A DNA stretch of 64,000 nt, taken from assembly GCA_001830425.1 (NCBI GenBank), contig MIAA01000016.1, positions 164,663 through 228,662 on the forward strand, written 5' to 3'. This document shows positions 1-64,000 of this stretch, piece after piece (position 1 is the first letter of the stretch; every line of letters begins with the position of its first letter). The translations under genes and the position numbers were made by a program. The notes beneath the pieces are model-generated. The model was not told the DNA's origin, did not search any database, and worked only from the letters and a program-made list of their open reading frames with translations. The DNA is from Rhodospirillales bacterium RIFCSPLOWO2_02_FULL_58_16 (GTDB lineage Bacteria > Pseudomonadota > Alphaproteobacteria > Rhodospirillales > 2-02-FULL-58-16).

Positions 1-409
1 TCAAATTGTCAAAGTTGGTGCGGTGGCGCACCTTGCCCGGATCCTCAAAATTAATGGAGTTTAGTTTGAGCAGGGCGAAATAACGCTCGCCGTCTTTCGG
101 CGACCGGATCTGCCCTTCGACCGTGTCTCCGGTCCTCAGGCTGAAGCGCCGCACCTGGCTGGGCGATACATAGATATCATCGGGTCCGGGCAAATAATTG
201 GCCTCGGGAGAGCGCAGGAACCCGAACCCGTCCTGGAGCACTTCCAGAACGCCGTCCCCGAAAATAGCGATATCGTTCTCGGCCATTTTCTTGAGGATGG
301 CGAACAGCATTTCCTGCTTGCGCAGCGAACTTGCGTTCTCGATATCCAGCTCCTCGGCATAGGCGAGAAGCTCGGCGGCGGGCTTGGTCTTTAATTCATG
401 GAGTCTCAT
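1..409 (-). CDS. rho: transcription termination factor Rho, N-terminal part (gene runs off left edge)
   Basis: Minus-strand translation from ATG at 409 gives [124 protein letters not shown]. This matches the Rho N-terminal helix bundle plus cold-shock-like RNA-binding domain. It is absent from the ORF track because no stop lies in the window. Confidence 0.85.
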
Positions 410-586
410 GATGCGGTCTTATCGGTTGGGGGAAATGGAGAAAAAAGGCGGGGCGCGACGCCCGTTCGGATCGTTCTTCAAGACAGGAAAAGCCGGAGTG
501 CTGTGATTATATTATTATTTCCGACGGGCGCAGGATCAACTAAACCTTTTCACAAGTCAAATAAAGAATTCCCAAAAAGCCGTAAA

Positions 587-1033
587 TTACGGCTTTACGA
601 CGGCGAGGATGACAATGCCGATCATCAATGCCGTGGGAACTTCATTGATGAACCGATAAAACTTTTCCGAACATTTGTTGTTGTCGGCGGCGAAGTCGGC
701 GACGCAGCGGGCCAGATACGCATGTGTCGCCAACAGCCCCGCCACGCATAGCAGTTTGGCGTGCAGCCAGCCCATGGCCCAGGCGGCGGCGGCGAGATCG
801 GCCGATAACAAGCCGCCGAACAAAACCGACGACGCCATGGCGGGGTGCATTATCGCCTTCAGCAGCCGCCGCTCCATCACCTTGAACAGCGCCGACGACG
901 GAGAATCAGGCTCAACCTGGGTATGATAAACAAACAGCCTCGGCAGGTAGAGAAGGCCCGCCATCCACGCGATGACGCTGATTATATGCAGGGCCTTTAT
1001 CCATAAATAGGCGGTTCCGGATAATTCAAACAT
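587..1033 (-). CDS. hemJ: HemJ-type protoporphyrinogen IX oxidase (UPF0093/CopD-like membrane protein)
   Basis: 148 aa with about 4 TM segments. The motifs WIKALHIISVIAWMAGLLYLPRLFVYH and KLLCVAGLLATHAY are typical of HemJ. It sits next to hemH and hemE. Confidence 0.8.
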   Translation of the reverse strand: MFELSGTAYLWIKALHIISVIAWMAGLLYLPRLFVYHTQVEPDSPSSALFKVMERRLLKAIMHPAMASSVLFGGLLSADLAAAAWAMGWLHAKLLCVAGLLATHAYLARCVADFAADNNKCSEKFYRFINEVPTALMIGIVILAVVKP

Positions 1034-1179
1034 CGGCTAATCCGTGATAATCACTCATCGAGTTCATAAATGACTGCGGGGGCCAAGGCCACGAATATTA
1101 TTGACTCCCCGTCGCCGCGCTTACTTCCGCCTGACCCTCGAACTGGGTTTTGATCCACGGATTAACGCGAATAATCATT

Positions 1180-1447
1180 CCCGGCGCTTTCCCCTCCTTG
1201 CCAAGGAGGCCGCCCGCTTCTTTTCCCCTCCTTACCAAGGAGGGGCAAGGGGAGGTTGCCGCCTATACTGTTTTATGGACCACAGAGGCTCAGAGACACA
1301 GAGGAGGATAGAGAGAAATAAAGAAAAAGCAGGAAGAAAACTTCGCTTAATCTTCTCTGCGCCTCTGTGTCAAAACACAGAAGCCGATAATTCCCTCTTC
1401 AAAAGGGGGCGGATTTTTTCAGAGTCATTTTTTACGACCGCCGGCAT
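1180..1447. repeat. composite intergenic repeat: family-1 GC-hairpin element split by a nested family-2 CACAGAGGC palindromic element (about 1271-1375)
   Basis: The left part (TTTCCCCTCCTTACCAAGGAGGGGCAAGGGGAGGTTGCCGC) and right part (GGATTTTTTCAGAGTCATTTTTTACGACCGCCGG) align with one contiguous element at 32300-32414. The interrupting segment matches the copies at 20037-20135 and elsewhere. Confidence 0.8.
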
Positions 1448-2499
1448 TATTCATGAGGGCAACGCCCACACTCGGCCGGACATAAACGACCATTGGTCCC
1501 TGAAATCAACTCTTGTTTTTTCATTGCCGCCCGCTCGACCATCCCGGCGAGGCCGTCGATGAATTCCGCCGCAGTCCCCACCGTCGCCACCCTGACATAG
1601 GCCGAGACGCCCCATTCCAGGGCCAATTCGCGGTATTCGATATCCAGTTCGACCAGGGTTTCCGAATGCTCGGAAACAAAAGCGATCGGGACCACGACCA
1701 CAGGCTTTTGCTCGACGGCGGCGCGCTTCAGTTCGTCTGTCGTCGCCGGTCCGATCCACTCCATCGGCCCCACCTTGCTTTGGTAACAGACCACCCGGTC
1801 CAATGCCGGAATATTCAGGGCTTTGACCACGGCTTCGGCGGTGCGCTCCACCTGCCGGGCGTACGGATCGCCCCGTTCAACAACTTTTTTCGGCAGGCCG
1901 TGCGCCGAAAACAGAACCCTCGGTGCGCCGAAGCGGGAAGCTTCCTCGATCCCGGCGAGAACCGGCTTTCTTTGCGCCTCGATAAATCCCGGATCATCCG
2001 GATAGCAGCAGACCGCGTATGTCGGCGCGGCGATGCCGGCGGCGGCGGCGGCCCGGCGCCAGTCCTTCAGCGATGAGCCGGTAGTGGCGGTGGAAAATTG
2101 GGGATAGAGCGGCAAGAGGACAATTTCATCCGGATGGTACGACGCCACCTCGGCGGCGGCCTCGTCGCTGAACGGATGCCAATAGCGCATGGCGATGAAC
2201 ACCCGCGCCTCGCCTTTGGAGCGTAAACGCTCCTCCAGCGCTGCGGCCTGGTTCTTCGTCAGTTCGAGAAGCGGCGAGCGCCCGTTGATCTTTTCATAGA
2301 TCCGGCGCGCCGTCGGCGCTCTTTTGCGTGAAATAAATTCGGCCAGAACCCGGCGTATCGGCTGCGGAGCGCCGATGATCGCCGGATCGTTAAAAAGATT
2401 AAAGAGAAACGGCCTGACGGACTCCGGCCGATCCGGGCCGCCCATGTTGAACAGAACGACAGCCAGTTTCGTCATCCATTTACCGGCTTTTCCACCCAT
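1447..2499 (-). CDS. hemH: ferrochelatase
   Basis: 350-aa [18 protein letters not shown]...[12 protein letters not shown] is the canonical ferrochelatase N-terminus. The true start may be the MTK codon at 2475. Confidence 0.9.
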
Positions 2500-3550
2500 G
2501 GATCAATTCCGCCAATCGCGCCACATTTTCCGGCGGCGTGAATTGTAAAATTCCATGGCCGAGGTTGAAGATGAACGGTCCCTTTGAAAATGTTTCAATA
2601 ATCCGCTTTATTTCCGTTTCCATTTCAACGCCGCCCATGACCAGCAGGTGGTTATCCAGGTTACCCTGCACGGCGCAACGGCTTTGCAGTTCTTTCTTGG
2701 CCCATTGCAGGGGAATTGTGTCATCCAGGCTTACGCCGTCAACGCCGGTTTCATCAACAAAGTCTTTGTAGAGAACCCCGGCGTGGCGGGGAAAGCCGAT
2801 GATCGGTGTCTTCGGATAAACCGATTTAATCCGCCTGACGATTTCAGCGGTCGGTTTGATCACCCAACGATGAAACTGGATTTCGCCGAGAACGCCGGAC
2901 CAACTGTCAAATAATTGAATCGCTTCGGCGCCGTTTTTAATTTGCTCGATTAAATACCCGGCAGTGGCCTCAACCAGTAAATCGATGAGTTTTTGAAAAT
3001 CATCAGGTGACTTATAGGCCCATGTTTTGGCGTTGCCGCAATCGGTTCCGCCACAGCCTTCCACCATGTAAACGGCAACCGTCCACGGCGATCCGGCAAA
3101 TCCGATCAAAGTCGTTTCCTTCGGAATTTCACGGGAAAGACGGTTTACGGTCTCAAACACCGGCGCTAAATGATCGTTCACTCGGTTGATATCAAGCCTA
3201 TTTAACCCTTCGACGGAACGAATAGGTTCAAGCGCCGGGCCTTGCCCTTCGATAAAATTCACCTTCTGCCCCAGGGCGTCGGGTATTACCAGAATATCGC
3301 TGAAAAGAATCGCCGCATCCATATGGTAACGACGCAACGGTTGGAGAGTCACTTCAACGGCAAGATCGGGGGTATAACAAAAATGGAGAAAATCTTTCGC
3401 ATTTTTCCTTATTTCCCGATATTCAGGAAGATAACGACCAGCCTGACGCATCAGCCAGAAAGGCGGACGGGAAAGGACCTCGCCTTTCAAAGCGCGTAAA
3501 AAAAGCTTGTCCGTTTTTTCATCATTGCGACAAAGGGAAACAGGCGACAT
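2480..3550 (-). CDS. hemE: uroporphyrinogen decarboxylase
   Basis: 356 aa. [19 protein letters not shown] and the IGFAGSPWT motif are diagnostic of HemE. Confidence 0.92.
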
Positions 3551-3637
3551 ATTTATACAGGCCTTCTTCTAAAAGAATCTTATTATATATAAAAGATTAG
3601 TAGATGTTGTAATGCGGTAAAAAACGGGGATTACAAG

Positions 3638-3646
3638 TTATCCATA
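3638..3646 (+). promoter_or_regulatory. DnaA-box-like 9-mer TTATCCATA
   Basis: One mismatch to TTATCCACA, read directly. Confidence 0.5.
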
Positions 3647-3906
3647 GATTATCAAGACATAAAATAATTATTAAAACCGGAATTTTTTTAAGGTGATTAT
3701 TTCGGTCATGTCAGGCAAATTTAATCATGAAAACCCCGCTTTGTTTCATATTATATAATAATGTGAAAGGTGGGGAAAAAATAACGGCGCTTCCGGTATG
3801 TTCAGAATATTACAGGTTTATGTATTATATTTTTTGCCTCGGTATAAAAAATGAAAAAAATATAAGATTATGGAGATCGAATCGAGGCAATTTTTAAAAT
3901 CAAAAG

Positions 3907-3915
3907 TTATCCACA
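3907..3915 (+). promoter_or_regulatory. consensus DnaA box TTATCCACA
   Basis: Exact 9/9 match, read directly, 35 bp upstream of the DUF299 gene start. Confidence 0.6.
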
Positions 3916-3949
3916 ATTCTTCCCGAAGTTATGAGAGAATAGTAATATT

Positions 3950-4771
3950 ATGAAAGAATACCATTTTCACTTGATTTCCGATTCAACGGGGGAGACGGTT
4001 TTGACTGCGACCCGCGCCAGTCTGGCGCGATTTAAAAGCGTAAACAGCGTCGAACATATCTGGTCGATGGTTCGCAATAAAATTCAGATGCAAAAGGTTG
4101 TTGACGGCATAAATAAAAATCCGGGATTTGTTATTTTTACCTTTGTTAACAGTGAATTGAGGAAAATTCTGGAAGACGAATGTCGTAAAATAGACATGCC
4201 CTGCGTTTCTCTGCTTGATCCGATTATCGCCAATCTGGGAAATTTTCTTGATGCGGAAACCCATACCCGTCCCGGAAAACAACATGTCATGGACGCGGAG
4301 TATTTCAGCCGCATAGAAGCGGTTCACTTCGCCTTGAATCATGACGACGGACAATCGACATCGACCATCAATCAGGCTGATGTCATCATTCTCGGCGTTT
4401 CGCGCACTTCGAAAACGCCGACCTGCATTTATCTTGCCAATCGCGGGATCAAAGCGGCGAACATTCCGCTTGTTCCCGGCAGTTTGTTGCCGCCGGAAGT
4501 GATCGAGGCGACGACGCCGATAATTATCGGACTTGTCAATGATCCCAAGCGTCTCGTGCAGATTCGCCGGAATCGGTTACGGTTTCTCAAACAGGATGAG
4601 TCAACGGATTATATCGATATCGATACGGTGATAAAAGAAATCAACGAATCCCGTAAATTGTTCACCAGATATAACTGGCCGGTAATCGATGTTACCCGCA
4701 GGTCCATTGAGGAAGTCGCCGCCATGATCATTCAGTTGCATAAACAACACAGGAATCATTTAACTGGTTGA
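3950..4771 (+). CDS. DUF299 bifunctional kinase/pyrophosphorylase (PEP synthetase / PPDK regulatory protein-like)
   Basis: 273 aa. HLISDSTGET and the GVSRTSKTPT P-loop are typical of the PpsR/PDRP family. Confidence 0.85.
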   Translation: MKEYHFHLISDSTGETVLTATRASLARFKSVNSVEHIWSMVRNKIQMQKVVDGINKNPGFVIFTFVNSELRKILEDECRKIDMPCVSLLDPIIANLGNFLDAETHTRPGKQHVMDAEYFSRIEAVHFALNHDDGQSTSTINQADVIILGVSRTSKTPTCIYLANRGIKAANIPLVPGSLLPPEVIEATTPIIIGLVNDPKRLVQIRRNRLRFLKQDESTDYIDIDTVIKEINESRKLFTRYNWPVIDVTRRSIEEVAAMIIQLHKQHRNHLTG

Positions 4772-4796
4772 TGAAAAAACCATACGATCCGGGGTC

Positions 4797-5603
4797 TTGG
4801 GGTGGCCTGTCAGTCATTCTCTTTCGCCGCGCCTGCACGGATATTGGCTGAATGAATATGGCGTCAACGGCTCGTATGAGCCGCTGGCGGCGCCGCCGGA
4901 AAATTTTGCCCGAATGATGCGGATGCTGTCTGATGACGGCTTCGCCGGCGCCAATGTCACCGTGCCTTACAAAGAAGAAGCCCTGAAATATATCGATGAA
5001 ATCGATGGTCAGGCGCGGCGGACAGGCGCGGTTAATACGATTATCGTTCAAGCCGACGGTCGTCTTTTAGGCCGCAACACGGATGGCTTCGGGTTTCTGG
5101 AGAACTTGAAATCAAACGCCCCTTCGTGGTCGCCGGCGCAAGGACCGGCGGTCGTCATCGGCGCCGGCGGCGCCGCCCGCGCGGTGTGCGCGGCTTTGAT
5201 CGATTCCGGAGTTCCCGAACTGCGGTTGATCAATCGCACCCGTTTGCGGGCGGAGACGACGGCTGAACATATCGGCGGCCCGATCAGGATTTATTCATGG
5301 GAAGAAAGAGCGACGGCTCTTGACGGCGCCGCCCTTCTCGTCAATGCGACAACGATGGGGATGACCGGCAAACCTCCGCTGGAGCTTGATCTTTCGCGGC
5401 TGCCGGTCAAGGCCGTCGTCAACGATATTGTTTATTCCCCTTTAGCGACGCCCTTGCTGGAAAGCGCGAACAGGCGCGGCAATCTTGCGGTTGACGGTCT
5501 TGGAATGCTGCTGCATCAGGCGCGGCCGGGCTTTGCCGCCTGGTTCGGCGTCGAGCCGCAAGTCACCGCCGGCCTGCGCGCCCATGTATTGCAGGGTCTT
5601 TAA
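4797..5603 (+). CDS. aroE: shikimate 5-dehydrogenase (5-prime end uncertain, see findings)
   Basis: GWPVSHSLSPRLHGYWL, NVTVPYKE, NTD and the GAGGAARAV Rossmann motif are present. Confidence 0.88.
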   Translation: MGWPVSHSLSPRLHGYWLNEYGVNGSYEPLAAPPENFARMMRMLSDDGFAGANVTVPYKEEALKYIDEIDGQARRTGAVNTIIVQADGRLLGRNTDGFGFLENLKSNAPSWSPAQGPAVVIGAGGAARAVCAALIDSGVPELRLINRTRLRAETTAEHIGGPIRIYSWEERATALDGAALLVNATTMGMTGKPPLELDLSRLPVKAVVNDIVYSPLATPLLESANRRGNLAVDGLGMLLHQARPGFAAWFGVEPQVTAGLRAHVLQGL

Positions 5604-6232
5604 TGGTTATCCTGGGCCTCACCGGATCCATCGGCATGGGAAAGAGCGCGGTTTCCGGCATTTTTCGGCGGCTGGGCGTTTTGGTGTACGACGCCGACAA
5701 AGCGGTTCACGAGGCGCAGGCCGGCGGCGGGGCGGCGGCGGCGGCGATTGAGGCGGCTTTTCCCGGCGTCGCGCAAAATGGAATAATTGACCGCCAAGCC
5801 CTGGCCGAGCGGGTGATCGGGGACGAAGCGGCGTTGAAACGGCTTGAAGACATTCTCCATCCGGTGGTTCGCCGCCGTGAGCGGCAGTTTCTGCGCGACG
5901 CCGCCTTGCGGAAATGTCCTCTGGTGGTTCTTGAAATACCGTTGCTGTTTGAAACCGGCGGCCAGACGCGCTGTGACGCGGTTATCGTCGTGTCGGCGCC
6001 GTCTTTTGTTCAGGAGGCGAGGGTTCTGGCGAGACCCGGCATGACCCGCGAACGGCTGGCGTTTTTTCGCTCGCGCCAAATGCCGGATGCCGTTAAACGG
6101 CAAAAAGCCGATTTTGTCATCGCCACCGGAGCGGGTCGCGCTTTCACCTGGCGCGAGGTGAAGAAGATCGTCAAAATGATGCGGGGGGTGCGCGGGTCGA
6201 AGTGGTTGTTTTCGGGGAAAATCAATGCGTGA
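5603..6232 (+). CDS. coaE: dephospho-CoA kinase
   Basis: 209 aa with the ILGLTGSIGMGKS P-loop. The start overlaps the aroE stop. Confidence 0.88.
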   Translation: MVILGLTGSIGMGKSAVSGIFRRLGVLVYDADKAVHEAQAGGGAAAAAIEAAFPGVAQNGIIDRQALAERVIGDEAALKRLEDILHPVVRRRERQFLRDAALRKCPLVVLEIPLLFETGGQTRCDAVIVVSAPSFVQEARVLARPGMTRERLAFFRSRQMPDAVKRQKADFVIATGAGRAFTWREVKKIVKMMRGVRGSKWLFSGKINA

Positions 6233-6893
6233 AATAGCTCTCGATACGGAAACTACGGGATTGAACTACGGCGGCGATGACCGGATCGTCGAAATCGGCG
6301 GCGTCGAGTTGCTTAATCACATAGCCACCGGGCGCACCTTTCAATGTTATGTGAATCCCGAACGGGACGTGCCGGAGGGCGCCTTCAGGGTGCATGGCCT
6401 GTCCCGGGAATTTTTGTCGAAACACTCGGCCTTCGCCGATGTCGCCGACGGATTTCTGGAGTTTATCGGAGATTCCGTGCTGGTGATTCACAATGCCGGA
6501 TTTGACCTGGGGTTCATAAACGCCGAACTGAAACGCCTCGGGCGGGCGGAACTGCCGATGGAACGGGTCATTGACACCGTGAAACTTGCCCGCAACAAGT
6601 TTCCGGGCGCCCAGGCCAATCTGGATGCGTTATGCCGCCGCTTTGCCATTGATGTCAGTGACCGCGAGTTGCACGGCGCTCTCAAGGACGCCCGGTTGCT
6701 GGCGGCGGTTTATCTGGAGCTTGTCGGCGGACGGCAACCGGACCTGGAGCTGGCGGCGATCAGACAGACCGCCGAAGTCATTGCCGGGCGGCAGACGCCG
6801 CGTCCGCCGCGTTTGTATGCTCCCACGCCCGAAGAAGAGGCGGCGCATGCGAACTTTCTCGAAAAACTGGATTCGCCTGTTTGGCGGCGTTAG
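6225..6893 (+). CDS. dnaQ: DNA polymerase III epsilon subunit (3-5 exonuclease)
   Basis: IALDTETTGL (ExoI), HNAGFDLGF (ExoII) and HGALKDARLLAAVY (ExoIII) are present. Confidence 0.9.
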   Translation: MREIALDTETTGLNYGGDDRIVEIGGVELLNHIATGRTFQCYVNPERDVPEGAFRVHGLSREFLSKHSAFADVADGFLEFIGDSVLVIHNAGFDLGFINAELKRLGRAELPMERVIDTVKLARNKFPGAQANLDALCRRFAIDVSDRELHGALKDARLLAAVYLELVGGRQPDLELAAIRQTAEVIAGRQTPRPPRLYAPTPEEEAAHANFLEKLDSPVWRR

Positions 6894-7162
6894 AGCACTA
6901 TCCGACCAAATTGAATCATCTGCGTTGCGCATTGGCGAGGCGATCCGCAAGACGCGCCGTGAAGAGCGATGCAAAAGCATCGGTCGAACGGCGCAACGAA
7001 GCGGGCGTCCGCCAATGCGTAACCCGAAGGGCCGGGGTCTTTTTCGGCGTGGGTTTGTCAAAGGGCTTGCCCGTAGTGTACGCTACGAGCCGCGCCCTTT
7101 TCCTGCCCGCGCCAAAAAATACCTCCGGCGCAGGCGGTTTAATTTGGTCGGATAATGCTCTA
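6891..7162. repeat. 272-bp element bounded by about 25-bp terminal inverted repeats, filling the dnaQ/secB convergent gap
   Basis: TAGAGCACTATCCGACCAAATTGAA (6891-6915) matches the reverse complement of TTTAATTTGGTCGGATAATGCTCTA (7138-7162) at 23/25. There is also an inner inverted pair, GTTGCGCATTGGCG at about 6924 and CGCCAATGCGTAAC at about 7010. Confidence 0.75.
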
Positions 7163-7738
7163 ATTTACGGAAGGTGAGCCTTCTTTACGCGCCGGCGTTT
7201 CCTGGCGGTTTTTGAACATATTAACGAAGTCGATCGGCCCCAGCATAAGCGGCGGGAAACCGCCGTCGCGTGAAGAATCGGCGATGATGTTGCGGGCGAA
7301 CGGGAACAACAGGCGCGGACATTCGATCAGAAGAACGGCCTGGATATGTTCGGGCGGCACATTGAGGCTGAAAACGCCGCCATAGACCAGTTCCTGGATG
7401 AAGGCGATTTTTTCTCCGACCTTGCATTCGGAAGTGATATGCAAAACGACTTCAAAGGCGTTGTTATGAAGCGGCTGCGCCCTGACATCGATATTGATGG
7501 AAATGTCCGGCTGCTGTTTTTGCATATCCGTAAAAATATGAGGAGCGTTAGGGGCCTCAAACGAAAGGTCCTTGATATACTGGGCATTAATAATGACCGG
7601 CGGCGGCGCGTCGCTCTTGGCGGAAACGTTGGAAACATTCCTGCCGGGAACTTCTGCCGTAACTGCGGCGGCGGCGACCGGCTTCTTTTCGTCCGGTTTC
7701 TTTTTGGCGGGTTTTTTTGGTTTCTTTTCAGTCATCAT
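7160..7738 (-). CDS. secB: protein-export chaperone SecB with Lys-rich N-terminal extension
   Basis: INAQYIKDLSFEAPNAP...LLIECPRLLFPFARNIIADSSRDGGFPPLML is the SecB core. About 45 extra N-terminal residues (KKPKKPAKKKPDEKKP) have no in-frame internal ATG before the core. Confidence 0.85.
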   Translation of the reverse strand: MMTEKKPKKPAKKKPDEKKPVAAAAVTAEVPGRNVSNVSAKSDAPPPVIINAQYIKDLSFEAPNAPHIFTDMQKQQPDISINIDVRAQPLHNNAFEVVLHITSECKVGEKIAFIQELVYGGVFSLNVPPEHIQAVLLIECPRLLFPFARNIIADSSRDGGFPPLMLGPIDFVNMFKNRQETPARKEGSPSVN

Positions 7739-7799
7739 TCGTCTTCCGGTGCATAAGCGTATGGTGAGCTATCATGGATTGTCGTTCAAAACAACTATT

Positions 7800-8198
7800 T
7801 CAAACCAGGGAGACTGATTCAGAGCGAGCGGCGCGGACAAGGGCGGCGTCAAGCGTCGCCAGGGCGAGGCCTTTTCGCCGCGCCAATTCCAGGTAAGCGG
7901 CATCATATACCGACAGACGGTGCGTTCGCGCCAGGCGAAGAACCTCTCCTTCCTGCGGCGATCTATCCAAGATTACTCCCAGGCGGGACAGATCACGCAG
8001 AAAGGCGGCGCTGTCGGCCTCGGTCAGCCTTTTGCGGCGCTCATTCACCACCAGAATATTACGCACTTCAAACCACCACAGGCTCGGCGCTGTCGCTTCG
8101 TCCGTGCGGATGCGGACAAGAGCAAGATCGGCCTGTGGATGATCTTCGTCATGAAAAGCCCAGCAGGCTGTGATCGAGGCGTCGATGACGAAGGGCAT
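7800..8198 (-). CDS. vapC: PIN-domain toxin (VapC family)
   Basis: 132 aa. The MPFVIDASITACW start and C-terminal SVYDAAYLELA are typical of PIN toxins. It has a 1-nt overlap with the upstream antitoxin gene. Confidence 0.8.
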   Translation of the reverse strand: MPFVIDASITACWAFHDEDHPQADLALVRIRTDEATAPSLWWFEVRNILVVNERRKRLTEADSAAFLRDLSRLGVILDRSPQEGEVLRLARTHRLSVYDAAYLELARRKGLALATLDAALVRAARSESVSLV

Positions 8199-8443
8199 CA
8201 GGGTTTCCGGCCTTCATTGCGGGCTGACAGTATTTCTTCCGTCGTGATCGAGGCGGCGCAGCGGCGGCGCGCCGCAATGTCGGCAATGGCTTTGTCAACT
8301 TCCTCTTGCCGGCGGTCGTGTTCCGGAACCAGTCTGGCGATAGAGCGACCGTGCCGGGTGATGATCAGGGTTTCGCCGTGCTCGACGTCATCAAGCAGTT
8401 GGGAAAGATGGGCTTTGGCCTCGGACGCCTGGATTTCACGCAT
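8198..8443 (-). CDS. Phd/YefM-type antitoxin
   Basis: 81 aa. ASEAKAHLSQLLDDVEHGETLIITRHGRSIARLVP is the Phd/YefM signature. Confidence 0.8.
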   Translation of the reverse strand: MREIQASEAKAHLSQLLDDVEHGETLIITRHGRSIARLVPEHDRRQEEVDKAIADIAARRRCAASITTEEILSARNEGRKP

Positions 8444-8592
8444 GGCTGAAACTTTAACCGGTTAAATTAACCGGTTAATAATCGTCTTGAATATATCGAT
8501 ATGTCAATGACGAAAAAACCGCCGCGCTTGCTCTCTTGGTCAAGAAGGCCTATCTAAGCCTGAGAACCTTTTAACTCCGGTCGGGGGATGAC

Positions 8593-9345
8593 GTGGATCA
8601 GCAAGTCGTGGGCGACGGCTTTCAGATAATAGACATCGTTTTTTTTGCCATGATTGCGGTCTTTCTGGTCCTGCGGTTGCGGAGCGTCCTCGGTCGTCGC
8701 GACGGCTATGAAGAAGGCAATCGCGGCGTCTTTCCGGCGGCGCGCTCCAAGGCGCAGCCCAAGGCGCCGCCCAAGGGACAGCCGAAAAAACAGTCACGGG
8801 ATAATGTGGTCAAGTTGCCTGCTCGCGGAGCTTTCGGCGCTGATGATGACCTCGCGTCGGAAATCGATGAAGAAGCCGCTGCGGAAGAAAGCCCTTTGGC
8901 CGCCGGGTTCAAAAAAATCAAAAAGGCCGATTCCCGATTTGATCAGGAGGAATTTGTTTCCGGCGCCAAGATTGCCTTTGAAATAATTCTCAACGCCTAT
9001 GCCGCCGGAGAAATCAAGGTTCTGAAACCGATGCTCAATGCCGAGGTCTTCGGCAATTTCACCCAGTCGATCAAGGATCGTGAACAGGCCAAGGAGACTC
9101 TTGAGGAAACGCTTGTCGGCATCAAGAAGGCGGAGGCCCTGGAAGCGTATATGGAAGACTCGGTCGCCCATATAACCATCAAGTTCGTCAGCGACCAGAT
9201 CAACGCGACCCGTGACGAAAAAGGCGAAGTCATCAGCGGCAACCCCGACTATGTCGCCGAGATAACCGATTTCTGGACCTTTGCCCGTGATACAAAGTCC
9301 CGTGATCCCAACTGGTTGCTGGTCGCCACCCGCAGCCTTGATTAG
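8593..9345 (+). CDS. Tim44-like domain membrane protein
   Basis: 250 aa with a GTG start. It has an N-terminal TM segment (IIDIVFFAMIAVFLVLRLRSVLGRR) and a C-terminal Tim44-like fold region. The synteny secB, tim44-like, mltA, smr is conserved. Confidence 0.75.
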   Translation: MDQQVVGDGFQIIDIVFFAMIAVFLVLRLRSVLGRRDGYEEGNRGVFPAARSKAQPKAPPKGQPKKQSRDNVVKLPARGAFGADDDLASEIDEEAAAEESPLAAGFKKIKKADSRFDQEEFVSGAKIAFEIILNAYAAGEIKVLKPMLNAEVFGNFTQSIKDREQAKETLEETLVGIKKAEALEAYMEDSVAHITIKFVSDQINATRDEKGEVISGNPDYVAEITDFWTFARDTKSRDPNWLLVATRSLD

Positions 9346-10429
9346 ACGGTTGCCGTCCGCCGCCGTCGTTATCGCCGCCGTTGCCGCGTGCGCTCCCGTC
9401 GCGCCGCCGCCCCCTCCCGGCGAAGCCAGGCTTAATCTGACCCGCTCAACCTTTTCCATGCTTCCCGGATGGGCGGAGGATGCTCATTTTGCGGCGCTGC
9501 CGGCGCTGGTTCGTTCCTGCGCCTTGCCGGCGACGTTGCCGGACGGCCGCCGGTTCAACGTCGGCGGGTCGGGGGAAACGGTAGCCGACTGGAAGCAGGC
9601 GTGCGCCGCCGCCGGGCGGGTTCCCGAGGGGGACAGCCGGGCGGCCCGTTCATATTTCGAGACCTGGTTTACGCCTTTTCTGGCGGCGGACAGGGAGAAT
9701 CCGCAAGGATTGTTCACGGGCTATTACGAGGCGGAACTGCATGGTTCGCGGACCCGGCACGGACGTTATCAAACGCCCGTTTATTCCTTGCCGGCAAAAG
9801 CGACGACGGAAACCCGCGCCGGGATCGAAGGGGGGGCGTTGGCGGGCAAGGGCCTGGAACTGCTGTGGGCGGACGACCCGGTGGATGTTTTCTTTCTCCA
9901 TGTGCAGGGGTCCGGGCGCGTGGTTATGGAAGACGGCCAAACGGTGCGCCTGGGATTCGCCGGGCGTAACGGCCATGCCTATGTGTCCATCGGCCATGAG
10001 TTTGTGAAAAGCGGCGTCATGCCCAAGGATCAGGTTTCCATGCAGGCCATTCGCGCCTGGCTGTATGCCCATCCGCAACAGAGCGCCGAAATGATGGCTC
10101 GCAATCCGTCTTACATTTTTTTCAGGGAGATCAAGGGCGAGGGGCCGATCGGCGCCCAGGGGGTCGCCTTGACGCCGGGGCGCAGCCTTGCCGTTGACAA
10201 GCAATTCATCCCCTTCGGATTGCCGGTGTGGCTGGACACCACCGATCCGATGAATCCGGCCAAGCCGTTGCGTCGTCTGGTCGTCGCCCAGGATACCGGC
10301 GGCGCCATCAAGGGGCCGGTGCGCGGCGATCTGTTTTGGGGATTCGGCGCCGCCGCCGCTGAAAAAGCCGGGGAGATGAAACAATCCGGTCGTTATTTCC
10401 TGTTGCTTCCGAAAAGCGCGGCCCCATGA
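9338..10429 (+). CDS. mltA: membrane-bound lytic murein transglycosylase A
   Basis: Lipobox AAVAAC. It shows MltA/3D-domain features (VAQDTGGAIKGPVRGDLFWG). The start is set at the in-frame TTG at 9338; the track ORF begins at 9281. Confidence 0.8.
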   Translation: MIRRLPSAAVVIAAVAACAPVAPPPPPGEARLNLTRSTFSMLPGWAEDAHFAALPALVRSCALPATLPDGRRFNVGGSGETVADWKQACAAAGRVPEGDSRAARSYFETWFTPFLAADRENPQGLFTGYYEAELHGSRTRHGRYQTPVYSLPAKATTETRAGIEGGALAGKGLELLWADDPVDVFFLHVQGSGRVVMEDGQTVRLGFAGRNGHAYVSIGHEFVKSGVMPKDQVSMQAIRAWLYAHPQQSAEMMARNPSYIFFREIKGEGPIGAQGVALTPGRSLAVDKQFIPFGLPVWLDTTDPMNPAKPLRRLVVAQDTGGAIKGPVRGDLFWGFGAAAAEKAGEMKQSGRYFLLLPKSAAP

Positions 10430-10959
10430 CGGGGAAAAAGTCGAAAACAACCGCCGGCCCTGAAGATGATGATTTATGGCAAAGGGTGACCGCCGGCGTT
10501 AAGCCGCTTTGCGGTCGAAAAAAGGCCGTAACTGCGGATGTGGCGGCGATCAAGCGGACAAAACCCCCGTGTGTTTCGCCTGCGATCATTAAACTGCCGC
10601 CGAATCCCCCCGCTCCCGGCGGCGATGCGCCGCCCGCCGCCGATTGGCGCACCGCCCGCCGCCTGAAAAAGGGCAAGACCTCCATCGAGGCGCGGGTTGA
10701 CCTGCACGGCATGACCCAACATCAGGCTCATGGCGCACTGGCGGATTTTATCGCAAAATCTTACGATTCGGGGCGGCGTTGCGTGCTGGTGATCACCGGC
10801 AAGGGGCGAGGCGGCTTGTCGGCGGGCGTGTTGCGTTCAGGGGTTCCGAGATGGCTTAATCAGTCGCCCAACCGCGAAAAGATCATCAGCCTCACCCAGG
10901 CCGCCTCCCGCGACGGCGGCGACGGCGCGCTTTATGTGCTGTTAAAGAAAAAGCGGTGA
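10426..10959 (+). CDS. Smr domain protein
   Basis: The C-terminal Smr domain shows DLHGMTQHQAHGALADFI...VLVITGKG. Confidence 0.8.
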   Translation: MTGKKSKTTAGPEDDDLWQRVTAGVKPLCGRKKAVTADVAAIKRTKPPCVSPAIIKLPPNPPAPGGDAPPAADWRTARRLKKGKTSIEARVDLHGMTQHQAHGALADFIAKSYDSGRRCVLVITGKGRGGLSAGVLRSGVPRWLNQSPNREKIISLTQAASRDGGDGALYVLLKKKR

Positions 10960-11109
10960 TCAACGCGAGAGGACAAAACCCGCCGGATCGTCGTTCCACG
11001 GATTGAAGACGGCGACGCCGCTGATCCGGCCCCAGACCGCGACCTTCGGGTCACAGCCGGGACGGGCGAGTTCGGAGATCACGTTGGTGTCCGGCAGTCC
11101 CCCGATCAC
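10960..11109 (-). pseudogene. internally deleted VapC (PIN) toxin remnant, 49 codons
   Basis: GTG at 11109 overlaps the antitoxin stop (GTGA). Translation is VIGGLPDTNVISELARPGCDPKVAVWGRISGVAVFNPWNDDPAGFVLSR. That is a VapC N-terminus (LDTNVISEL) joined directly to a VapC C-terminus (V.V.NPW), missing about 80-90 central residues. Confidence 0.65.
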
Positions 11110-11462
11110 AGGGCGATCTCGCGACCGCGATCCGGCTCGCGGCGGATGTCGATCTCGGCGAGCGCCGTGCCCTGCAGGAAATCGACCAGAGACTGTTCGG
11201 GGCGCTCCGCCGGCAGCAGCCGTTTCAGTTCATCCACGGCGATGACCACAACGGCGTCCTTGCCGCGACAGGTCACCCGTTGGGGACCCTCCTCGCGGGC
11301 CAGCCTGACGACCTCGCTGAATCGCGCCTTGGCGTCTTCCAGCTTCCAGGCGTGGAGACTGCGAACCGCCGTCCTTTCAATGCTGAAGCGGACTCCCTGA
11401 TCTTTTTGCGCTCTCTTGCGTCCGGCAAGGGCCTTTTCCTTGACGCTCATAACCGTCTCCAT
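11106..11462 (-). CDS. Phd/YefM-like (VapB-type) antitoxin
   Basis: 118 aa. WKLEDAKARFSEVVRLAREEGPQRVTCRGKDAVVVIAVDELKRL is antitoxin-like. The start may be MSVKEK at 11450. Confidence 0.7.
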   Translation of the reverse strand: METVMSVKEKALAGRKRAQKDQGVRFSIERTAVRSLHAWKLEDAKARFSEVVRLAREEGPQRVTCRGKDAVVVIAVDELKRLLPAERPEQSLVDFLQGTALAEIDIRREPDRGREIAL

Positions 11463-11588
11463 AAACGGACCAGCTGGTCAGATAATGCGCCTTTCGGATG
11501 ACTGCGGCAAGATGAACATGAAGAACCGGCGTCTCTCCGCCTTGGTAGTCTACCGTTGGGCGCGGTCGGCGACGTGGTATTTTATGTG

Positions 11589-11690
11589 TTTTGGCCACAG
11601 AGGCACAGAGGCGCAGAGAAGATCAAGCGAAGTTTTCTTTCCGCTTTTTTTTAATTCTTCTCTGTGTCTCTGAGCCTCTGTGTTTCATGA
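11589..11690. repeat. family-2 CACAGAGGC palindromic repeat, inverted orientation relative to copy at 1271
   Basis: Its reverse complement aligns along its length with 1271-1375 and 20037-20135. Confidence 0.8.
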
Positions 11691-11754
11691 AATGGTGTTT
11701 TATTTAATCAGAGCAATATCTCGCGACGGCGGCGATGGGGCGTTCTATGCGTGA

Positions 11755-13089
11755 TCAAAGAATGAATTTGCTGAGGTCGGAGTTTTCGGCCAGTTTGCTG
11801 ACTTTATCGCGCACATATTCGGCGTTGATGGCGAGAGATTCGCCGCTGCGTTCGGAGGCGTTGAAGCTGATGTCCTCGACCAGCTTTTCCATTACCGTTT
11901 GCAGGCGGCGGGCGCCGATGTTTTCGACGCTGCCGTTGATTTTCGCCGCCAGATCGGCGATCTCGGTGACGGCGTCGTCGGTGAATTCCAGGGTCACGTC
12001 CTCCACGCCCATCAGGGCGATATATTGCTTGATCAGGCTGGCCTCCGGCTCGGTGAGGATGCGGATGAAGTCATCGCGGGTCAGCGCCTTCAACTCGACG
12101 CGGATAGGCAGGCGTCCCTGCAATTCGGGCAGCATGTCCGAAGGCTTGGCCAGATGAAAAGCGCCGGAGGCGATGAACAGGATATGGTCCGTCCTGACGG
12201 AGCCGCGCTTGGTCGAGACCGTCGTGCCTTCGATCAGCGGCAGCAGGTCGCGTTGCACGCCTTCGCGGCTGACGTCGGCGCCGATTCTCTCGGAGCGTCC
12301 GGTAATCTTGTCGATTTCGTCAATAAAGACGATGCCGTTGTTTTCCACCTCCTCGATGGCGACGCGGATCACCTTTTCCTTGTCCAGCAACTTGTCGGCT
12401 TCCTCGGTGGTCAGCACGTTATAGGATTCGGCGACGGTCATGCGCTTGGGCTTTAACGAGCCTTGTCCGAAGGCCTTGCTCATGATCTCGTTGAGGTTGA
12501 TCATGCTCATCTGCGAACCCGGCATGCCGGGGATGTCGATGGTCGGCATGCCCATGGCGCCGGAGCCGGAATCGGCGATGGGGATTTCGATTTCCTTGTC
12601 GTTGAGGTCGCCGGCGCGTAATTTCTTGCGGAATTTTTCGCGGGTGTCTTTGCCGGCGCTGTCGCCGACCAGGGCGTCAAGCACTCTTTCCTCGGCCAGC
12701 AGCTCCGCCTTCGCCGTCATTTGCTTGCGCATGCGCTCGTTGACCAGATGAACGGCGATTTCCACCAGATCGCGGATGATCTGTTCGACATCGCGGCCGA
12801 CGTAGCCGATTTCGGTAAACTTGGTGGCTTCCACCTTGATAAACGGCGCCTGGGCAAGGTTGGCGAGGCGACGCGCAATCTCGGTTTTGCCGACGCCGGT
12901 GGGTCCGATCATCAGGATATTCTTGGGCAGCACTTCTTCGCGCATGTTATCGTCAAGCTGCTGGCGCCGCCAGCGGTTGCGAAGGGCGATGGCGACGGCG
13001 CGTTTGGCGTCGTCCTGGCCGACGATGTAGCGGTCCAGTTCGGAGACGATCTCACGCGGCGTGAAGCTGGTGGCGTCGGGGATGCTCAT
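11755..13089 (-). CDS. hslU: ATP-dependent protease ATPase subunit HslU
   Basis: 444 aa. [33 protein letters not shown] and the Walker [16 protein letters not shown] are present. Confidence 0.93.
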
Positions 13090-13634
13090 AAGGACTCAAT
13101 GGTGACGGAGGTGTTGGTGTAAACGCAGATTCCGGCGGCGACGGCCATGGCCTGACGGGCGATCTGCTCGGCGTCCAGGCCTTTTTGGCCGAACAGGGCG
13201 CGCGCCGCCGCCAGCGCGTAATTGCCGCCGGAGCCGATGCCGATCAGTCCGTCCTCCGGCTCCAGAACGTCGCCGGTGCCGGTAAGCACCAGGGAGATGT
13301 CTTTGTCGGCGACCGCCATCATCGCTTCAAGGCGGCGCAGATAGCGGTCGGTGCGCCAGTCCTTGGCCATTTCCACGCAGGCGCGGGTAAGCTGGCCGGG
13401 ATACTGTTCAAGCTTTCCTTCCAGGCGCTCCAGCAGGGTGAAGGCGTCGGCGGTGGCGCCGGCGAAACCGACGATCACCGAATCATTGGAAAGACGGCGC
13501 ACTTTCCTGGCGTTGGCCTTGATGATGGTGTTGCCCAGACTCACCTGACCGTCGCCGGCGATGACTACCTTTTTATCTTTGCGTACGGCCAGAATGGTGG
13601 TGCCGTGCCAGCTCTGTTCATTGTCTTTGGTCAT
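13086..13634 (-). CDS. hslV: ATP-dependent protease peptidase subunit HslV
   Basis: 182 aa with the [25 protein letters not shown] motif. It overlaps the hslU start. Confidence 0.93.
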
Positions 13635-13713
13635 GATCGCCGACTATACCCCAGCATTGATATCTGGCGAATCAAAAAACATCCTGCTACAAGTTCCTTC
13701 AAAGGAGGCCGTC

Positions 13714-14313
13714 ATGCGCAGGGCCGGCGTTGAACGTAATACTAACGAGACCAAAATCAAGGTCGCCGTCAATCTGGACGGCTCGGGGAGCTATGACATC
13801 GCAACGGGCGTCGGCTTCCTTGACCATATGCTGGAACAGCTTTCGCGCCACAGCCTGATTGACCTTGAGGTAAAAGCCGAAGGCGATCTTCACATCGATT
13901 CCCATCACACTACCGAGGACGTGGGCATCGCCATCGGCGAGGCGGTGGCCAAGGCGCTGGGCGACCGCAAGGGAATCACCCGTTACGGAAGCGCCATGGC
14001 GCCCATGGACGAGGCCCTGACGCGAGTGGCGCTGGACGCTTCCATGCGCCCTTATCTGGTGTGGAAGGTTGTGTTTGTCCGCGACAAACTGGGCGGAATG
14101 GACACCGAACTGTTCAAGGAATGGTTCCGGGCGTTCACCCAGGCGGCGGGGATTACCCTGCATGTGGAAACCCTGTACGGCGACAATAACCATCATATTG
14201 TCGAGTCCTGTTTCAAGGGCTTGGCGCGCGCCCTGCGCCAGGCGGTGGAGATTGATCCGCGCAAGCCCGACGAGGCGCCTTCCACCAAGGGCGTCCTTGG
14301 CGGCTCGCTATGA
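13714..14313 (+). CDS. hisB: imidazoleglycerol-phosphate dehydratase
   Basis: The start ATG at 13714 follows [24 protein letters not shown] and the HHTTED motif are present. The track ORF 13561 has an implausible 5-prime extension. Confidence 0.9.
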
Positions 14314-14320
14314 GTCCGTC

Positions 14321-14719
14321 ATGCAGATTTACACCGTTCACTTAAAGCGTTTCGACCCGCTGGCCGATTTTGTGCTGGTCAAGGAAGGGTTCAGTTGGCC
14401 CGGCTTTTTCCTGTCGGCGCTGTGGGCGTTATGGCATCGTTTGTGGTGGGCGGCGCTGATGCTGGCGGCGGCGAATCTGGCGGTGAGCCTGCTGTCGTCA
14501 ATGCCGGATTTGAATCCGTTTGCCCAGGCGGCGATGTCGCTGGGCTTCGCCGCAGCGGTCGGCTTCATCGCCAACGATCTTCGGCGGTGGACGCTGAAAC
14601 GTAGTGGATATGTCATTGAGGCGGTGGTTTCCGGGCAAAGTCTTGAGGATGCCGAGCGGCGCTTCCTCGACGGATCGCCGGAGTTGTTAATTACGCCGGC
14701 GGCGAAAGCCCGGTCGTGA
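14321..14719 (+). CDS. DUF2628 membrane protein
   Basis: MQIYTVHLKR...VKEGFSWPGFFLSALWALWHRLWW is the DUF2628 pattern, often found between hisB and hisH. Confidence 0.7.
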   Translation: MQIYTVHLKRFDPLADFVLVKEGFSWPGFFLSALWALWHRLWWAALMLAAANLAVSLLSSMPDLNPFAQAAMSLGFAAAVGFIANDLRRWTLKRSGYVIEAVVSGQSLEDAERRFLDGSPELLITPAAKARS

Positions 14720-15357
14720 ACGTCGCCATTATCGACTACGGCTCGGGTAATTTGCGCTCCGCCGCCAAGGCCTTCGAGCGCGCCGCCGCCGAGGCCGGTC
14801 TGAAAACCGGGATTGTCGTGACCGGCGCCGCCGCCGATCTTGACGCCGCCGATCATATCGTGCTGCCCGGCGTCGGCGCTTTCGCCGACTGCAAGAAAGG
14901 CCTGACGGCCCTGCCCGGCATGATCGAAGCCCTGGAGCGGGCTGTTATCAGGAACGGCAGGCCGTTTCTCGGCATTTGCGTCGGCATGCAACTGATGGCG
15001 ACGGTCGGCCTTGAACATGGACGGCATGACGGTCTGGGGTGGATTAAAGGCGAGGTCGTCCCGCTTAAGCTGGCGGACGCGACATTAAAAATCCCTCACA
15101 TGGGCTGGAATGAATTGAATTTTTCTTCGAATCATCCGTTTTTCAAGGGGGCGGCGCCGGGAGTGCATGTCTATTTCGTTCACGGCTACGGATTCGTCGC
15201 CGCCGATCCGGCGATGGTGTTGGCGCATACCGATTACGGCGGGGAAGTCAGCGCCGTTATCGGACGCGACAACATGATCGGCGTCCAGTTTCACCCGGAA
15301 AAAAGTCAGGCGACGGGGCTTAAACTGATCACCAACTTTCTTGAATGGCGGCCATAA
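14716..15357 (+). CDS. hisH: imidazole glycerol phosphate synthase, glutaminase subunit
   Basis: [28 protein letters not shown] and QFHPEKS are present. Confidence 0.92.
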
Positions 15358-16085
15358 TGATTTTTTTTCCCGCCATTGATCTCAAGAACGGACAGTGCGT
15401 GCGGCTGGTTCGCGGCGATATGGAACAGGCCACGGTGTTCAGCGACGATCCCGCCGGACAGGCCGCTGTTTTTTCTTCGGCCGGCTGTCGCTGGCTGCAC
15501 ATGGTCGATCTTGACGGCGCTTTCGCCGGGCGTCCGGTCAACGACGGAGCGGTGAAGTCCATCCTGGCAACGGTAAAGATCAAGGTGCAGCTCGGCGGCG
15601 GCATTCGCGATCTGGCGACGGTTGCGTTCTGGCTGGACAAGGGGGTAAGCCGGGTGATTCTGGGGACGGCGGCTCTGCGCGATCCCGGACTGGTCAAGGA
15701 AGCCTGCCGCCGCTATCCGGGGCGGGTGGCGGTCGGCATTGACGCCAGGGAGGGCCTGGTCGCCGTCGAGGGCTGGGCCGAGGTTTCGACGATCAAGGTT
15801 CTCGATCTGGCGTTGAAATTCGAAGACGCCGGCGTCGCCGCCATCATCTATACCGACATCGGTCGCGACGGCGCCATGGAAGGCCCCAATATCGCCGCCG
15901 TTGCGGCGCTGGCCGGGGCGATTTCAACGCCGGTGATCGCTTCGGGGGGGGTGTCTTCGATGGATGACCTGAAAAAGCTCAAGGATGAAGCGCCGATGAT
16001 CGAGGGGGTGATCAGCGGCCGCGCCGTTTATGACGGGCGGATCGATCCGGCGGCCGCCGTCGCCGCGCTGGAGGGGTCATGCTGA
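15345..16085 (+). CDS. hisA: ProFAR isomerase
   Basis: [20 protein letters not shown] and the GGGIRD motif are present. Confidence 0.9.
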
Positions 16086-16849
16086 AGGTCAGGATCATCC
16101 CTTGTCTGGACGTTAAGGGGGGCCGCGTCGTCAAAGGCGTCAACTTTGTCGATCTGGCCGACGCCGGCGATCCGGTGGAACAGGCCCGCATCTACGACCG
16201 CGAAGGGGCCGACGAGCTGACTTTCCTCGACATCACCGCCAGTCACGAGAACCGCGAAACGATCTTTGACGTGGTGGGGCGCACCGCCGAGGAATGTTTC
16301 ATGCCGTTGACGGTCGGCGGCGGGGTGCGCGCCCTGGACGATATCCGCAGGCTGCTGCTCGCCGGCGCCGACAAGGTTTCCATCAATACGGCGGCGGTGA
16401 AGCGTCCCGAGTTCGTGCGCGAGGCGGCGGAAAAATTCGGCAGTCAGTGCATCGTCGTTTCCATCGACGCCAGGACCGTCGGCGACGGGCGTCACGAGAT
16501 TTTTACCCACGGCGGACGCAACCCGACCGGCATTGACGCCATTTTGTGGTCAAAACGCATGGCCGAGTACGGCGCCGGGGAGATTTTACTGACCTCCATA
16601 GATCATGACGGCGCCAAAAAAGGTTTCAATATCGGGTTGACTCGGGCTATAGCCGACGCCGTGCCCGTGCCTGTGATCGCTTCCGGCGGCGTCGGGACCC
16701 TGGATCATCTGGTCGAAGGCGTGGTTGACGGTCATGCTTCGGCGGTTCTGGCGGCCTCGATTTTTCATTTCGGAACCTTTACCATCGGTCAGGCCAAGGC
16801 TTATATGAAGGCGGCGGGAGTCCCCGTGCGCTATGAACCTGAAGGATAA
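16079..16849 (+). CDS. hisF: imidazole glycerol phosphate synthase, cyclase subunit
   Basis: [19 protein letters not shown] and [11 protein letters not shown] are present. Confidence 0.92.
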
Positions 16850-16852
16850 CAG

Positions 16853-17200
16853 ATGGCGGATAAACCGGTCGATATTACCGTTGTGGAGCGTGTGTTCGAG
16901 GTAGTAAAGAGCCGTCGCGGCGGCGATCCCAAAGTATCCTATTCGGCCAAGTTGTTCGCCAGGGGAAGGGGAAAGATCGCCCAGAAGCTGGGCGAGGAGG
17001 CGGTGGAAACCATCATCGCGGCGCTGGAAGGATCATCCGAGGAGGTGGTCAGCGAAAGCGTCGATCTGCTGTTTCATTTGCTGCTGCTGTGGGTCGATGT
17101 CGGCGTCAAGCCCAAAGAGGTCTGGGCGGAACTGGCGCGCCGCGAGGGCTTTTCGGGCCTGGACGAGAAAAAGATAAAAGGCGGGAAACATGAAAAATAG
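16853..17200 (+). CDS. hisE: phosphoribosyl-ATP pyrophosphatase
   Basis: 115 aa. SYSAKLFARGRGKIAQKLGEEAVE...ESVDLLFHLLLLW is typical of HisE. Confidence 0.85.
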   Translation: MADKPVDITVVERVFEVVKSRRGGDPKVSYSAKLFARGRGKIAQKLGEEAVETIIAALEGSSEEVVSESVDLLFHLLLLWVDVGVKPKEVWAELARREGFSGLDEKKIKGGKHEK

Positions 17201-17214
17201 GGGGCCTGAAGGTT

Positions 17215-17574
17215 ATGGCATATGACGCAAAAAACATTTTTGCCAAAATTCTTCGCGGCGAAATCCCCTGCGCCAAGGTTTACGAGGATGACTTCGCGCT
17301 GGCCTTCAACGACATCAATCCCCAGGCCCCTGTGCATGTGCTGGTGATTCCCAAGGGGCCTTATGCGTCCATGGATGATTTTTCAGCCGACGCAACCGAG
17401 GCCGAGGCCGCCGGTTTCTGGCGCGCCGTCGCAACGACGGCGCGGGAATTGGGCCTGAACAAGGGCGGTTACCGCATCCTCGCCAACAACGGGCGCGACG
17501 CCAACCAGGAAGTCCCCCATTTTCATGTCCATATCTTCGCCGGCCGCAACCTGGGGCCGATGCTGACGCGGTAG
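17215..17574 (+). CDS. HIT-family (HinT-like) nucleotide hydrolase
   Basis: 119 aa with the histidine triad HFHVHIFAG. Confidence 0.88.
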   Translation: MAYDAKNIFAKILRGEIPCAKVYEDDFALAFNDINPQAPVHVLVIPKGPYASMDDFSADATEAEAAGFWRAVATTARELGLNKGGYRILANNGRDANQEVPHFHVHIFAGRNLGPMLTR

Positions 17575-17603
17575 GGTATGGGGCGCCGCCTACTAAACCG
17601 ATA

Positions 17604-17714
17604 TCAGTTCAAAAACAGCTTGGCAAATACGGCGGCGGTCAGAGTCAGGTTAAAGCCTACCATCCATTTGATAAGACGATTGTCGCATTTCAGTTCAGTG
17701 ATCATTGTACTCAT
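17604..17714 (-). pseudogene. 36-codon ORF resembling the C-terminal TM tail of DUF1640-type proteins (possible gene fragment)
   Basis: MSTMITELKCDNRLIKWMVGFNLTLTAAVFAKLFLN. The L.KWM.GF...hydrophobic tail recalls DUF1640 C-termini. It lies inside the segment bracketed by the duplicated HIT gene ends. Confidence 0.25.
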
Positions 17715-17929
17715 GCCCCGAATATAAGCCCGGACGAACAAAAAGTCCAACCGCAGAATATCGTTATTCGGGTGACGCCGACCGAGTGTGTATCAAGCGG
17801 GTGGAGAAGAATTAACATGCCGCAGATGGACACGGATCAACGCGGATAATGCCGGCGACCATTGGCATTACCCTCCATCATGACTTCGCGTCTTTGCGTG
17901 AAACATGGTCGGTCACGCGAAGGCGCAAA

Positions 17930-18016
17930 GGCGCGACGCCAACCGGGAAGTCCCCCATTTTCATGTCCACATCTTCGCCGACCGCAACCTGGGGGCGATG
18001 CCGGCGCGGTAGGGTC
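17930..18016 (+). repeat. diverged second copy of the last 87 bp of the HIT gene (direct repeat of 17491-17577)
   Basis: GGCGCGACGCCAACCGGGAAGTCCCCCATTTTCATGTCCACATCTTCGCCGACCGCAACCTGGGGGCGATGCCGGCGCGGTAGGGT aligns with 17491-17577 with about 8 mismatches, including the stop codon. Confidence 0.85.
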
Positions 18017-18024
18017 AATAAAGA

Positions 18025-18144
18025 TTTTTTAACCACAGAGGCGCAGAGGCACGGAGAAGGCAAGAGAAAATTTAAGCGCGTTTCGTGCAATTTGAGAAAA
18101 GTTTTTTCTTTCTTTTCTGTGCCTCTGCGCCTCTGTGGTTAACC
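18025..18144. repeat. family-2 CACAGAGGC palindromic repeat (subfamily b)
   Basis: It has the termini AACCACAGAGGCGCAGAGGC ... GCCTCTGCGCCTCTGTGGTT. The core resembles the copies at 53362 and 53941. Confidence 0.8.
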
Positions 18145-18203
18145 TGATCTATCCATAGCTCAAGCCATTTGATCAGTGCACAAAAAGGAAATGAATCGTC
18201 AAT

Positions 18204-18246
18204 AAAAAAAAAGGGGGGGGAGAGGGCGGCTGTTTCCCTCTCCCCC
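18204..18246 (-). terminator. rho-independent terminator of the Csp-like gene
   Basis: On the minus strand, an 11-bp GC stem (GGGGGAGAGGG / CCCTCTCCCCC) is followed by C then a T9 run. Confidence 0.75.
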
Positions 18247-18290
18247 TTGCCGGTCGCCGGGGGGTAAGCGCGGCGGCCGGCATTGAGACC

Positions 18291-18773
18291 TTAAGCGGCG
18301 ATCTTTTTGCATTCCTTTATGCACATCAGGCAGGATTCCGCGCAGTTCCTGCAGGCGACATGAAGATCGGCATGTTTGCGGCATTCCGCTTCGCAGGCGG
18401 AGCATACATCGATGCACAGCTTGGCCAGCGCGGCGATATAGGGCGATTCGAGGGCGGCGAATTGGGCCAGCGTTTGGCTTATGGCAATCGTCTGCTCGAC
18501 CAGTCTGGCGCAATCGGCGAGGCTTGCGTCCCCTTTCTTGAAGGTGATGAGACAGTGGTTGATGCAGGCCTGCCCCATGCTCACGCAGTGCAGGGCGGCG
18601 TCGGCCAGCGCCTGGTATTTGTTGGCGCTGTGGTCCATATGGCCCATCGCCGGTTCCGCCGCTGCGGCCTTCCCGGATATCGTCGCGGCGGCGATCAGGG
18701 CGCCGGCCCCGGCCAGCACGTTTCTTCTGTTTACCAGGCCGTCTTCAACAAGTTTCTTGTTCATAGGGGGCAT
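18291..18773 (-). CDS. Tat-exported Cys-rich four-helix-bundle copper-binding protein (DUF326 / Csp-like)
   Basis: 160 aa with a twin-arginine leader (NRRNVLAGAGALIAAA). About 13 Cys sit in repeated CxxxC/CxxC helical spacing (ACINHC, DVCSACEAEC, ACRNCAESCLMCIKEC). Confidence 0.75.
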   Translation of the reverse strand: MPPMNKKLVEDGLVNRRNVLAGAGALIAAATISGKAAAAEPAMGHMDHSANKYQALADAALHCVSMGQACINHCLITFKKGDASLADCARLVEQTIAISQTLAQFAALESPYIAALAKLCIDVCSACEAECRKHADLHVACRNCAESCLMCIKECKKIAA

Positions 18774-18800
18774 TCCTTTCTTCAGTCATGTTGCCGTGAA

Positions 18801-19316
18801 TTATTGCTTGGGGCCGTGCATTGTTTCGTGCATCTTGTCGTGGTCCATCATCGGTGAATGGCCCATCGAGCCGACTTCCATCACCGTGACCCGCACTTCG
18901 ACCTGACCGGCTTTCTCGAAGGTGAGAGTCATCGGAAAGATTGTTCCCGGAACGAGGGGTTTTTCGAGGTCCATCATCATGATGTGGAGTCCGCCGGGCT
19001 TCAGCATCGAAGGCTCGCCGGGGTTGATCTCGATGGCTTTGACCGGCCGCATCTTGGCTATGCCGTCTTCCGTTATGTTGTTGTGCAGTTCGGTCTTCTT
19101 GGCGGTTGGAGCGGCGGCGGCGATCAGGCGATCAACGTCGTGGCCGTTATTGACTATCTGCATCAGGTAGGCGGCGCCGTTCCTGGCGTTGCCGGCCGAG
19201 GCCCGCGCCCAGGGATTGCTGATCGTCAGGTCGCCGATTTTGAAATCTTCCGCCGAGGCCGGGGCGACCGGCAGCAGCGTCGCGGTCAGTATCAATGCTA
19301 AAAATCCATACTTCAT
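18801..19316 (-). CDS. periplasmic copper chaperone PCu(A)C (DUF461)
   Basis: 171 aa with a signal peptide. ISNPWARAS, GGLHIMMMDL and a Met/His-rich tail (MGHSPMMDHDKMHETMHG) are present. Confidence 0.8.
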   Translation of the reverse strand: MKYGFLALILTATLLPVAPASAEDFKIGDLTISNPWARASAGNARNGAAYLMQIVNNGHDVDRLIAAAAPTAKKTELHNNITEDGIAKMRPVKAIEINPGEPSMLKPGGLHIMMMDLEKPLVPGTIFPMTLTFEKAGQVEVRVTVMEVGSMGHSPMMDHDKMHETMHGPKQ

Positions 19317-19332
19317 ATTCGTACTCCCTGGT

Positions 19333-19935
19333 TTATGAATGGCCGATAAACTTTTGAATTTCGGCGGCTATTTTCTCGGGTCCGGAGCCGCGTTCAAAGC
19401 TGAACAACGCCTTGCCGTCGGGGCCGGACAGATAGATGGTCGAGGTGTGGCCCATGTAATAGGTATCGGGGTCGTTATCTTCATCGCCCAGTTTGACGTA
19501 TTGCGCCCGATAGGCTTTGGCGGCGGCGGCAATTTGTCCCTGCGTTCCGGTAAGGCCGACCATCCGGGGATGGAAGTTCTCCACATAGCCTTTCAGATGT
19601 TCGGGGGTGTCGCGTTCGGGATCGACGGTGATGAAAATGGGGACTACCTCGGCGCCGGCCTCGCCCAGGATGTTCAGCGCCTCGGCGATTGCCGTCAGCT
19701 CGGTGGGACAGATATCCGGACAGGATGTGTAGCCGAAGAAGGCGAGAATATAGCGGCCCCGATAATCCTTGTCGGTTACCGCGCGCCCGGTATGATCGAC
19801 CAGTGAAAAGGCTTTGCCGTCGGGGATGCCGGCAAGAATCACATAGGCCAATGCCCCCAGCGCCAGCGCTCCTCCCCCGAAGGCAAGGATGACAGTCGCC
19901 GTAGATGACTTGTTGCGGGCTTTCGCGGTCGTCAA
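19333..19935 (-). CDS. SCO1/SenC copper chaperone (thioredoxin fold)
   Basis: 200 aa with an N-terminal TM segment. FFGYTSCPDICPTEL is the CxxxC motif and a downstream His lies in MGHTSTIYL. Confidence 0.85.
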   Translation of the reverse strand: MTTAKARNKSSTATVILAFGGGALALGALAYVILAGIPDGKAFSLVDHTGRAVTDKDYRGRYILAFFGYTSCPDICPTELTAIAEALNILGEAGAEVVPIFITVDPERDTPEHLKGYVENFHPRMVGLTGTQGQIAAAAKAYRAQYVKLGDEDNDPDTYYMGHTSTIYLSGPDGKALFSFERGSGPEKIAAEIQKFIGHS

Positions 19936-20036
19936 ACCGAATATCCTTTTGAGAGGTTCGTTCGCAGCATATGATGCGGGTTTGCGGCGAAATCATGGCG
20001 GCGATGTGCCGTGATCTCTGCCTGAAGAAAATATGG

Positions 20037-20135
20037 TTTTATGGACCACAGAGGCTCAGAGACACAGAGGAGGATAGAGAAAAAAGAAAAAGCAGGAAAA
20101 AGACCTCGCTTAATCTTCTCTGTGCCTCTGTGTTA
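20037..20135. repeat. family-2 CACAGAGGC palindromic repeat (subfamily a)
   Basis: Near-identical to 1271-1375. Confidence 0.85.
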
Positions 20136-20231
20136 AAAAGTCTTTTGTTGGATAGTGCGGATTTTAACCATCCGGGATGAGACAATCTTGCCGCTGCGCA
20201 TGCCATAATTAAACCAATATTATATATCCCA

Positions 20232-21041
20232 ATGGCGCTCATGGACGAAGAGGGGAGAGTTTCTTTGAAAAAACGGCTCATTGCCGGGGGGCTGCTGGTC
20301 TTTTCCCTGATGTTGCCGGCGCCGCCGCCCGCCGTGGCCGGGGAGGACCTGTCCATCGGCAGGATGCGGCTGATGATCTGGCCCGAGCATGATGATTCCG
20401 GGGTTCTGGTTGTCTATGACGGCAGATTCGTCGAGGACGCCGAATTTCCCGCCAAGACAAGCTTCTTTATCCCCAAGGACGTGGTTATCAACGACATGTG
20501 CAGCCTGTCGCCGACCGGCCAGCATTTCTGCCAGCTTTACGCCGTCGAGAAGGGGCAGGTTGAGGACACGGCGCATCTGTCGTTGCCGTTCGCCAATTTT
20601 TATCTCAGCTTCCATACCCCCGCCCTTGACGTCGATTCCGCGAAAAGGCAATTCGATTTCAGGCTGAAAGCGAATCATGCGATCCGCAATCTGGAGATTG
20701 ATATCCAGCAGCCCCTGCGTTCAAGCGAATTCAATATTTCCCCGGCCGGCGGCGAGGTGATCGAGAAAAAAGGCTTTAATCATTTCAAGTATGTCCTGAA
20801 CGACATCGCCAGGGGCGACGAGAAGCTGATCAGGATCAACTACATCAAGAAGGACCGCGAACCCTCCGTCGATCTCAAATTCGCGTCGATGAGCAGCCCC
20901 AGGGTGTGGGGATCGCCCTATGAGGCCCAGAGGAAGGCGAAGACGCTTGTTTATGTGATCTTTGCCGGCGGCTTGGCGGCGGCGGTGAGCGGCCTTGCCT
21001 GGATCGTCGTCGCGAGAAGAAGAAAGAAATCATCGTCATGA
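20232..21041 (+). CDS. secreted protein with C-terminal TM anchor, function unknown; first gene of thiol-redox operon
   Basis: 269 aa with a signal-like N-terminus and a C-terminal TM segment plus RRRKKSSS tail. The stop overlaps the next start (ATGA). Alternative starts are at 20241 and 20265. Confidence 0.6.
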   Translation: MALMDEEGRVSLKKRLIAGGLLVFSLMLPAPPPAVAGEDLSIGRMRLMIWPEHDDSGVLVVYDGRFVEDAEFPAKTSFFIPKDVVINDMCSLSPTGQHFCQLYAVEKGQVEDTAHLSLPFANFYLSFHTPALDVDSAKRQFDFRLKANHAIRNLEIDIQQPLRSSEFNISPAGGEVIEKKGFNHFKYVLNDIARGDEKLIRINYIKKDREPSVDLKFASMSSPRVWGSPYEAQRKAKTLVYVIFAGGLAAAVSGLAWIVVARRRKKSSS

Positions 21042-21472
21042 ATATGCTCGGCAAGCGTTTCGGCTTTTTCTTGTCGGCGTTGTTGGTCGTCATGCTTATG
21101 GCGCCGGGCGGCGCTTTTGCCCTTACCGTCGGCGAGGTGGTGAAGGATTTGGCTTGTCCCTGCGTCTGCCCTCTGGTGCTTGAAGACTGCAACATGACCT
21201 GCGGGCTGGAGTGGAAGGACGAGGTGGGGAACCTGATCAAGAAGGGCATGACCAAGCAGGAAATCATCGACCATTTTGTACGCACATACGGCGAAGACGC
21301 CCGCTTGACCGCCTTGCAAAAGCTACAAGGCAAGACATATCAGTTCACCAGGAGCTTCGGCGTTATGGAATGGACGATGTTGTGGGCGGGCGTCGGCTTC
21401 TGGGTTTTGGTTCTGTTTTTCGGGATTTATCTGGGGGTCAGGAAACTGCGCTCCAAGGCGTACGCAGCGTGA
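21038..21472 (+). CDS. CcmH/NrfF-like cytochrome c maturation protein with atypical Cys cluster
   Basis: 144 aa: signal peptide, then LACPCVCPLVLEDCNMTC where LRCxxC is expected, then the CcmH-like GMTKQEIIDHFVRTYGEDA, then a C-terminal TM segment. Confidence 0.6.
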   Translation: MNMLGKRFGFFLSALLVVMLMAPGGAFALTVGEVVKDLACPCVCPLVLEDCNMTCGLEWKDEVGNLIKKGMTKQEIIDHFVRTYGEDARLTALQKLQGKTYQFTRSFGVMEWTMLWAGVGFWVLVLFFGIYLGVRKLRSKAYAA

Positions 21473-21513
21473 CCGGCTTGCCATATGGGCATTCAAGCGA
21501 ATATCAATAGTCT

Positions 21514-22332
21514 GTGAAATCAATCTTGCTCAGTTTTGTAATCTTTATGCTCCTGTTGGGGACGGTCTCCGTGGCCGGGTTTATCTATGTGGTGGAGCCG
21601 GGGCCGGAGGGACGAATCGGTTTCCTCAAGGCCACGGGCAGGCTGCTGCTCTATAAATACGCCCTGATCGACAGCCTGAAGCCGAGGGAGATCAGGCGTC
21701 TTTATGAAAGCTCCTGCACAAGGAAATGCCACGGCAAGGCCGTCATCGAGGACAAGCCGCGCACCGCCATGGAATGGGGGCAGATCGTCGAGCGCATGGG
21801 GGCCGGCGATCGCGCCGATCTCGCCTTCAATGAAAAAAAGACGATTATCGAGCATCTGCAAAGGAACTATCTGTCCAACGTGCCGACCATCCTGCCCGAC
21901 CACACCATGCGGTTTCTCAAAAAGCATTTGTGGCGGCTGGATTTCGGCGAGAGCGATCTTTACTTCGACATTATATATATGCCGCTCAAGCACCGCCGCT
22001 TTATGCCGTATCTGGCGCTGAAGGCGCAGCCGACGAACGGCGATGAGGCGGTTTTTATCGTCTATGTGAATACCCACACGGGGATTATTCCCTCGTGGGA
22101 CATGAGCAGGATCACCACGATTACCAACGGCGAGGGCCGCGAGACGAAGGCCGTCGGCTGGCAGATTCTGTTTGAAGACGTGGACAAGCATCATCGCCAG
22201 GGCATTCTTACCTTTCCGGAAATCGGCAAGGAGGGGGACGCCCTGACGTTGACGATCAAGCCCGAGGGAATGAAGGAAAGGATTTTCCAGTGGACCCTGC
22301 CGGTCCCCGATTATGTCGAGGCGGGTAAATGA
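21514..22332 (+). CDS. membrane-anchored periplasmic protein with a single CX3CH (CTRKCH) motif
   Basis: 272 aa with a GTG start and an N-terminal TM segment. SSCTRKCHGKAVIED...MEWGQIVERM was read directly. Confidence 0.55.
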   Translation: MKSILLSFVIFMLLLGTVSVAGFIYVVEPGPEGRIGFLKATGRLLLYKYALIDSLKPREIRRLYESSCTRKCHGKAVIEDKPRTAMEWGQIVERMGAGDRADLAFNEKKTIIEHLQRNYLSNVPTILPDHTMRFLKKHLWRLDFGESDLYFDIIYMPLKHRRFMPYLALKAQPTNGDEAVFIVYVNTHTGIIPSWDMSRITTITNGEGRETKAVGWQILFEDVDKHHRQGILTFPEIGKEGDALTLTIKPEGMKERIFQWTLPVPDYVEAGK

Positions 22333-22823
22333 GCAAAGGGATTTTGCCGGCGTTGTTGTGCCTGCTTTTCCTGTCGGGGTGTGATGGGGGTTCAGGGGCC
22401 GGAGCCGTCGAGAAAGGGCCGGCGCCTGATTTCATCCTCCGCCTTTTCGACGGCGGCGTTTTTCGCCTCGGCGAACACAGGGGAGAGGCGGTGGTCGTTA
22501 ATTTTTTTGCTTCGTGGTGTCTGGTCTGCGGCGTCGAGGCTTCCGATATCGAGGCCGCGCATCAGGAGTTCGCCGCCCGCAAGACGGTTTTCGTCGGCGT
22601 CGCCGTTCAGGATACCGAGAAGAAAGCCGAGGAGTTCGCTAAAACCCACGGCTACACCTTTGCCGCCGGCTTTGATAGGGACGGCAAGATCGGGCGGTCA
22701 TATGGGGTTCACGGCATGCCTGTCACCTTCGTTATCGACGGCAAGGGCGTTATCAGTCGTATTCGCGCCGGCGGCATTACGGCGGCGATGCTCAGAAATG
22801 ATCTGGAAAAGGTTCTTGAATGA
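22329..22823 (+). CDS. TlpA/ResA-like thioredoxin lipoprotein, WCLVC active site
   Basis: Lipobox LFLSGC. VVVNFFASWCLVCGVEA and the cis-Pro region GMPVTFVID are present. Confidence 0.8.
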   Translation: MSKGILPALLCLLFLSGCDGGSGAGAVEKGPAPDFILRLFDGGVFRLGEHRGEAVVVNFFASWCLVCGVEASDIEAAHQEFAARKTVFVGVAVQDTEKKAEEFAKTHGYTFAAGFDRDGKIGRSYGVHGMPVTFVIDGKGVISRIRAGGITAAMLRNDLEKVLE

Positions 22824-23341
22824 GATTGACGGGGCGGGTTCTTGCGGTCGTTTTATGGTCGGCGCTGCTGTTGCCGCCGGTTATCGGCTGCGAGGAAGAG
22901 GTAATCGTCAAAAGAGAGCCTGCGCCCGACTTTGTCCTCAAACTGTTTGACGGCGGGGAGTTCAACAGCGCCGATCACAAGGGCAAGGCGATGGTGGTTA
23001 ATTTCTTCGCCTCATGGTGCCTTCCGTGCAAGGTTGAAGCGCCGCATCTTGAAAAGGCCTACCGGGAGTTCAATATTAAACAGGACGATCCGGCCCGCAA
23101 GGTCGTCTTTCTCGGCGTCGCCATCCAGGACACGGAGGACGCGGCCATGGGCTTCGTCAAGGCGGCGGGGATAACTTTTCCGGCGGGGCTTGACGCCGAT
23201 GATAAAATCAAGGAGGCCTTCGGCGTGTATGGCTTGCCCACCACTTTTTTCGTCGATGGGAAGGGCATCGTCAGTTACACGTTCGCCGGGGGAATGACCG
23301 AGGTATTGTTGAGCAATGAACTGGACAAGATACGTTTTTAA
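22820..23341 (+). CDS. TlpA/ResA-like thioredoxin lipoprotein, WCLPC active site
   Basis: Lipobox PVIGC. MVVNFFASWCLPCKVEAP and GLPTTFFVD are present. Confidence 0.8.
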   Translation: MRLTGRVLAVVLWSALLLPPVIGCEEEVIVKREPAPDFVLKLFDGGEFNSADHKGKAMVVNFFASWCLPCKVEAPHLEKAYREFNIKQDDPARKVVFLGVAIQDTEDAAMGFVKAAGITFPAGLDADDKIKEAFGVYGLPTTFFVDGKGIVSYTFAGGMTEVLLSNELDKIRF

Positions 23342-23834
23342 TTTCCCCGCTCTTGTTGTTTTCCTGATCCCGGCGCTGTTCGGGTGTCTGGGCGACGACA
23401 TCAAGCCGCTGGCGGAAGGCGTCGCAGCGCCCAAGGCGACGCTCACCCTGCTCAACGGCGAGACCAGGGAAGTGACCGATCATCCCGGCAGGGGTCAGGT
23501 CGTCACTTTCATGTCGTCATGGTGCCCGTGCTCCAATGATTCGATTCCGATGTTCAAGAAAGCCTTCAAGCTTCACGGCGAGAACCAACGCCTCGCTTTC
23601 CTGATGATCGGCATCCAGGATTCCCGCGACAAGTTCGCGGAAACGGTCGGTAAATGGGACATTCCCTTTCCCGCCGGTTTTGACGCGGGCAACAAGATCG
23701 CCAGGACTTACGGCGTCAAGCAACCGCCGACCACCGTCTTTATTGATAAGGACGGCAAGGTGAAGAAGTTTTTCTACGGCAATATCAAGGATGTCGAGGA
23801 AGATTTCTATAAATGGCTTGAGGGGCTGGTCTAG
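23316..23834 (+). CDS. TlpA-like thioredoxin-fold lipoprotein with shortened WCPC (CxC) motif
   Basis: Lipobox ALFGC. VVTFMSSWCPCSNDSIP and QPPTTVFID are present. There is one residue fewer between the cysteines than in its two neighbours. Confidence 0.7.
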   Translation: MNWTRYVFNFPALVVFLIPALFGCLGDDIKPLAEGVAAPKATLTLLNGETREVTDHPGRGQVVTFMSSWCPCSNDSIPMFKKAFKLHGENQRLAFLMIGIQDSRDKFAETVGKWDIPFPAGFDAGNKIARTYGVKQPPTTVFIDKDGKVKKFFYGNIKDVEEDFYKWLEGLV

Positions 23835-24538
23835 TGGTCGGATTTTTCGAGGCCGGCCTACAGGGGTTTGCTTCTTTCTTTTCGATCTGGCAGGCCTGTA
23901 TCGCCCAGATCAGCCCGTTTTTCATGGCTTTTATCATCGGCCTTTACTTCATGGCCTGGCGCAGGGGAGCGCCTCCGTCCATGGTTCGGCGCACGGTGTT
24001 TCCGTCCGTGATTTACATGGCCGGGTTCAGCGCGCCCTACGCCCTGATGACGGCGACAGGGCTGCCCGTCGGGCGCTTGATGGCCTATCACAGCGGAACC
24101 CTTTCCGTTATCGCCGGCATCGTTATCCTGCTCATCGGCTTGTTTATGACGCTTTATGGCCGCGTTGCCTTTATCACAAAGCTGGACACTCCTCTTTATA
24201 TTGCTTTTATGTCGCTGCTGCTGGGGATCGCCTTCGCCCTTGTCTATTCGCCGTGCATCACCCCGACCTTGTCCAAGATTATGGGCATCGCCTCGCAGCC
24301 GAAAACGGCGATGACGGGAGCGATCCTTGCCTTTTTCTACGCCGTCGGCATATGCGTAGCTTTTCTGATCACCGGCGTCGTCCTGGTGCGCCTGTTATCC
24401 TCGGTCGGCGTCATGAGGCGCAATCCCGGCAGGGTCAAGGACAGTTGCGGCGCAATTCTCTGCGTTCTCGCCTTCCTCAACATCAGCGGCACGATGATTT
24501 TGTATAAAGCTTTCGTTCTCGGCTTTTTTGTCAAATAA
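23834..24538 (+). CDS. ccdA: CcdA/DsbD-family thiol-disulfide transmembrane electron transporter
   Basis: 234 aa, polytopic, with a GTG start. LVYSPCITPTL is the CcdA second-Cys motif and ACIAQISPF is the N-terminal Cys region. Confidence 0.75.
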   Translation: MVGFFEAGLQGFASFFSIWQACIAQISPFFMAFIIGLYFMAWRRGAPPSMVRRTVFPSVIYMAGFSAPYALMTATGLPVGRLMAYHSGTLSVIAGIVILLIGLFMTLYGRVAFITKLDTPLYIAFMSLLLGIAFALVYSPCITPTLSKIMGIASQPKTAMTGAILAFFYAVGICVAFLITGVVLVRLLSSVGVMRRNPGRVKDSCGAILCVLAFLNISGTMILYKAFVLGFFVK

Positions 24539-24742
24539 ATGCGCGACGGCCTCAAGCCGCCCAAGGGGCTTAAAAAACAGTTCTTCGGCGTTATTCTTGT
24601 CATTATTGGGCTGATTGATATTGTCGTTACCCGCTTTATGTATGATCAGACGGACGGCATTGATCTGTTTTTTATCGCCGCCGGTGTCGGCGTGTTTGTT
24701 TTCGGTTCCGTCCAGAGGCGGAAAAACGAGCGGGAATCATAA
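24539..24742 (+). CDS. small two-TM membrane protein
   Basis: 67 aa. The ATG abuts the ccdA stop (TAAATG). It has two hydrophobic helices. Confidence 0.45.
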   Translation: MRDGLKPPKGLKKQFFGVILVIIGLIDIVVTRFMYDQTDGIDLFFIAAGVGVFVFGSVQRRKNERES

Positions 24743-25137
24743 GCGGCGAAAGCCCCTTGATTCATTAGGGATATGAAAATTCAGGCGATCAGGCGAAAAA
24801 TCTTGACAAGGGAGGGGGACAACTGGAAAATCACAATCGCGTGAACTGGGGGGAGAAATCGCCCGATTTATATTAGATTGCGGAACTAGGTTCTTAAATA
24901 ATCGTAAGTAGTTCCACATTAATCGGGCCGGTATTTTTCTGCCGGCAAGTTATTGAAGTGTACAGGGCGTCAAGCGCCCTGTAGTTCGGGTTTTGATTAT
25001 TTTGCTGATAACTGGGGTTTAGACAATTCTGATGATCGATTTACGAGGGCGTTTTTCCGGTCGGCTTGATTAATTCCGGGACTGCGGCTTCACAGGAAGT
25101 AAAGGGAATTACTGTGCAATACAAAGGGGGTAAGAAC

Positions 25138-26919
25138 ATGCATGGAAAGTTAAGCAAGTTCATTTATAAGGGTCTTCTTCCGGGGATGCTTTTTTCAGTC
25201 GGCATCGCCGCTTCGGGGACTGCAAGCGCCGAATTGGCCAGCCAGGGCGGCGACCGCGACTGGTTGAACTATGACGGCGGCACGTCGACGACCGACTCGC
25301 CGACCATCGATCCGATGATCATGTACAACGCCGGCGGTCTTGACGGCAAAGTCGCCGTCATCGGCATTCCGTCGATGAGGACGTACCGTCACATCGATTG
25401 CGGCGTCGATCTTCATGAAATCCTGTTCGGCGGCTCCAACGCCGGCAACAAGAATTTCTCATCCAACGGAACGTTCGCCTACGTCAACGACAAGGGCGCC
25501 AACACCATCTGCGAAATCAATTTGCAGACCGGCATGTTGCAGCGGATAATGGCCATGCCGTTCCCGTTCGGTCTTCACCATATTACGATGGATCCCAAGG
25601 GTGAGTACCTGTACGGCTCCGGCGAGTACACCGGCAAGATGGCGAAGGTCGAGATCAAGTCCGGCAAGACCCAGATCATCGATTGGGGTCCTTCGCCCAG
25701 CGCTCCCGACTATCTGGACGCCGACAAGAAGGGCCGTTACATCTTCTCCGGCAACTACTACCACTCGACGGTCGGCGTTTTCTCCACCAACCCGTTCAAG
25801 TACATCAAGGAAATTCCGGTCGGCAAGAATCCGCACGGCACCGACGTGATCCCAGAGAGCACCAAGGTTATCGTCAGCGACAAGCTGTCGGCGACGATGA
25901 CGGTTATCGATGTTGAAAAGCTGGCGGTGATGAAGGTGTTCCCCACCTGCGCCGGTCCGCTTCACTCGGTGATGGACGTTTACAACAAGGACGGCGGTCC
26001 CTACCATCCCGGCAAGGACTCTCACGACGGCCTGACCTCGAAGTACGCTTATGAAAGCTGCTTCGTCGCCGACGCCAACGTGAAAATCGACCTTAACAAA
26101 CTTGAGGTGGTTGACGAAATCCCGACGCACTATCGCACGGGCCACATCATGATCAGCGCCGACAACAGCTACGTTTTCGCGCTGAACAAGTTCTCGACCG
26201 GCCTGTTCACTCCGACGGGCGTTGTTTACCCGGTTAACTTCGAGATGTGGGACGCCAGGGAAGCCAGTCCGACCTACGGCAAGACCCTGAAAATCATCCC
26301 CGTGGACGGCGAGCCTCATAACTCCAAGTCCATCTTCGGCGATCAGGTCAAGGACTGGACCATGGGCCAAGCCGAAAAGGGCGGGCTTATCAGCGCCTCG
26401 ACCCCGATGCTGGCTCCTGCTCACCGCTCCGGCGCGAAGATCACTTATCTGCCGAAGTCCACTGAAAAGCCCGGCGTTCGCACCGTGGACGGCGTAAAGG
26501 AACTCCACGTCAAGGCGTTCTCTTACGGCTATATCCCGCGTATGTTGAGGGTGAACAAGGGCGACAAGGTTCGCATCTTCGTCACCAACATCGACCAGGC
26601 GGCGGGCATCACCAAGAACCCTGACGTCACCATGGGCTTTTTGATCTATGGGCCGTATGGGCTTAAGACCAACCTTAGCCTGCCGCGCGGCATCACTGCG
26701 GTGACCGAGTTCGTCGCCGACATCGCCGGCGAGTACAGCGTCTTCTGTCAGCACTTCTGCGGTCCTCTGCACCTGGAAATGCGGGCGGAGTTCTTCGTGG
26801 ACGATACGGCGAAGGGACCGTCCAACCTGTCGGTAGGCGACTACGACAAGGCCCAGACTCTTCCGGGTCTGCTTGAGCCGGGTGAAATCACGATCAACAA
26901 GGTGGTTGACAGCCTCTAG
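25138..26919 (+). CDS. divergent NosZ-like copper protein: beta-propeller plus C-terminal CuA-type cupredoxin domain
   Basis: The ATG at 25138 follows AAAGGGGG and a Sec-type signal peptide follows. NosZ-like motifs appear in order: VIGIPSMRTY, GLHHIT, GKNPHGTDV, GPLHSV, THYRTGH, GEPHN, VTNID..DVTMGF, FCQHFCGPLHLEM (CX3CX3HX2M). See findings. Confidence 0.7.
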   Translation: MHGKLSKFIYKGLLPGMLFSVGIAASGTASAELASQGGDRDWLNYDGGTSTTDSPTIDPMIMYNAGGLDGKVAVIGIPSMRTYRHIDCGVDLHEILFGGSNAGNKNFSSNGTFAYVNDKGANTICEINLQTGMLQRIMAMPFPFGLHHITMDPKGEYLYGSGEYTGKMAKVEIKSGKTQIIDWGPSPSAPDYLDADKKGRYIFSGNYYHSTVGVFSTNPFKYIKEIPVGKNPHGTDVIPESTKVIVSDKLSATMTVIDVEKLAVMKVFPTCAGPLHSVMDVYNKDGGPYHPGKDSHDGLTSKYAYESCFVADANVKIDLNKLEVVDEIPTHYRTGHIMISADNSYVFALNKFSTGLFTPTGVVYPVNFEMWDAREASPTYGKTLKIIPVDGEPHNSKSIFGDQVKDWTMGQAEKGGLISASTPMLAPAHRSGAKITYLPKSTEKPGVRTVDGVKELHVKAFSYGYIPRMLRVNKGDKVRIFVTNIDQAAGITKNPDVTMGFLIYGPYGLKTNLSLPRGITAVTEFVADIAGEYSVFCQHFCGPLHLEMRAEFFVDDTAKGPSNLSVGDYDKAQTLPGLLEPGEITINKVVDSL

Positions 26920-26950
26920 GTTGTTCGCTCAGGCTTGTTGATACGGCTTG

Positions 26951-26994
26951 AAAACTCATCCCCCCTTCCATAAGAAGGGGGGATGAGAGTTTTC
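26951..26994 (+). terminator. strong rho-independent terminator after the NosZ-like gene
   Basis: AAAACTCATCCCCCC-TTCCATAAGAA-GGGGGGATGAGAGTTTT. An 11-bp GC-rich stem extends into an A/T flank and ends in a T-run. Confidence 0.75.
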
Positions 26995-27015
26995 AGGGGA
27001 CGGCGTTCGGGAAAA

Positions 27016-27531
27016 ATGAAAATGGTTTCTTTCATTAAAAGAACATTTGCGATTGCCTTGATTTCGGCAGTCGGCGGCTTTGCGGCCGGATGCGGCGAGG
27101 ATCGGCCGCTGCCTGAGGAAAAAGCCGAGGCCGTCGTTAAAAAATTTTATGAATACATTTCCGAAGCCAAGATCAGGGGGGGGAATCTTCTGATTCGCGA
27201 GGCCTACAAGCTGATCAGTTCCAAACAGTCCAATCTCGGTCAGCCGAAATTCATTGAGATCATTGACAAGTATCCTTCCGGGTTTAAGGTCGAAATCGTC
27301 GGCAGCGTCGTCAAGGGCCGACATGCCGATGTGACCATCGAATATAAAGTACCTTCTGCTTTCGGCGATATGATGGCCGTGCGCACCGGGATTCCGCTGA
27401 ATGTCGATGAGGAAACCAATACCTGGAAAATAGATTTTACGGGGGAAACCGACGGCCAGGACGTGGCGGCGATAAAAAAAATGGATACGCCGCCGGCGCC
27501 GGCCAAAAAGCCTGAGACGGGGGAAAAATAA
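27016..27531 (+). CDS. small lipoprotein (NTF2/DUF4878-like)
   Basis: MKMVSF...FAAGC lipobox and the KAEAVVKKFYEYISEAK pattern are present. The C-terminus is Pro/Lys-rich. Confidence 0.6.
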   Translation: MKMVSFIKRTFAIALISAVGGFAAGCGEDRPLPEEKAEAVVKKFYEYISEAKIRGGNLLIREAYKLISSKQSNLGQPKFIEIIDKYPSGFKVEIVGSVVKGRHADVTIEYKVPSAFGDMMAVRTGIPLNVDEETNTWKIDFTGETDGQDVAAIKKMDTPPAPAKKPETGEK

Positions 27532-27534
27532 GGA

Positions 27535-28167
27535 ATGCTGGCAAAAATTAGCGAATGGCTGGACGAAAGGGTCGGGCTGAGGGACAATTCCAGACGGAAA
27601 ATGGGACAGGCCGTTCCCGCCCATATGTTTTTTTACTGTTTCGGCGGGATATCGTTGTTCATTATCGCGCTTCAGGCGTTGACCGGCGTCTACATGCTTT
27701 TCTTTTATACTCCTCATCCCGAGCTGGCGCTGAAAAGCATCGAGGCGATGAGCAACGACGGTTCTTTCGGCTGGTTTTTCAGGAACATGCATCGTTGGGG
27801 CGCCACCGTGCTGCTCGCCGCCATCCTTACCCATGTGGTCACCGTTTTTTACCAGAAGGCTTATCGTCGCCCCCGCGAATTAAATTGGACGTCCGGAGTT
27901 TTGCAGTTTCTGGTGGTTGTCCTGTTGCTGGCGACGGGGATCATCCTGCCCTGGGACTGGCGGGCCTATTGGTCCTTTGCGTTATGGGTCGATTATTTTG
28001 AAACATGGCCCGTCGTCGGCGACTTTTTGAAAAATCTCCTGCTCGATACCTTTACGATCAACCGGGCGTTCGTCATTCATGTGTTGATTTTACCTATCGT
28101 TCTGGTTCTGCTGTTACGTTTCCATTTTGCAATGGTGAGGCGTCACGGCATTTCAGAGCCGTTGTAG
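27535..28167 (+). CDS. cytochrome b6-type (N-terminal four-helix) cytochrome b
   Basis: 210 aa. FRNMHRWGATVLLAAILTHV and AFVIHVLILPIVLVLLLRFHF give the two His pairs for bis-haem b. WDWRAYW resembles the PEWY-upstream region. Confidence 0.8.
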   Translation: MLAKISEWLDERVGLRDNSRRKMGQAVPAHMFFYCFGGISLFIIALQALTGVYMLFFYTPHPELALKSIEAMSNDGSFGWFFRNMHRWGATVLLAAILTHVVTVFYQKAYRRPRELNWTSGVLQFLVVVLLLATGIILPWDWRAYWSFALWVDYFETWPVVGDFLKNLLLDTFTINRAFVIHVLILPIVLVLLLRFHFAMVRRHGISEPL

Positions 28168-28187
28168 GGCAGGGGAGGATTTAAGAC

Positions 28188-28862
28188 ATGGCAGATACCG
28201 AGATGTTCCGCGATCCCAAGTACGATCCGCCCTATCCTCAGGAGTTTTATCGTTTCTGGCCGAGGCATGTGATCAAGGCCGGCGTCTGCGTTGTTTTGAC
28301 GCTGGCGGCGATTGTCGCCTTGTCTGTTTACTATATGGTGCCGACCGATCCCGCCATGCCGCCTTTGCCCGACGAGGGCATGTTTATTCCGGCCCCCGAG
28401 TGGTATCTTTTCGCCATCTTTCAGCCCTTCTGGTATCTGGCCGGGGATAATGTCGCGTTGCGGCCTGTCTTTACGTTTTGGCTGCCGGTCGGACTTGTCG
28501 TTTTTTTCCTGGCGATGCCGCTGCTGTTCGGCAGGAAGAGATGGTCCGGGGAAAGAGCGTCCCGCAGCAAGAAGCTTCTTATGTGGGGGGGCGCTTTGCT
28601 CGTTTGGTGCGGGCTGATCGGCGGCGTTGTCGGCAGCGGCTATCCGGCCAAGTCCACGGGGTGCCTGTCCTGCCATAATTTCATGATGGGGACGCGCCAG
28701 GCCTTGCCGCCGGCCAACATCGGCAAGTTTTATCGGGAAGAGCGCGAGCAGCAGATCAAGGTCGGCAAGTACAAGATCGGCGATACCGCCGGCGTCGGCC
28801 AGTCCTACAAGGACGCCAACTGGCAGCTCAGGCACTTTTACGAGCCGACGATGACCTGGTAA
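28188..28862 (+). CDS. cytochrome b subunit-IV-like membrane protein fused to a C-terminal monohaem c domain
   Basis: 224 aa. PAPEWYLFAIFQ is a PEWY-type motif. The C-terminus carries GCLSCHNF and NWQLRHFYEP, which is FixO/CcoO-like. Confidence 0.7.
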   Translation: MADTEMFRDPKYDPPYPQEFYRFWPRHVIKAGVCVVLTLAAIVALSVYYMVPTDPAMPPLPDEGMFIPAPEWYLFAIFQPFWYLAGDNVALRPVFTFWLPVGLVVFFLAMPLLFGRKRWSGERASRSKKLLMWGGALLVWCGLIGGVVGSGYPAKSTGCLSCHNFMMGTRQALPPANIGKFYREEREQQIKVGKYKIGDTAGVGQSYKDANWQLRHFYEPTMTW

Positions 28863-28881
28863 GCGAGAGCGGCAAGACAAG

Positions 28882-30108
28882 ATGCAATATGGAGCTTGCC
28901 TGAAGTTTTTTACCGTCCTCGCGGTGGTTGCATGCCTGTCGGCGTCGGGCGGGGCAGGCGCCGCCGCTCCGTCGATTCAGGAAGTCCTGCTGCCTGACGA
29001 TCTTAGCGCGCCCAACGCGATCATCGTCGATGACGCCGGCAAGGTATGGTTCGCCGAGAAGATCGGCAAAAAAATAGCGGCGTACGATCCCGAGGCAAAA
29101 ACTTTTCGTTCCTTTGCCGTTCCCGCGTCGTGGGGCAATGTCGGACCGTCCAGGATCGCCGTCGGGCCGCAGGGCAAAATCTGGATTACCGTGCAGAGGT
29201 GGGCGGATACCGTCGATCGAACGAATATCCTCGGCGAATTATCGCCTGCCGACGGCTCTTTCAAAAAACATGACCTGTACTTCAAGGCCGGCGCCGGGGA
29301 ATTGCTGGTCGATCAGGACAGGGTGATCCCCGAGGACCTGCTGGTGGACGGCAAGGGGAACGTGTGGTTCCTGGTTCCCGGCGAAAACGCGCTTTACCGG
29401 TATGATCCGGCGGATGGAACGTTGAAGGGCTATCCGATTCCGACCGTCGATTGCTATCCCAGGGGGATTGTCATTGACGGCAAGGGGATCATCTGGTTCG
29501 GCGAGGCCAACGCCAATAAAATCGCCGGGTTTGACCCGAAGAGCGCGACATTCAACGAATATGAAATACCGGCGCTTTTTTCCGGCGTCGGCGAGCTTGC
29601 CGTCGATGCAAAGGGGAAAATCTGGTTCGTCGAGGTGAGAAACAACAGGCTCGGCGTTTTCTCCCCCGACAGCGAGCGTTTTGACGAGGCGATGCTTCCT
29701 GCGGCGCGAAGCCTGCCCAGCGATCTGGTCGTCGATGCCTCCGGCAAAATATGGTTTCTGGAGTATCTTGAGAACAAGGTCGGCATGTTTGATCCCGAAC
29801 AGGCGTTGTTCAAGGAATATGTCATCCCCACTCCCGGCAGCCTGCCCGGCGGCATCGCTATTGACGTCGGGCGGTCGCGGCTGTGGTTCTCTGAATCCAA
29901 TACTGAGGCCAGGCGGTTGGGAATGCTGGATATCGGCGGGACGGCCATGGCCGGGAATAACGATGATTCCGCTTCGATCAAGAAGGCCGCCTCGGAAAAG
30001 AACAAGTCCGCCGACGGCGGCTATCTTAATTTAATTCTCGCCTTCGGAATGCTGCTGGCGGTCGGGGCGGCGTTCGTCTTTATTTCAAGACGAGGCGCCG
30101 GGAAGTGA
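28882..30108 (+). CDS. Vgb/NHL-like beta-propeller protein with C-terminal TM anchor
   Basis: 408 aa with a signal peptide. It has seven or so repeats of G(K)(I/V)WF.E...N.(I/L).(R/G/M)(F/Y)DP....F.E(Y).(I/V)P. The C-terminal TM segment is LILAFGMLLAVGAAFVFI. Confidence 0.65.
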   Translation: MQYGACLKFFTVLAVVACLSASGGAGAAAPSIQEVLLPDDLSAPNAIIVDDAGKVWFAEKIGKKIAAYDPEAKTFRSFAVPASWGNVGPSRIAVGPQGKIWITVQRWADTVDRTNILGELSPADGSFKKHDLYFKAGAGELLVDQDRVIPEDLLVDGKGNVWFLVPGENALYRYDPADGTLKGYPIPTVDCYPRGIVIDGKGIIWFGEANANKIAGFDPKSATFNEYEIPALFSGVGELAVDAKGKIWFVEVRNNRLGVFSPDSERFDEAMLPAARSLPSDLVVDASGKIWFLEYLENKVGMFDPEQALFKEYVIPTPGSLPGGIAIDVGRSRLWFSESNTEARRLGMLDIGGTAMAGNNDDSASIKKAASEKNKSADGGYLNLILAFGMLLAVGAAFVFISRRGAGK

Positions 30109-31097
30109 AATTTTTTTTATTTGCGGCGCTGCTCTGCCTTGTCGGGTTCTCGCCCACACATGCCCAGGAGTGGGGGGGCGCCTTCAAGAATTATCCCTTG
30201 CCGACGGACAATGCCTTGCCGTCAAGGGTGATCGCCGCCGCAGACGGCTCGGTTTGGGTTCTTGAAGCCAATGCCGGCAAGATCGCCGTGTTTCAGCCCG
30301 ACAAGGAAACCTTCGCCGAATATGACATTCCGACGTCGAACAGCTTTCCCACCGATTTTGCCTTTGATCCTTCGGGCAGGTTGTGGTTCACCGAACAGGA
30401 CGCCAATCAGTTAGGCGTGTTTGATCCCGTCGCCAAGACGTTCAAGGAATATGATATCCCGACGATTGACAGCTTTCCGCGTCGGCTGATCGTCGACGGC
30501 AAGGGCATTGTCTGGTTTACCGAGTTCTACGGCAACGCGATCGGGCGATTTGATCCGAAAACCGAGAAATTTATCGAGTATGCCGTTCCGACCAAAAACA
30601 GCCGTCCGACCGGAATACTGCTGGATAAGGACGGTCAGGTATGGTTTGTCGAAACCGAGGGCGACAAGTTCGGCGTACTTGATCCGAACGGCGGCGCCAT
30701 TAAGGAATTTCCGTTCGTCGAGGCGTTTCTCAGCCCCAAGGATATCATCATGGATGCGTCCGGCGTCATCTGGTTCGGCGCCCGCACCAGGAGCAAATTA
30801 GGGATGTTTAATCCCGCTGACGGCAAGTTTGAAGGGTATGATCTGCCGGTCAGGGGGGTTATTGAAGGAATGGCGGTAGACAAGAGAGGAAATATCTTGT
30901 TTTCTCTCGGGCATGTGGGTAGGCTAGGCGTGTTTGATACTGGGTCCAAGAGTTTTCTGGAGGTTAAGGTGACGCTGGGGTCCAGCGAGCCTGACGGACT
31001 TGATGTTGATGGCCATGGGGATATTTGGTTCACCGACATAACCCGGAATTCATTGGTTAAAGTAAACGGTGAAGAAATTTCTAAATTGTGGCTGTAA
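30105..31097 (+). CDS. Vgb/NHL-like beta-propeller protein (soluble paralogue)
   Basis: 330 aa with a signal peptide and the same repeat (GRLWFTEQDANQLGVFDPVAKTFKEYDIPT etc.). The start overlaps the upstream stop. Confidence 0.65.
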   Translation: MKFFLFAALLCLVGFSPTHAQEWGGAFKNYPLPTDNALPSRVIAAADGSVWVLEANAGKIAVFQPDKETFAEYDIPTSNSFPTDFAFDPSGRLWFTEQDANQLGVFDPVAKTFKEYDIPTIDSFPRRLIVDGKGIVWFTEFYGNAIGRFDPKTEKFIEYAVPTKNSRPTGILLDKDGQVWFVETEGDKFGVLDPNGGAIKEFPFVEAFLSPKDIIMDASGVIWFGARTRSKLGMFNPADGKFEGYDLPVRGVIEGMAVDKRGNILFSLGHVGRLGVFDTGSKSFLEVKVTLGSSEPDGLDVDGHGDIWFTDITRNSLVKVNGEEISKLWL

Positions 31098-31130
31098 TAA
31101 AAGTTTTTTCTAGGCAAGGGGGATATAATT

Positions 31131-32087
31131 ATGCGGCTTGAGATTAAAACAGCGTGGATGGCGGCTCTCGGCACATTTTTGCTGGTTTCGGCGTCTACGG
31201 GCGCCAAGGCGGAAGAAGCCAGGTGTACGCTCAGTGATGGCGCGAAAGTGGTTTGCCCCGTCCATACGGACGCGGACCTGAAGGCGGCGACAGACGCCTA
31301 CGCCAAGGAATCCCAATCCATGGGCACCGGCACCGCCGGCAGCACCTACGGCGTCGCGCCGTTTGATCGCCTGACCGGCGTCGGCAAGGCTTTCAGCAAC
31401 AAAGACAAGAAATCCGACATTAAAAACATCAGCGGCTACGGTGCCGCCTCGGGCAAGACCGAGTTGTGGGACCGCGTCAGGAAGCCCACCGAAGGCGAAG
31501 GCATCTATAACCAGTGGACGCATAACTGGTCGCCGACTTTCAAGGAAACGCTGGTTCCCGGCGCCGATCCTAACGCCGGCAAGCAGTGGTACTACTTCTA
31601 TTGCGTCGCCTGTCACGGCTGGGGTCTCCAGGGCGATGGTCCGAACGCGCTGTCCGTCGAACCGCGCCCGCGCATCCTGACCAAGGGCGACTACATGAAC
31701 AAGAAGTCCAACCTGCAGCTCTTTGAAGTCATCAAGGGCGGCGGCGAGGCCGCTAATCTGTCCTCGGCCATGCCGGTCTGGGGCAACATCCTTCAGGACC
31801 AGGACATCTGGAACCTGATCGCCTTTGTGCGGGCGATGGCCGACGTCGGCGCGCCCAAGACCATCGAAGAGTACTTGAATCCCAAGTCGACCTTCAAGCC
31901 GCTCAAGGATGACGTTACGGCTTTGAACGCTTCCAAGAGCAAGGCTTTTGCCGAGGTCAACGGAATGCTCGAAGGCGGCGGCGCCATTCCAGGCCGTGCC
32001 GCCGAAGGCGCTCTCAAGGGCAGCGGATACGTTGAAGGCGGTCTGCGCAAGACGCCGGAAAACGTTGGAATCAAGGCGAAGGAATAA
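31131..32087 (+). CDS. periplasmic monohaem c-type cytochrome with long N-terminal domain
   Basis: 318 aa with a signal peptide. YCVACHGWGLQGDGP and the distal Met region SSAMPVWG are present. Confidence 0.75.
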   Translation: MRLEIKTAWMAALGTFLLVSASTGAKAEEARCTLSDGAKVVCPVHTDADLKAATDAYAKESQSMGTGTAGSTYGVAPFDRLTGVGKAFSNKDKKSDIKNISGYGAASGKTELWDRVRKPTEGEGIYNQWTHNWSPTFKETLVPGADPNAGKQWYYFYCVACHGWGLQGDGPNALSVEPRPRILTKGDYMNKKSNLQLFEVIKGGGEAANLSSAMPVWGNILQDQDIWNLIAFVRAMADVGAPKTIEEYLNPKSTFKPLKDDVTALNASKSKAFAEVNGMLEGGGAIPGRAAEGALKGSGYVEGGLRKTPENVGIKAKE

Positions 32088-32299
32088 CTATATGCCGTTG
32101 AAGGGTTCCGGCTTCGCCGCCGGAACCCGGAAACGGGCGAAACAAGGGCTTGTGAGCGGCTGGTTTGCAGGTTCTTGACGGGGTTAGATTTTAAGGGGGG
32201 GCCGGAGGCGATTGAATCGCCGTCGGCCTCTTCTTGATTTAGGCCTTTGGTGTTATGTGTAATACCGGCGGCCTTAATTATTGGCCTATGGCGGCCCTC

Positions 32300-32414
32300 G
32301 CGCTTTCCCCTCCTTACCAGGGAGGGGGCAGGGGAGGTTGCCGCAACGACCCCCTCTAACTCTCCCTTGAAGCAAGGGGGAGGATTTTTTGGAGTAATTT
32401 TTTACGACCGCCGG
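32300..32414. repeat. family-1 GC-hairpin repeat, uninterrupted copy, inside the operon
   Basis: Aligns with 1180-1262 plus 1381-1447. It contains the hairpins CCCCTCCTTACCAGGGAGGGGG and CTCCCTTGAAGCAAGGGGGAG. Confidence 0.75.
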
Positions 32415-32441
32415 AATAACCCACGATCACAAACGAAAGCG

Positions 32442-33008
32442 ATGAAAAAGAAATTTTTCCTTACGGGATTTGTTATCGCTGCGATGGCGGGTCTGGTCGT
32501 CGTCGTGCCTAACCCGATGGGCGACAGGGTCATCAGTCAGGCGAAGGCGAGGGGATATCTTTCTTACTCCGCCGCCGAGGCGATGGAGCTGGCGTTCAAG
32601 CGGTGTTCCGCCTGTCACCCGGAAGAAAAAATACTCAAGTACTGTTCGCGATGCGGCCCCCCGTTTATCGTTGTGACGCATTTCATGAAAAGATATATAG
32701 ATATCGCCAGGGCGCAGGGAGTGGATATCGAACAGCTCAGGGATGCCGAAGTCGTCGCCATCGCGCAGGCGTGGAACGGCATAATCGGCAACTGGGAAAA
32801 TGATTGGCCGCAAAAGGATATCAAAAAGCTTCTTGAGGGCGACAGGGCGCTGATCACTCTTTTGGAAACGCCGGAAAAAGACAGGCCGATTGAAGCGGCG
32901 CTGAAAGACAAAAGCGTTCCGGGGGTTTATATGAGAGACGGTCTGGGCATGGAAAACAAAGAAAAAACCGGCGCGGGACAACAGAAAAAAGAAAAAGAAC
33001 CGTCATGA
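32442..33008 (+). CDS. membrane-anchored protein with one CxxCH (CSACH) motif
   Basis: ATG at 32442 (MKKKFFLTGFVIAAMAGLVVV). It has KRCSACHPEEK plus a second Cys pair, CSRC. The track ORF from 32247 runs through the repeat and is rejected. Confidence 0.55.
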   Translation: MKKKFFLTGFVIAAMAGLVVVVPNPMGDRVISQAKARGYLSYSAAEAMELAFKRCSACHPEEKILKYCSRCGPPFIVVTHFMKRYIDIARAQGVDIEQLRDAEVVAIAQAWNGIIGNWENDWPQKDIKKLLEGDRALITLLETPEKDRPIEAALKDKSVPGVYMRDGLGMENKEKTGAGQQKKEKEPS

Positions 33009-33937
33009 TCGAAGTTGAGAACCTGACGAAAGATTACGGCACACATCTCGGCATCGACGGACTTACCTTCTCGGCGGAAAAAGGCGAGCTGTTGGGGTTT
33101 CTCGGCCCTAACGGGGCCGGGAAGACGACCACCATGCGGATTCTCACCTGCTTTTTCCCCGCCACCGGCGGAAAGGCCGTAGTCGCCGGATTTGACTGTT
33201 TTGAGGACTCTTTGGAGGTCCGCAAGCGGCTGGGCTATCTGCCGGAGAACGTGCCGCTGTACAAGGACATAGCGGTCGAGGATTACCTGAACTTCGTCGC
33301 CGGCGTTAAGGGCGTGGACGCCAAGGACGTCAAGAGGCGCGTCGGCAAGGTGGTGAGCGAGTGCGGTCTCGCCGAATATGCCAAGCGGATGATCGGCGAA
33401 CTGTCCAAGGGCTACCGGCAAAGGGTGGGGCTGGCCCAGGCGCTGGTAAATGATCCGGAGATTCTTGTCCTTGACGAGCCGACCAACGGTCTTGATCCGC
33501 GCCAGATCAAGGAAATCAGGAAGCTGATCATCGAATTGGCCGGGCAACGCACGGTGATTCTTTCCAGCCACATCCTTCCCGAAGTCAGCATGGTCTGCAA
33601 GAAGATCGTGATTATCGACAAAGGCAAGCTGGTGGCGGTGGATACTCCGGAAAATCTGGTGTCGAACCTTCATGAAGCCACTAAAATGCACATGATCATT
33701 AACGGCCCTTCCCAGGCGATAATGAAGGAAATCCGCCAGGTTAAAGGGGTCGCCAAGGTGGAACATGACAAGGACTCCAATGTTTTCATCGTCAGCATCA
33801 AGAAAGGCGCCGATGCGCGTCAAAGCATTCCGCCGGTGATCGTCAATAACAACTGGGACCTGGTGGAGATGCGCGCCGTTCAGGCGAGTCTGGAGGACGT
33901 CTTTCTCCATCTGGTGACGAAAGAGGAAGGCGCCTAA
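33005..33937 (+). CDS. ABC transporter ATP-binding protein (ABC-2 / NosF-GldA-like)
   Basis: 310 aa with Walker A GPNGAGKTTT, signature LSKGYRQRV and Walker B ILVLDEP. Confidence 0.88.
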   Translation: MIEVENLTKDYGTHLGIDGLTFSAEKGELLGFLGPNGAGKTTTMRILTCFFPATGGKAVVAGFDCFEDSLEVRKRLGYLPENVPLYKDIAVEDYLNFVAGVKGVDAKDVKRRVGKVVSECGLAEYAKRMIGELSKGYRQRVGLAQALVNDPEILVLDEPTNGLDPRQIKEIRKLIIELAGQRTVILSSHILPEVSMVCKKIVIIDKGKLVAVDTPENLVSNLHEATKMHMIINGPSQAIMKEIRQVKGVAKVEHDKDSNVFIVSIKKGADARQSIPPVIVNNNWDLVEMRAVQASLEDVFLHLVTKEEGA

Positions 33938-33939
33938 GT

Positions 33940-34719
33940 ATGCGGAACATCGGGCTTATTTACAAAAAAGAACTTAGTTCATACTTTAATTCCATTATCG
34001 CCTATGCGGTTATCGCCATCTTTTTGGTGATAACCGGCTTTATGTTCAACCAGTTGGTCGATTACTACTCCCTGCTGAGTTTCAAGGCGCAGGGAGACCC
34101 CATGCTGGCCAAGCAGTACAACCTGTTGAACGTCACCGAAACGGTGGTGAGGCCGATGTTCGGCCAAATGTCGATGGTGATGCTGCTGATGATGCCGCTG
34201 CTGTCGATGAAGCTGCTGGCCGACGAGAAAAAGAGCGGCACCATGGAACTCATTCTCACCTACCCGATTCGGGACTGGGAGCTGGTTATCGGCAAGTTTC
34301 TGGCCTGCCTGACGGTGTTTGCCGCCATGCTGGCGTCCACCGTCACCTACCCCATTTTGCTGATTAACCTGGGCGAGCCTGAAATAGTGCCTGTCATCAC
34401 CGGCTATTTCGGTCTTTTTTTGATGGGGGCGGCCTTCATCTCGCTGGGGCTTTTCACCTCTTCGGTAACCGAGAACCAGATTATCGCCGCCTCTCTGGCG
34501 CTGGGGCTGCTGTTCCTGTTTTATCTGATGAGCATGTCGGTAATGTATGTTTCGCCGGGTCTTGGCCGGGTCATCGGCTATCTTTCCATCAACGATCACT
34601 TCGCCGGCCTGGCCAAGGGCGTGCTCGATACCGAGGATATCCTTTACTACATAGGCTTTATCGTCATGTTCCTGTTTTTGACCCTGCGCTCGATTGAAAC
34701 GCACAGGTGGCGGGGATGA
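33940..34719 (+). CDS. ABC-2 family permease (NosY/GldF-like)
   Basis: 259 aa with six predicted TM segments. The LLADEKKSGTMELILTYPI motif is typical of ABC-2 permeases. Confidence 0.8.
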   Translation: MRNIGLIYKKELSSYFNSIIAYAVIAIFLVITGFMFNQLVDYYSLLSFKAQGDPMLAKQYNLLNVTETVVRPMFGQMSMVMLLMMPLLSMKLLADEKKSGTMELILTYPIRDWELVIGKFLACLTVFAAMLASTVTYPILLINLGEPEIVPVITGYFGLFLMGAAFISLGLFTSSVTENQIIAASLALGLLFLFYLMSMSVMYVSPGLGRVIGYLSINDHFAGLAKGVLDTEDILYYIGFIVMFLFLTLRSIETHRWRG

Positions 34720-36338
34720 ATAACTCCAAGCCTGTTTTTCTCGGACTGCTGGGGGTTGTTTCCCTTCTCGCCGGCGGCGTCACCTACGCGATTACCGGCG
34801 AGTTCAGCGCCGTTCCCCTGCTGCTGGTCTGGGGCGGCCTGCTGCTGACAATGGTTTCTCTTTACGTCAACTTCGCCGGGGTCAGGGGCCTTATCGCCAG
34901 ACGCTCCACCAAATTCGGCGCCAACATGCTGCTGATGATCGGTATTTTCGCCGTTATTATCGGCATGATCGGCGCCACGTCCATGAGGTACAAGTACCGG
35001 ATCGATCTTACCGCGACCAAAAGGTACTCCCTGTCGCCGCAGACTGTGAAGATACTGAAGACGCTGGAGCGGGACGTGGACGCCATTGCCTTTTATCGAT
35101 CCGATGAAAGGACCAGACAGGCGATGAACGACCTGTTGCAGGAGTATTCCTACCATTCGCCGAAGTTCAAGTACTGGTTCGTCGATCCCGACAAGAGGCC
35201 GGTCGAGACCGCCAAGTACGGGGTGACCTCATATCGCACCACCTTGATCCGCAGCGGCGACCGCGAAGAAATCGTCGGCTTTGAATCCGAGGAAAAGGTC
35301 ACCAATTCCCTGTTGAGGGTTCTCAAGGACGAGGTGAAGACCATTTACTTCGTTAACGGGCATGGCGAGCATCCTCTTGATGACGCCGAAAAGCCCGGAT
35401 ACAAGACGGCCAAGGAAGCCCTGGAAAAGGATAACTTCAAGGTCAAGGACCTTTTGCTGGTCGGCGAGGGGGCTGTTCCCGAGGACGCCGCCGTTGTGGT
35501 GGTCGGCGGTCCCAAGAAGGATTTTCTGGAAGGCGAATTGAAAAAACTCGCCGATTATATCGGCAAGGGCGGCAAAGCGCTTTTTATGCTCGATCCCAGC
35601 CCGACCCCCGTTCTCGCCAAGTATTTGGCCGATTACGGATTTGTCGTCGGCAACGATATCGTTATCGACAAACGCGGCCAGATGATCGGCGCCAATTATC
35701 TGACGCCGGTGGTTACCGAGTATCACAAGGATCATCCTCTGGGCCGCGATTTCAGCGTCGCCACCTTCTACCCCGTGTCCCGTTCGGTGGAGATTACGGA
35801 AGACCCGACCAAGGGCAGCTACAATCTGGCCAAGACCGGCGCCAACAGTTGGTCGATGACCGAGGGCAAGCTGAACGAGGACGATATCAAGTTCAATCCG
35901 GCTTTGGATCGGCGCGGCCCCATCAACATCGTTTCGGTGACTACGGTTAAGGTCGAGGGCGAAGAAAGCAAGCCCCCCGTTGACTCGGCAGCCGACGAAA
36001 CGGCGGGCATGGACGAGACCACCAGAAAGGCGCTTAAGGGATCGCAGGAGGAAGGACTCAGCTCGTGGGGCAAGATCGTCGTCGTCGGCGATTCCGACTT
36101 TGTCGGCAACGCCCACATCGGCCTTATGGGCAACAAGGATTACTTTTTGAATATGATCAGTTGGCTGGCCGAGGAAACCTCCCTTATTTCCGTCAGGCGT
36201 AAAACGGTGGGGGTAACGCCGATGCCTCTTTCCGACACTCAAAGCAAACTTGTCTTCTGGCTGTCGGTGGTGATTGCGCCGTCGCTGATTCTCGCCGTCG
36301 GCGGCGCCGTCGTCGCCCGCAGGAGGTGGGCGGCTTGA
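34707..36338 (+). CDS. GldG-like ABC transporter auxiliary protein
   Basis: 543 aa with terminal TM segments. IYFVNGHGEHPLDD and the GDSDFV motif are typical of GldG. Confidence 0.75.
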   Translation: MAGMNNSKPVFLGLLGVVSLLAGGVTYAITGEFSAVPLLLVWGGLLLTMVSLYVNFAGVRGLIARRSTKFGANMLLMIGIFAVIIGMIGATSMRYKYRIDLTATKRYSLSPQTVKILKTLERDVDAIAFYRSDERTRQAMNDLLQEYSYHSPKFKYWFVDPDKRPVETAKYGVTSYRTTLIRSGDREEIVGFESEEKVTNSLLRVLKDEVKTIYFVNGHGEHPLDDAEKPGYKTAKEALEKDNFKVKDLLLVGEGAVPEDAAVVVVGGPKKDFLEGELKKLADYIGKGGKALFMLDPSPTPVLAKYLADYGFVVGNDIVIDKRGQMIGANYLTPVVTEYHKDHPLGRDFSVATFYPVSRSVEITEDPTKGSYNLAKTGANSWSMTEGKLNEDDIKFNPALDRRGPINIVSVTTVKVEGEESKPPVDSAADETAGMDETTRKALKGSQEEGLSSWGKIVVVGDSDFVGNAHIGLMGNKDYFLNMISWLAEETSLISVRRKTVGVTPMPLSDTQSKLVFWLSVVIAPSLILAVGGAVVARRRWAA

Positions 36339-37288
36339 AGCTGTTCAGGAAAACCGCTTTCTGGATTGTCATGCTGGTCGCCGTCGCCGGCGCTTTTTCG
36401 CTGATTGACGAGCGATCCGACGTGGCCAAAAAAGTCGAGGAAGCCAATCTCAAACTGTTGCCTTACGGCGCCGATGACGTGGATGAATTCTGGACAAGGA
36501 GCGACGATAAGGAAATCCAGGTCAGGGCGGTTAAGGAAAAGGACGGATGGTGGCTGACCGCGCCGCTGAGGGCGAAGGGCGATCAGGAAGCCATCTCCAA
36601 ACTTTTGAAGAATATCGTCAATTCCAGGAAAGACGCGGTGTTGTTTGAAATGCCGAGCATCGAGAAGCAGAAGGAACTGGGCCTGGACGATCCCAAGCGG
36701 GCGTTCGGCATCAAGGTCAACGGCAAGGACACGATCATCCAACTGGGAGACAAGGGGCCGACTCTCAACATCGCCTACGCCAGATTCGAAGGGGAAACCC
36801 GTGTTTTCCGCATTCATTCCGACGTGCGCAAGGAAGTGGGCGCCACCGTCTATTCGCTGAGGGACAAGGCCGTGCTTGCCCTCGATCCGTCGAAGCTGCG
36901 CCGCCTTGAACTGGAGCGCGAAAAAACGGACAAGGTGGTGATCGTTCATGACCAGGGCAAATGGGGCATGGTCGAGCCGCAGGAGGCGCGGGCCGATCAG
37001 GCCAAGGTGCTGCAAACCCTGTTTGATCTGAAGAACGCCGAGGTCAAGGAATTCCTGGACGAGGAGCCTTCCGAACTCGGGACCTACGGCCTGGACGCTC
37101 CTAAAATCAAGGTGTCCGTTCTCGGCGTGGACCAGGACAAGCCTTCGGCTCTTAACATCGGGATACGGGACAAGGTAAGGCGGGGATACTTCGCCAAGAA
37201 CGACGACGCCGAACGGGTATTCCTTGTCGAGGAAGACCTGGTGAAGGCGCTTCTCGCCAATTCGGATAACTGGGTCGAGGCCGATTAG
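36326..37288 (+). CDS. DUF4340 domain protein
   Basis: 320 aa with an N-terminal TM segment and repeated beta-rich modules. It is the usual partner downstream of GldG-like genes. Confidence 0.65.
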   Translation: MGGLKLFRKTAFWIVMLVAVAGAFSLIDERSDVAKKVEEANLKLLPYGADDVDEFWTRSDDKEIQVRAVKEKDGWWLTAPLRAKGDQEAISKLLKNIVNSRKDAVLFEMPSIEKQKELGLDDPKRAFGIKVNGKDTIIQLGDKGPTLNIAYARFEGETRVFRIHSDVRKEVGATVYSLRDKAVLALDPSKLRRLELEREKTDKVVIVHDQGKWGMVEPQEARADQAKVLQTLFDLKNAEVKEFLDEEPSELGTYGLDAPKIKVSVLGVDQDKPSALNIGIRDKVRRGYFAKNDDAERVFLVEEDLVKALLANSDNWVEAD

Positions 37289-37301
37289 GGATGGGCGGCT
37301 T

Positions 37302-38603
37302 ATGAACAAGAAAACACTGGTCATATTTTTGATTGCCTTCGCCCTTGGCGGCGCGGCGTCTTCTTATCTTCTCGGTTTGCTGACGGCGGGCGGAGACAAG
37401 CCGTCCGCCGAAACGGCCAAGTCGAAACCGGCGGGCCGGCCCGACTGGATGGCGCCGGAGGAAGCCGTGAAGGCCCTTGATCTTGCGGCCAGGCCCAAAG
37501 CGATGGGCGCGCCTGCTTCCGCGCCGGAAGAAAGGGAGAGGAGCCTTAAGGTCGGCGTCATCGGCCCCGAGAGCGGCGACGAGGCGGCTTACGGCCTGGC
37601 CGTAGTCGACGGCGTCATGATGGCGGCCGAGCGGTTCAATGCCGGCGGCGGCCTCGGCGGCAAAAAATTTGAGGTTCTCCACTTTGACAACAAGGGCGGC
37701 GATGCGCTGACCCGCGAGATTTTTAATAATCTTGTAGGCCAGGGCGCCATCGCCGTCTTTGCGGCGCCTACCGGATGGTCCACTTTCGCGGCGACCCATT
37801 TGGCTAATTCATCCGGGACCATTCTGATGTCGGTCGGCTCCCGAAGGCAAATCGGCCGTAGCGGCGATTATGTTTTTCAGTATTCCTTATCCGAGAACAT
37901 CGCCGTTGACGATCTGATGAAGTTTGCCGCCGGCGAGTTGGGATACAAGATATACGCCGTGGTGACATCCTCGGCCTATGATTACTCTCTCGATCTCAGC
38001 TCCCATTTCAAGCGGACGATTTCCGCCCAGGGCGGGGCTATTGCGGTTGAAACGGATACTTACGACACTTTTACCGGCGAAAATAATATCTCCGCCGTCG
38101 TTCAGGTCCTGAAGAACAACCCGACCATGCCGCAGGCCGTTATCTATACCGGCGGCGCAAAAGAGGGGGCGGTTATCGCCCAGGCGATTGCCGAGGCCGG
38201 CCTGAAACTGCCGATCATCGGCGGCGAGGACCTGTTCAACGACGGATTTCTGAAGGGAGGCGAGGCGGTGCGCGGTTCTCTGGTTTACGCCACTTTTTCT
38301 CCCGATAACGGCGCTCCCGAAACGGCTGAATTCATGAAAAGCCACGCCGAGAAAAATTCCGGCGCTCCCGACCGCTTCACCGCTCTGGCTTATGACGCCT
38401 TCAATGTTGTCGCCGACTCGGTCAAGGCCGCCGACTCGCTGAAAAGCTCGAAGGTAAAGAAGGCGTTGCTGGGCGGCAAAGAATCCCACGGCGTCACCGG
38501 GGCGACCGGCTGGGACGCCGACGGCGTCGCGGTCAAGCATCCGTTCATTTACCGGGTCGAGGCGGGCAAGGGCGGAGAGAAATTCGTTCCGGTAAAAAGA
38601 TAG
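37302..38603 (+). CDS. membrane-anchored LivK-like (type 1 periplasmic binding fold) protein
   Basis: 433 aa. LKVGVIGPESGDEAAYGLAVVDGVMMAAERFNAGGGLGGKKFEVLHFDNKG is the Peripla_BP_6 pattern. Confidence 0.75.
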   Translation: MNKKTLVIFLIAFALGGAASSYLLGLLTAGGDKPSAETAKSKPAGRPDWMAPEEAVKALDLAARPKAMGAPASAPEERERSLKVGVIGPESGDEAAYGLAVVDGVMMAAERFNAGGGLGGKKFEVLHFDNKGGDALTREIFNNLVGQGAIAVFAAPTGWSTFAATHLANSSGTILMSVGSRRQIGRSGDYVFQYSLSENIAVDDLMKFAAGELGYKIYAVVTSSAYDYSLDLSSHFKRTISAQGGAIAVETDTYDTFTGENNISAVVQVLKNNPTMPQAVIYTGGAKEGAVIAQAIAEAGLKLPIIGGEDLFNDGFLKGGEAVRGSLVYATFSPDNGAPETAEFMKSHAEKNSGAPDRFTALAYDAFNVVADSVKAADSLKSSKVKKALLGGKESHGVTGATGWDADGVAVKHPFIYRVEAGKGGEKFVPVKR

Positions 38604-38611
38604 GAATCGGT

Positions 38612-39781
38612 ATGAGATTTGAGAAATTTCACTGGCGCTATTATTTCGGCGGCATCGCCCTTCTTTTGCTTTGCCTTCAATTGCTGATCGGCATTTTCCT
38701 GACGCTGTTTTATCAGCCTCACCTGGCCGAGGCTTATCTCAGCGTACAGGGCTTTTATAAAAACTGGGATGTTCCCGTCGGCGCATGGCTCAGGGACGGC
38801 CATCGCTGGGGCGCCTTCTTTTTATTTTTCGTGCTGGTTATTCATGTAGTCAGGAGTTTGTTGAGAAAGGATTTTCTTAATTTTGAGGCGCGCTCGCGGA
38901 TCATCTGGATAACCGGCGGGCTGCTGCTGTTGCCGATGGGGGCGTTGCTGTTGACCGGATTTATCCTGCCGTGGGAGTGGAAGGGTTACTGGTGGATGGA
39001 AATGATCGCCAATTATTTCGGGTTCATTCCTTATATCGGCCCTTCCCTCCAGCAGTTCCTTATCGACGCCTTCACCATGAACAGGAACTTTGTCGCCCAT
39101 GTGGTGATCCTTCCCGTTATTTCCATCGTGCTGCTGGACCTTCATATCTTTTCCAAGGTGCGCAAGCGCAAAGGCGGCATTCCCAGGTATCTTCTCAGGC
39201 ATATGCTGCTTTCAGTTCCCTTTATCATCATCATTGCCGCCCTCGCCGTTTACCTCCCCATGCCGACCGCCGACCCGGAAATGATTCCGACGCCGCTGGA
39301 AGGCGAGAAGATACCGATGCCGGAATGGTTCCTGCTGATCTTTTTTGTTCCGTTCATGCATTTCAAGGACGCCATGGCCTCTTTTCTCGGCATTTATCTG
39401 GCGTTCGCGCTGTATTTAGGCCTGACCTTCCTGCCTTATTTTTTCAAACGATCCGCAGAGAAGACGGAAAAGCACGAACCCGGCGGCGACATCGTTTTCA
39501 AGGAATTCCGGCATGTTCTGGGGAATATGCTCAAGATCGGGTTTATGAGGAAACTGGTCGGGTTTCTCACCGTTTTTCTGGCGGCGGGGACGTTGTTCGG
39601 GTTTCTTTATTACGAGACCTACGCCTCTCCCACATTGGGATGCAACTCGTGTCACAACATCGCCATGGGGTCCGGAATCGGCTCGCCTCCCGATAATTTC
39701 AAGGACAGAAGCAAAGAACCGAAACTTGATAATTCGGTATGGATGATCGAACATTGGTTCTATCCGCAGCAGGCGTGGTAG
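38612..39781 (+). CDS. fused cytochrome b (b6 + subunit IV-like) with C-terminal monohaem c domain
   Basis: 389 aa. DGHRWGAFFLFFVLVIHV and FVAHVVILPVISIVLLDLHIF give the His pairs. PMPEWFLLIFF is PEWY-like. The C-terminus carries GCNSCHNI and EHWFYP. Confidence 0.75.
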   Translation: MRFEKFHWRYYFGGIALLLLCLQLLIGIFLTLFYQPHLAEAYLSVQGFYKNWDVPVGAWLRDGHRWGAFFLFFVLVIHVVRSLLRKDFLNFEARSRIIWITGGLLLLPMGALLLTGFILPWEWKGYWWMEMIANYFGFIPYIGPSLQQFLIDAFTMNRNFVAHVVILPVISIVLLDLHIFSKVRKRKGGIPRYLLRHMLLSVPFIIIIAALAVYLPMPTADPEMIPTPLEGEKIPMPEWFLLIFFVPFMHFKDAMASFLGIYLAFALYLGLTFLPYFFKRSAEKTEKHEPGGDIVFKEFRHVLGNMLKIGFMRKLVGFLTVFLAAGTLFGFLYYETYASPTLGCNSCHNIAMGSGIGSPPDNFKDRSKEPKLDNSVWMIEHWFYPQQAW

Positions 39782-40068
39782 GCGGAAAATACCTCAAAGC
39801 ATAATCACCCACTTTGTATGGGGTTGACAGGGCGGACATTTGTTTGATAGCTAACCGCTGGGCTTGTAAAAAGCTGCGCGTAAGGCGCTGAAGTTTATTA
39901 GGGGGGGGAACTTAAAGAAGGGCGTGGCCGGTTATGTCCGTGCTTTTCTTTTACAAGGCTGCGTTTCTTTAAATCGGCTGATGAAAAATTAATGAATAGG
40001 GTCTCCGGTCAAGAGACAGCCTTTATTCGGCATGTCTTTGCGTCCGGGGCGGCCTACAGGAGATTAGG

Positions 40069-40734
40069 ATGAGGTTTGTATTAGCTTTTTCCCTTGGAGT
40101 CGGGTTGGTTGTGATGTCGGCGTCGGCCGGCTTTGCGGACGGCGCCAAGGTTTTCGCCGACAAGGGTTGCGGCGGATGTCATTACACCGACGGTCCCGCC
40201 AAGGAGAAGACGATCGAGGATCAATTGGCGAAGAAAGGCCCCGAGCTTTGGTACGCCGGGTCCAAATTCAAGGGTGAATGGCTGGGCGCGTGGCTCGCCG
40301 ATCCCCAGCCGATTCGTCCGATGAAGTACAATTCCCTGACCGACAAGAATGCCGGGGATCATCCCAAACTCGCCGCCGCCGAAGCGGGCGAAGTCAAGGA
40401 TTTCCTGATGGGCCTGGTTTCGAAGGATGTTCCGGCCGGCGTGGTGACGCCAAAGAGCAACCCCCAGGGCAAACTGATCTTTATCAAGAAGATGCCGTGC
40501 AGCGGTTGTCACAAGTACCAGACCGGCGGAAAGCTCGTCGGCGGGAATACCGGCCCGTCGCTGGTTGACGCCGGGGTCAGGTTGAATCCGGACTGGATTT
40601 TGGCCTATCTGGCCAACGCGCAGGTCTTCAAGCCGGTTAAGGATATGCCTAATTTTGACGGCATCCTCAGCAAGCCGGATATGGAGAAGGTAGCAGCTCA
40701 CGTCGCCTCGTTTACGGCGGCGGACGCCAACTAG
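40069..40734 (+). CDS. dihaem c-type cytochrome
   Basis: 221 aa with a signal peptide, CGGCHY and CSGCHK. Confidence 0.8.
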   Translation: MRFVLAFSLGVGLVVMSASAGFADGAKVFADKGCGGCHYTDGPAKEKTIEDQLAKKGPELWYAGSKFKGEWLGAWLADPQPIRPMKYNSLTDKNAGDHPKLAAAEAGEVKDFLMGLVSKDVPAGVVTPKSNPQGKLIFIKKMPCSGCHKYQTGGKLVGGNTGPSLVDAGVRLNPDWILAYLANAQVFKPVKDMPNFDGILSKPDMEKVAAHVASFTAADAN

Positions 40735-40748
40735 GACAAAAGGGAGAT

Positions 40749-41120
40749 ATGAAAATGATCAGATCGGCAATCGTACTTACATTCGCCGTCGTCCTTTTGT
40801 CCGCCGGCGCAGCCAAGGCTGCGGACACCGAGACGATTTTCAAGTTCTACTGCGTCCAGTGCCACGGCGCCGCCGGCAACGGCGACGGCCCCAACGTCAG
40901 CCCCGATTTCCCGGTAACGCCGAGGAATTTCAACAAGGCCGACGAGATGGGCAAGCTGACGGACCTCGACATCAAGAACGTAATCAAGGAAGGCGGCCCG
41001 TCGGTCAGCAAATCGCCGATGATGCCGCCATGGGGCAAGACCCTTACCGACGGCGAGATCGACGGCTTGATCGTCAAGCTGCGCGCTTTCTGCAAGTGTA
41101 CGGGGCCTGCGGCTAAATAA
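40749..41120 (+). CDS. monohaem class I c-type cytochrome
   Basis: 123 aa with a signal peptide. YCVQCHGAAGNGDGP and SPMMPPWG are present. Confidence 0.85.
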   Translation: MKMIRSAIVLTFAVVLLSAGAAKAADTETIFKFYCVQCHGAAGNGDGPNVSPDFPVTPRNFNKADEMGKLTDLDIKNVIKEGGPSVSKSPMMPPWGKTLTDGEIDGLIVKLRAFCKCTGPAAK

Positions 41121-41162
41121 GATGATGATTTCCCCGGCGTTCCTCATCGGGCGCCGGGGAGG

Positions 41163-41267
41163 TCAGAAAACGTATAAGACCAGGATCAGAACGATAACGA
41201 TCCCGTTAATGAGCGCCCCGGCGAAGACGACAGTGTGAAAGAGGTTTTCTTTTTTAAACGGATTCAT
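41163..41267 (-). CDS. possible 34-aa single-TM peptide
   Basis: MNPFKKENLFHTVVFAGALINGIVIVLILVLYVF. It is the only minus-strand candidate inside the island. I saw no clear RBS. Confidence 0.25.
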   Translation of the reverse strand: MNPFKKENLFHTVVFAGALINGIVIVLILVLYVF

Positions 41268-41488
41268 GATTTTAAAATTCCGACGGCTTGAATAAGTTGC
41301 CTGATGGGATGATGATAACAGAAGCTTTGATTTAAGAAAGGGTGCGCCGAATGGCTTCCGAACAAATTACCGAATGTGCCTGTACGGGCAGCACGCTGCC
41401 GGGGAAGCTTGTTTTTTTGGCGACTCTGATCGGCAGCATCGCATTTTTTATATGGTTTTTGAGGTATTAAGCAGGGGGCGGACGCATT

Positions 41489-41605
41489 ATGAAAAACTCT
41501 TTCGTTGTTTTTGTCCTGGCGTTTGTTGTTTTCGGCGTCGGTCTTTTCGGCCTGGATTACGCCTTGATGAGCGCCCAGGGCACCAATCTGTTTTTCCATA
41601 AGTGA
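41489..41605 (+). CDS. possible 38-aa single-TM peptide upstream of the CydA-like gene
   Basis: MKNSFVVFVLAFVVFGVGLFGLDYALMSAQGTNLFFHK, preceded by GCAGGGGGCGGACGCATT. Its position is reminiscent of small oxidase subunits. Confidence 0.35.
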   Translation: MKNSFVVFVLAFVVFGVGLFGLDYALMSAQGTNLFFHK

Positions 41606-41645
41606 GCAGGGTTCGTTTAAGTCTTTATCTTTGAGGGGAGCGAGC

Positions 41646-43565
41646 ATGAGGTCGTGTTTTACGGCGAGAAGGGGGGGGGCGCTGTTACTGTCGGCCGCCT
41701 TTCTGTTTTTGCTTTCTGTCGCTGTTTCGGGGCTTGGCGCCTCATCCGCTTCAGCCGCCGAGCAGGCGGCTGCCGAAAGCGGTAAGGCGGCGGTCGCCGA
41801 AGTAAAGGGCGCTCCCGGAGGAGAAGAGGCCGGGACGGCGGCGCCCGCCGAGGCGCCGGAAGCATCGGCCAACAAGCCTGCGCCGATGTTGACCAAGGCC
41901 GACTATCCGACGATAGCCGGCGTCAACGGGCGGATCATGGTGTGGATGGCGGCTCAGTTGCATCTCTGGTTCGCCGCCTTCGTGCTGGCGGTTCCCATCT
42001 TCGTTTTCATTATCGAAGCCATCGGCATGAAGACGCGGGACAAGCGTTATGACGATATGGCTTATGAATTCATCAAGGTCTCGATCACCGCTTATTCGCT
42101 GACGGCGATTCTCGGAGGCCTGACGGCGTTCAGTTTGATCCTGTTCTACCCGGCGGTGTTCGCCTATCTGGCCAACATCTTCAAAGAGACCATGTTCTAC
42201 TACGCGCTGTTGTTCTTCGCCGAGAGCGCCTGCCTTTATATTTACTATTACGGTTGGCACTGGTTGCAGGGCGGCAACAAAAAGTGGATACATTTGACTC
42301 TGGGTCTGTTGCTCAACGTCGTCGGCACGGTTTTGATGTTCCTGGCCAACGCCTGGATAACCTTCACCATGAGTCCGGTTCCCGCCCATGGGGTGGAAGG
42401 CCAGATCGTTGACGCCGTAGGCACCTTCGGCGGCGATGCCTGGCTGGCCATCCATAATTACCTGTGGAACCCGGTCAACCTGCATCGGGTGGTGGCCAAC
42501 GTCGCTTACGGCGGCTCGGTAGTCGGCGCCTACGCAGCGTACAACTTTCTCAGCGCCCGCACCGCCGAGGCCAAGGCCCACTACGACTGGATGGGATATA
42601 CGGCCAACTTCATCGCCGTTTCGGCGCTGTTGCCGCTGCCGTTCGCCGGCTACTATCTGGTCGCCGAGATTTACGCCTACAGCCAGCAGATGGGCATCAC
42701 CCTGATGGGCGGCATCTTCGCCTGGCTGTTCATCATCCAGGCGGTTTTGATCGGCACCCTGTTCCTGTCGGCCAACTATTACCTTTGGTGCGGCATGGGT
42801 CGCAGCGACGGCGCGGTGCGCTACAATAAATATATGAAATATCTGGCCATCGCCATCGTCGGCGCCTTCCTGGTGTGGTTCACGCCTCATACCCTGGTGT
42901 TGACCAACGAGGAACTGAAAGCGCTGGGCGGACCATACCACAAGTACCTTGGTCCGTTGGGCATCATGCCGGCGAAGAATACGGCGGTGAACATCATGAT
43001 TCTGGTTACGGCGATGAGCTTTATCATCTATCGCCGGGCCAACATGATCCCGGTGGTGTCGTGGGTGAAGGCGGGCAACGCCGCCCAGTTTGCGCTGTTT
43101 TCGGCGGGCATCATCAACATCGTCATTCTCGGCGTTTATCACGGCTACTTTACCGATACGGTGACCAAGGTCGCCGCTTCGGTGCCCCAGGTGTTGACTA
43201 CGCTGACCCTGATCGCCGTCAGTTCGATCATGGACAGCTTTATGTACAAAGGCGCCAAAGAGGTCGCGCCCCAGCGTTGGGGCCGGGTCTCCAACCGTTC
43301 CCAGTACGCGATGTTCATGCTGGCGGTGGCCTTTACCTGGTTGATGGGGCTGATGGGCTACATCCGCTCCGGCATTCGTCAGCACTGGCATGTAGTGAAC
43401 ATTTTCCGCGACAATTCAGAGAATGCGTTCACTCCGTCGCTGGGCTACGCCACCAACGTCATTTCGGTGGCGACTATCATTTTCATGTCGATGGTGATTT
43501 TTGTCTTCTGGCTGAGCAAACTCAGCGTCAAGAAGACGGTCCCGACCGGCTACTGGAAGGAATAG
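41646..43565 (+). CDS. CydA-like 'cytochrome bd-like' oxidase subunit I homologue, no adjacent CydB
   Basis: About 640 aa. It aligns by eye with E. coli CydA: QLHLWFAAFVLAVP (H19 region), YDDMAYEFIKVS, LLFFAESACLYIYYYGW (E99 region), MFLANAWITFTMSP, NPVNLHRVVANVAYGG (H186 region). It has an extra N-terminal signal/Ala-Glu-rich segment. Confidence 0.75.
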   Translation: MRSCFTARRGGALLLSAAFLFLLSVAVSGLGASSASAAEQAAAESGKAAVAEVKGAPGGEEAGTAAPAEAPEASANKPAPMLTKADYPTIAGVNGRIMVWMAAQLHLWFAAFVLAVPIFVFIIEAIGMKTRDKRYDDMAYEFIKVSITAYSLTAILGGLTAFSLILFYPAVFAYLANIFKETMFYYALLFFAESACLYIYYYGWHWLQGGNKKWIHLTLGLLLNVVGTVLMFLANAWITFTMSPVPAHGVEGQIVDAVGTFGGDAWLAIHNYLWNPVNLHRVVANVAYGGSVVGAYAAYNFLSARTAEAKAHYDWMGYTANFIAVSALLPLPFAGYYLVAEIYAYSQQMGITLMGGIFAWLFIIQAVLIGTLFLSANYYLWCGMGRSDGAVRYNKYMKYLAIAIVGAFLVWFTPHTLVLTNEELKALGGPYHKYLGPLGIMPAKNTAVNIMILVTAMSFIIYRRANMIPVVSWVKAGNAAQFALFSAGIINIVILGVYHGYFTDTVTKVAASVPQVLTTLTLIAVSSIMDSFMYKGAKEVAPQRWGRVSNRSQYAMFMLAVAFTWLMGLMGYIRSGIRQHWHVVNIFRDNSENAFTPSLGYATNVISVATIIFMSMVIFVFWLSKLSVKKTVPTGYWKE

Positions 43566-43569
43566 ACCG

Positions 43570-44385
43570 ATGAGACAGTTCCTTACGGTTATCGCATTCA
43601 GTCTTTTTGTAATCAGCTTTTTCGCCGGGTTCTCCAACTTCGGCATTCCGCAGATCGAGCCGGCGCCGCCGCCGGTGGCGGAGAAGCTCGACCTGGGGGC
43701 CATGACCATGGAGCAATTCGTGGCCTTGGGCGAAAAGGTTATTGACGGCAAGGGCACCTGCAAGCTGTGTCATAACAACCTGGGCCGGGCGCCGATGCTG
43801 GACCAACTGGGGGCCAACGTTCCCAAGCGGCTGGCCGATCCCGAATACAAGGGCAAGGCCAAGGACTTTCAGGGCTACCTGGAAGAGTCGATGACCCTGA
43901 CTTCGGCCTATGTGGTTCCCGGCTTCGGCAAGAAGGGCACCAACGACAAGGAAAGCCCGATGCCCGACGTTACTTCCGGCGCGATCAGCCTGTCAAAAGC
44001 GGAGTTTGCGGCGGTGATCGCCTATCTCCAGGAATCCAGCGGCGTCGAGATTACCGTTGAAATCCCCACCGATGCCGGCGGGACGGCGGCTGACGCCGGC
44101 GGCGGCGGCGAGGTCCGCGAGGCGTTGACGTCGGCTGATGACATTATCGCCGAATTCGGTTGCGGAGCCTGTCACATCATCGGCGAGAACGCCGGGGATA
44201 TCGGTCCCGACCTGTCCAAGGTAGGCGCCCGCAGCGACCGTGAATATCTCAGGCGTTCGCTGCTTAATCCCAATGCGGATATTGCAAAAGGTTTTGAGCC
44301 TGACACCATGCCCGCCGATCTGGGCGGTAAAATGTATGCGTCCGAAATCGAGGTGGTTCTCGATTATCTGGCCGGATTGAAGTAG
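43570..44385 (+). CDS. membrane-anchored dihaem c-type cytochrome
   Basis: 271 aa with an N-terminal TM segment, CKLCHN and CGACHI. Confidence 0.8.
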   Translation: MRQFLTVIAFSLFVISFFAGFSNFGIPQIEPAPPPVAEKLDLGAMTMEQFVALGEKVIDGKGTCKLCHNNLGRAPMLDQLGANVPKRLADPEYKGKAKDFQGYLEESMTLTSAYVVPGFGKKGTNDKESPMPDVTSGAISLSKAEFAAVIAYLQESSGVEITVEIPTDAGGTAADAGGGGEVREALTSADDIIAEFGCGACHIIGENAGDIGPDLSKVGARSDREYLRRSLLNPNADIAKGFEPDTMPADLGGKMYASEIEVVLDYLAGLK

Positions 44386-44398
44386 GAGGACGGGAGCG

Positions 44399-45163
44399 AT
44401 GAAAAGACTGATCCAACTTGTCCTTACCGTCTTCGGCGTCTACCTGGGCTTTGTCGTGGTCTTTGACCATCTGCTCGGTCAGGTGATCCCGTCGAGTCTG
44501 CTGCTGATGTACATGTTCTTTGTGTGCGCCGGCGTGTTCATGGTGTTCACCTTCACCGAAGAAAGCATGAACCAACTGACGGCGCCGATCAAGGCGCTGG
44601 TCGAGGACCCGTCCAAGAAAATGGTGCGCAACGTGGTGTTCCTGCTGGTTCCGTTGGCGGTGGGTTATTACACCTACTCCAAGATGGTTCCCAGCTTTGA
44701 GGCTCCGGTGGAGTTGAGGACCATCCATCCGGCGCCGCCGGCGGCGGTGAAGGCTTACGGCAAGCGCTATAACCTGCTGACTCTGGCTAATCCGTTCCGC
44801 AAGCTCAAAAAGGACGACCCGAAAAAGTTCGAGGCTTTGGTCGCCGAGGGCGGCATGGTCTATGTCAAGAATTGCCAGTATTGCCATGGCGACAAACTGG
44901 ACGGTCGCGGGCCGTATGCCGAGGGCCTGAACCCGACGCCGGCCAACTTCCAGGACGTCGGCACCATCGCCCAGCTTCAGGAGGCGTACTTGTTCTGGCG
45001 CATCACCACCGGCGGTCCCGGACTTCCGTCCGAGGCGACGCCGTGGATTTCGGCGATGCCCGTATGGCAGGACTTCCTGAGCGAGGAAGAAGTATGGAAG
45101 GTGATTCTGTATCTTTATGAGTACACCGGCTACAGCCCGAGATCATGGGAAAAAAGTGAGTAA
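44399..45163 (+). CDS. polytopic membrane protein with C-terminal monohaem c domain
   Basis: 254 aa with three N-terminal TM helices. NCQYCHGDKLDGRGP and SAMPVW are present. Confidence 0.75.
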   Translation: MKRLIQLVLTVFGVYLGFVVVFDHLLGQVIPSSLLLMYMFFVCAGVFMVFTFTEESMNQLTAPIKALVEDPSKKMVRNVVFLLVPLAVGYYTYSKMVPSFEAPVELRTIHPAPPAAVKAYGKRYNLLTLANPFRKLKKDDPKKFEALVAEGGMVYVKNCQYCHGDKLDGRGPYAEGLNPTPANFQDVGTIAQLQEAYLFWRITTGGPGLPSEATPWISAMPVWQDFLSEEEVWKVILYLYEYTGYSPRSWEKSE

Positions 45164-45200
45164 GCGGATGATAAGTTTCATGCACAGGGGTGGTAATCCG

Positions 45201-46724
45201 ATGAGGATCGTGGCGCTGACGGCGTTGGGTCTGTTGCTTATGGCGCCGCCGGCGTCAGCCAAGGGAGACAAGGGCAACGGCGAAATCGTCTATAAAAAGC
45301 GGTGCGTGTGGTGCCATGGCGAAGAGGGCGACGGCGCCGGCGCCGGGGGCGAGATGACCAAGATAATTAACCCGCCGCCTCGGGATTTCACGTCGGGCAT
45401 GTTCAAGATCAAGACCTCGCCGTTCGGCTCGGATTTTCCCAATGACGCCGACATCTACCGCATGATCAGCGACGGCATGCCGGGAACGGTGATGCCGGGA
45501 TGGAAGTCGATCCTCAAAGAGCCGGAGATGTGGGACCTGGTGGCCTATATCAAGACCTTCGCCGAACTGGAAGCCGAACCCGGCAAGACGGTGGATTACG
45601 GAACCCAGGTCAAGACCTCTCCCGAAAGCATCGAAAAGGGGTCCAAGCTGTTCCATGACGGTGATCGTTGCTCCGAATGCCACGGCGCCGAGGGCAAGGG
45701 TAACGCCATCAAAGCGCTGAAAGGCGATAACGGCGAGCGCACCTGGCCGAGGAATCTGACCAAGCCGTGGACGTTCCGCGCCTCCAACGATCCCAAGGAA
45801 ATCTTTACCCGCGTTTCGACCGGCATTTCCGGCACCCAGATGCCGTCGTTTGACGATCCCAAGAGCAACAAAAAGTTGACGGTCGAGGAACGCTGGCATG
45901 TCGCCAACTACGTCAACTCGCTGGCCAAGACCGACAAGACGGTGAAGGCCGAGAACACGGTGGTCAAGGCCGACAAGGTCGCCGGCGACCTGCCCGCCGA
46001 TACCGCTGATCCGGCGTGGGACAAACCGACGCCCTCGACTTTCCTGCTGGTGCCGCAGGTTATCTACAAGGATCGCGTTTTCTCGTCGGCCAACGACACC
46101 ATCACGGCCCGCGCCATGTTTAACGACAAGGAAGTGGCCATCCTGCTGGAATGGGACGACCGCACCAAAAGCATTCCCGGCGACAAGGACGCCGTCAAGA
46201 TCGCCAATCCCGAAATGGGACCGGATCGGGTGGCCGTGCAGTTGCCGATCGCCATCCCGGAAGGCATGAAAAAGCCCTACTTCATCAAGGGCGATACCGC
46301 CAACCCGGTTAATCTGTGGTCGTGGAGTTCGGGAACCGCCGAGGCTGCGGAAAGCGTCGGCCTCGGCAACGGAACCGGCGTTGACGCCGTCGAAGAACGT
46401 GACGCGGCGGCAGTCGGCCTGACCGCCAAGGGCGTCTACAAGGACGGCACCTGGCGGGTGATGATGAAACGCCCGCTGACCGCAGGCAACGCGGAGACCG
46501 ACATTCAGTTCCAGGAAGGCCGCTTTATTCCCATCGCTTTCCAGAGTTGGGACGGATCGAGCAGCGAAATCGGAAGCAAGCACACGCTGACCACATGGTA
46601 CTGGATTCTGCTGAAACCGGCCTCCAGCAACAAACCGCTGATTGTCGGCCTGATTCTGGCCTTGTTGGTGTTCGCCGCCGAAATAATGTGGGCGCGTTCA
46701 GCCGGTAAAAACAAAGACGCTTAA
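45201..46724 (+). CDS. dihaem cytochrome c fused to an EB_dh (type II DMSO-reductase gamma-subunit-like haem b) domain and C-terminal TM anchor
   Basis: CVWCHGEEGDG and CSECHGAEGKG are followed by ARAMFNDKEVAILLEWDD...DRVAVQLPIAI...WRVMMKRPL...IAFQSWDGS, which is typical of ethylbenzene-dehydrogenase/NxrC-like haem-b domains. The track ORF begins at 45117. Confidence 0.65.
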   Translation: MRIVALTALGLLLMAPPASAKGDKGNGEIVYKKRCVWCHGEEGDGAGAGGEMTKIINPPPRDFTSGMFKIKTSPFGSDFPNDADIYRMISDGMPGTVMPGWKSILKEPEMWDLVAYIKTFAELEAEPGKTVDYGTQVKTSPESIEKGSKLFHDGDRCSECHGAEGKGNAIKALKGDNGERTWPRNLTKPWTFRASNDPKEIFTRVSTGISGTQMPSFDDPKSNKKLTVEERWHVANYVNSLAKTDKTVKAENTVVKADKVAGDLPADTADPAWDKPTPSTFLLVPQVIYKDRVFSSANDTITARAMFNDKEVAILLEWDDRTKSIPGDKDAVKIANPEMGPDRVAVQLPIAIPEGMKKPYFIKGDTANPVNLWSWSSGTAEAAESVGLGNGTGVDAVEERDAAAVGLTAKGVYKDGTWRVMMKRPLTAGNAETDIQFQEGRFIPIAFQSWDGSSSEIGSKHTLTTWYWILLKPASSNKPLIVGLILALLVFAAEIMWARSAGKNKDA

Positions 46725-46726
46725 GC

Positions 46727-48187
46727 ATGGCCATAGCGCCGCAGGCTTCTTTTGTCGAGGCGCCGCCGGAGGACGAGTCCGGTCGGTTCAAACGCATTCT
46801 GGTGGCGTTGGACGCTTCCGACCATGCCGACCGGGCGCTGGCGGAGGCGCTGAGGCTGGTCAATACGTCCGATGGCGTCATCATCGGCATCCATGCCTAC
46901 GCCGCTAAACTTCATGACCGTCGCTTCCGCCAGATGGAAGGCGGTCTGCCGGAGCGCTATCTCGAAGAACAGGAGATGGAGCGCCAGCGCGAGGTTCATG
47001 ACAGCCTGATCACCCGTGGCCTTGACATCATCAGCGACAGTTATCACGACGCCGCCGAACGTTCCTGCAAGGAAGCCGGCCGGCCTTACCAACGCCTCAG
47101 CCCGGAAGGAAAGAATTACCGGCGGATTGTGGAAGCCGTGGAAAACGGCGACTACAGCCTTTTGGCGCTCGGCGCCCTGGGCCTGGGCGGCATTCCGGGC
47201 AGCGTGATCGGCTCCGTCTGTGAGCGGGTGGTCCGGCGCAGCGCCATTGATGTGTTGGTCATCCGCGATCCGGAAAGGGCTATCGGCGACGGCCCCGTCG
47301 TCGTCGGCGTGGACGGCTCGGCGCAGTCCTTCGGGGCGCTGAAAACCGGCTTTGCGATCAGCCGTCGGCTGGGGATTCCGCTTCACGCGGTGGCGGCTTA
47401 CGATCCTTATTACCATTATGTGGCCTTCAACAAGATCGCCGGCGTGCTCAGCGACGAGGCCGGCAAGGTGTTCCGCTTCAAGGAGCAGGAAAAACTTCAC
47501 GAGGAGCTTATCGACGACGGCCTCGCCAAGATTTATCAGGCGCATCTGGAAGTCGCCCGCGTCATGGCCGAGGAAGAAGGCGTTAAACTTACCCTTGAAT
47601 TGCTTGACGGCAAGCCGTACCGGGCGATTGCCGATTACCTGGGAAAAGTCGGGGCAAGCCTGCTGATAATCGGCAAGATCGGCATTCACGCCGATTCCTA
47701 CCTTGATATCGGCGGCAACGCCGAGAACCTGCTGCGGACGGCGCCCTGCCATGTATGGCTCGGGCGGACGACTTATGTCCCGCCGCTGGACGTAGTCGCC
47801 GAGGAAACCATGACCTGGAGCAACGAAGCCGAAGAGATGCTCAACCGGGCGCCGGAATTCGCTCGCGGCATGGCGCGCACGGCGGTGATGAGGCTGGCCC
47901 AGGACAGCGGCCACACCTTCATTACCAGGAGCATGGTGGAAGAGGTCGCCAAAAAATTAATGCCGGGAGGCGGCGGCGGAAAGTGTCCTTATTCAGGCCA
48001 AGACAAGGAGAAGGCAAAGCAGGAACTTACCTGGACCGATGAGGCGACGGCTCTGGTCGAGGGGCTGAATGACAAGGCCCTGGCCGGCAATATCCGCCTG
48101 CGCGCTGAAAAGTCGGCCCATCGCGAGGGGAGGGAGAAAGTAAAGGCCGTTGATGTCCTGAAGTTTCTTGACGGCGGCGGGGAATAG
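46727..48187 (+). CDS. tandem universal-stress-protein domains fused to two PCP_red-like domains
   Basis: 486 aa with two USP modules (ILVALDASDHADRAL...; VVVGVDGSAQS...). Two repeats follow of the type W..EAE..L.R.P.F.R......V (MTWSNEAEEMLNRAPEFARGMART; LTWTDEATALVEGL), as in the BchB/ChlB C-terminal domain. Confidence 0.6.
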   Translation: MAIAPQASFVEAPPEDESGRFKRILVALDASDHADRALAEALRLVNTSDGVIIGIHAYAAKLHDRRFRQMEGGLPERYLEEQEMERQREVHDSLITRGLDIISDSYHDAAERSCKEAGRPYQRLSPEGKNYRRIVEAVENGDYSLLALGALGLGGIPGSVIGSVCERVVRRSAIDVLVIRDPERAIGDGPVVVGVDGSAQSFGALKTGFAISRRLGIPLHAVAAYDPYYHYVAFNKIAGVLSDEAGKVFRFKEQEKLHEELIDDGLAKIYQAHLEVARVMAEEEGVKLTLELLDGKPYRAIADYLGKVGASLLIIGKIGIHADSYLDIGGNAENLLRTAPCHVWLGRTTYVPPLDVVAEETMTWSNEAEEMLNRAPEFARGMARTAVMRLAQDSGHTFITRSMVEEVAKKLMPGGGGGKCPYSGQDKEKAKQELTWTDEATALVEGLNDKALAGNIRLRAEKSAHREGREKVKAVDVLKFLDGGGE

Positions 48188-48192
48188 AGGCC

Positions 48193-49470
48193 GTGGCGAC
48201 CGCAAAACATCCTTTTCTGGTGGCCCTGAACCTGACGCGGCGCTGTAACCTGAATTGCGGCCATTGCTATCTCGACGCCGGCGTCCGCAGGCGCGGCGAT
48301 AATGAACTTTCCACCGCCGAGGTGAAGGCGGTTCTTGACGGCATCGCCTCGTTGAGCGACGAAACCATGGTCGTGTTGACCGGCGGCGAGCCGATGATGC
48401 GGGCCGATGTTCCTGAACTGGCCCGTCACGCCCATAGCCTGGGCCTGATGGCGGTGGTGGGAACCAACGGCACGATGCTGGATGACGGGCGGGTGGCGGA
48501 GCTGAAAGAATCGGGGGTGCAGGGCGTCGGGGTCAGCCTGGATTCTCTCAATCCCGGGCATCATGACGCTTTTCGCGGCCTGTCCGGCGCCTGGGACAAG
48601 ACGATGGCGTCCATCGAAGCCTGCCGGCGCGGCGGCCTCGGGTTTCAGATTCATTTTTCGGTCACCGACGACAACGCCGACGAACTGGACGATATGATCG
48701 CCTTCGCCAAGTCGTCCGGCGCGTTGGTTCTGAATGTCTTTTTTCTGGTATGCACCGGACGCGGCGAGAAGGCGACCAATATCTCCCATGATGTCTACGA
48801 GCGGGTTCTGAGAAAGGTCACCAGGGCCGCTCATGATGAACAGGAATTGATCGTGCGGGCCAAATGCGCTCCGCACTTCAAGCGCATGGCGATGGAACTG
48901 GACCCGGCATGGCCGATTACCCTGGCCCACGGCTATGAGGCGGGAGGATGTCTGGCCGGAACCCGCTATTGCCGGGTCACGCCGGAAGGCGAAGTAACGC
49001 CCTGTCCCTATATGGAGAACTCCGCCGGCTCCGTCCGCGACCGGGGTTTCGCCGAAATATGGCGCAATGCGCCGCTGTTCAAGGCGCTGCGGACGCCGAA
49101 GCTGGAGGGCCGCTGCGGGAAATGCGAGTATATGAAAATTTGCGGCGGCTGCCGGGCGCGTCCCCAGGCGCGGAGCGGCGGGCTTATGGAGGAGGACTTC
49201 CTGTGCGACTACCAACCAAAAGGCGGCGCGGTGATCGAGCCGCAGCAGGAGGGGGCGGCGGCGCTTCCGTGGTCTGTGGAGGCCGAGGCGCGGTTGAAAA
49301 GGGCGCCTTCCTTCCTGCGCCGGATGATCCGCAAGCGCACCGAGGACTACGCCCGCGACAACGGACATGCTATGGTGACCGTTGACGATATGCAAAAGCT
49401 GATGAAGCGGCGTTTCGGAAATGCCGGGCCGCGTATGAAAATACCGGGGAGGACGGGCGTTGACGGTTGA
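48193..49470 (+). CDS. radical SAM/SPASM enzyme of the NirJ/AhbC/AhbD type with C-terminal PCP_red-like domain
   Basis: CNLNCGHCY cluster motif, LTGGEP, VFFLVCTGRG, and the C-terminal Cys cluster CGKCEYMKICGGCRAR are present. These are followed by LPWSVEAEARLKRAPSFLRRMIRKRTEDYA. Confidence 0.7.
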   Translation: MATAKHPFLVALNLTRRCNLNCGHCYLDAGVRRRGDNELSTAEVKAVLDGIASLSDETMVVLTGGEPMMRADVPELARHAHSLGLMAVVGTNGTMLDDGRVAELKESGVQGVGVSLDSLNPGHHDAFRGLSGAWDKTMASIEACRRGGLGFQIHFSVTDDNADELDDMIAFAKSSGALVLNVFFLVCTGRGEKATNISHDVYERVLRKVTRAAHDEQELIVRAKCAPHFKRMAMELDPAWPITLAHGYEAGGCLAGTRYCRVTPEGEVTPCPYMENSAGSVRDRGFAEIWRNAPLFKALRTPKLEGRCGKCEYMKICGGCRARPQARSGGLMEEDFLCDYQPKGGAVIEPQQEGAAALPWSVEAEARLKRAPSFLRRMIRKRTEDYARDNGHAMVTVDDMQKLMKRRFGNAGPRMKIPGRTGVDG

Positions 49471-50845
49471 TGCGGCGATTATCGGAGGAGGCATCTCCGG
49501 GCTGGCCTGCGCCTGGGACCTGAAGCGTCGCGGCCGGCGGGTGGTGGTGCTGGAGCGCCAGGCCGATCCCGGCGGCAGCGCCTGTTCGGAGCGCCTCGGC
49601 GGCGGCTTCCTGATGGAGCACGGGCCGAGCACGGTCAACGCCGGTTCCGACATCGCCAATGATTTCTCCGGGATGCTTGGGCTTAACGGCGAACGCTGCA
49701 ACCTCGGCGGCGGCGTGCGGCGGCGCTATCTGGTCGGCGGCGGCGTCCTTCGCGGCCTGTCGGTAAGTTCCATGGGCTTTTTCCTTTCCGGATACATGTC
49801 CCTTAGGGGAAAGCTGCGTCTGCTCGGCGAGTTTGCGGTTCCCGCCGCCGCCGACGGCAAGGAAGAAACGGTGGCGGAGTTCTGCGTTCGCCGGTTCGGC
49901 CCGGAGTTTCTGGAACGGATTATTGATCCCATGGTCGCCGGCATTTATGCCGGACGCGCCGACGAGCTTTCCGTCTCCGCCGTGTTTCCCAAGCTGGTCG
50001 AACTGGAGCAGAAGTACGGCGCCGTTTCACGCGGGTTGCTGCGCCGTCACAAGCGCGGCGTCAGGATGCCGAGCAGCCGTCTGTTTTCCTGGCAGGACGG
50101 CATTGCTTCTCTTCCCCGCGCCCTCGCCGCCGACCTCGGCGAGGCGGTGCGCGCCGGGATCACGGTGCGCGGGCTTCAGGCGGTTTCCGGCGGATTCAAG
50201 GTGGATGCGGGTCCGGCGGGGGCGTTCGCCGCAAGGTCGGTGATTATCGCCACCCAGCCTCATGTGGCGGCGCGGCTGCTGGAAGGCGTCGACAATGACG
50301 CCGCCTGCGCCGCCGGAGAAATTGACGCGCCGCCGTTGGCCGTAGCCTTTTTCGGCTTTGAACGCCGGCAGGTGGATCATCCGCTTGACGGCCTCGGCTT
50401 CCTGACGTCCCGCAAGGAAGGGCGCTCGTTGAGCGGCGCTCAATTTTGCTCCACCATGTTTCCCGGACGCGCCCCGGAGGGACATGTCGGCGTCGCCGGA
50501 TATCTCGGCGGCGCCAGGTCGCCGGAACTGGCGAGACTGCCGAGAGAGGAACTGCTCGATCTGGCGCTCGAAGATTTCCGCAAGCTGATCGGCGTCAAGG
50601 GAGAGCCTGTGGTTGCCCAGGTGCGGCACTGGCCGCTGGGCCTGCCGCAATACAGGATCGGCCACCAGGAGCGCACGACTTGTCTGAAAAATGCCGGTCA
50701 GCGCCGGCCCGGCCTGTTCGTTACCGGAAATTATTTTCACGGCCCCTCGGTCGCCTCCTGTTTGGCCATGTCGAGGGAAACCGCCTCCGGCGTTCACGGC
50801 TTTCTTGACGAAATCCGGCCCGCCGACCGGAGCGCGGTATTATAA
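49460..50845 (+). CDS. hemY: HemY-type FAD-dependent protoporphyrinogen/coproporphyrinogen oxidase
   Basis: 461 aa. It has the AAIIGGGISGLACAW dinucleotide fold and PGLFVTGNYFHGPSV at the C-terminus. Confidence 0.75.
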   Translation: MTVDAAIIGGGISGLACAWDLKRRGRRVVVLERQADPGGSACSERLGGGFLMEHGPSTVNAGSDIANDFSGMLGLNGERCNLGGGVRRRYLVGGGVLRGLSVSSMGFFLSGYMSLRGKLRLLGEFAVPAAADGKEETVAEFCVRRFGPEFLERIIDPMVAGIYAGRADELSVSAVFPKLVELEQKYGAVSRGLLRRHKRGVRMPSSRLFSWQDGIASLPRALAADLGEAVRAGITVRGLQAVSGGFKVDAGPAGAFAARSVIIATQPHVAARLLEGVDNDAACAAGEIDAPPLAVAFFGFERRQVDHPLDGLGFLTSRKEGRSLSGAQFCSTMFPGRAPEGHVGVAGYLGGARSPELARLPREELLDLALEDFRKLIGVKGEPVVAQVRHWPLGLPQYRIGHQERTTCLKNAGQRRPGLFVTGNYFHGPSVASCLAMSRETASGVHGFLDEIRPADRSAVL

Positions 50846-50951
50846 TACCGCTCCGGCAAGGCGCGATAATCCTGTGGTATTTCACGTTGACTTGCAGATA
50901 TTCTGTGGCATACTCCGCCCCCCGCGAAGATGAATCAGGATATGATGCGCG

Positions 50952-51416
50952 ATGAAGACCTATTCCGCCAAGCCTTCCGAAGTTGTGAGAAAATGGTACG
51001 TTATTGATGCCGAGGATGTCGTTCTCGGGCGTCTTTCCGCCGTTATCGCCGCACGCCTGCGCGGCAAGGACAAAACCATTTACACGCCGCACATTGATTG
51101 CGGCGACAATGTCATCGTGATCAACGCCGAAAAGGTCAAGTTGACCGGAAACAAGCGCAAGGACAAGGTGTTCCACTGGCATACCGGATATCCCGGCGGC
51201 ATCAAGGAACGTCGCGTGGAAACGATCCTCGGCGGCAAGCATCCGGAAAGAGTGGTGATCAAGGCCGTCGAACGGATGATCTCGCGCATACCTCTCGGCC
51301 GCCGGCAGATGCGCAAATTGCATGTCTACGCCGGGAGCGAGCATCCGCACACGGCGCAAAGTCCGGAAGTTCTCGACGTGGCGGCGATGAACCCGAAAAA
51401 TAAAAGGAGCGCATAA
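50952..51416 (+). CDS. rplM: 50S ribosomal protein L13
   Basis: [29 protein letters not shown] is canonical. Confidence 0.95.
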
Positions 51417-51419
51417 GGC

Positions 51420-51938
51420 ATGGCTGAGGGAACAAAAACCTTGGGTGATCTTAAGGGCCTTAAGACTCTCGTTACTCCCGTTGTCGCCAAGGGCGTCGTC
51501 GCTGCGGCGGAAGAACCTGCGGCGGCGCGCAAAGAGCCGGTAAAAGACGCCCAGGGCCGCTCACGGGCGACCGGAAAGCGCAAAAACGCCGTCGCCCGCG
51601 TATGGATCAAGCCCGGACCCGGCAAGATCACGGTGAACGGACGGGACTCTAAAAGTTATTTCGCCCGCCCGGTGCTGCGGATGCTGATCAACCAGCCGTT
51701 CGCCTGCGCCGGCCGCGAAGGCCAGTTTGACGTGTTTTGCACGGTCAAGGGCGGCGGTTTGTCCGGTCAGGCCGGCGCCGTTCGTCAGGGCATCAGCAAG
51801 GCGTTGACCCTGTTCGAGCCGGGATTGCGCCCGCCGTTGAAGGCCGGCGGCTTCCTGACCCGCGACTCCCGCGTCGTCGAGCGCAAGAAGTACGGCAAGC
51901 GCAAGGCCCGCCGCAGCTTCCAGTTCTCCAAGCGATAA
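51420..51938 (+). CDS. rpsI: 30S ribosomal protein S9
   Basis: The C-terminus [25 protein letters not shown] is canonical. It has a long N-terminal extension. Confidence 0.93.
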
Positions 51939-51970
51939 ACTTCGCAAGAAGCCGCTTCTGTTTTATGATA

Positions 51971-51997
51971 GGGCGTCCCTTGCGGGGCGCCCTTTTC
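51971..51997 (+). terminator. probable terminator after rpsI
   Basis: The imperfect GC stem GGGCGTCCC-TTGC-GGGGCGCCC is followed by TTTTC. Confidence 0.4.
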
Positions 51998-52023
51998 ATT
52001 TCAGCCATGCGGAGTCACCGGCC

Positions 52024-53076
52024 ATGAGCATATCCAAAAAAGTCATCAAGGCGGTTATTGTCGGCGCCAGCGGTTACACCGGCGCCGAACTGGCGCGGAT
52101 TCTGGCCGGGCACGGCGCCGTCCGGATCGTCGCCGCGACCGCCGACCGCAAGGCGGGGACGGCCTTCGGCGAGGCGTTTCCTCACCTTGCCGGGGCGGCT
52201 GTTCCCGATCTGGTTTCGCTTGACCGGGTGGACTGGACCGGGGTTGACGCGGCCTTTTGTTGCCTGCCTCACGGCGCCTCGCAAGAGATTATCGCCGCCC
52301 TGCCGGAGCGGGTCAGGGTGATCGACCTTTCGGCGGATTTCCGTCTCGCCGACGGGGACCTGTACGCCCAATGGTACGGCGCAAAACACAAGGCCATGAA
52401 ATTGCAGAAAGAAGCGGTGTACGGGTTGAGCGAACTGGCCCGCGCCGAGATCGCCGGGGCGCGGCTGGTGGCCTGTCCCGGCTGCTATCCGACTTCGGCT
52501 CAGTTGCCGCTGATTCCGCTTGTAAAGGCCGGCCTGATCGACGCCGACGACATTATTATCGACGCCAAGTCGGGCGTCAGCGGCGCGGGCCGGGCGCTCA
52601 AGGAGACTTCGTTATATGCCGAGGCGGCGGAGGGCATCAGCGCCTACGGCATCGCCGGCCATCGGCATATTCCCGAGATCGAACAGGGCCTGGGGCGGGC
52701 GCGGGGAAGGCCGGTGGCGATCAGTTTTACTCCCCATCTGACGCCGATGAACCGGGGCATCCTTTCCACCATCTATGTCAAGATGGCCAAGGGCAAGGAG
52801 GCCTCCGACCTGCGGGACGCTCTGGTCGAATGCTACCGGGGCGAGCCTTTCGTGCGGATTACGGCTATGGGCGTTATCCCCTCCACCCGTCATGTTCGCG
52901 GTTCCAACTACTGCCTGATCGGCGTCTTCGCCGACCGGCCGGCGGGGCGGGCCGTGATCGTCTCCGTCATCGACAATCTGGTTAAGGGAGCCTCCGGCCA
53001 GGCGGTGCAGAACATGAACATCATGTTCGGCCTGCCGGAAACCATGGGCCTGGAACAACAACCGCTGTTCCCGTGA
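52024..53076 (+). CDS. argC: N-acetyl-gamma-glutamyl-phosphate reductase
   Basis: 350 aa with VGASGYTGAEL and the active-site region ACPGCYPTS. Confidence 0.9.
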   Translation: MSISKKVIKAVIVGASGYTGAELARILAGHGAVRIVAATADRKAGTAFGEAFPHLAGAAVPDLVSLDRVDWTGVDAAFCCLPHGASQEIIAALPERVRVIDLSADFRLADGDLYAQWYGAKHKAMKLQKEAVYGLSELARAEIAGARLVACPGCYPTSAQLPLIPLVKAGLIDADDIIIDAKSGVSGAGRALKETSLYAEAAEGISAYGIAGHRHIPEIEQGLGRARGRPVAISFTPHLTPMNRGILSTIYVKMAKGKEASDLRDALVECYRGEPFVRITAMGVIPSTRHVRGSNYCLIGVFADRPAGRAVIVSVIDNLVKGASGQAVQNMNIMFGLPETMGLEQQPLFP

Positions 53077-53086
53077 GGGGGGGCAG

Positions 53087-53275
53087 ATGACGATCCCGAA
53101 GAAAGTTCGCGAAGCGATTCACTTGTCGGCCGGCGACGTAGTCGCCGTGGATGTCGAGGGGGACCGGGTCTCCCTGCGCAAGGTGACGTCGGGCGACGAT
53201 TACGTCAGGGCCGTTCACGCCACGCTGACCGAATGGACCGACCCTGAGGATGAGGAAGCCTGGCGTGACCTATGA
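53087..53275 (+). CDS. AbrB/MazE/SpoVT-type antitoxin
   Basis: 62 aa. MTIPKKVREAIHLSAGDVVAVDVEGDRVSLRKV is a swapped-hairpin barrel motif. Confidence 0.75.
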   Translation: MTIPKKVREAIHLSAGDVVAVDVEGDRVSLRKVTSGDDYVRAVHATLTEWTDPEDEEAWRDL

Positions 53276-53361
53276 ACCGTTCGACGTGGTGGTCGTTCCT
53301 TTCCCGTTTTCAGACAGATTTGCCGCCAAAAAACGTCCGGCTGTCGTCGTGTCGGGAATTG
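53265..53361 (+). pseudogene. MazF/PemK-type toxin gene truncated after about 32 codons by a family-2 repeat
   Basis: VTYEPFDVVVVPFPFSDRFAAKKRPAVVVSGIV is the PemK N-terminus. The reading frame then runs into repeat sequence (GQQRRRDTEKKGK) and stops. No remainder lies downstream. Confidence 0.65.
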
Positions 53362-53466
53362 TTTTTGGACAACAGAGACGCAGAGACACAGAGAAGAAAG
53401 GGAAAAATAAGTTTTTGAATTGTAAGAAGCGCATTTAAATCTTCTCTGTGCCTCTGCGGTTAACGC
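53362..53466. repeat. family-2 CACAGAGGC palindromic repeat (subfamily b) inserted in toxin gene
   Basis: Aligns with 53941-54050 and 18025-18144. Confidence 0.8.
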
Positions 53467-53568
53467 CGACAAAAAAATTCCCCTGCCCCCCTTATCTCCC
53501 TTGCATCCCCATATCTCCTTTTTATTACGAAGGAGAATTAAAGGGACGCAGTATTTAATTCCATAAAC

Positions 53569-53898
53569 CTACCGGACATTGCCGGCATCCTCCAGACTGA
53601 TCATCATCCGTTTGCCGAGCGCCAGCGCCGCCCGGTGCAGGGTATCAAGCTGAACCTTGTCGTTACAGGGGTCGAGCAGGCGGTCGAGCTGGCTTAGGCT
53701 GGTTTTCATGCGGGCGGCCATTTTTGCCTTGGTTACGCCCTGATCGCTCATGGCCTGTTCGATCTGCCACGCCAGAACCCGCTTGATAGCTAATGAGGTG
53801 GTTTCTTCGTAGGTTCCTTCATTCTTGAGAAAGCCCTCAAAGGAGGAGCCGACCTTGCCTTTGGCGGCGGTTTTTGTTTTCTGTTTTGCCTTTGTCAT
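53569..53898 (-). CDS. XRE/HigA-like helix-turn-helix antitoxin, orphan
   Basis: 109 aa. The pattern FEGFLKNEG.YEE...AIKRVLAWQIEQAM...GVTKAKMAARMKTSLSQLDRLLDP is typical of HigA-like antitoxins. No toxin ORF lies upstream. Confidence 0.65.
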   Translation of the reverse strand: MTKAKQKTKTAAKGKVGSSFEGFLKNEGTYEETTSLAIKRVLAWQIEQAMSDQGVTKAKMAARMKTSLSQLDRLLDPCNDKVQLDTLHRAALALGKRMMISLEDAGNVR

Positions 53899-53940
53899 TA
53901 TCCAATCTCCTTCTTCCGGCGCATTGACTTGGAAAACATG

Positions 53941-54050
53941 GTTTTTTGGACCACAGAGGCACAGAGAAGAAAGAGAAAGAATAAATTTTTAAATTGTAGG
54001 AAGCGCACTTAAATCTTCTCTGCGCCTCTGCGCCTCTGTGGTGATTAACC
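53941..54050. repeat. family-2 CACAGAGGC palindromic repeat (subfamily b)
   Basis: It has the termini GGACCACAGAGGCACAGAG ... CTCTGCGCCTCTGCGCCTCTGTGGT. Confidence 0.8.
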
Positions 54051-54080
54051 CCAATAACATTTTACGGCTTTTTTAGGGGT

Positions 54081-54183
54081 GGTTTTGTTTAATATCAATG
54101 GGTTAAGGCCGATTCGCCATGGTTAAGACCGCTATAAACGTGATTAAAACATCATTTAACGTGGTTAAAACGTCATTTAACGC
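54081..54183. repeat. tandem array of four to five about 21-bp iteron-like repeats
   Basis: The units are GGTTAAGGCCGATTCGCCAT, GGTTAAGACCGCTATAAACGT, GATTAAAACATCATTTAACGT and GGTTAAAACGTCATTTAACGC, preceded by the degenerate unit GGTTTTGTTTAATATCAATG. Confidence 0.7.
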
Positions 54184-54210
54184 GCTTATGACGCAATAAG
54201 TCCTCGCCCT

Positions 54211-55848
54211 TCACCCGTTATGGATGGGGGCGGCGAATTCCAGGAAGAAGTCGTTGCCCTTGTCATCGACGACGATGAAGGCGGGGAAGTTCTCGACCTC
54301 GATTTTCCACACCGCTTCCATGCCCAGTTCTTCGTATTCGACGCATTCCACTTTCCTGATGCAGTCCCTGGCCAGTTTCGCCGCCGGGCCGCCGATTGAC
54401 CCTAAATAAAATCCGCCGTGTTTCTTGCAGGCGCGGGTGACGGCGGCGGAGCGATTGCCCTTGGCCAGCATCACCATGGAGCCTCCGGCCTGCTGGAACA
54501 GATCGACATAGGAATCCATGCGCCCCGCCGTGGTCGGCCCGAAGGAGCCTGAGGCATAGCCTTTGGGCGTCTTGGCCGGACCGGCGTAGTAAACGGCGTG
54601 GTCCTTGAAGTATTGGGGCAGGCCCCGGCCGGCGTCGAGGCGTTCCTTCAGCTTGGCGTGAGCGATGTCGCGGGCGACGATCAGCGGCCCGTTCAGGCTG
54701 AGTCGCGTCTTGATCGGGTGTTTGGAAAGAGCGGCCAGAATCTCGGCCATCGGGCGGCCGAGGTCGATGCTGACCGCCGCGCCGCTCAGTTGTTTGCCGC
54801 TGATATCCGGCATGTGTTTGGCCGGGTCGGTTTCCAACTGTTCCAGGAAAACGCCCTCGGCGGTGATCTTGCCCATAATCTGGCGATCCGCCGAACATGA
54901 AACGCCGATCCCCACCGGACACGAGGCGCCGTGCCGGGGCAGGCGGATGACGCGGACATCAAGGCAGAAGTACTTGCCGCCGAACTGGGCGCCGATGCCC
55001 ATATCCTGGGTCAGCTTCAGCACCGCCTGCTCCATTTCCGGGTCGCGGAAGGCCCGACCATGCTTGTCGCCGTCGGTCGGCAGGCCGTCCAGACAGCGGG
55101 CGCTGGCCAGCTTGACCGTTTTCAGGGTCATTTCCCCCGACGTGCCGCCGATGACGATCGCCAGATGGTAAGGCGGGCAGGCGGCGGTGCCGAGCGTCCT
55201 GATCTTTTCGTCGAGGAAGGCCGTCAGGGCGGTCGGGTTCAGCAGCGCCTTGGTCTGCTGGTAAAGGAAGGTCTTGTTGGCCGAGCCGCCGCCCTTGGCC
55301 ATGAACAGGAACTTGTAGGCGTCGCCGTCGGCGGCGTAGATGTCGATCTGGGCCGGCAGATTGTTGCCGGTGTTGACCTCGTTGTACATGGAAAGCGGCG
55401 CCACCTGGCTGTAGCGCAGATTGTGTTCCAGATAGGCATGGCTGACGCCCTCGGCCAGCGCCGCCTCGTCGCCGCCGCCGGTCCACACCCGTTGGCCTTT
55501 CTTCGCCATGACGATGGCGGTGCCGGTGTCCTGGCACATGGGTAATACGCCGCCGGCGGCGATATTGGCGTTCTTCAGCAATTCCAGGGCGACGAAGCGG
55601 TCATTGTCCGAGGCCTCGCGGTCGTTAAGTATCCCGGCCAGTTGTCGCAGGTGTCCCGGCCTCAGGAAATGGGAAATGTCAAACATCGCCGTCCTGGCGA
55701 GCAGGGACAGCGCCGGCGGAGCTATCTTGAGGATCGCCTGTCCTTCGAACCTGGAACGGGTCACATGGTCCGCAGTCAGCAGCCTGTATGGAGTCTTGTC
55801 GTCGGCGAGGGGGAATATCTCGTGGTGGACGAAATCGCTCATGACCAT
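54211..55848 (-). CDS. fumA: class I (Fe-S) fumarate hydratase
   Basis: 545 aa. [10 protein letters not shown], the GGSANK motif and the C-terminal GSIGGPAA region are present. Confidence 0.9.
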
Positions 55849-55874
55849 GTCTTTCAGGTGAAAGGGAAGGGGGG

Positions 55875-56339
55875 CTACTTTTTGCGGAAGGCGCTGAGGG
55901 CGATGACCTTGCCGCCGGCGTCGTCGTCCTTAACGGCGGTGGGGACGGCATTTTGTTCGGGGGCGGCGGCCTCATCTTCCTCGGGCGCTCCCTTGAACTG
56001 GAGGGCGAAGTTGACCGACGGATCGGTAAAGACGACGATGGCCTTAAGGGGAATGCGCAGGTGGCCGGGTTTGCCGCCGAAGCGCAGCGTCACCTCGAAA
56101 TAGTCGTCGCCGACCTTCATGTTTTCGTACTGGTGCTGAAGGACGATGGTCATTTGTTTCGGGTTTTGATTTTTAAGATGCCTGGGGATGACCACCCCGG
56201 CGGCGTCGGTGTTGAAGGTGATATAGAAATGGTGGTCTCCGGGAAGGGCGCCGAGTTCGGCCGGCTTAAGGGCGCGCAGGACGACGCCGCGAAGCGCGTT
56301 CTCAACCCATTGATCGTAACGGATGGGTCCTTCTTCCAT
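55875..56339 (-). CDS. sspB: ClpXP adaptor SspB (alpha-type)
   Basis: 154 aa. [29 protein letters not shown] and an acidic tail ending in a Lys-rich ClpX-binding-like peptide are present. Confidence 0.8.
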
Positions 56340-56374
56340 TGTTTCCTTCTATGCGGTCGTTTTCAGCGCCGCCT

Positions 56375-56690
56375 TAATCCGGCCCCCGGACTTGATCCGG
56401 GGGTAAGTGAGGGGCTTCTGTTGCCAGGCGCCCCTCGTGCCCCGTCGCATACGCAATTAAGCGGCTACGGCAAATGCCTCATTATCGTTGGCATTTCTAG
56501 GTTTTGGACCGATAACGGTGGCGCCCCGCCGAGCAAAAACCATACCTTTACCACGCACGTCAATCCTGTTTCGCCCCCATAGAATCCGCCCTGCGGCGGG
56601 AATATGGTGGAGGCGCCGGGCACTGCCCCCGGGTCCGTAACGTCTATTCCGCATGGCGTTTATCGCCATAGCCGGTGAACCGGCTTTTCC
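56375..56690 (-). ncRNA. ssrA: two-piece (circularly permuted) tmRNA
   Basis: On the minus strand, the acceptor piece ends GCCCGGCGCCTCCACCA (plus coordinate about 56606). The coding piece starts GGGGGCGAAACAGGATTGACG and pairs with CGCCTCC, including the G3:U wobble. The tag ORF GCCAACGATAATGAGGCATTTGCCGTAGCCGCTTAA encodes ANDNEAFAVAA* (56457-56492). The ends are approximate. Confidence 0.85.
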
Positions 56691-56744
56691 AGTATACTAA
56701 AATCACGGACTATTTGAAAGCAGTGAATAAATGAGGAGATTTTT

Positions 56745-58172
56745 ATGGCTTCCCTTAGGCCGCCGGCGGTAGCGGGGGCATTTTACCCCGGCGACGCCGA
56801 GGAGCTGGATGCCGCCGTTCGGGGATACCTGGCGGAGGCGGCGCCGTCTCATGGGCCGGCGCCTAAGGCGATCATTGCGCCGCACGCCGGATATATTTAT
56901 TCGGGGGCGGTGGCGGCCTGCGCCTACGTTCGGGTTTTGCCGCTGGCGGGGACGGTGAAGCGCGTCGTGCTGCTGGGGCCTTGTCATAAGACGGCGGTGC
57001 GGGGGTTGGCTTTGCCGAGCGTTGACGCTTTCGCCACGCCGTTGGGGAATATTCCCATCGACAAAGAAGCCTGCCGGGTCGCCCTGAAATTTCCCCAGGT
57101 CAGCGTGTTTGACGCCGCCCATGCCGGGGAGCATAGCCTTGAGGTGCATTTGCCGTTTCTCCAGGTTGTTCTCGGCGATTTTTCGCTGGCGCCGCTGGTG
57201 GTCGGCGAGGCCGGCGCCGATGAGGTGGCCCAGGTTATCGAGGCGTTGTGGGGCGGGCCGGAGACGCTGATCGTCATCAGCACCGATCTCAGTCACTTTC
57301 TCGACTACGCCGCCGCCCGCCGGCTGGACGCCGTCACCTGCAAGGCCATCGAGGATTTGAATCCGGAAGGCATCGGCCGCGAGCAGGCTTGCGGACGGAC
57401 GCCGGTCAAGGGAATGCTGACGCTGGCCCGGCGCCGGGGGATGAAAATCGCCGCCGTTGACGTGCGCAACTCCGGCGACACCGCCGGCGACAAAAGTCGC
57501 GTCGTCGGCTACGGCTCGTGGGTGCTGACGGAAGCGGCGGCAATTTCCGGCGAGGATGATTTTGCCGCTCATACCCAAGCCTTGCTGAAGGCTCATGGAG
57601 CGACGCTGCTGCGTCTGGCGGCGGCTTCCATCGAGCATGGCCTGACCCATGGCCGCCCGTTGGCGACGAAGGCGGAAGACTACGCGAAAGAACCGGGCGG
57701 GCAGGGCGCCTGTTTTGTCACTCTCTATCGGGGCGGGCGGCTGAGGGGCTGCATCGGCTCGCTCGAGGCCCGGCGTCCTCTGTTTGAAGACGTGGCGGAG
57801 AATGCTTTCGCGGCGGCTTTCTCCGATCCCCGTTTTCCCAGACTCACGGCTGAGGAAACGGCAGGCCTGGAACTGTCCGTCTCGGTGCTGAGCGCCCGGA
57901 CGCCGATGCGCTTTGCCGATGAGGCCGATCTGTTGTCCCAGCTTCGCCCCGGCGTGGACGGGCTGGTCATCGAGGATCGGGGAAAACGCGCCCTGTTTTT
58001 GCCTTCGGTGTGGGAGCAACTGCCCGCGCCGGAGGCGTTTTTCGGTCGTCTTAAAGTCAAGGCGGGACTCGCCGCCGACCATTGGTCCGACGGCTTCAAG
58101 GCCGGGCGTTTTGTTACCTGCGAGGTCAAGGCCGGTTGGTCGGAGATCAATACGAAAGGAGAAACGATTTGA
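56745..58172 (+). CDS. fusion of Memo-like (AmmeMemoRadiSam B) and AMMECR1 (A) domains
   Basis: 475 aa. The N-terminus shows RPPAVAGAFYPGD...IIAPHAGYIYSG (Memo). The C-terminus shows GACFVTLYRGGRLRGCIGSLE...DPRFP (AMMECR1). Confidence 0.8.
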   Translation: MASLRPPAVAGAFYPGDAEELDAAVRGYLAEAAPSHGPAPKAIIAPHAGYIYSGAVAACAYVRVLPLAGTVKRVVLLGPCHKTAVRGLALPSVDAFATPLGNIPIDKEACRVALKFPQVSVFDAAHAGEHSLEVHLPFLQVVLGDFSLAPLVVGEAGADEVAQVIEALWGGPETLIVISTDLSHFLDYAAARRLDAVTCKAIEDLNPEGIGREQACGRTPVKGMLTLARRRGMKIAAVDVRNSGDTAGDKSRVVGYGSWVLTEAAAISGEDDFAAHTQALLKAHGATLLRLAAASIEHGLTHGRPLATKAEDYAKEPGGQGACFVTLYRGGRLRGCIGSLEARRPLFEDVAENAFAAAFSDPRFPRLTAEETAGLELSVSVLSARTPMRFADEADLLSQLRPGVDGLVIEDRGKRALFLPSVWEQLPAPEAFFGRLKVKAGLAADHWSDGFKAGRFVTCEVKAGWSEINTKGETI

Positions 58173-58960
58173 CCCTTAATATCGGACGCCGCCTTCTGGA
58201 ACAGATCGGCGCCATCGCCGAGCAGGCCGGGGGGCGCATTATCAGTATCCGCGACAAGGGCGTCCGGGTGGAAGCCAAGGCCGACTCATCGCCGGTGACC
58301 GAGGCCGACCGCGAGGCCGAGGAATTTATCATTCACGCCATCAGGAAGAATATAACCGACGCCCTTCCCATCGTCAGCGAGGAAGCCTTTTCCCGTGGCG
58401 AAATCCCCGACATCGGCGAAACGCCGTTCTGGCTGGTGGACGCGCTGGACGGCACCAAGGAGTTCGTCAAGGGCGGAACCGACTTCACCGTCAACATCGC
58501 CATTATCGAGAATGCCAAGCCGGTGATGGGAGTGGTTCATGCGCCGGTGACCAAGGCCACCTACCGGGGCAGCCGCGAAGGGTCTTTTTTTGCGGCGCCC
58601 GGCGTCGTCATTCATAAGATCGCCTGTCGCCCGGCCCCCGCCGACGGGCTGACGGCGCTGGTCAGCCGCTCTCACCGCACGCCGGAGATTGACGGCTATC
58701 TGGCCGGGTTCGCCATCAAACAGGAAATCAGCGCCGGCAGTTCGTTGAAGTTCTGTGAAGTGGCGCGAGGCAACGCCGATATCTATCCCCGCCTCGGGCG
58801 CACCATGGAATGGGACACCGCCGCCGGCCACGCCGTGTTGCGGTTCGCCGGCGGTCAGGTGAAAACCCTGGACGGCGTCGATCTTTGCTATGCCAAGCCC
58901 GGTTTCGAGAATCCTCACTTCGTCGCCGCCGGTCCTGATATAGGGATATCAAGGAATTGA
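58169..58960 (+). CDS. cysQ: 3(2),5-bisphosphate nucleotidase / inositol monophosphatase family
   Basis: TTG at 58169 follows AAGGAGAAACGAT. PVTEADREAEEFI, the WLVDALDGTKEF motif and WDTAAGHAV are present. Confidence 0.8.
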   Translation: MTLNIGRRLLEQIGAIAEQAGGRIISIRDKGVRVEAKADSSPVTEADREAEEFIIHAIRKNITDALPIVSEEAFSRGEIPDIGETPFWLVDALDGTKEFVKGGTDFTVNIAIIENAKPVMGVVHAPVTKATYRGSREGSFFAAPGVVIHKIACRPAPADGLTALVSRSHRTPEIDGYLAGFAIKQEISAGSSLKFCEVARGNADIYPRLGRTMEWDTAAGHAVLRFAGGQVKTLDGVDLCYAKPGFENPHFVAAGPDIGISRN

Positions 58961-59931
58961 CTCAAAACGGCGCTATCGTGCCGGCGACCGGCGAAAATAT
59001 CGCCTTCGCCGCCAGGCTGATCACCGAGGGCAAGCTGGTCGCTTTCCCTACCGAGACCGTTTACGGCCTGGGCGCCGACGCCACCGATGATCGGGCCGTC
59101 GCCACCGTTTTCGCCGCCAAAAAAAGGCCCAACTTCAATCCGCTGATTGTTCACTTTGCCGATGCCGAGGCCGCCGCTTCGGCGGTAAAGTTTGACGACC
59201 GCGCCATGAAGCTGGCCGGGGCGATGTGGCCGGGAGCGCTGACCATGATCCTGTTTCGTCATAAGGAAGGCAAGGTGTCGCTGCTGGCCGGGGCCGGACA
59301 GGACAGGCTGGCCGTGCGCGTTCCCGGCGACAGGACGGCGCTGGCCCTGTTGCGGGCGGCGGGCCGGCCGTTGACATCCCCCAGCGCCAACCGCTCCGGC
59401 GATGTCAGTCCGACCACCGCCGCCCATGTCGCCGAGTCTCTCGGCGGCGCGGTTGACCTTATCCTGGACGGCGGCCCGTGCCGGGTAGGCATCGAATCGA
59501 CCATCGTCGATCTGACCGAGGAATCGCCGTTGATCATGAGGCCGGGAGCAATTTCGGCGCGGGATATCGAAGCCGTTATCGGCCCTCTTTATTCCGCCTG
59601 CAATGTGCCGTGCGTCGGTCCTTCCGCCCCCGGCAGAGCCTCCGGGGGACGCCAATACGCCACCCGCTTGCCGCTGAGGCTGGATGCCGGGGAAGTCAAA
59701 TGCGGCGAGGCCTTGCTTGCCTTCGGCTCCGAGGCAATCAAGGGAGAAGCGGAACGTGTCCTCAACCTAAGTCCGAGCGGCGACCTGACCGAGGCGGCGG
59801 CCAATCTGTTCGCCATGCTGCATGATCTGGATAATCCGGCGTTTCACGCTATCGCCGTGATGCCGATTCCTGAAGACGGTCTTGGGCGGGCGATCAATGA
59901 CCGCCTGCGCCGGGCGACGGCGGGACCATGA
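58957..59931 (+). CDS. L-threonylcarbamoyladenylate synthase (Sua5/YwlC type, YrdC plus Sua5 domains)
   Basis: 324 aa. VAFPTETVYGLGADA, the RPLTSPSANRSG motif and a C-terminal Sua5 domain are present. Confidence 0.85.
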   Translation: MTQNGAIVPATGENIAFAARLITEGKLVAFPTETVYGLGADATDDRAVATVFAAKKRPNFNPLIVHFADAEAAASAVKFDDRAMKLAGAMWPGALTMILFRHKEGKVSLLAGAGQDRLAVRVPGDRTALALLRAAGRPLTSPSANRSGDVSPTTAAHVAESLGGAVDLILDGGPCRVGIESTIVDLTEESPLIMRPGAISARDIEAVIGPLYSACNVPCVGPSAPGRASGGRQYATRLPLRLDAGEVKCGEALLAFGSEAIKGEAERVLNLSPSGDLTEAAANLFAMLHDLDNPAFHAIAVMPIPEDGLGRAINDRLRRATAGP

Positions 59932-61337
59932 CCATGAACGCATCCGAACAAGCTCTCGACGCTATCCGCCGCCGGTTAGGCCCCAAGGGGTGGATTTCCG
60001 ACCGTCATGACATGGCGCCGTATCTGGAGGAGCAGCGCGGCTTGTATCACGGCGATTGCGCTCTGGTGGCCCGTCCTTCGACCGCCGCCGAAACGGCGGA
60101 AGTGGTGCGCCTGTGCGCCGGGGCCAAGATTCCCGTCACCCCCCAGGGCGGCAATACCGGCCTGGTCGGCGGCGGCGTTCCCCGAGGCGGCATTATCTTG
60201 TCAACCGACAGGTTGAATCGCATCCGCAATCTGGACATTGTCAATCATGCCATCACCGTCGAGGCCGGTTGCATCCTCGCCGATATCCAAGCCGCCGCCG
60301 CCGCCGCCGGGGCGCTGTTTCCCTTAAGTCTGGCCGCCGAGGGAAGCTGTCGCATCGGCGGCAACATTTCCACCAACGCCGGCGGCGTCGCCGTGCTGCG
60401 TTACGGCAGCATGCGGGAACTGGTGCTGGGCCTTGAAGTGGCGTTGCCCGACGGCCGTTTGTGGAACGGTCTCAGGGCCTTGCGCAAGGATAATGCCGGT
60501 TATGATCTGAAGCACCTGTTTATCGGCGCCGAGGGAACGCTGGGCGTCATCACCGCCGCCGTGTTGAAGCTGTTCCCCAGGCCGAAGGCGCGGGAGACGG
60601 CGCTGGCGGCGCTGCCGACTTACGAGGCGGCGCTGGAACTGTTCGTTCGAATGCGGGATCAAGCCGGTGACAGCCTCACCGCCTTTGAGGTCATGTGCAA
60701 GACCAGCGTACAATTGGCCTTCAGGCATATGCCGGGTTGTGTCGATCCGTTTGCCGAGCGGCACCCGTTGTACGTCCTCGTCGAACTTTGCGGCGCCGCG
60801 CCGCGCCCGGCGCTTGAAGAAGCGCTGGCCGAGGCCATAAAGGACGGCGTTGTGGTTGACGCGGTCATTGCCTCCAGCGAGTCCCAGTCCGCCGACTTGT
60901 GGCGCATCCGCGAATCCATCGCCGAGGCCCAGAAGCGCGAGGGCGCTTCGATCAAGCACGATATCTCGGCGCCGATTTCAAGGTTGCCTGAGTTCTTCCG
61001 TCGCGCCGTTCCTATGGTCGAGGGAGAACTGGAAGGCGTGCGGGTCGTCGCCTTCGGTCATCTGGGCGACGGCAATATCCACTTTAACCTCAGCCGGCCT
61101 GAAGCCGCCGATGACAGGGAGTTTCTTTCCCACAGGAAGCGTCTCAATCGTCTGGTGTACGATCTTGTTATGGAAATGAACGGCAGCTTCAGCGCCGAGC
61201 ACGGCGTCGGAATGCTGAAAACCGACGACCTTGAACGGTTCAAGTCCGAGACGGAACTGGACCTGATGCGAACTCTCAAAAAGGCGCTGGACCCGGATAA
61301 CATCATGAATCCGGGCAAGGTTATACTTTTTGATTAA
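59928..61337 (+). CDS. FAD-linked oxidase (GlcD / D-2-hydroxyacid dehydrogenase family)
   Basis: 469 aa. PQGGNTGLVGG, KDNAGYDL and the C-terminal HGVGMLK...LDPDNIMNPGKV are present. Confidence 0.85.
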   Translation: MTMNASEQALDAIRRRLGPKGWISDRHDMAPYLEEQRGLYHGDCALVARPSTAAETAEVVRLCAGAKIPVTPQGGNTGLVGGGVPRGGIILSTDRLNRIRNLDIVNHAITVEAGCILADIQAAAAAAGALFPLSLAAEGSCRIGGNISTNAGGVAVLRYGSMRELVLGLEVALPDGRLWNGLRALRKDNAGYDLKHLFIGAEGTLGVITAAVLKLFPRPKARETALAALPTYEAALELFVRMRDQAGDSLTAFEVMCKTSVQLAFRHMPGCVDPFAERHPLYVLVELCGAAPRPALEEALAEAIKDGVVVDAVIASSESQSADLWRIRESIAEAQKREGASIKHDISAPISRLPEFFRRAVPMVEGELEGVRVVAFGHLGDGNIHFNLSRPEAADDREFLSHRKRLNRLVYDLVMEMNGSFSAEHGVGMLKTDDLERFKSETELDLMRTLKKALDPDNIMNPGKVILFD

Positions 61338-61359
61338 CCGCTCTGTAAGCGAATTGAAA

Positions 61360-62964
61360 ATGGCCATAACCAAATTTCCCGATGAAATCCAAAAGCGTTA
61401 TGACGATTTTCGCAGTTTTGGATTCATCATTCAGGAAGACATGAGTCTCATGGCCAAGACGGCGAGGGAGATCGTGTACTTCTTCGATGAGCAGGTAATC
61501 GCCAAGATTCTCCAAACGCTTCTTCAAATGGCCCGGATAAATGAAGAAAACGCCGGGAAGAAAAGCAAAATCGAGCGCTTGGAGAAAAAAATAAATTCGT
61601 GGAATATGGAGTTTATGGCCGAGGCCGTCGAAGAACTTTTCCTGCTGGTCGATAAGGACTACGCCAAAGAGCTGTTCCGGGCGTTCTTCAAGAAGGCGTT
61701 GGCGGCGGGACACGCCGATGTCTTAAAGAGATACCTTGACCGGCAGGTCGAAACGGATCCCTGCAAATCTTTCATTGAGATGGTGAACAATAATGAAACC
61801 GGCGCCAAGCGCGTGGTTTTCATCGCCCGCAGGCCGTTTTTTCAAATTCTGCGCGAGGCCTGTTATTTACAGAAAAACGGCTGGCGCACCTTTCTCGTCC
61901 ATATGGATATGTATAACTCCGACGTTCAGACGGGATTCGAGGCCGTTCTGGTGATTCCTAACCATTTGTGGCTTTTGGATACGCTTGTCGGGCGGCTGGA
62001 CGCGGAAGTGTTTCATGCCCAGTGCCTGTTCATGGACAGCATCATGGGCGTTTCCGTGGTCCGCGCCCAACGCAAGGGAGCGTGCGTCTGCGAGTTTTAC
62101 GACGTTACTTCGGTTTTCGCTCCCCGCGATGCGCTGTGCATAAAGTGGAGTCCTCGCGTCGTGGATATGGAATTGTTGCTGGAGAAGGCGGTTTGCCTCG
62201 AAGCCGACGCCGTAATCACCCGGTTCCCGGCGCCGGTTCACGAAGAATTGCGCCGACGTCACGGCGGCCTGACGCGCATTATAGAATTTCAGCCCTATCC
62301 TTGTCTTGAGTTCACTTGCTACGGCGACGGCAAGTTGTCTGAAAAAGACGGCGCCGTACATCTGGTGTATGCGGGAATGTTCGTTCCCAAGGATAAGGAT
62401 CATCCTAGGGAATTGTTCCCTGAACGCAATCAGTGCGAAACCTTCCGGCGCCTTGTCGCCCAAGGGTTGAAGCTCGACGTGTTTTGCGCTTCCCAGCAAG
62501 CGGTGGGATTTAATAAAGCGACATTCGCCGATTATCACAAGCTGGCGGAGGAGAATCCGCATTTCCGTATGCGGGAGTCAGTGCCGCCCAATATTTTGGC
62601 CAAGGTCATGGCCCCGTATGATTTCGCCATAAACATCTTTGATCTGAGACTGGAAGAGTCGCTGAACCGGGACAGCCATATCAAGAACGTCACCAGCGCC
62701 AAGATTTTTTCGTACCTGGAGGCGGGCCTGCCCGTCATCGTCACCGCTGAATACGAATACATGGCGCGCATTATCGAAGACAACAAACTTGGCTTTGCGG
62801 TGACCAGGGATGAAATCGACAAGGTGGCCGAACGGATCAAAACCTTTGATTACGAAAGCTGCGTCGAAAACATTAAAAGCTTTAACCGGGAATTCGGCAT
62901 GGCTAAGGAAATCAGGAAGATTACGACTCTTTATGAGGAAATTATCGCCGCCCGCCGTCTCTGA
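61360..62964 (+). CDS. glycosyltransferase-like (GT-B fold) protein with helical N-terminal domain
   Basis: It has visibly lower GC than its neighbours. The C-terminal part (KIFSYLEAGLPVIVTAEYEYMARIIEDNKLGF) resembles the GT1/GT4 donor-binding region. The start is set at the ATG at 61360; the track ORF begins at 61330. Confidence 0.45.
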   Translation: MAITKFPDEIQKRYDDFRSFGFIIQEDMSLMAKTAREIVYFFDEQVIAKILQTLLQMARINEENAGKKSKIERLEKKINSWNMEFMAEAVEELFLLVDKDYAKELFRAFFKKALAAGHADVLKRYLDRQVETDPCKSFIEMVNNNETGAKRVVFIARRPFFQILREACYLQKNGWRTFLVHMDMYNSDVQTGFEAVLVIPNHLWLLDTLVGRLDAEVFHAQCLFMDSIMGVSVVRAQRKGACVCEFYDVTSVFAPRDALCIKWSPRVVDMELLLEKAVCLEADAVITRFPAPVHEELRRRHGGLTRIIEFQPYPCLEFTCYGDGKLSEKDGAVHLVYAGMFVPKDKDHPRELFPERNQCETFRRLVAQGLKLDVFCASQQAVGFNKATFADYHKLAEENPHFRMRESVPPNILAKVMAPYDFAINIFDLRLEESLNRDSHIKNVTSAKIFSYLEAGLPVIVTAEYEYMARIIEDNKLGFAVTRDEIDKVAERIKTFDYESCVENIKSFNREFGMAKEIRKITTLYEEIIAARRL

Positions 62965-63703
62965 AAAAGCCTGTTCGGGGATTGTTGTTCTTTCTTCGAA
63001 ACAATAACGCAGAAGGAGCGACCGGGACGCCGGTAATTTGTTTCAAAAAAAATGATGTAATTTCATGGAGTTAGGAGGAGGCGTCGGCCATGTTCAGCGC
63101 CGGCGCGTGGGGGCGCGCAATCATCGTTACAAAAAGCCGGGCAGTCTGTCGGCGCATCGGCGAGGGCCTGAAAGACGCTCCGGCGCGGGGGTGACCGATT
63201 CCTCGTCCGCTGATGCCCATCGACCGACCGTCGGGATTGCCCGGAATTATTTGTATCGGCTTCGATTCGGCGGACATGGGGTTCATAGACAAGCGCAAAG
63301 ACTATTGGATCGGGTTCCGGCCGGGAGCATCGGGGAATCACCGGCGAGGAGCCGAATAGGCCCCATAATGGGCTGTGGACCTGGGGTTTAGCGGTGAATC
63401 GGCAGTAGACGTCGGTAAAAACAGCCAAGGGCGCACAAGAAAACATACAGTGATTTCAATCGGTTATTCGGGAAATATGAAATATTGGGTTAGTTTATTA
63501 ATGAAAGCTTAGGAATTGCCTGAATTATCCCTCTTGAATAACAACAGGCGTAGTTAGTAGGGGCTGTTTTAACCGGGTAAGTCCGCAACCGATAACGACA
63601 GTTGACTGGAGGCGTAAAAAACGTAAATTCATTTGATGGCAGATATAGGTGTACGGTTGGATGTTACCTACCATTCATAGATATATTAGGGCTATGCTCC
63701 GTT

Positions 63704-64000
63704 ATGTCCGGTAATGCACTGAAGCACTCGTACACCATTCCCTGCTCGTCGGCTTTTCGCGACGCGGTCATCGAACTGGCCGGACGGGCTAATGTCAATG
63801 TTGCCGATCTGGCGCGTTCGGTGGTGTTGATGATGCCGGCGGAGACTATTGCCGCCTTTCCCGACCCCGGAGAACCGGGGATGAAAGACCGTGAAACCGT
63901 AATTCTCAAGTCGGGATCGGCCAAAGGGCGGCCTTGGCGGCGCAAGCCGCGCCTGCAGGTGCGCATGGCCCCGCAATGCGATATCGTAACCATCCGTCGC
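63704..64000 (+). CDS. hypothetical protein, N-terminal 99 codons (runs off right edge)
   Basis: Open frame from ATG 63704 to the window end: MSGNALKHSYTIPCSSAFRDAVIELAGRANVNVADLARSVVLMMP...RRKPRLQVRMAP. It shows GC3-rich codon use. It is absent from the track because no stop lies in the window. Confidence 0.45.
   Translation, partial: MSGNALKHSYTIPCSSAFRDAVIELAGRANVNVADLARSVVLMMPAETIAAFPDPGEPGMKDRETVILKSGSAKGRPWRRKPRLQVRMAPQCDIVTIRR

What the first reader, a model, noticed from the sequence alone, without database searches (positions are those of the whole stretch)
41489..46724. CydA-like 'bd-like' oxidase without CydB, co-operonic with four c-type cytochrome domains and an EB_dh haem-b protein
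The 41646 product aligns by eye with CydA through the haem-ligand regions (H19-, E99- and H186-equivalents in LHLWF, FAES and NLHRVV). It is about 640 aa, has an N-terminal secreted Ala/Glu-rich extension, and is not followed by a CydB or CydX gene. Instead it is followed, with 4-37 nt gaps, by a dihaem c, a three-TM monohaem c, and a dihaem c fused to an ethylbenzene-dehydrogenase-gamma/NxrC-like haem-b domain with a TM anchor. Possibly a 38-aa TM peptide precedes it. Canonical bd oxidases take electrons from quinol, not from cytochrome c. CydA-like proteins in similar cytochrome-rich contexts have been proposed, from genome analysis of nitrite oxidisers such as Nitrospira, to be novel terminal oxidases, but they remain biochemically uncharacterised. 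Finding one in an alphaproteobacterial background next to a NosZ-like enzyme is unusual.
Basis: partly seen in the sequence, partly recalled or inferred. Interest (0 to 1): 0.7.

Follow-up and report, generated by a model that had tools for sequence, protein, structure and literature searches.

The report
Cytochrome-c-linked bd-like oxidase gene cluster
This is a real, highly conserved operon for a "bd-like" respiratory membrane complex: a CydA relative with no CydB and no quinol site, plus eight c-haems and a haem-b subunit. The type was already described by genome analysis in nitrite oxidisers, is common in low-oxygen Proteobacteria, and still has no measured function.

Summary
The gene at 41631/41646-43565 encodes a 13-TM CydA-like protein with a signal peptide. 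There is no CydB, no Q-loop and no second CydA in the window. It is followed at 2-37 nt gaps by a dihaem c, a TM monohaem c and a dihaem c-EB_dh-TM protein.

It matches every signature residue published for the OR-N2 subfamily of the cytochrome bd superfamily (Murali et al. 2021), whose operons carry several cytochromes c and an EbdC homologue. The same architecture is called TO_1 in Ca. Manganitrophus and bd-like_3/alt_NxrC_2 in Nitrospira. It is therefore a new member of a known but biochemically uncharacterised kind.

- The FAES Glu is the E107 equivalent; E99 is Tyr191.
- The conserved unit is larger. It starts with two periplasmic cytochromes c (40069-41120), has a second small TM peptide (41342-41470), and often continues into a Usp/AhbD-NirJ-like radical SAM/HemY-like trio (46727-50845).
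- It is not unusual in Proteobacteria: 322 GTDB species genomes encode a relative, and the 80 best are 68-79% identical.

The adjacency to the NosZ-like gene, which is a clade III L-NosZ, recurs in several gene orders. That is the most interesting new lead. The most likely function is a cytochrome c:O2 oxidoreductase for low oxygen; this is inferred, not shown.

The parts
40069..40734 (+). Periplasmic dihaem cytochrome c (221 aa, signal peptide, CxxCH at 34 and 144). First gene of the conserved core and the probable soluble electron donor.
   Evidence: Pfam Cytochrom_C/Cytochrome_CBB3. Present upstream in the same order in 53/55 loci. Both CxxCH motifs and Met114/Met193 are >=95% conserved.
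40749..41120 (+). Periplasmic monohaem cytochrome c (123 aa, signal peptide, CxxCH at 35).
   Evidence: Pfam. Present in 54/55 loci. CxxCH and Met92 are conserved.
41342..41470 (+).
   Evidence: The motif W-x-G-P-x-L-F...F-F-x-W-F is found between the monohaem c gene and the CydA-like gene in >=70/77 loci, and in 0/77 on the reverse-strand control. TM at residues 20-36.
41489..41605 (+).
   Evidence: The motif [LIVMF]-D-x3-4-M-x2-3-[QHNMR]-G-[LT] is present just upstream of the CydA-like gene in 77/77 loci.
41631..43565 (+). CydA-like OR-N2 protein (644 aa from TTG 41631; 639 aa from ATG 41646). It has a signal peptide, an Ala/Glu-rich periplasmic linker and 13 TM helices. Key residues are H111, Y191, E198, H221, H285, M446, S580 and W586, plus the extra conserved residues H317, H420, H437 and H587.
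   Evidence: Pfam PF01654 over the N-terminal half only. PDB sequence hits only to CydA. Foldseek top 10 are all CydA. Signature residues. Helix count from AF2/DSSP and hydropathy.
43570..44385 (+). Membrane-anchored dihaem cytochrome c (271 aa, N-terminal TM).
   Evidence: Present in 55/55 loci.
44399..45163 (+). Polytopic (2-3 TM) monohaem cytochrome c (254 aa).
   Evidence: Present in 55/55 loci at 66-76% identity.
45201..46724 (+). Dihaem cytochrome c (Kuenenia Kustc0457-type) fused to an EB_dh haem-b domain and a C-terminal TM anchor. The alternative upstream ATG at 45117 overlaps the previous gene.
   Evidence: Pfam EB_dh 81.9 bits (cut-off 33.3) plus two cytochrome c domains. PDB 6h5l_B E 7e-40 and EbdC 2ivf_C E 4e-7. 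Present in 55/55 loci. Ligand positions.
46727..48187 (+). Tandem Usp domains plus a PCP_red (BchB C-terminal-like, tetrapyrrole-associated) domain. Starts 2 nt after the EB_dh gene.
   Evidence: Pfam. Directly downstream on the same strand in 30/47 loci with >=9 kb of downstream sequence.
48193..49470 (+). Radical SAM/SPASM protein of the AhbD/NirJ2 group with a C-terminal PCP_red domain. Candidate haem-tailoring enzyme.
   Evidence: NCBIfam AhbD 315.7 and NirJ2 316.3 bits, both below the 500 cut-offs. Pfam. Downstream in 29/47 loci.
49460..50845 (+). HemY-type protoporphyrinogen/coproporphyrinogen oxidase-like flavoprotein.
   Evidence: TIGR00562 232.8 bits, cut-off 97.85. Downstream in 25/47 loci.
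25066..26919 (+). Associated, not core: clade III lactonase-type N2O reductase (L-NosZ). Its own cluster of cyt b, propellers, cyt c and NosFY-like ABC genes runs to about 37288.
   Evidence: NCBIfam NF052460 742 bits, cut-off 700. Pfam for the neighbours. Recurrent linkage with the OR-N2 cluster.

Best explanation
The region encodes a multi-subunit, cytochrome-c-linked 'bd-like' respiratory complex of the OR-N2 / TO_1 type.

The proposed electron path is as follows. Electrons enter from the periplasm through two soluble cytochromes c (40069-41120). They pass along a membrane-anchored haem wire made of the dihaem c subunit, the polytopic monohaem c subunit, and the dihaem c + EB_dh haem-b subunit. 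They then reach the low-spin haem of the CydA-like subunit (ligands H285/M446, the b558 position) and finally the catalytic haem bound at H111 (the H19 position).

Protons for the chemistry come from the cytoplasm through the retained part of the CydA proton channel (E198 = E107, H221 = H126). Reduction of the acceptor, most probably O2 to water at very low oxygen, would therefore build membrane potential by charge separation without a quinol site and without CydB. Two small single-TM peptides encoded just upstream are probable structural subunits.

Shown:
- gene content, order and conservation;
- family membership;
- presence or absence of the listed residues.

Inferred:
- subunit assembly;
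- direction of electron flow;
- O2 as the acceptor;
- energy conservation.
For: Classification:
- Pfam CydA hit over the N-terminal half only.
- The only PDB relatives are CydA chains.
- All signature positions tabulated for OR-N2 match: H19->H111, E99->Y191, E107->E198, F114/F116->Y205/Y207, H126->H221, S140->L235, N148->I243, H186->H285, M393->M446/N450, E445->S580, W441->W586.
- Glu at the E107 position separates it from an OR-N1-type paralogue, which has Gly there and is 32% identical.
- A neighbour-joining tree places it beside OR-N2-context proteins.
- Murali's supplement describes OR-N2 operons as having multiple cytochromes c plus an EbdC homologue.

Function:
- H111, E198, H221, H285 and M446 are invariant in 55 sequences. 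That fits a proton-coupled catalytic haem site rather than a passive wire.
- All eight CxxCH motifs and candidate Met ligands are conserved.
- Signal peptides and anchors place every haem domain in the periplasm.
- No molybdoenzyme or quinol-oxidising subunit is part of the conserved core.
- Hosts are overwhelmingly from oxygen-minimum zones and oxic-anoxic interfaces: Saanich Inlet, ETNP, Arabian Sea and Black Sea MAGs, Zetaproteobacteria, Gallionellales and Magnetococcales.
- In relatives, the equivalent clusters are among the most highly expressed genes. TO_1 is at the 98th percentile in Ca. Manganitrophus, and bd-like_3/alt_NxrC_2 is in the top 40 genes in N. moscoviensis.
- A Nitrospinae-bin variant inserts two MrpD/NuoL-like antiporter subunits, which points to an energy-converting complex.
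Against: - No member of the OR-N family has been purified or assayed, and the literature still calls its O2 affinity unknown.
- The E445 ligand of the third haem is Ser and E99 is Tyr, so the canonical di-haem O2 site and proton path are not intact.
- The AF2 model is poor (pLDDT 61), so the geometry of the extra conserved His residues could not be examined.
- The recurrent linkage with L-NosZ and with a haem-tailoring-like trio could point to a substrate other than O2.
- Lücker et al. 2013 favoured a non-oxidase role for the NXR-linked paralogue.
- No FNR-type box or other regulatory evidence was found upstream.
Confidence: 0.55

Rival explanations
1. The complex reduces a nitrogen oxide, or is the dedicated electron-transfer or oxygen-scavenging partner of the neighbouring clade III N2O reductase (L-NosZ), rather than being a general O2 reductase.
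For: - L-NosZ (NF052460, 742 bits) lies 16.5 kb upstream on the same strand.
- It lies within 10 kb of the cluster in 8/80 genome loci.
- Reciprocally, the OR-N2 cluster sits next to L-NosZ in 8/28 metagenome loci, including 5 of the 7 with >=7 kb on both sides.
- The linkage occurs in at least four different gene orders, some of them interleaved (Zetaproteobacteria L029/L069/L070; L062/L097/L112).
- The Usp/radical-SAM/HemY trio sometimes follows L-nosZ directly (L098, L100, L110, L111).
Against: - Of the OR-N2 loci with both flanks >=9 kb, 30 of 35 have no L-NosZ nearby, so the complex has a function independent of L-NosZ.
- L-NosZ has its own cytochrome b and cytochrome c genes.
- Nitrospirota and Manganitrophaceae relatives are aerobes that use these complexes without NosZ.
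Confidence: 0.17
2. It is a cytochrome c:quinone oxidoreductase or electron hub, like an alternative complex III. It would be used for reverse (uphill) electron transport in lithotrophs, with no terminal-acceptor chemistry.
For: - This role was proposed for the NXR-linked bd-like protein of Nitrospina, Nitrospira and anammox bacteria.
- Many hosts are Fe- or S-oxidising autotrophs (Zetaproteobacteria, Gallionellales, Acidiferrobacteraceae).
- The MrpD-containing variant could use membrane potential to drive uphill transfer.
Against: - No quinol/quinone-site residues or Q-loop are present; the Pfam match ends at profile position 227 and TM helices replace the loop.
- The active-site His and proton-channel Glu/His are invariant, which a pure wire would not need.
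- Many hosts are labelled Rhodospirillales, Rhodobacteraceae or Hyphomicrobiales, which are probably heterotrophs.
Confidence: 0.13
3. It is a membrane anchor and electron acceptor for a periplasmic type II DMSO-reductase-family enzyme (NXR-like), docking through the EB_dh (NxrC/EbdC-like) subunit.
For: - The EB_dh domain is homologous to EbdC (2ivf_C, E 4e-7) and to the TIGR03477 gamma subunits (95.9 bits).
- In Nitrospira the equivalent protein is named alt_NxrC.
Against: - No molybdopterin catalytic or FeS subunit gene is found in the window near the cluster.
- None appears among the recurrent neighbour families in 80 loci.
- The TIGR03477 score is below its cut-off of 169.85.
Confidence: 0.05
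4. It is an ordinary quinol-oxidising cytochrome bd or CIO subunit I whose CydB was missed, as public annotations suggest ('cytochrome ubiquinol oxidase subunit I').
For: Database names given by sources and the Pfam PF01654 hit.
Against: - There is no CydB or second CydA anywhere in the window.
- There are 13 TM helices instead of 9, no Q-loop, and Ser and Tyr at the E445 and E99 positions.
- Identity to solved CydA chains in the Foldseek alignments is only 11-17%.
- The cytochrome-c context is conserved in 55/55 loci.
Confidence: 0.02

Closest known systems
[quoted passage not shown]
   Same: - '14 TM' (13 TM plus the signal peptide), no quinol site, no CxxCH in the CydA-like protein.
- Identical signature residues at all tabulated positions.
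- Operon with several cytochromes c and an EbdC homologue.
   Different: - This is a tight proteobacterial clade: 68-82% identity within the clade, but only 36-49% to the other OR-N2-like representatives, which include sequences labelled Nitrospira/Manganitrophaceae and from a Nitrospinae bin.
- No OR-N1 partner and no Rieske/cytochrome b genes are in the core, unlike the Nitrospira-type locus L085.
- It has two or three conserved small TM peptides and a frequent haem-biosynthesis-like trio. I did not find either described in the papers I could search.
TO_1 complex of Ca. Manganitrophus noduliformans, and the bd-like_3 + alt_NxrC_2 + two membrane cytochromes c cluster of Nitrospira moscoviensis, Nitrospina gracilis and Kuenenia
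   Same: - Same parts list: a bd-like protein, two membrane cytochromes c, and a periplasmic haem-b (EB_dh/CISM gamma-type) subunit with a membrane anchor.
- These clusters are highly expressed in those organisms.
   Different: - Here the cluster is not next to NXR genes.
- The EB_dh protein carries an N-terminal Kustc0457-type dihaem c domain.
- Two extra soluble cytochromes c are part of the unit.
- Orthology to 'clade I' bd-like proteins was not tested, because those sequences could not be retrieved.
Canonical cytochrome bd quinol oxidase (CydABX; qOR1-3)
   Same: - Homologous first five or so helices.
- His ligand of the catalytic haem, His/Met ligands of the low-spin haem, and the E107 and H126 proton-channel residues.
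- Small single-TM accessory peptides also exist in canonical bd (CydX/CydH), by analogy only.
   Different: - No CydB, no Q-loop or quinol site.
- Extra TM helices.
- E99->Tyr and E445->Ser.
- The electron donor is inferred to be cytochrome c.
cbb3-type cytochrome c oxidase (functional analogue only)
   Same: A membrane catalytic subunit served by mono- and dihaem c subunits (CcoO/CcoP-like Pfam hits), occurring in micro-aerophiles.
   Different: The catalytic subunit is unrelated (haem-copper superfamily), and no HCO domain is present here.
OR-C family (cytochrome bd relatives with fused c-haems)
   Same: Lacks the quinol site, and cytochrome c is inferred as the donor.
   Different: OR-C proteins have 8 TM and CxxCH motifs within the CydA-like protein. 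The window protein has none, although some relatives (P0121, P0122, P0138) have a C-terminal cytochrome c fusion.

Membership tests
Cytochrome bd superfamily (CydA fold, Pfam PF01654) | Significant match to the CydA profile or to solved CydA structures | tested here: met
   PF01654 58.7 bits against a cut-off of 26.2, residues 101-336 only. PDB 9r2g_A E 1.7e-11 and 5doq_A E 6e-5. Foldseek top 10 are all CydA with probability 1.0, but TM-score is only about 0.24 because the model is poor.
Cytochrome bd superfamily | His19-equivalent ligand of the active-site haem | tested here: met
   H111 aligns with H21 of Geobacillus CydA and is invariant in 55 sequences.
Canonical quinol bd oxidase (qOR) | Periplasmic Q-loop or quinol-binding site between TM6 and TM7 | tested here: not met
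   The Pfam alignment ends at profile position 227 of 418. The model has TM helices with only a 3-residue loop at that place. The same is described for bd-like proteins.
Canonical quinol bd oxidase (qOR) | CydB (subunit II) encoded adjacently | tested here: not met
   The next gene is a dihaem cytochrome c 4 nt downstream. A family profile finds no paralogue in any six-frame ORF of the window. There is no internal N/C-half similarity.
Canonical quinol bd oxidase (qOR) | Glu99 and Glu445 (proton channel; haem b595 ligand) | tested here: not met
   Tyr191 and Ser580 occupy these positions; Glu107 is kept as E198.
OR-N2 (Murali et al. 2021) | 14 predicted TM helices and no CxxCH in the CydA-like protein | tested here: met
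   An N-terminal signal/anchor helix plus 13 TM helices. No CxxCH.
OR-N2 (Murali et al. 2021) | Signature residues of the reference TKS59798.1: H99, Y183, E190, Y197, Y199, H213, L227, I235, H269, M430/N434, S563, W569 | tested here: met
   The window protein has H111, Y191, E198, Y205, Y207, H221, L235, I243, H285, M446/N450, S580 and W586. Spacing is the same except for one 8-residue insertion before H285. A homologue labelled Nitrospira sp./Manganitrophaceae (P0271) shows the same register.
OR-N2 versus OR-N1 | Glu (N2) versus Gly (N1) at the E107 position | tested here: met
   E198 is present. The OR-N1-type paralogue of locus L085 has Gly there and is 32% identical, against 45% for the OR-N2-context protein P0128 of the same locus.
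OR-N2 (Murali et al. 2021) | Operon with multiple cytochromes c and an EbdC (EB_dh) homologue | tested here: met
   Conserved in 55/55 loci.
OR-C | Haem c motif(s) inside the CydA-like protein, 8 TM | tested here: not met
   No CxxCH, and 13 TM.
Type II DMSO-reductase gamma subunit (EbdC/NxrC/SerC) | EB_dh domain with haem-b axial ligands (Met108/Lys201 in EbdC) and a partner Mo-enzyme | tested here: inconclusive
   - The Pfam EB_dh match is above its cut-off, but TIGR03477 scores 95.9 against a cut-off of 169.85.
- The Met position is Met in 57/72 orthologues but Lys391 in this protein.
- The Lys position is His489 in 64/72 orthologues.
- No Mo-enzyme genes are nearby.
Haem-copper-like site proposed for the Nitrospira bd-like oxidase (Lücker 2010, as cited) | Cluster of conserved His residues able to bind Cu near the catalytic haem | not testable with these tools
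   - Extra His residues (H420, H437, H587) are conserved widely on the inferred periplasmic side.
- A Sco1/SenC-like gene sits inside the cluster in 6 loci.
AhbD / NirJ radical SAM haem-modifying enzymes (gene 48193-49470) | Score above the equivalog cut-off | tested here: inconclusive
   AhbD 315.7 and NirJ2 316.3 bits, both below 500. It is a related but distinct member, with an added PCP_red domain.
Clade III lactonase-type NosZ (gene 25066-26919) | NCBIfam equivalog NF052460 above its cut-off | tested here: met
   742 bits against a cut-off of 700, covering the whole profile.

The most novel reading that the evidence does not exclude
The proteobacterial OR-N2 module is not just another O2 reductase. 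Together with the co-transcribed Usp-PCP_red / AhbD-NirJ-like radical SAM / HemY-like trio, and in some lineages a Sco1 copper chaperone, it may assemble a catalytic site with a custom-modified haem and possibly copper.

It would form one respiratory island with the clade III N2O reductase. In that island it could serve as the energy-coupling electron module of L-NosZ, as its oxygen guard, or as a new kind of NO/N-oxide reductase upstream of it.
Probability: 0.15. Interest if true: 0.8.

Novelty: new member of a known kind. Interest (0 to 1): 0.45.

Why it matters
The bd-like (OR-N) proteins are the presumed main terminal oxidases of Nitrospira, Nitrospina-type nitrite oxidisers and manganese oxidisers. 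None has ever been purified, and their substrate, haem type, metal content and oxygen affinity are unknown.

The same complex turns out to be very common and very conserved in Proteobacteria of oxygen-minimum zones, iron mats and groundwater. Two things follow:
- A large share of micro-aerobic respiration in these habitats may run through an enzyme that current marker-gene surveys label as 'cytochrome bd quinol oxidase' or ignore.
- Proteobacterial versions may be easier to express or to find in culture than those from nitrite oxidisers.

The recurrent physical linkage with the recently recognised clade III N2O reductase, and with a haem-tailoring-like gene trio, gives two concrete and testable leads. 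I did not find either in the literature I could search.

Tried and rejected
- **CydB or a second CydA.** A family HMM searched against all six-frame ORFs of the window, and a BLAST of the N-half against the C-half, found nothing.
- **Operon boundaries.** Promoter and terminator scans gave fewer hits than shuffled controls and nothing usable inside 40069-50845. The only strong terminator lies after rpsI at 51970.
- **FNR/NnrR-type box** (TTGAT-N4-ATCAA, up to 2 mismatches). No hit in the 39782-40068 intergenic region.
- **AF2 model** of the CydA-like protein from 55 close homologues. pLDDT was only 61 and pTM 0.52. Foldseek confirms CydA as the nearest fold, but TM-scores (~0.24) are too low for any geometric argument.
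- **The closest labelled Nitrospirota homologue** (P0271, labelled Nitrospira sp./Manganitrophaceae). It sits next to a NuoF-like gene without cytochromes, so it is a different sub-type and not a useful context model.
- **Homology of the small peptides.** The 38-aa peptide gave no CydX/YbgT match in Pfam, only a weak DUF3464 hit below cut-off.
- **He et al. 2025 (Nature, L-NosZ).** Not held in the library, so I could not check whether the OR-N2 linkage is already mentioned there.
- **Literature searches** combining bd-like with Zetaproteobacteria, Gallionellaceae, Magnetococcus or Alpha/Gammaproteobacteria. No paper discusses this proteobacterial clade.
- **Cultured hosts.** No cultured isolate was found among the named homologues.
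- **Rejected reading: ordinary CioA/CydA quinol oxidase.** See the rival explanations.

Full report
**Source and observation**

The window comes from the MAG 'Rhodospirillales bacterium RIFCSPLOWO2_12_FULL_58_28'. The deposited 639-aa protein P0001 is 100% identical to the product of 41646-43565. A two-piece alphaproteobacterial tmRNA at 56366-56723 confirms the alphaproteobacterial background.

Pfam confirms the following:
- a CydA match restricted to residues 101-336 of the 644-aa protein (profile positions 3-227 of 418);
- cytochrome c domains in the three downstream proteins;
- an EB_dh domain in the last of them.

CxxCH motifs lie at residues 64/198, 159 and 63/185, which makes five c-haems rather than four. 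A family profile finds no other CydA-like ORF in any frame of the window, and there is no CydB.

**Anatomy of the CydA-like protein**

Hydropathy and the AF2/DSSP helix map give an N-terminal signal peptide, an Ala/Glu-rich linker and 13 TM helices. I read the probable cleavage site, around ASA/AE, from the sequence. Anchoring the topology on canonical CydA (N-terminus outside) puts H111, H285, H420, H437, M446 and H585/H587 on the periplasmic side, and H221 and H317 on the cytoplasmic side. This placement is an inference.

The HMMER alignment to Geobacillus CydA (5doq_A) puts H111 on H21, Tyr191 on E101 and E198 on E108. The M. smegmatis bd-II alignment (9r2g_A) puts H285 on the TM5 His.

The helices that follow TM6 replace the Q-loop, exactly as Lücker et al. 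2013 described for bd-like proteins.

**Family placement**

Murali, Gennis and Hemp (2021) divide the superfamily into qOR, OR-C and OR-N. Their supplement states that OR-N2 proteins have 14 TM helices and sit in operons with multiple cytochromes c and an EbdC homologue. It also lists signature residues for a Nitrospira reference sequence.

The window protein matches all of them in register: H111, Y191, E198, Y205, Y207, H221, L235, I243, H285, M446/N450, S580 and W586.

An exhaustive HMMER search of 1.84 billion cluster representatives found 981 clusters at E<=1e-3. Full-length relatives include:
- a protein labelled Nitrospira sp./Manganitrophaceae, 37% identical;
- a protein from a Nitrospinae-labelled bin, 44% identical;
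- P0128, 45% identical.

P0128 lies in a locus with an OR-N1-type paralogue, a Rieske protein and a cytochrome b, which is the Nitrospira-type arrangement. That OR-N1-type paralogue is only 32% identical to the window protein and has Gly at the E198 position, which is Murali's OR-N1 signature.

A neighbour-joining tree rooted on that paralogue nests the window protein in a tight proteobacterial clade beside the other OR-N2-like groups. No OR-N structure exists. The only PDB relatives by sequence or fold are canonical CydA chains.

**Distribution and synteny**

The family is large. 5780 protein clusters score E<=1e-5, and the best 120 are 71-82% identical. 322 GTDB species genomes encode a relative. 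The best 80 are labelled as follows:
- Rhodospirillales, Thalassospiraceae, Kiloniellales, Hyphomicrobiales, Rhodobacteraceae;
- Gammaproteobacteria, Acidiferrobacteraceae, Arenicellales;
- Zetaproteobacteria/Mariprofundus;
- Magnetococcales;
- Gallionellales, Nitrosomonadales, Casimicrobiaceae.

Many come from oxygen-minimum zones.

tblastn of the window's proteins against these loci shows a fixed core order: dihaem c, monohaem c, CydA-like, dihaem c, TM-monohaem c, dihaem c-EB_dh. In the 55 loci with enough sequence the counts are 53, 54, 55, 55 and 55. The unit therefore begins at 40069, not 41489.

**New details of the unit**

A second small TM peptide, at 41342-41470 in the window, is conserved in >=70/77 loci (0/77 on the reverse-strand control). 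A motif for a third peptide, absent from the window, matched in about 29/77 loci; no control was run for that motif.
2. *Downstream trio.* The gene 2 nt after the EB_dh gene starts a trio:
   - Usp-PCP_red;
   - a radical SAM/SPASM-PCP_red protein related to AhbD/NirJ2 (316 bits, below the 500 cut-offs);
   - a HemY-type oxidase.

   The trio follows the core on the same strand in 25-30 of the 47 loci that have >=9 kb of downstream sequence.
3. *Tandem paralogue.* 43/80 loci carry a second, paralogous OR-N2 cluster about 7.3-8 kb upstream in most of them (35-47% identity in most). From the loci inspected it includes a ~720-aa CydA-like protein, a cupredoxin-like protein and a HEAT-repeat protein; the last two are read from the sequences, not from a profile search. 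It is absent from this window.
4. *Copper chaperone.* Six loci have a Sco1/SenC-like gene (CPDICP motif, read from the sequence) inside the cluster.
5. *Antiporter variant.* A Nitrospinae-bin variant inserts two MrpD/NuoL-like antiporter subunits. It resembles the TO_2 complex of Manganitrophaceae.
6. *EB_dh protein.*
   - Its N-terminal dihaem domain is of the Kuenenia Kustc0457 type (6h5l_B, E 7e-40). I identify that chain as Kustc0457 from my own knowledge; one search shows only that 6H5L is a K. stuttgartiensis HAO-type structure.
   - The EbdC Met108 position is Met in 57/72 orthologues but Lys in this protein.
   - The EbdC Lys201 position is His in 64/72 orthologues.

**Link to the NosZ-like gene**

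The 617-aa protein at 25066-26919 is a clade III lactonase-type N2O reductase (NF052460, 742 bits against a cut-off of 700). It has its own cytochrome b, propeller proteins, cytochrome c and NosFY-like ABC genes.

L-NosZ lies within 10 kb of the OR-N2 cluster in 8/80 genome loci, or 5/35 of those with both flanks complete.

In the reverse direction, 28 metagenomic loci encode close L-NosZ relatives, and 8 of them contain the OR-N2 cluster. These include 5 of the 7 loci with >=7 kb on both sides. The other two have the window-like order, in which the cluster would lie beyond the 10-kb flank.

The two gene sets occur in at least four arrangements, some of them interleaved. In several loci the Usp/radical-SAM/HemY trio follows L-nosZ directly. 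L-NosZ of this clade usually comes with OR-N2, whereas OR-N2 usually occurs without L-NosZ nearby.

**Mechanism**

What is shown:
- Eight conserved c-haem sites and one EB_dh domain are all predicted to be periplasmic or membrane-anchored.
- The CydA-like subunit keeps the catalytic-haem His, the His/Met pair of the low-spin haem, and the E107/H126 part of the proton channel. All are invariant in 55 sequences.
- It lacks the quinol site, CydB, E99 and E445.
- No Mo-enzyme or quinol-oxidising subunit is part of the core.

What I infer: a cytochrome c:acceptor oxidoreductase with periplasmic electron entry and cytoplasmic proton uptake. O2 at very low concentration is the most likely acceptor, for three reasons:
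- the host ecology;
- the very high expression of equivalent clusters in Nitrospira and Ca. Manganitrophus, which lack or barely express other oxidases;
- the antiporter-containing variant.

I put about 0.9 on the classification and about 0.55 on the O2-reductase function. The rivals are an N-oxide or L-NosZ-coupled role (0.17), a quinone-linked reverse-electron hub (0.13), an anchor for an NXR-like enzyme (0.05), and an ordinary quinol oxidase (0.02).

**Novelty**

The kind is known from comparative genomics. It appears in Lücker 2010/2013 (as cited), in Murali 2021, in the Manganitrophaceae comparative-genomics preprint, and in Nitrospirales comparative genomics from 2025. It has not been characterised biochemically or structurally.

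This locus is a new member. In the papers I could search, I did not find four features described: the proteobacterial clade's extended operon, the small peptides, the haem-tailoring-like trio and the L-NosZ linkage. The L-NosZ paper itself could not be read.

Noticed in passing
window 25066-37288 (+): A complete clade III (lactonase-type) N2O reductase island. It holds L-NosZ (NF052460 above its cut-off), an unannotated 182-aa ORF, a cytochrome b (27535-28167), a 224-aa ORF, two Vgb_lyase/NHL beta-propeller proteins, a cytochrome c (31131-32087), NosF/NosY-like ABC genes, a GldG-like auxiliary protein and a DUF4340 protein. There are no NosD/NosL/NosR hits.
   Followed up: partly
window 25066-26919 versus 40069-46724; loci L004, L009, L024, L029, L033, L062, L069, L070, L088, L089, L093, L097, L099, L108, L109, L112: L-nosZ and the OR-N2 cluster are physically linked in at least four different gene orders across Zetaproteobacteria, Magnetococcales, Casimicrobiaceae-type and Rhodospirillales genomes. 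In some Zetaproteobacteria the OR-N2 cluster lies between L-nosZ and its ABC/GldG genes.
   Followed up: yes
It is conserved in >=70/77 related loci. In about 29/77 loci a motif for a third small TM ORF ('...DGVIFSGMLVN...') also matches upstream; that peptide is absent from this window.
   Followed up: yes
window 46727-50845 (+): A tightly packed trio (gaps of 2 and 5 nt, then an overlap of 11 nt): Usp-Usp-PCP_red, an AhbD/NirJ2-like radical SAM/SPASM protein with a PCP_red domain, and a HemY-type oxidase. Two proteins carry the tetrapyrrole-associated BchB C-terminal domain. This suggests a dedicated haem-modification or oxygen-independent haem-b route tied to the complex.
   Followed up: partly
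window 38612-39781 (+): A 7-TM cytochrome b (N-terminal PetB-like domain) with a C-terminal CxxCH. It lies just upstream of the cluster, preceded by a Peripla_BP_6 binding protein. It is not part of the conserved core; only weak paralogue hits occur in 4/80 loci.
   Followed up: partly
loci L003, L005, L013, L019, L023, L031, L040 and others (43/80), about 7.3-8 kb upstream of the main CydA-like gene in most: A tandem paralogous OR-N2 cluster, absent from this window. It holds a HEAT-repeat protein, a cupredoxin-like protein with C-x2-H-x2-M or a cytochrome c, a ~720-aa CydA-like protein with two extra TM helices, a dihaem c, a TM monohaem c and a c-EB_dh protein. The HEAT and cupredoxin labels are read from the sequences only.
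   Followed up: partly
L003 9065-9772, L005 9149-... (6 loci): A Sco1/SenC-type copper chaperone gene (CPDICP motif, read from the sequence) lies between the monohaem c gene and the CydA-like gene. This is a hint that copper is involved, as proposed for the Nitrospira bd-like oxidase.
   Followed up: no
L084 6851-18424 (vent metagenome bin labelled Nitrospinae): A TO_2-like cluster: dihaem c, monohaem c, a CydA-like protein fused to cytochrome c, two MrpD/NuoL-like antiporter subunits, a cytochrome c-EB_dh protein, a dihaem c and a cytochrome b. The Manganitrophaceae preprint states that TO_2 had not been found outside that family.
   Followed up: no
window 45201-46724, residue 391 (535-aa numbering): This genome's EB_dh subunit has Lys where 57/72 orthologues have Met, the position of the EbdC haem ligand Met108. 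The second ligand position is His in the family instead of the Lys of EbdC.
   Followed up: partly
window 56366-56723 (-), 1447-3550 (-), 50952-51938 (+): Housekeeping context: a two-piece alphaproteobacterial tmRNA (tag ANDNEAFAVAA), hemH and hemE, and two ORFs directly after the HemY-like gene that I take to be rplM-rpsI (not checked with any tool). The island is chromosomal, and GC content is unremarkable (0.53-0.64).
   Followed up: partly

Follow-up and report, generated by a model that had tools for sequence, protein, structure and literature searches.

Three adjacent genes in the 64,000-nt window (the whole stretch of Rhodospirillales DNA that was analyzed) form one conserved haem-handling cassette that is inherited with a bd-like respiratory complex. 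We propose, at a probability of roughly 0.45, that they constitute a single accessory late-haem cassette dedicated to this co-inherited complex, for which the radical SAM enzyme would make the haem vinyl groups. Our observations cover the coupling of the genes, the families to which their products belong, their joint inheritance, the genes that the genome lacks, and the marker residues; from these we infer which reaction is catalyzed, that a carrier takes part, and in which order the steps run.

Gene coupling and co-inheritance with the bd-like oxidase

The cassette and the gene that precedes it contain the following features:

45117..46724, + strand: EB_dh gene, which ends the operon of the bd-like (OR-N2-type) oxidase; its product joins a dihaem cytochrome c to a haem-b domain of the EB_dh type
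46727..48187, + strand: USP-USP-PCP_red(x2) protein, 486 aa (two Usp domains, 122 bits, Pfam)
47816..47944, + strand: PCP_red domain 1 of the USP protein, a PF08369 match above the cut-off
47984..47989, + strand: C420-P421 ('GKCPYSG'), a Cys-Pro pair in the glycine-rich linker that joins the two repeats, resembling a haem-regulatory motif
48023..48175, + strand: degenerate PCP_red domain 2 of the USP protein (residues ~433–483), detected by a custom repeat HMM
48193..49470, + strand: 425-aa radical SAM/SPASM enzyme of the AhbD family that ends in a PCP_red domain (TIGR04055, TIGR04545)
49270..49398, + strand: PCP_red domain of the radical SAM enzyme, residues 360–402 (PF08369, 58.7 bits; cut-off 32.5)
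49460..50845, + strand: HemY-type FAD porphyrinogen oxidase, PgoX-like, 461 aa (TIGR00562)

The EB_dh gene product matched the Pfam families EB_dh (81.9 bits) and, twice, Cytochrom_C. Its TAA stop codon at 46724 is separated by 2 nt from the ATG of the USP gene at 46727, the USP stop at 48187 lies 5 nt before the GTG start of the radical SAM gene at 48193, and the TTG start of the HemY gene at 49460 overlaps by 11 nt with the radical SAM gene, which ends with TGA at 49470. These spacings (2, 5, and −11 nt) confirm the tight coupling after the oxidase operon that had been claimed in the first-pass annotation. The proposed tie between the tetrapyrrole module and the oxidase is borne out phyletically as well: of the 151 genomes of the order, 12 have all of the radical SAM enzyme, the USP protein, and the bd-like oxidase, and none of the three turns up in any other.

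The trio is kept in ~25 genomes, mostly directly 3′ of the bd-like operon, and one genome contains two complete trios. The overlap between the radical SAM and HemY genes is conserved among relatives, gene order and overlaps are kept across at least three bacterial classes, and the USP and radical SAM genes remain paired even where HemY is absent. In this genome, the rare PCP_red domain was found in the USP and radical SAM genes and nowhere else. All of this makes it extremely improbable that the three genes are neighbors without a common pathway (USP as a stress or redox regulator, the SPASM enzyme unrelated to it, and HemY as a surplus PgoX), even though USP proteins are generic and the promoter and terminator scans at the cassette, which were uninformative, would be compatible with such an arrangement.

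The description of the cassette as a second, island-borne set does not hold, since the genome contains no second hemE or hemH and the region has no compositional anomaly: the GC3 values of the three genes (0.75–0.76) match those of neighboring core genes, and rplM, rpsI, and argC follow directly. The constant companion of the cassette is the CydA-like complex of the OR-N2 'bd-like' oxidase operons. The text of Murali, Gennis & Hemp (bioRxiv 10.1101/2021.01.16.426971) mentions no radical SAM, haem-biosynthesis, or USP genes, and our literature search found no paper describing the cassette.

Family placement of the cassette proteins

The radical SAM protein contains the Pfam domains Radical_SAM, SPASM, and PCP_red, and the CNLNCGHCY and FFLVCTGRG motifs were confirmed. 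Its best NCBIfam matches were the AhbD/NirJ2 models TIGR04545 and TIGR04055, with 315.7 and 316.3 bits, respectively, which are below the cut-off of 500; other PCP_red-bearing relatives score 277–298 bits against the same models. NirJ (186 bits), AhbC (181 bits), and peptide maturases (≤139 bits) scored lower, which upholds the earlier assignment to the tetrapyrrole-type enzymes rather than to the peptide maturases (316 versus ≤139 bits). The cassette enzyme shares 42% identity with a family member that exceeds the NirJ2 cut-off, and its identity to AhbD members and AhbD-AhbAB fusions is about 35–42%. The cluster motif CX3CX2C is located at residues 18–25 (C18-x3-C22-x2-C25), and its cysteines and the GGE SAM-binding motif (G64-G65-E66) are invariant in 32 orthologues. 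The auxiliary-cluster motif CX2CX5CX2CX17C (C308-x2-C311-x5-C317-x2-C320-x17-C338) is the C-terminal AhbD motif (PMC10114771). The cluster cysteines are all invariant in the 32 orthologues, except for C260, which is at least 90% conserved. In the tree, all 23 PCP_red-bearing sequences, including the cassette enzyme, form a separate clade (SH-aLRT 99), with AhbD-AhbAB fusions among its neighbors. By sequence, the enzyme is thus closest to AhbD/NirJ2 yet set apart in its own well-supported PCP_red clade.

The haem b synthase AhbD/'NirJ2' (coprohaem decarboxylase) is therefore the closest known system, being the best-scoring family with the same cluster motifs and SPASM architecture. Unlike AhbD, the cassette clade falls under the 500-bit cut-off and carries one to three C-terminal PCP_red domains, and its enzyme is invariably accompanied by a USP-PCP_red protein, without AhbA/B/C partners. 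Identification as NirJ was rejected (186 bits against the 515-bit cut-off of TIGR04051, and no nir/d1 context). The true NirJ of the genome is encoded on another contig (C36; 611 bits) with NirDLGH-type decarboxylase genes, which renders the earlier suggestion of haem d1 unlikely; a modified haem for the oxidase is possible. AhbC was not found in the genome, and the sirohaem-route partnership with AhbA/B and AhbC that is expected of an AhbD is absent here.

The PCP_red domain of the radical SAM enzyme matches PDB 2KRU (E 2e-7), and in the AF2 model residues 362–408 form three helices (pLDDT 84–92). In the USP protein, PCP_red domain 1 (residues 364–406) scored 46.2 bits (E 4.6e-12; PF08369 gathering cut-off 32.5). 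Repeat 2 scored alone reached 12.6 bits (E 0.15), under the Pfam cut-off; the orthologous repeat 2 of a relative scored 21.5 bits, and the same relative contains five PCP_red stretches (155.8 bits). The protein studied here, with two repeats, is a shortened version, the number in relatives being 1–5. The PCP_red assignment was thus correct for both proteins, and the count of three such domains stands by homology, with just two of them exceeding the Pfam threshold. The same sequence family and three-helix fold are found at the C-terminus of BchB/ChlB of DPOR (PF08369; isolated domain PDB 2KRU), in which PCP_red caps the bound tetrapyrrole. In contrast to DPOR, the domain resides here on a radical SAM enzyme and, in tandem, on a USP protein, in a non-phototroph. 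Of 27 USP orthologues, 25 have a Cys-Pro dipeptide in a linker between repeats, which may have a haem-binding role. The nucleotide-binding motif G-x2-G-x9-G-[ST] (ATP-binding, UspFG class) is kept in USP1 in 26/26 orthologues; the USP2 version reads G-x2-G-x9-G-G-N (G-S-N in relative L043). We read the USP protein as a putative ATP-binding tetrapyrrole carrier or scaffold.

HemY belongs to Pfam Amino_oxidase and NCBIfam TIGR00562 (232.7 bits; cut-off 97.85), with the FAD motif GxGxxG at residues 9–14 (GGGISG). Its nearest solved structure is Myxococcus xanthus PgoX (2IVD, 230 bits; 3I6D, 162 bits). CgoX-type enzymes are distinguished by published markers, namely small residues at MxPgoX R95, F329, and L332 and an Arg at BsCgoX R364. 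The corresponding residues of the cassette HemY are R89, L312, L315, and A346; R89, L315, and A346 are PgoX-type, and the equivalent of F329 is a Leu, in which HemY differs from M. xanthus PgoX, as it does in the translational coupling of its gene to an AhbD-like gene. Among 25 cassette HemYs, the equivalents of R95 and L332 are conserved in all, and the BsCgoX R364 position is always Ala, Ser, or Thr. Judged by these residues, the cassette HemY is PgoX-like, not CgoX-like, and the former label 'HemY (CgoX)' is not supported; neither CpfC nor ChdC was found in the genome.

Late haem genes of the host and proposed order of the steps

Three housekeeping late-haem genes are located at the start of the window:

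587-1033, − strand: hemJ
1447-2499, − strand: hemH, the sole ferrochelatase, PpfC-like
2480-3550, − strand: hemE

The protoporphyrin branch had been described as already encoded by these genes; their presence was confirmed, but the branch is incomplete, as hemF and a true hemN were not found in the genome, which is 100% complete by marker genes. HemW (291 bits) was the only such protein found and the sole match in a tblastn search with the HemN of a relative, and hemN is missing from its conserved site adjoining C32:52559-53471. The scaffolds contain runs of N, so this absence could be an assembly gap. The same genome gave no match to ChdC (PF06778). HemH matches human and yeast PpfC best (162 and 129 bits) and scores ≤97 bits against CpfC entries, and no CpfC-type ferrochelatase was found; one ferrochelatase per genome was the rule in 20/20 cassette genomes in which any was found. 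Because the usual hemN and hemF are missing, the cassette seems to be the only route to finish haem in this genome.

In the vinyl-forming scheme, the radical SAM enzyme, as a diverged member of the AhbD family, would convert the two ring A/B propionates to vinyls by AhbD/HemN-type oxidative decarboxylation, HemY would oxidize the porphyrinogen ring, and the single housekeeping ferrochelatase would insert iron. The PCP_red 'lids' of the radical SAM enzyme and the USP protein may hold a labile intermediate or product and pass it onward. Without hemN, hemF, and chdC, the cassette would here be the only source of haem vinyl groups. The scheme is consistent with the AhbD/NirJ2 placement, the exact AhbD auxiliary motif, co-inheritance, the three absent genes, and a ChdC-family gene beside a distant clade member (L107). 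This genome favors the order coproporphyrinogen, radical SAM enzyme, HemY, HemH, because HemY is PgoX-type, HemH is PpfC-type, and the radical SAM and HemY genes are coupled. The AhbD family offers no precedent for this order; family precedent would favor HemY, then HemH, then the radical SAM enzyme acting on coprohaem, and the proposed AhbD mechanism uses the iron of the substrate (PMC10114771). The coprohaem order needs CgoX and CpfC, whereas this genome has a HemY with PgoX markers and a single, PpfC-like ferrochelatase.

A simple coproporphyrin route is doubtful for the same reason. The first-pass annotation envisaged HemY in the role of CgoX, coprohaem as the product of the ferrochelatase, and the radical SAM enzyme in place of ChdC, a substitution that has been proposed for some anaerobic Gram-positive bacteria. 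The AhbD-family placement agrees with this route, as do the AhbD homologues that reviews describe in CPD organisms without other Ahb enzymes and that may replace ChdC anaerobically (PMC13564367; PMC10114771), the ChdC-family gene near the distant clade member, and the absence of ChdC here. The PgoX-type residues of all 25 cassette HemYs and the single ferrochelatase nearest human/yeast PpfC make it improbable.

The vinyl-forming scheme is in turn weakened as a main route by other cassette genomes, as 36 of the 38 checked have a hemN or hemF match, so that the cassette is as a rule an addition to another route. The USP protein and PCP_red radical SAM enzyme also occur in a Nitrospirae MAG that has AhbAB, an AhbC-like gene, and a near-canonical AhbD but in which neither HemE nor HemY was found. 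Their presence points to a function beyond bulk haem b synthesis and counts against a porphyrinogen substrate there. The enzyme may instead act after haem b, tailoring the cofactor of the bd-like/EB_dh complex or serving as an AhbD-derived haem chaperone, with the USP-PCP_red protein as a haem store or hand-over factor and HemY as an extra PgoX raising protoporphyrin supply. We regard this as rather unlikely, although it accounts for the addition of the cassette to complete pathways in most genomes, strict co-occurrence with one respiratory complex, the conserved linker Cys-Pro, and the multiple lid domains. It also fits a neighbor that always acts just upstream of haem b (PgoX-type HemY in Proteobacteria, the ChdC-family gene in L107) and is lacking in the Ahb-only Nitrospirae genome that already owns AhbD. 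It would, however, leave the present genome without an enzyme for coproporphyrinogen to protoporphyrinogen, and we know of no haem derivative whose formation calls for AhbD-type chemistry on haem b. The conservation of every catalytic and cluster residue also argues against it, though HemW likewise keeps its cluster.

Relation to known enzymes and implications

The oxygen-independent coproporphyrinogen III dehydrogenase CgdH (HemN) would share with the cassette enzyme the net chemistry missing from this genome and the pathway position before PgoX. Homology between the two is, however, confined to the radical SAM core, and most cassette genomes keep a true HemN too. HemW is a precedent for a haem-synthesis radical SAM enzyme turned haem hand-over protein for respiratory enzymes, but it is derived from HemN, not AhbD, and has no PCP_red/USP partner. 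Tentatively, and with the odds somewhat against it, we suggest that the PCP_red clade is a new functional branch of AhbD, either a third class of oxygen-independent coproporphyrinogen dehydrogenase feeding PgoX directly, or an AhbD-derived haem-tailoring enzyme or insertase that, together with a USP carrier bearing several lids, builds the haem at the active site of OR-N 'bd-like' oxidases.

Oxidases of the OR-N 'bd-like' type are widespread among nitrite oxidizers and low-oxygen Proteobacteria; to our knowledge, they have no measured function and no known cofactor set. Always inherited with them, the cassette provides a genetic handle on oxidase maturation. Through it, the AhbD family gains a PCP_red-tagged branch, and a 'lid' domain of chlorophyll enzymes is placed in haem metabolism. 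As a natural background without hemN and hemF, this genome allows a direct test of what the radical SAM enzyme does, through complementation and porphyrin profiles. If the dehydrogenase form is true, it would explain how a free-living alphaproteobacterium can have neither hemN nor hemF.

Gene order, domains and family of the cassette

The three open reading frames lie exactly where the first-pass annotation had placed them, and the sequence was read at each junction:

45117–46724, + strand: EB_dh/dihaem cytochrome c gene, the last gene of the bd-like (OR-N2-type) oxidase operon, ending at 46724
46727–48187, + strand: USP gene (P0001), starting at 46727
48193–49470, + strand: radical SAM gene (P0002), starting 5 nt past the USP stop
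49460–50845, + strand: HemY gene (P0003), with a TTG start at 49460 and an 11-nt overlap with the radical SAM stop (49470)

According to Pfam, P0001 contains a pair of Usp domains and a single clear PCP_red domain, P0002 contains Radical_SAM, SPASM and PCP_red domains, and P0003 has an amine-oxidase/FAD fold; P0003 also scores over the NCBIfam cut-off for protoporphyrinogen oxidase. The second PCP_red repeat of P0001 is degenerate (12.6 bits when scored alone) and is orthologous to repeat 2 of the USP proteins of relatives, in which up to five PCP_red stretches are found. A genome search located no PCP_red domain in G000, the genome studied, beyond the cassette. The AlphaFold2 model of P0002 (pLDDT 73, pTM 0.77) contains a confidently predicted three-helix domain (residues 362–408), and the PCP_red domain of this protein is matched by sequence to the isolated BchB domain (PDB 2KRU). 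Foldseek searches with the model returned only generic SPASM radical SAM enzymes; no AhbD structure exists. The promoter and terminator scan gave no signal over shuffled background, and an FNR-box search of the window yielded three matches versus 1.8 expected, a number that does not exceed chance, none of them upstream of the operon. The sole FNR-box-like site near the operon (CTGATCTTTATCAA, window 40474–40487, one mismatch) falls within the first cytochrome c gene.

USP orthologues carry between one and five PCP_red repeats. With two repeats and 486 aa, the G000 array is the shortest among the alphaproteobacterial copies, and the proteins of relatives have 550–725 aa and three to five repeats. 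In a Nitrospirae MAG (L093:7744–9906), the extra repeats are instead located on the radical SAM enzyme, with three there and one on the USP protein. The ATP-type motif of the first Usp domain (G-x2-G-x9-G-[ST]) is kept in all orthologues, and a Cys-Pro dipeptide is present in the Gly-rich inter-repeat linker of 25 of the 27 USP orthologues (window 47984–47989; loci L018–L041 and L093), either as 'RFCP[DEH]RGG' after repeat 1 or as 'FVCPFA' between repeats 3 and 4. This dipeptide resembles a haem-regulatory motif and may be a haem ligand.

The grouping of P0002 with tetrapyrrole enzymes, as proposed from the sequence alone, was supported by HMM assignment. Among NCBIfam models, NirJ2 and AhbD score highest with 316 bits each (cut-offs of 500 bits), followed by NirJ (186 bits) and AhbC (181 bits). 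Peptide maturases score at most 139 bits, so P0002 does not cluster with them, and these scores rule out such an identity. The C-terminal cysteines of P0002 are spaced as CX2CX5CX2CX17C, which is the AhbD motif, whereas NirJ has CX2CX5CX20-21C (PMC10114771). Among 1.8 billion representative sequences, relatives of P0002 were of two kinds: about 25 full-length 50%-identity clusters that likewise carry a C-terminal PCP_red domain, and canonical AhbD/NirJ2 proteins with 35–42% identity to P0002, of which one scores over the NirJ2 cut-off and many are AhbD-AhbAB fusions. A quick IQ-TREE run with 111 catalytic cores placed all 23 PCP_red-bearing sequences in one 27-member clade, parted from the 84 other AhbD, NirJ2 and NirJ sequences by a branch with SH-aLRT of 99. 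Unusual architectures among the relatives (proteins P0189, P0192, P0193, P0204, P0178, P0167 and P0145) comprise fusions of an AhbD-like radical SAM enzyme with a sirohaem decarboxylase (NirDL HTH and two AsnC_trans_reg2 domains), a tandem double radical SAM protein, and, within the PCP_red clade, a fusion of the radical SAM enzyme with a histidine-kinase ATPase domain.

A haem d1-like product had also been considered for P0002. We rejected this role as unlikely for the cassette because a canonical haem d1 biosynthesis cluster lies elsewhere in the genome (G000:C36:17449–21480, locus L011), in which three AhbA/AhbB-like sirohaem decarboxylase genes (NirDLGH-type) come after a true NirJ gene (611 bits). 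This cluster adjoins a propeller protein that weakly resembles L-NosZ.

Distribution and linkage to the bd-like oxidase

The trio of USP, radical SAM and HemY genes occurs in about 25 species-level genomes, which are Rhodospirillales-like and Hyphomicrobiales MAGs and one betaproteobacterial MAG, and it usually stands directly 3' of the bd-like operon. Among 151 genomes sampled evenly across the order, the same 12 contain the bd-like CydA homologue, the radical SAM enzyme and the USP protein, and the remaining 139 have none of the three, except for one contig-end radical SAM/HemY fragment (G095). HemY of the cassette type (>50% identity) is found in these 12, as well as in two fragmented genomes and in the G095 fragment. 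More distant members keep the pair of USP and radical SAM genes with varying neighbours: a lactonase/NosZ-like gene with cytochrome c and HemY, a Crp/Fnr regulator with a stand-alone PCP_red protein, a CBS protein, or a ChdC-family gene. The supposition that the cassette is a second, island-borne set did not hold, as its GC3 is the same as that of the neighbouring core genes, which rules out a compositional island.

Three further arrangements were observed. In a groundwater MAG (L099:906–9284), the position before the trio is taken by a cytochrome c and a lactonase/nos_propeller-type protein in place of a bd-like oxidase. One betaproteobacterial MAG (G174) contains two divergent complete trios, L109 (C126) and L041 (C341), which are ~41% and ~51% identical to the G000 trio, and a third HemY elsewhere. 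G000 also has a second bd-like CydA paralogue (G000:C2:51090–51986; 51% identical over residues 200–505, within a 1074-aa open frame); its counterpart in relatives shares a contig with the OR-N2 gene and lies ~7 kb upstream of it, and in G000 the two are on different contigs.

Haem synthesis in G000 and the place of the radical SAM enzyme

G000, which is 100% complete by marker genes, holds single copies of hemE, hemJ and the ferrochelatase gene, all at the window start, together with the cassette HemY and a HemW (291 bits). ChdC (HemQ), HemF and a true HemN were not found in this genome, and tblastn with the HemN of a relative retrieved only HemW. hemN adjoins a conserved gene in three relatives, each of a different genus, and the G000 orthologue of that gene lies at C32:52559–53471. 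At this site (C32:51481–53471), the junction expected to hold hemN is contiguous and occupied by other genes, and a 39-N scaffold gap (C32:52838–52877) interrupts the conserved gene itself. Loss of hemN in assembly is still conceivable, because the scaffolds hold short runs of N.

Two marker sets distinguish protoporphyrinogen oxidase (PgoX) from coproporphyrinogen oxidase (CgoX): R95, F329 and L332 of Myxococcus xanthus PgoX, which are strictly conserved among PgoX enzymes and give way to small residues in every CgoX, and R364 of Bacillus subtilis CgoX, which is conserved in CgoX and replaced by Thr or Ser in PgoX (PMC10740692, 2023). P0003 has R89, L312, L315 and A346 at these positions. The PgoX-type Arg and Leu are present in all 25 cassette HemYs, none of which has Arg at the CgoX position, and the best solved match of P0003 is M. 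xanthus PgoX (230 bits, vs 162 bits for B. subtilis CgoX). A ferrochelatase was found in 20 of the 21 Rhodospirillales genomes tested, exactly one in each, with or without the cassette; no second ferrochelatase was found in cassette genomes. The G000 enzyme is nearest to human and yeast protoporphyrin ferrochelatase (PpfC) and not to its coproporphyrin counterpart (CpfC). The coproporphyrin-type route of the first-pass annotation requires both CgoX and CpfC, and the evidence is against both; a strict version, in which CgoX, CpfC and the radical SAM enzyme would act in that pathway, is improbable given the PgoX markers of the cassette HemYs and the PpfC-type lone ferrochelatase of G000.

The HemY and ferrochelatase data fit an order in which coproporphyrinogen would pass to the radical SAM enzyme, HemY and then HemH, and this order agrees with the gene order and translational coupling. 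We tentatively prefer, at a probability of roughly 0.45, a reading in which the radical SAM enzyme would be the decarboxylase that forms the haem vinyl groups in a late-haem line dedicated to the bd-like complex, with the PCP_red/USP protein carrying the tetrapyrrole. Three observations speak against the porphyrinogen order and point to an iron tetrapyrrole as the substrate, or to a function after haem b. First, all AhbD-family enzymes known so far act on iron tetrapyrroles, and a part in electron transfer has been proposed for the substrate iron (PMC10114771). Second, a Nitrospirae MAG in which we found no true HemE, HemY, HemN, HemF or ChdC still keeps the USP protein and a PCP_red radical SAM enzyme, adjoining an EB_dh gene; this genome also encodes AhbAB, an AhbC-like protein and a nearly canonical AhbD (493 bits). 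Third, one distant member has a ChdC-family gene as its neighbour. Action after haem b, as a tailoring step or as a HemW-like hand-over for the bd-like complex, is the main rival reading, less probable than the preferred one but more so than the strict coproporphyrin version.

We found no description of the cassette in the literature, including that on PCP_red and on 'bd-like' oxidases with haem-synthesis genes. The paper on OR-N 'bd-like' oxidases does not mention genes of this type (bioRxiv 10.1101/2021.01.16.426971), reviews go no further than AhbD homologues in Gram-positive organisms with the coproporphyrin-dependent pathway (PMC13564367), and note that Proteobacteria mostly lack HemQ and AhbD (PMC5095920). 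This analysis adds the lack of hemN and hemF in G000, the PgoX markers carried by the cassette HemY, a lone ferrochelatase of PpfC type, an Ahb-only genome in which the USP and radical SAM pair is retained, and the conserved Cys-Pro linker motif.

Among 38 cassette genomes, 34 have a HemN match (32 over the family cut-off and two contig-end fragments) and two further ones have HemF, which rules out the cassette as a general substitute for HemN/HemF. By origin, HemN is matched in all 11 other cassette genomes of the order sample and in 23 of the 26 genomes from which the fetched loci came (21 over the cut-off, two contig-end fragments), with HemF in two of the three that lack it. Since nearly all other cassette genomes keep HemN or HemF, the cassette is normally an add-on, and it would be indispensable in G000 only.
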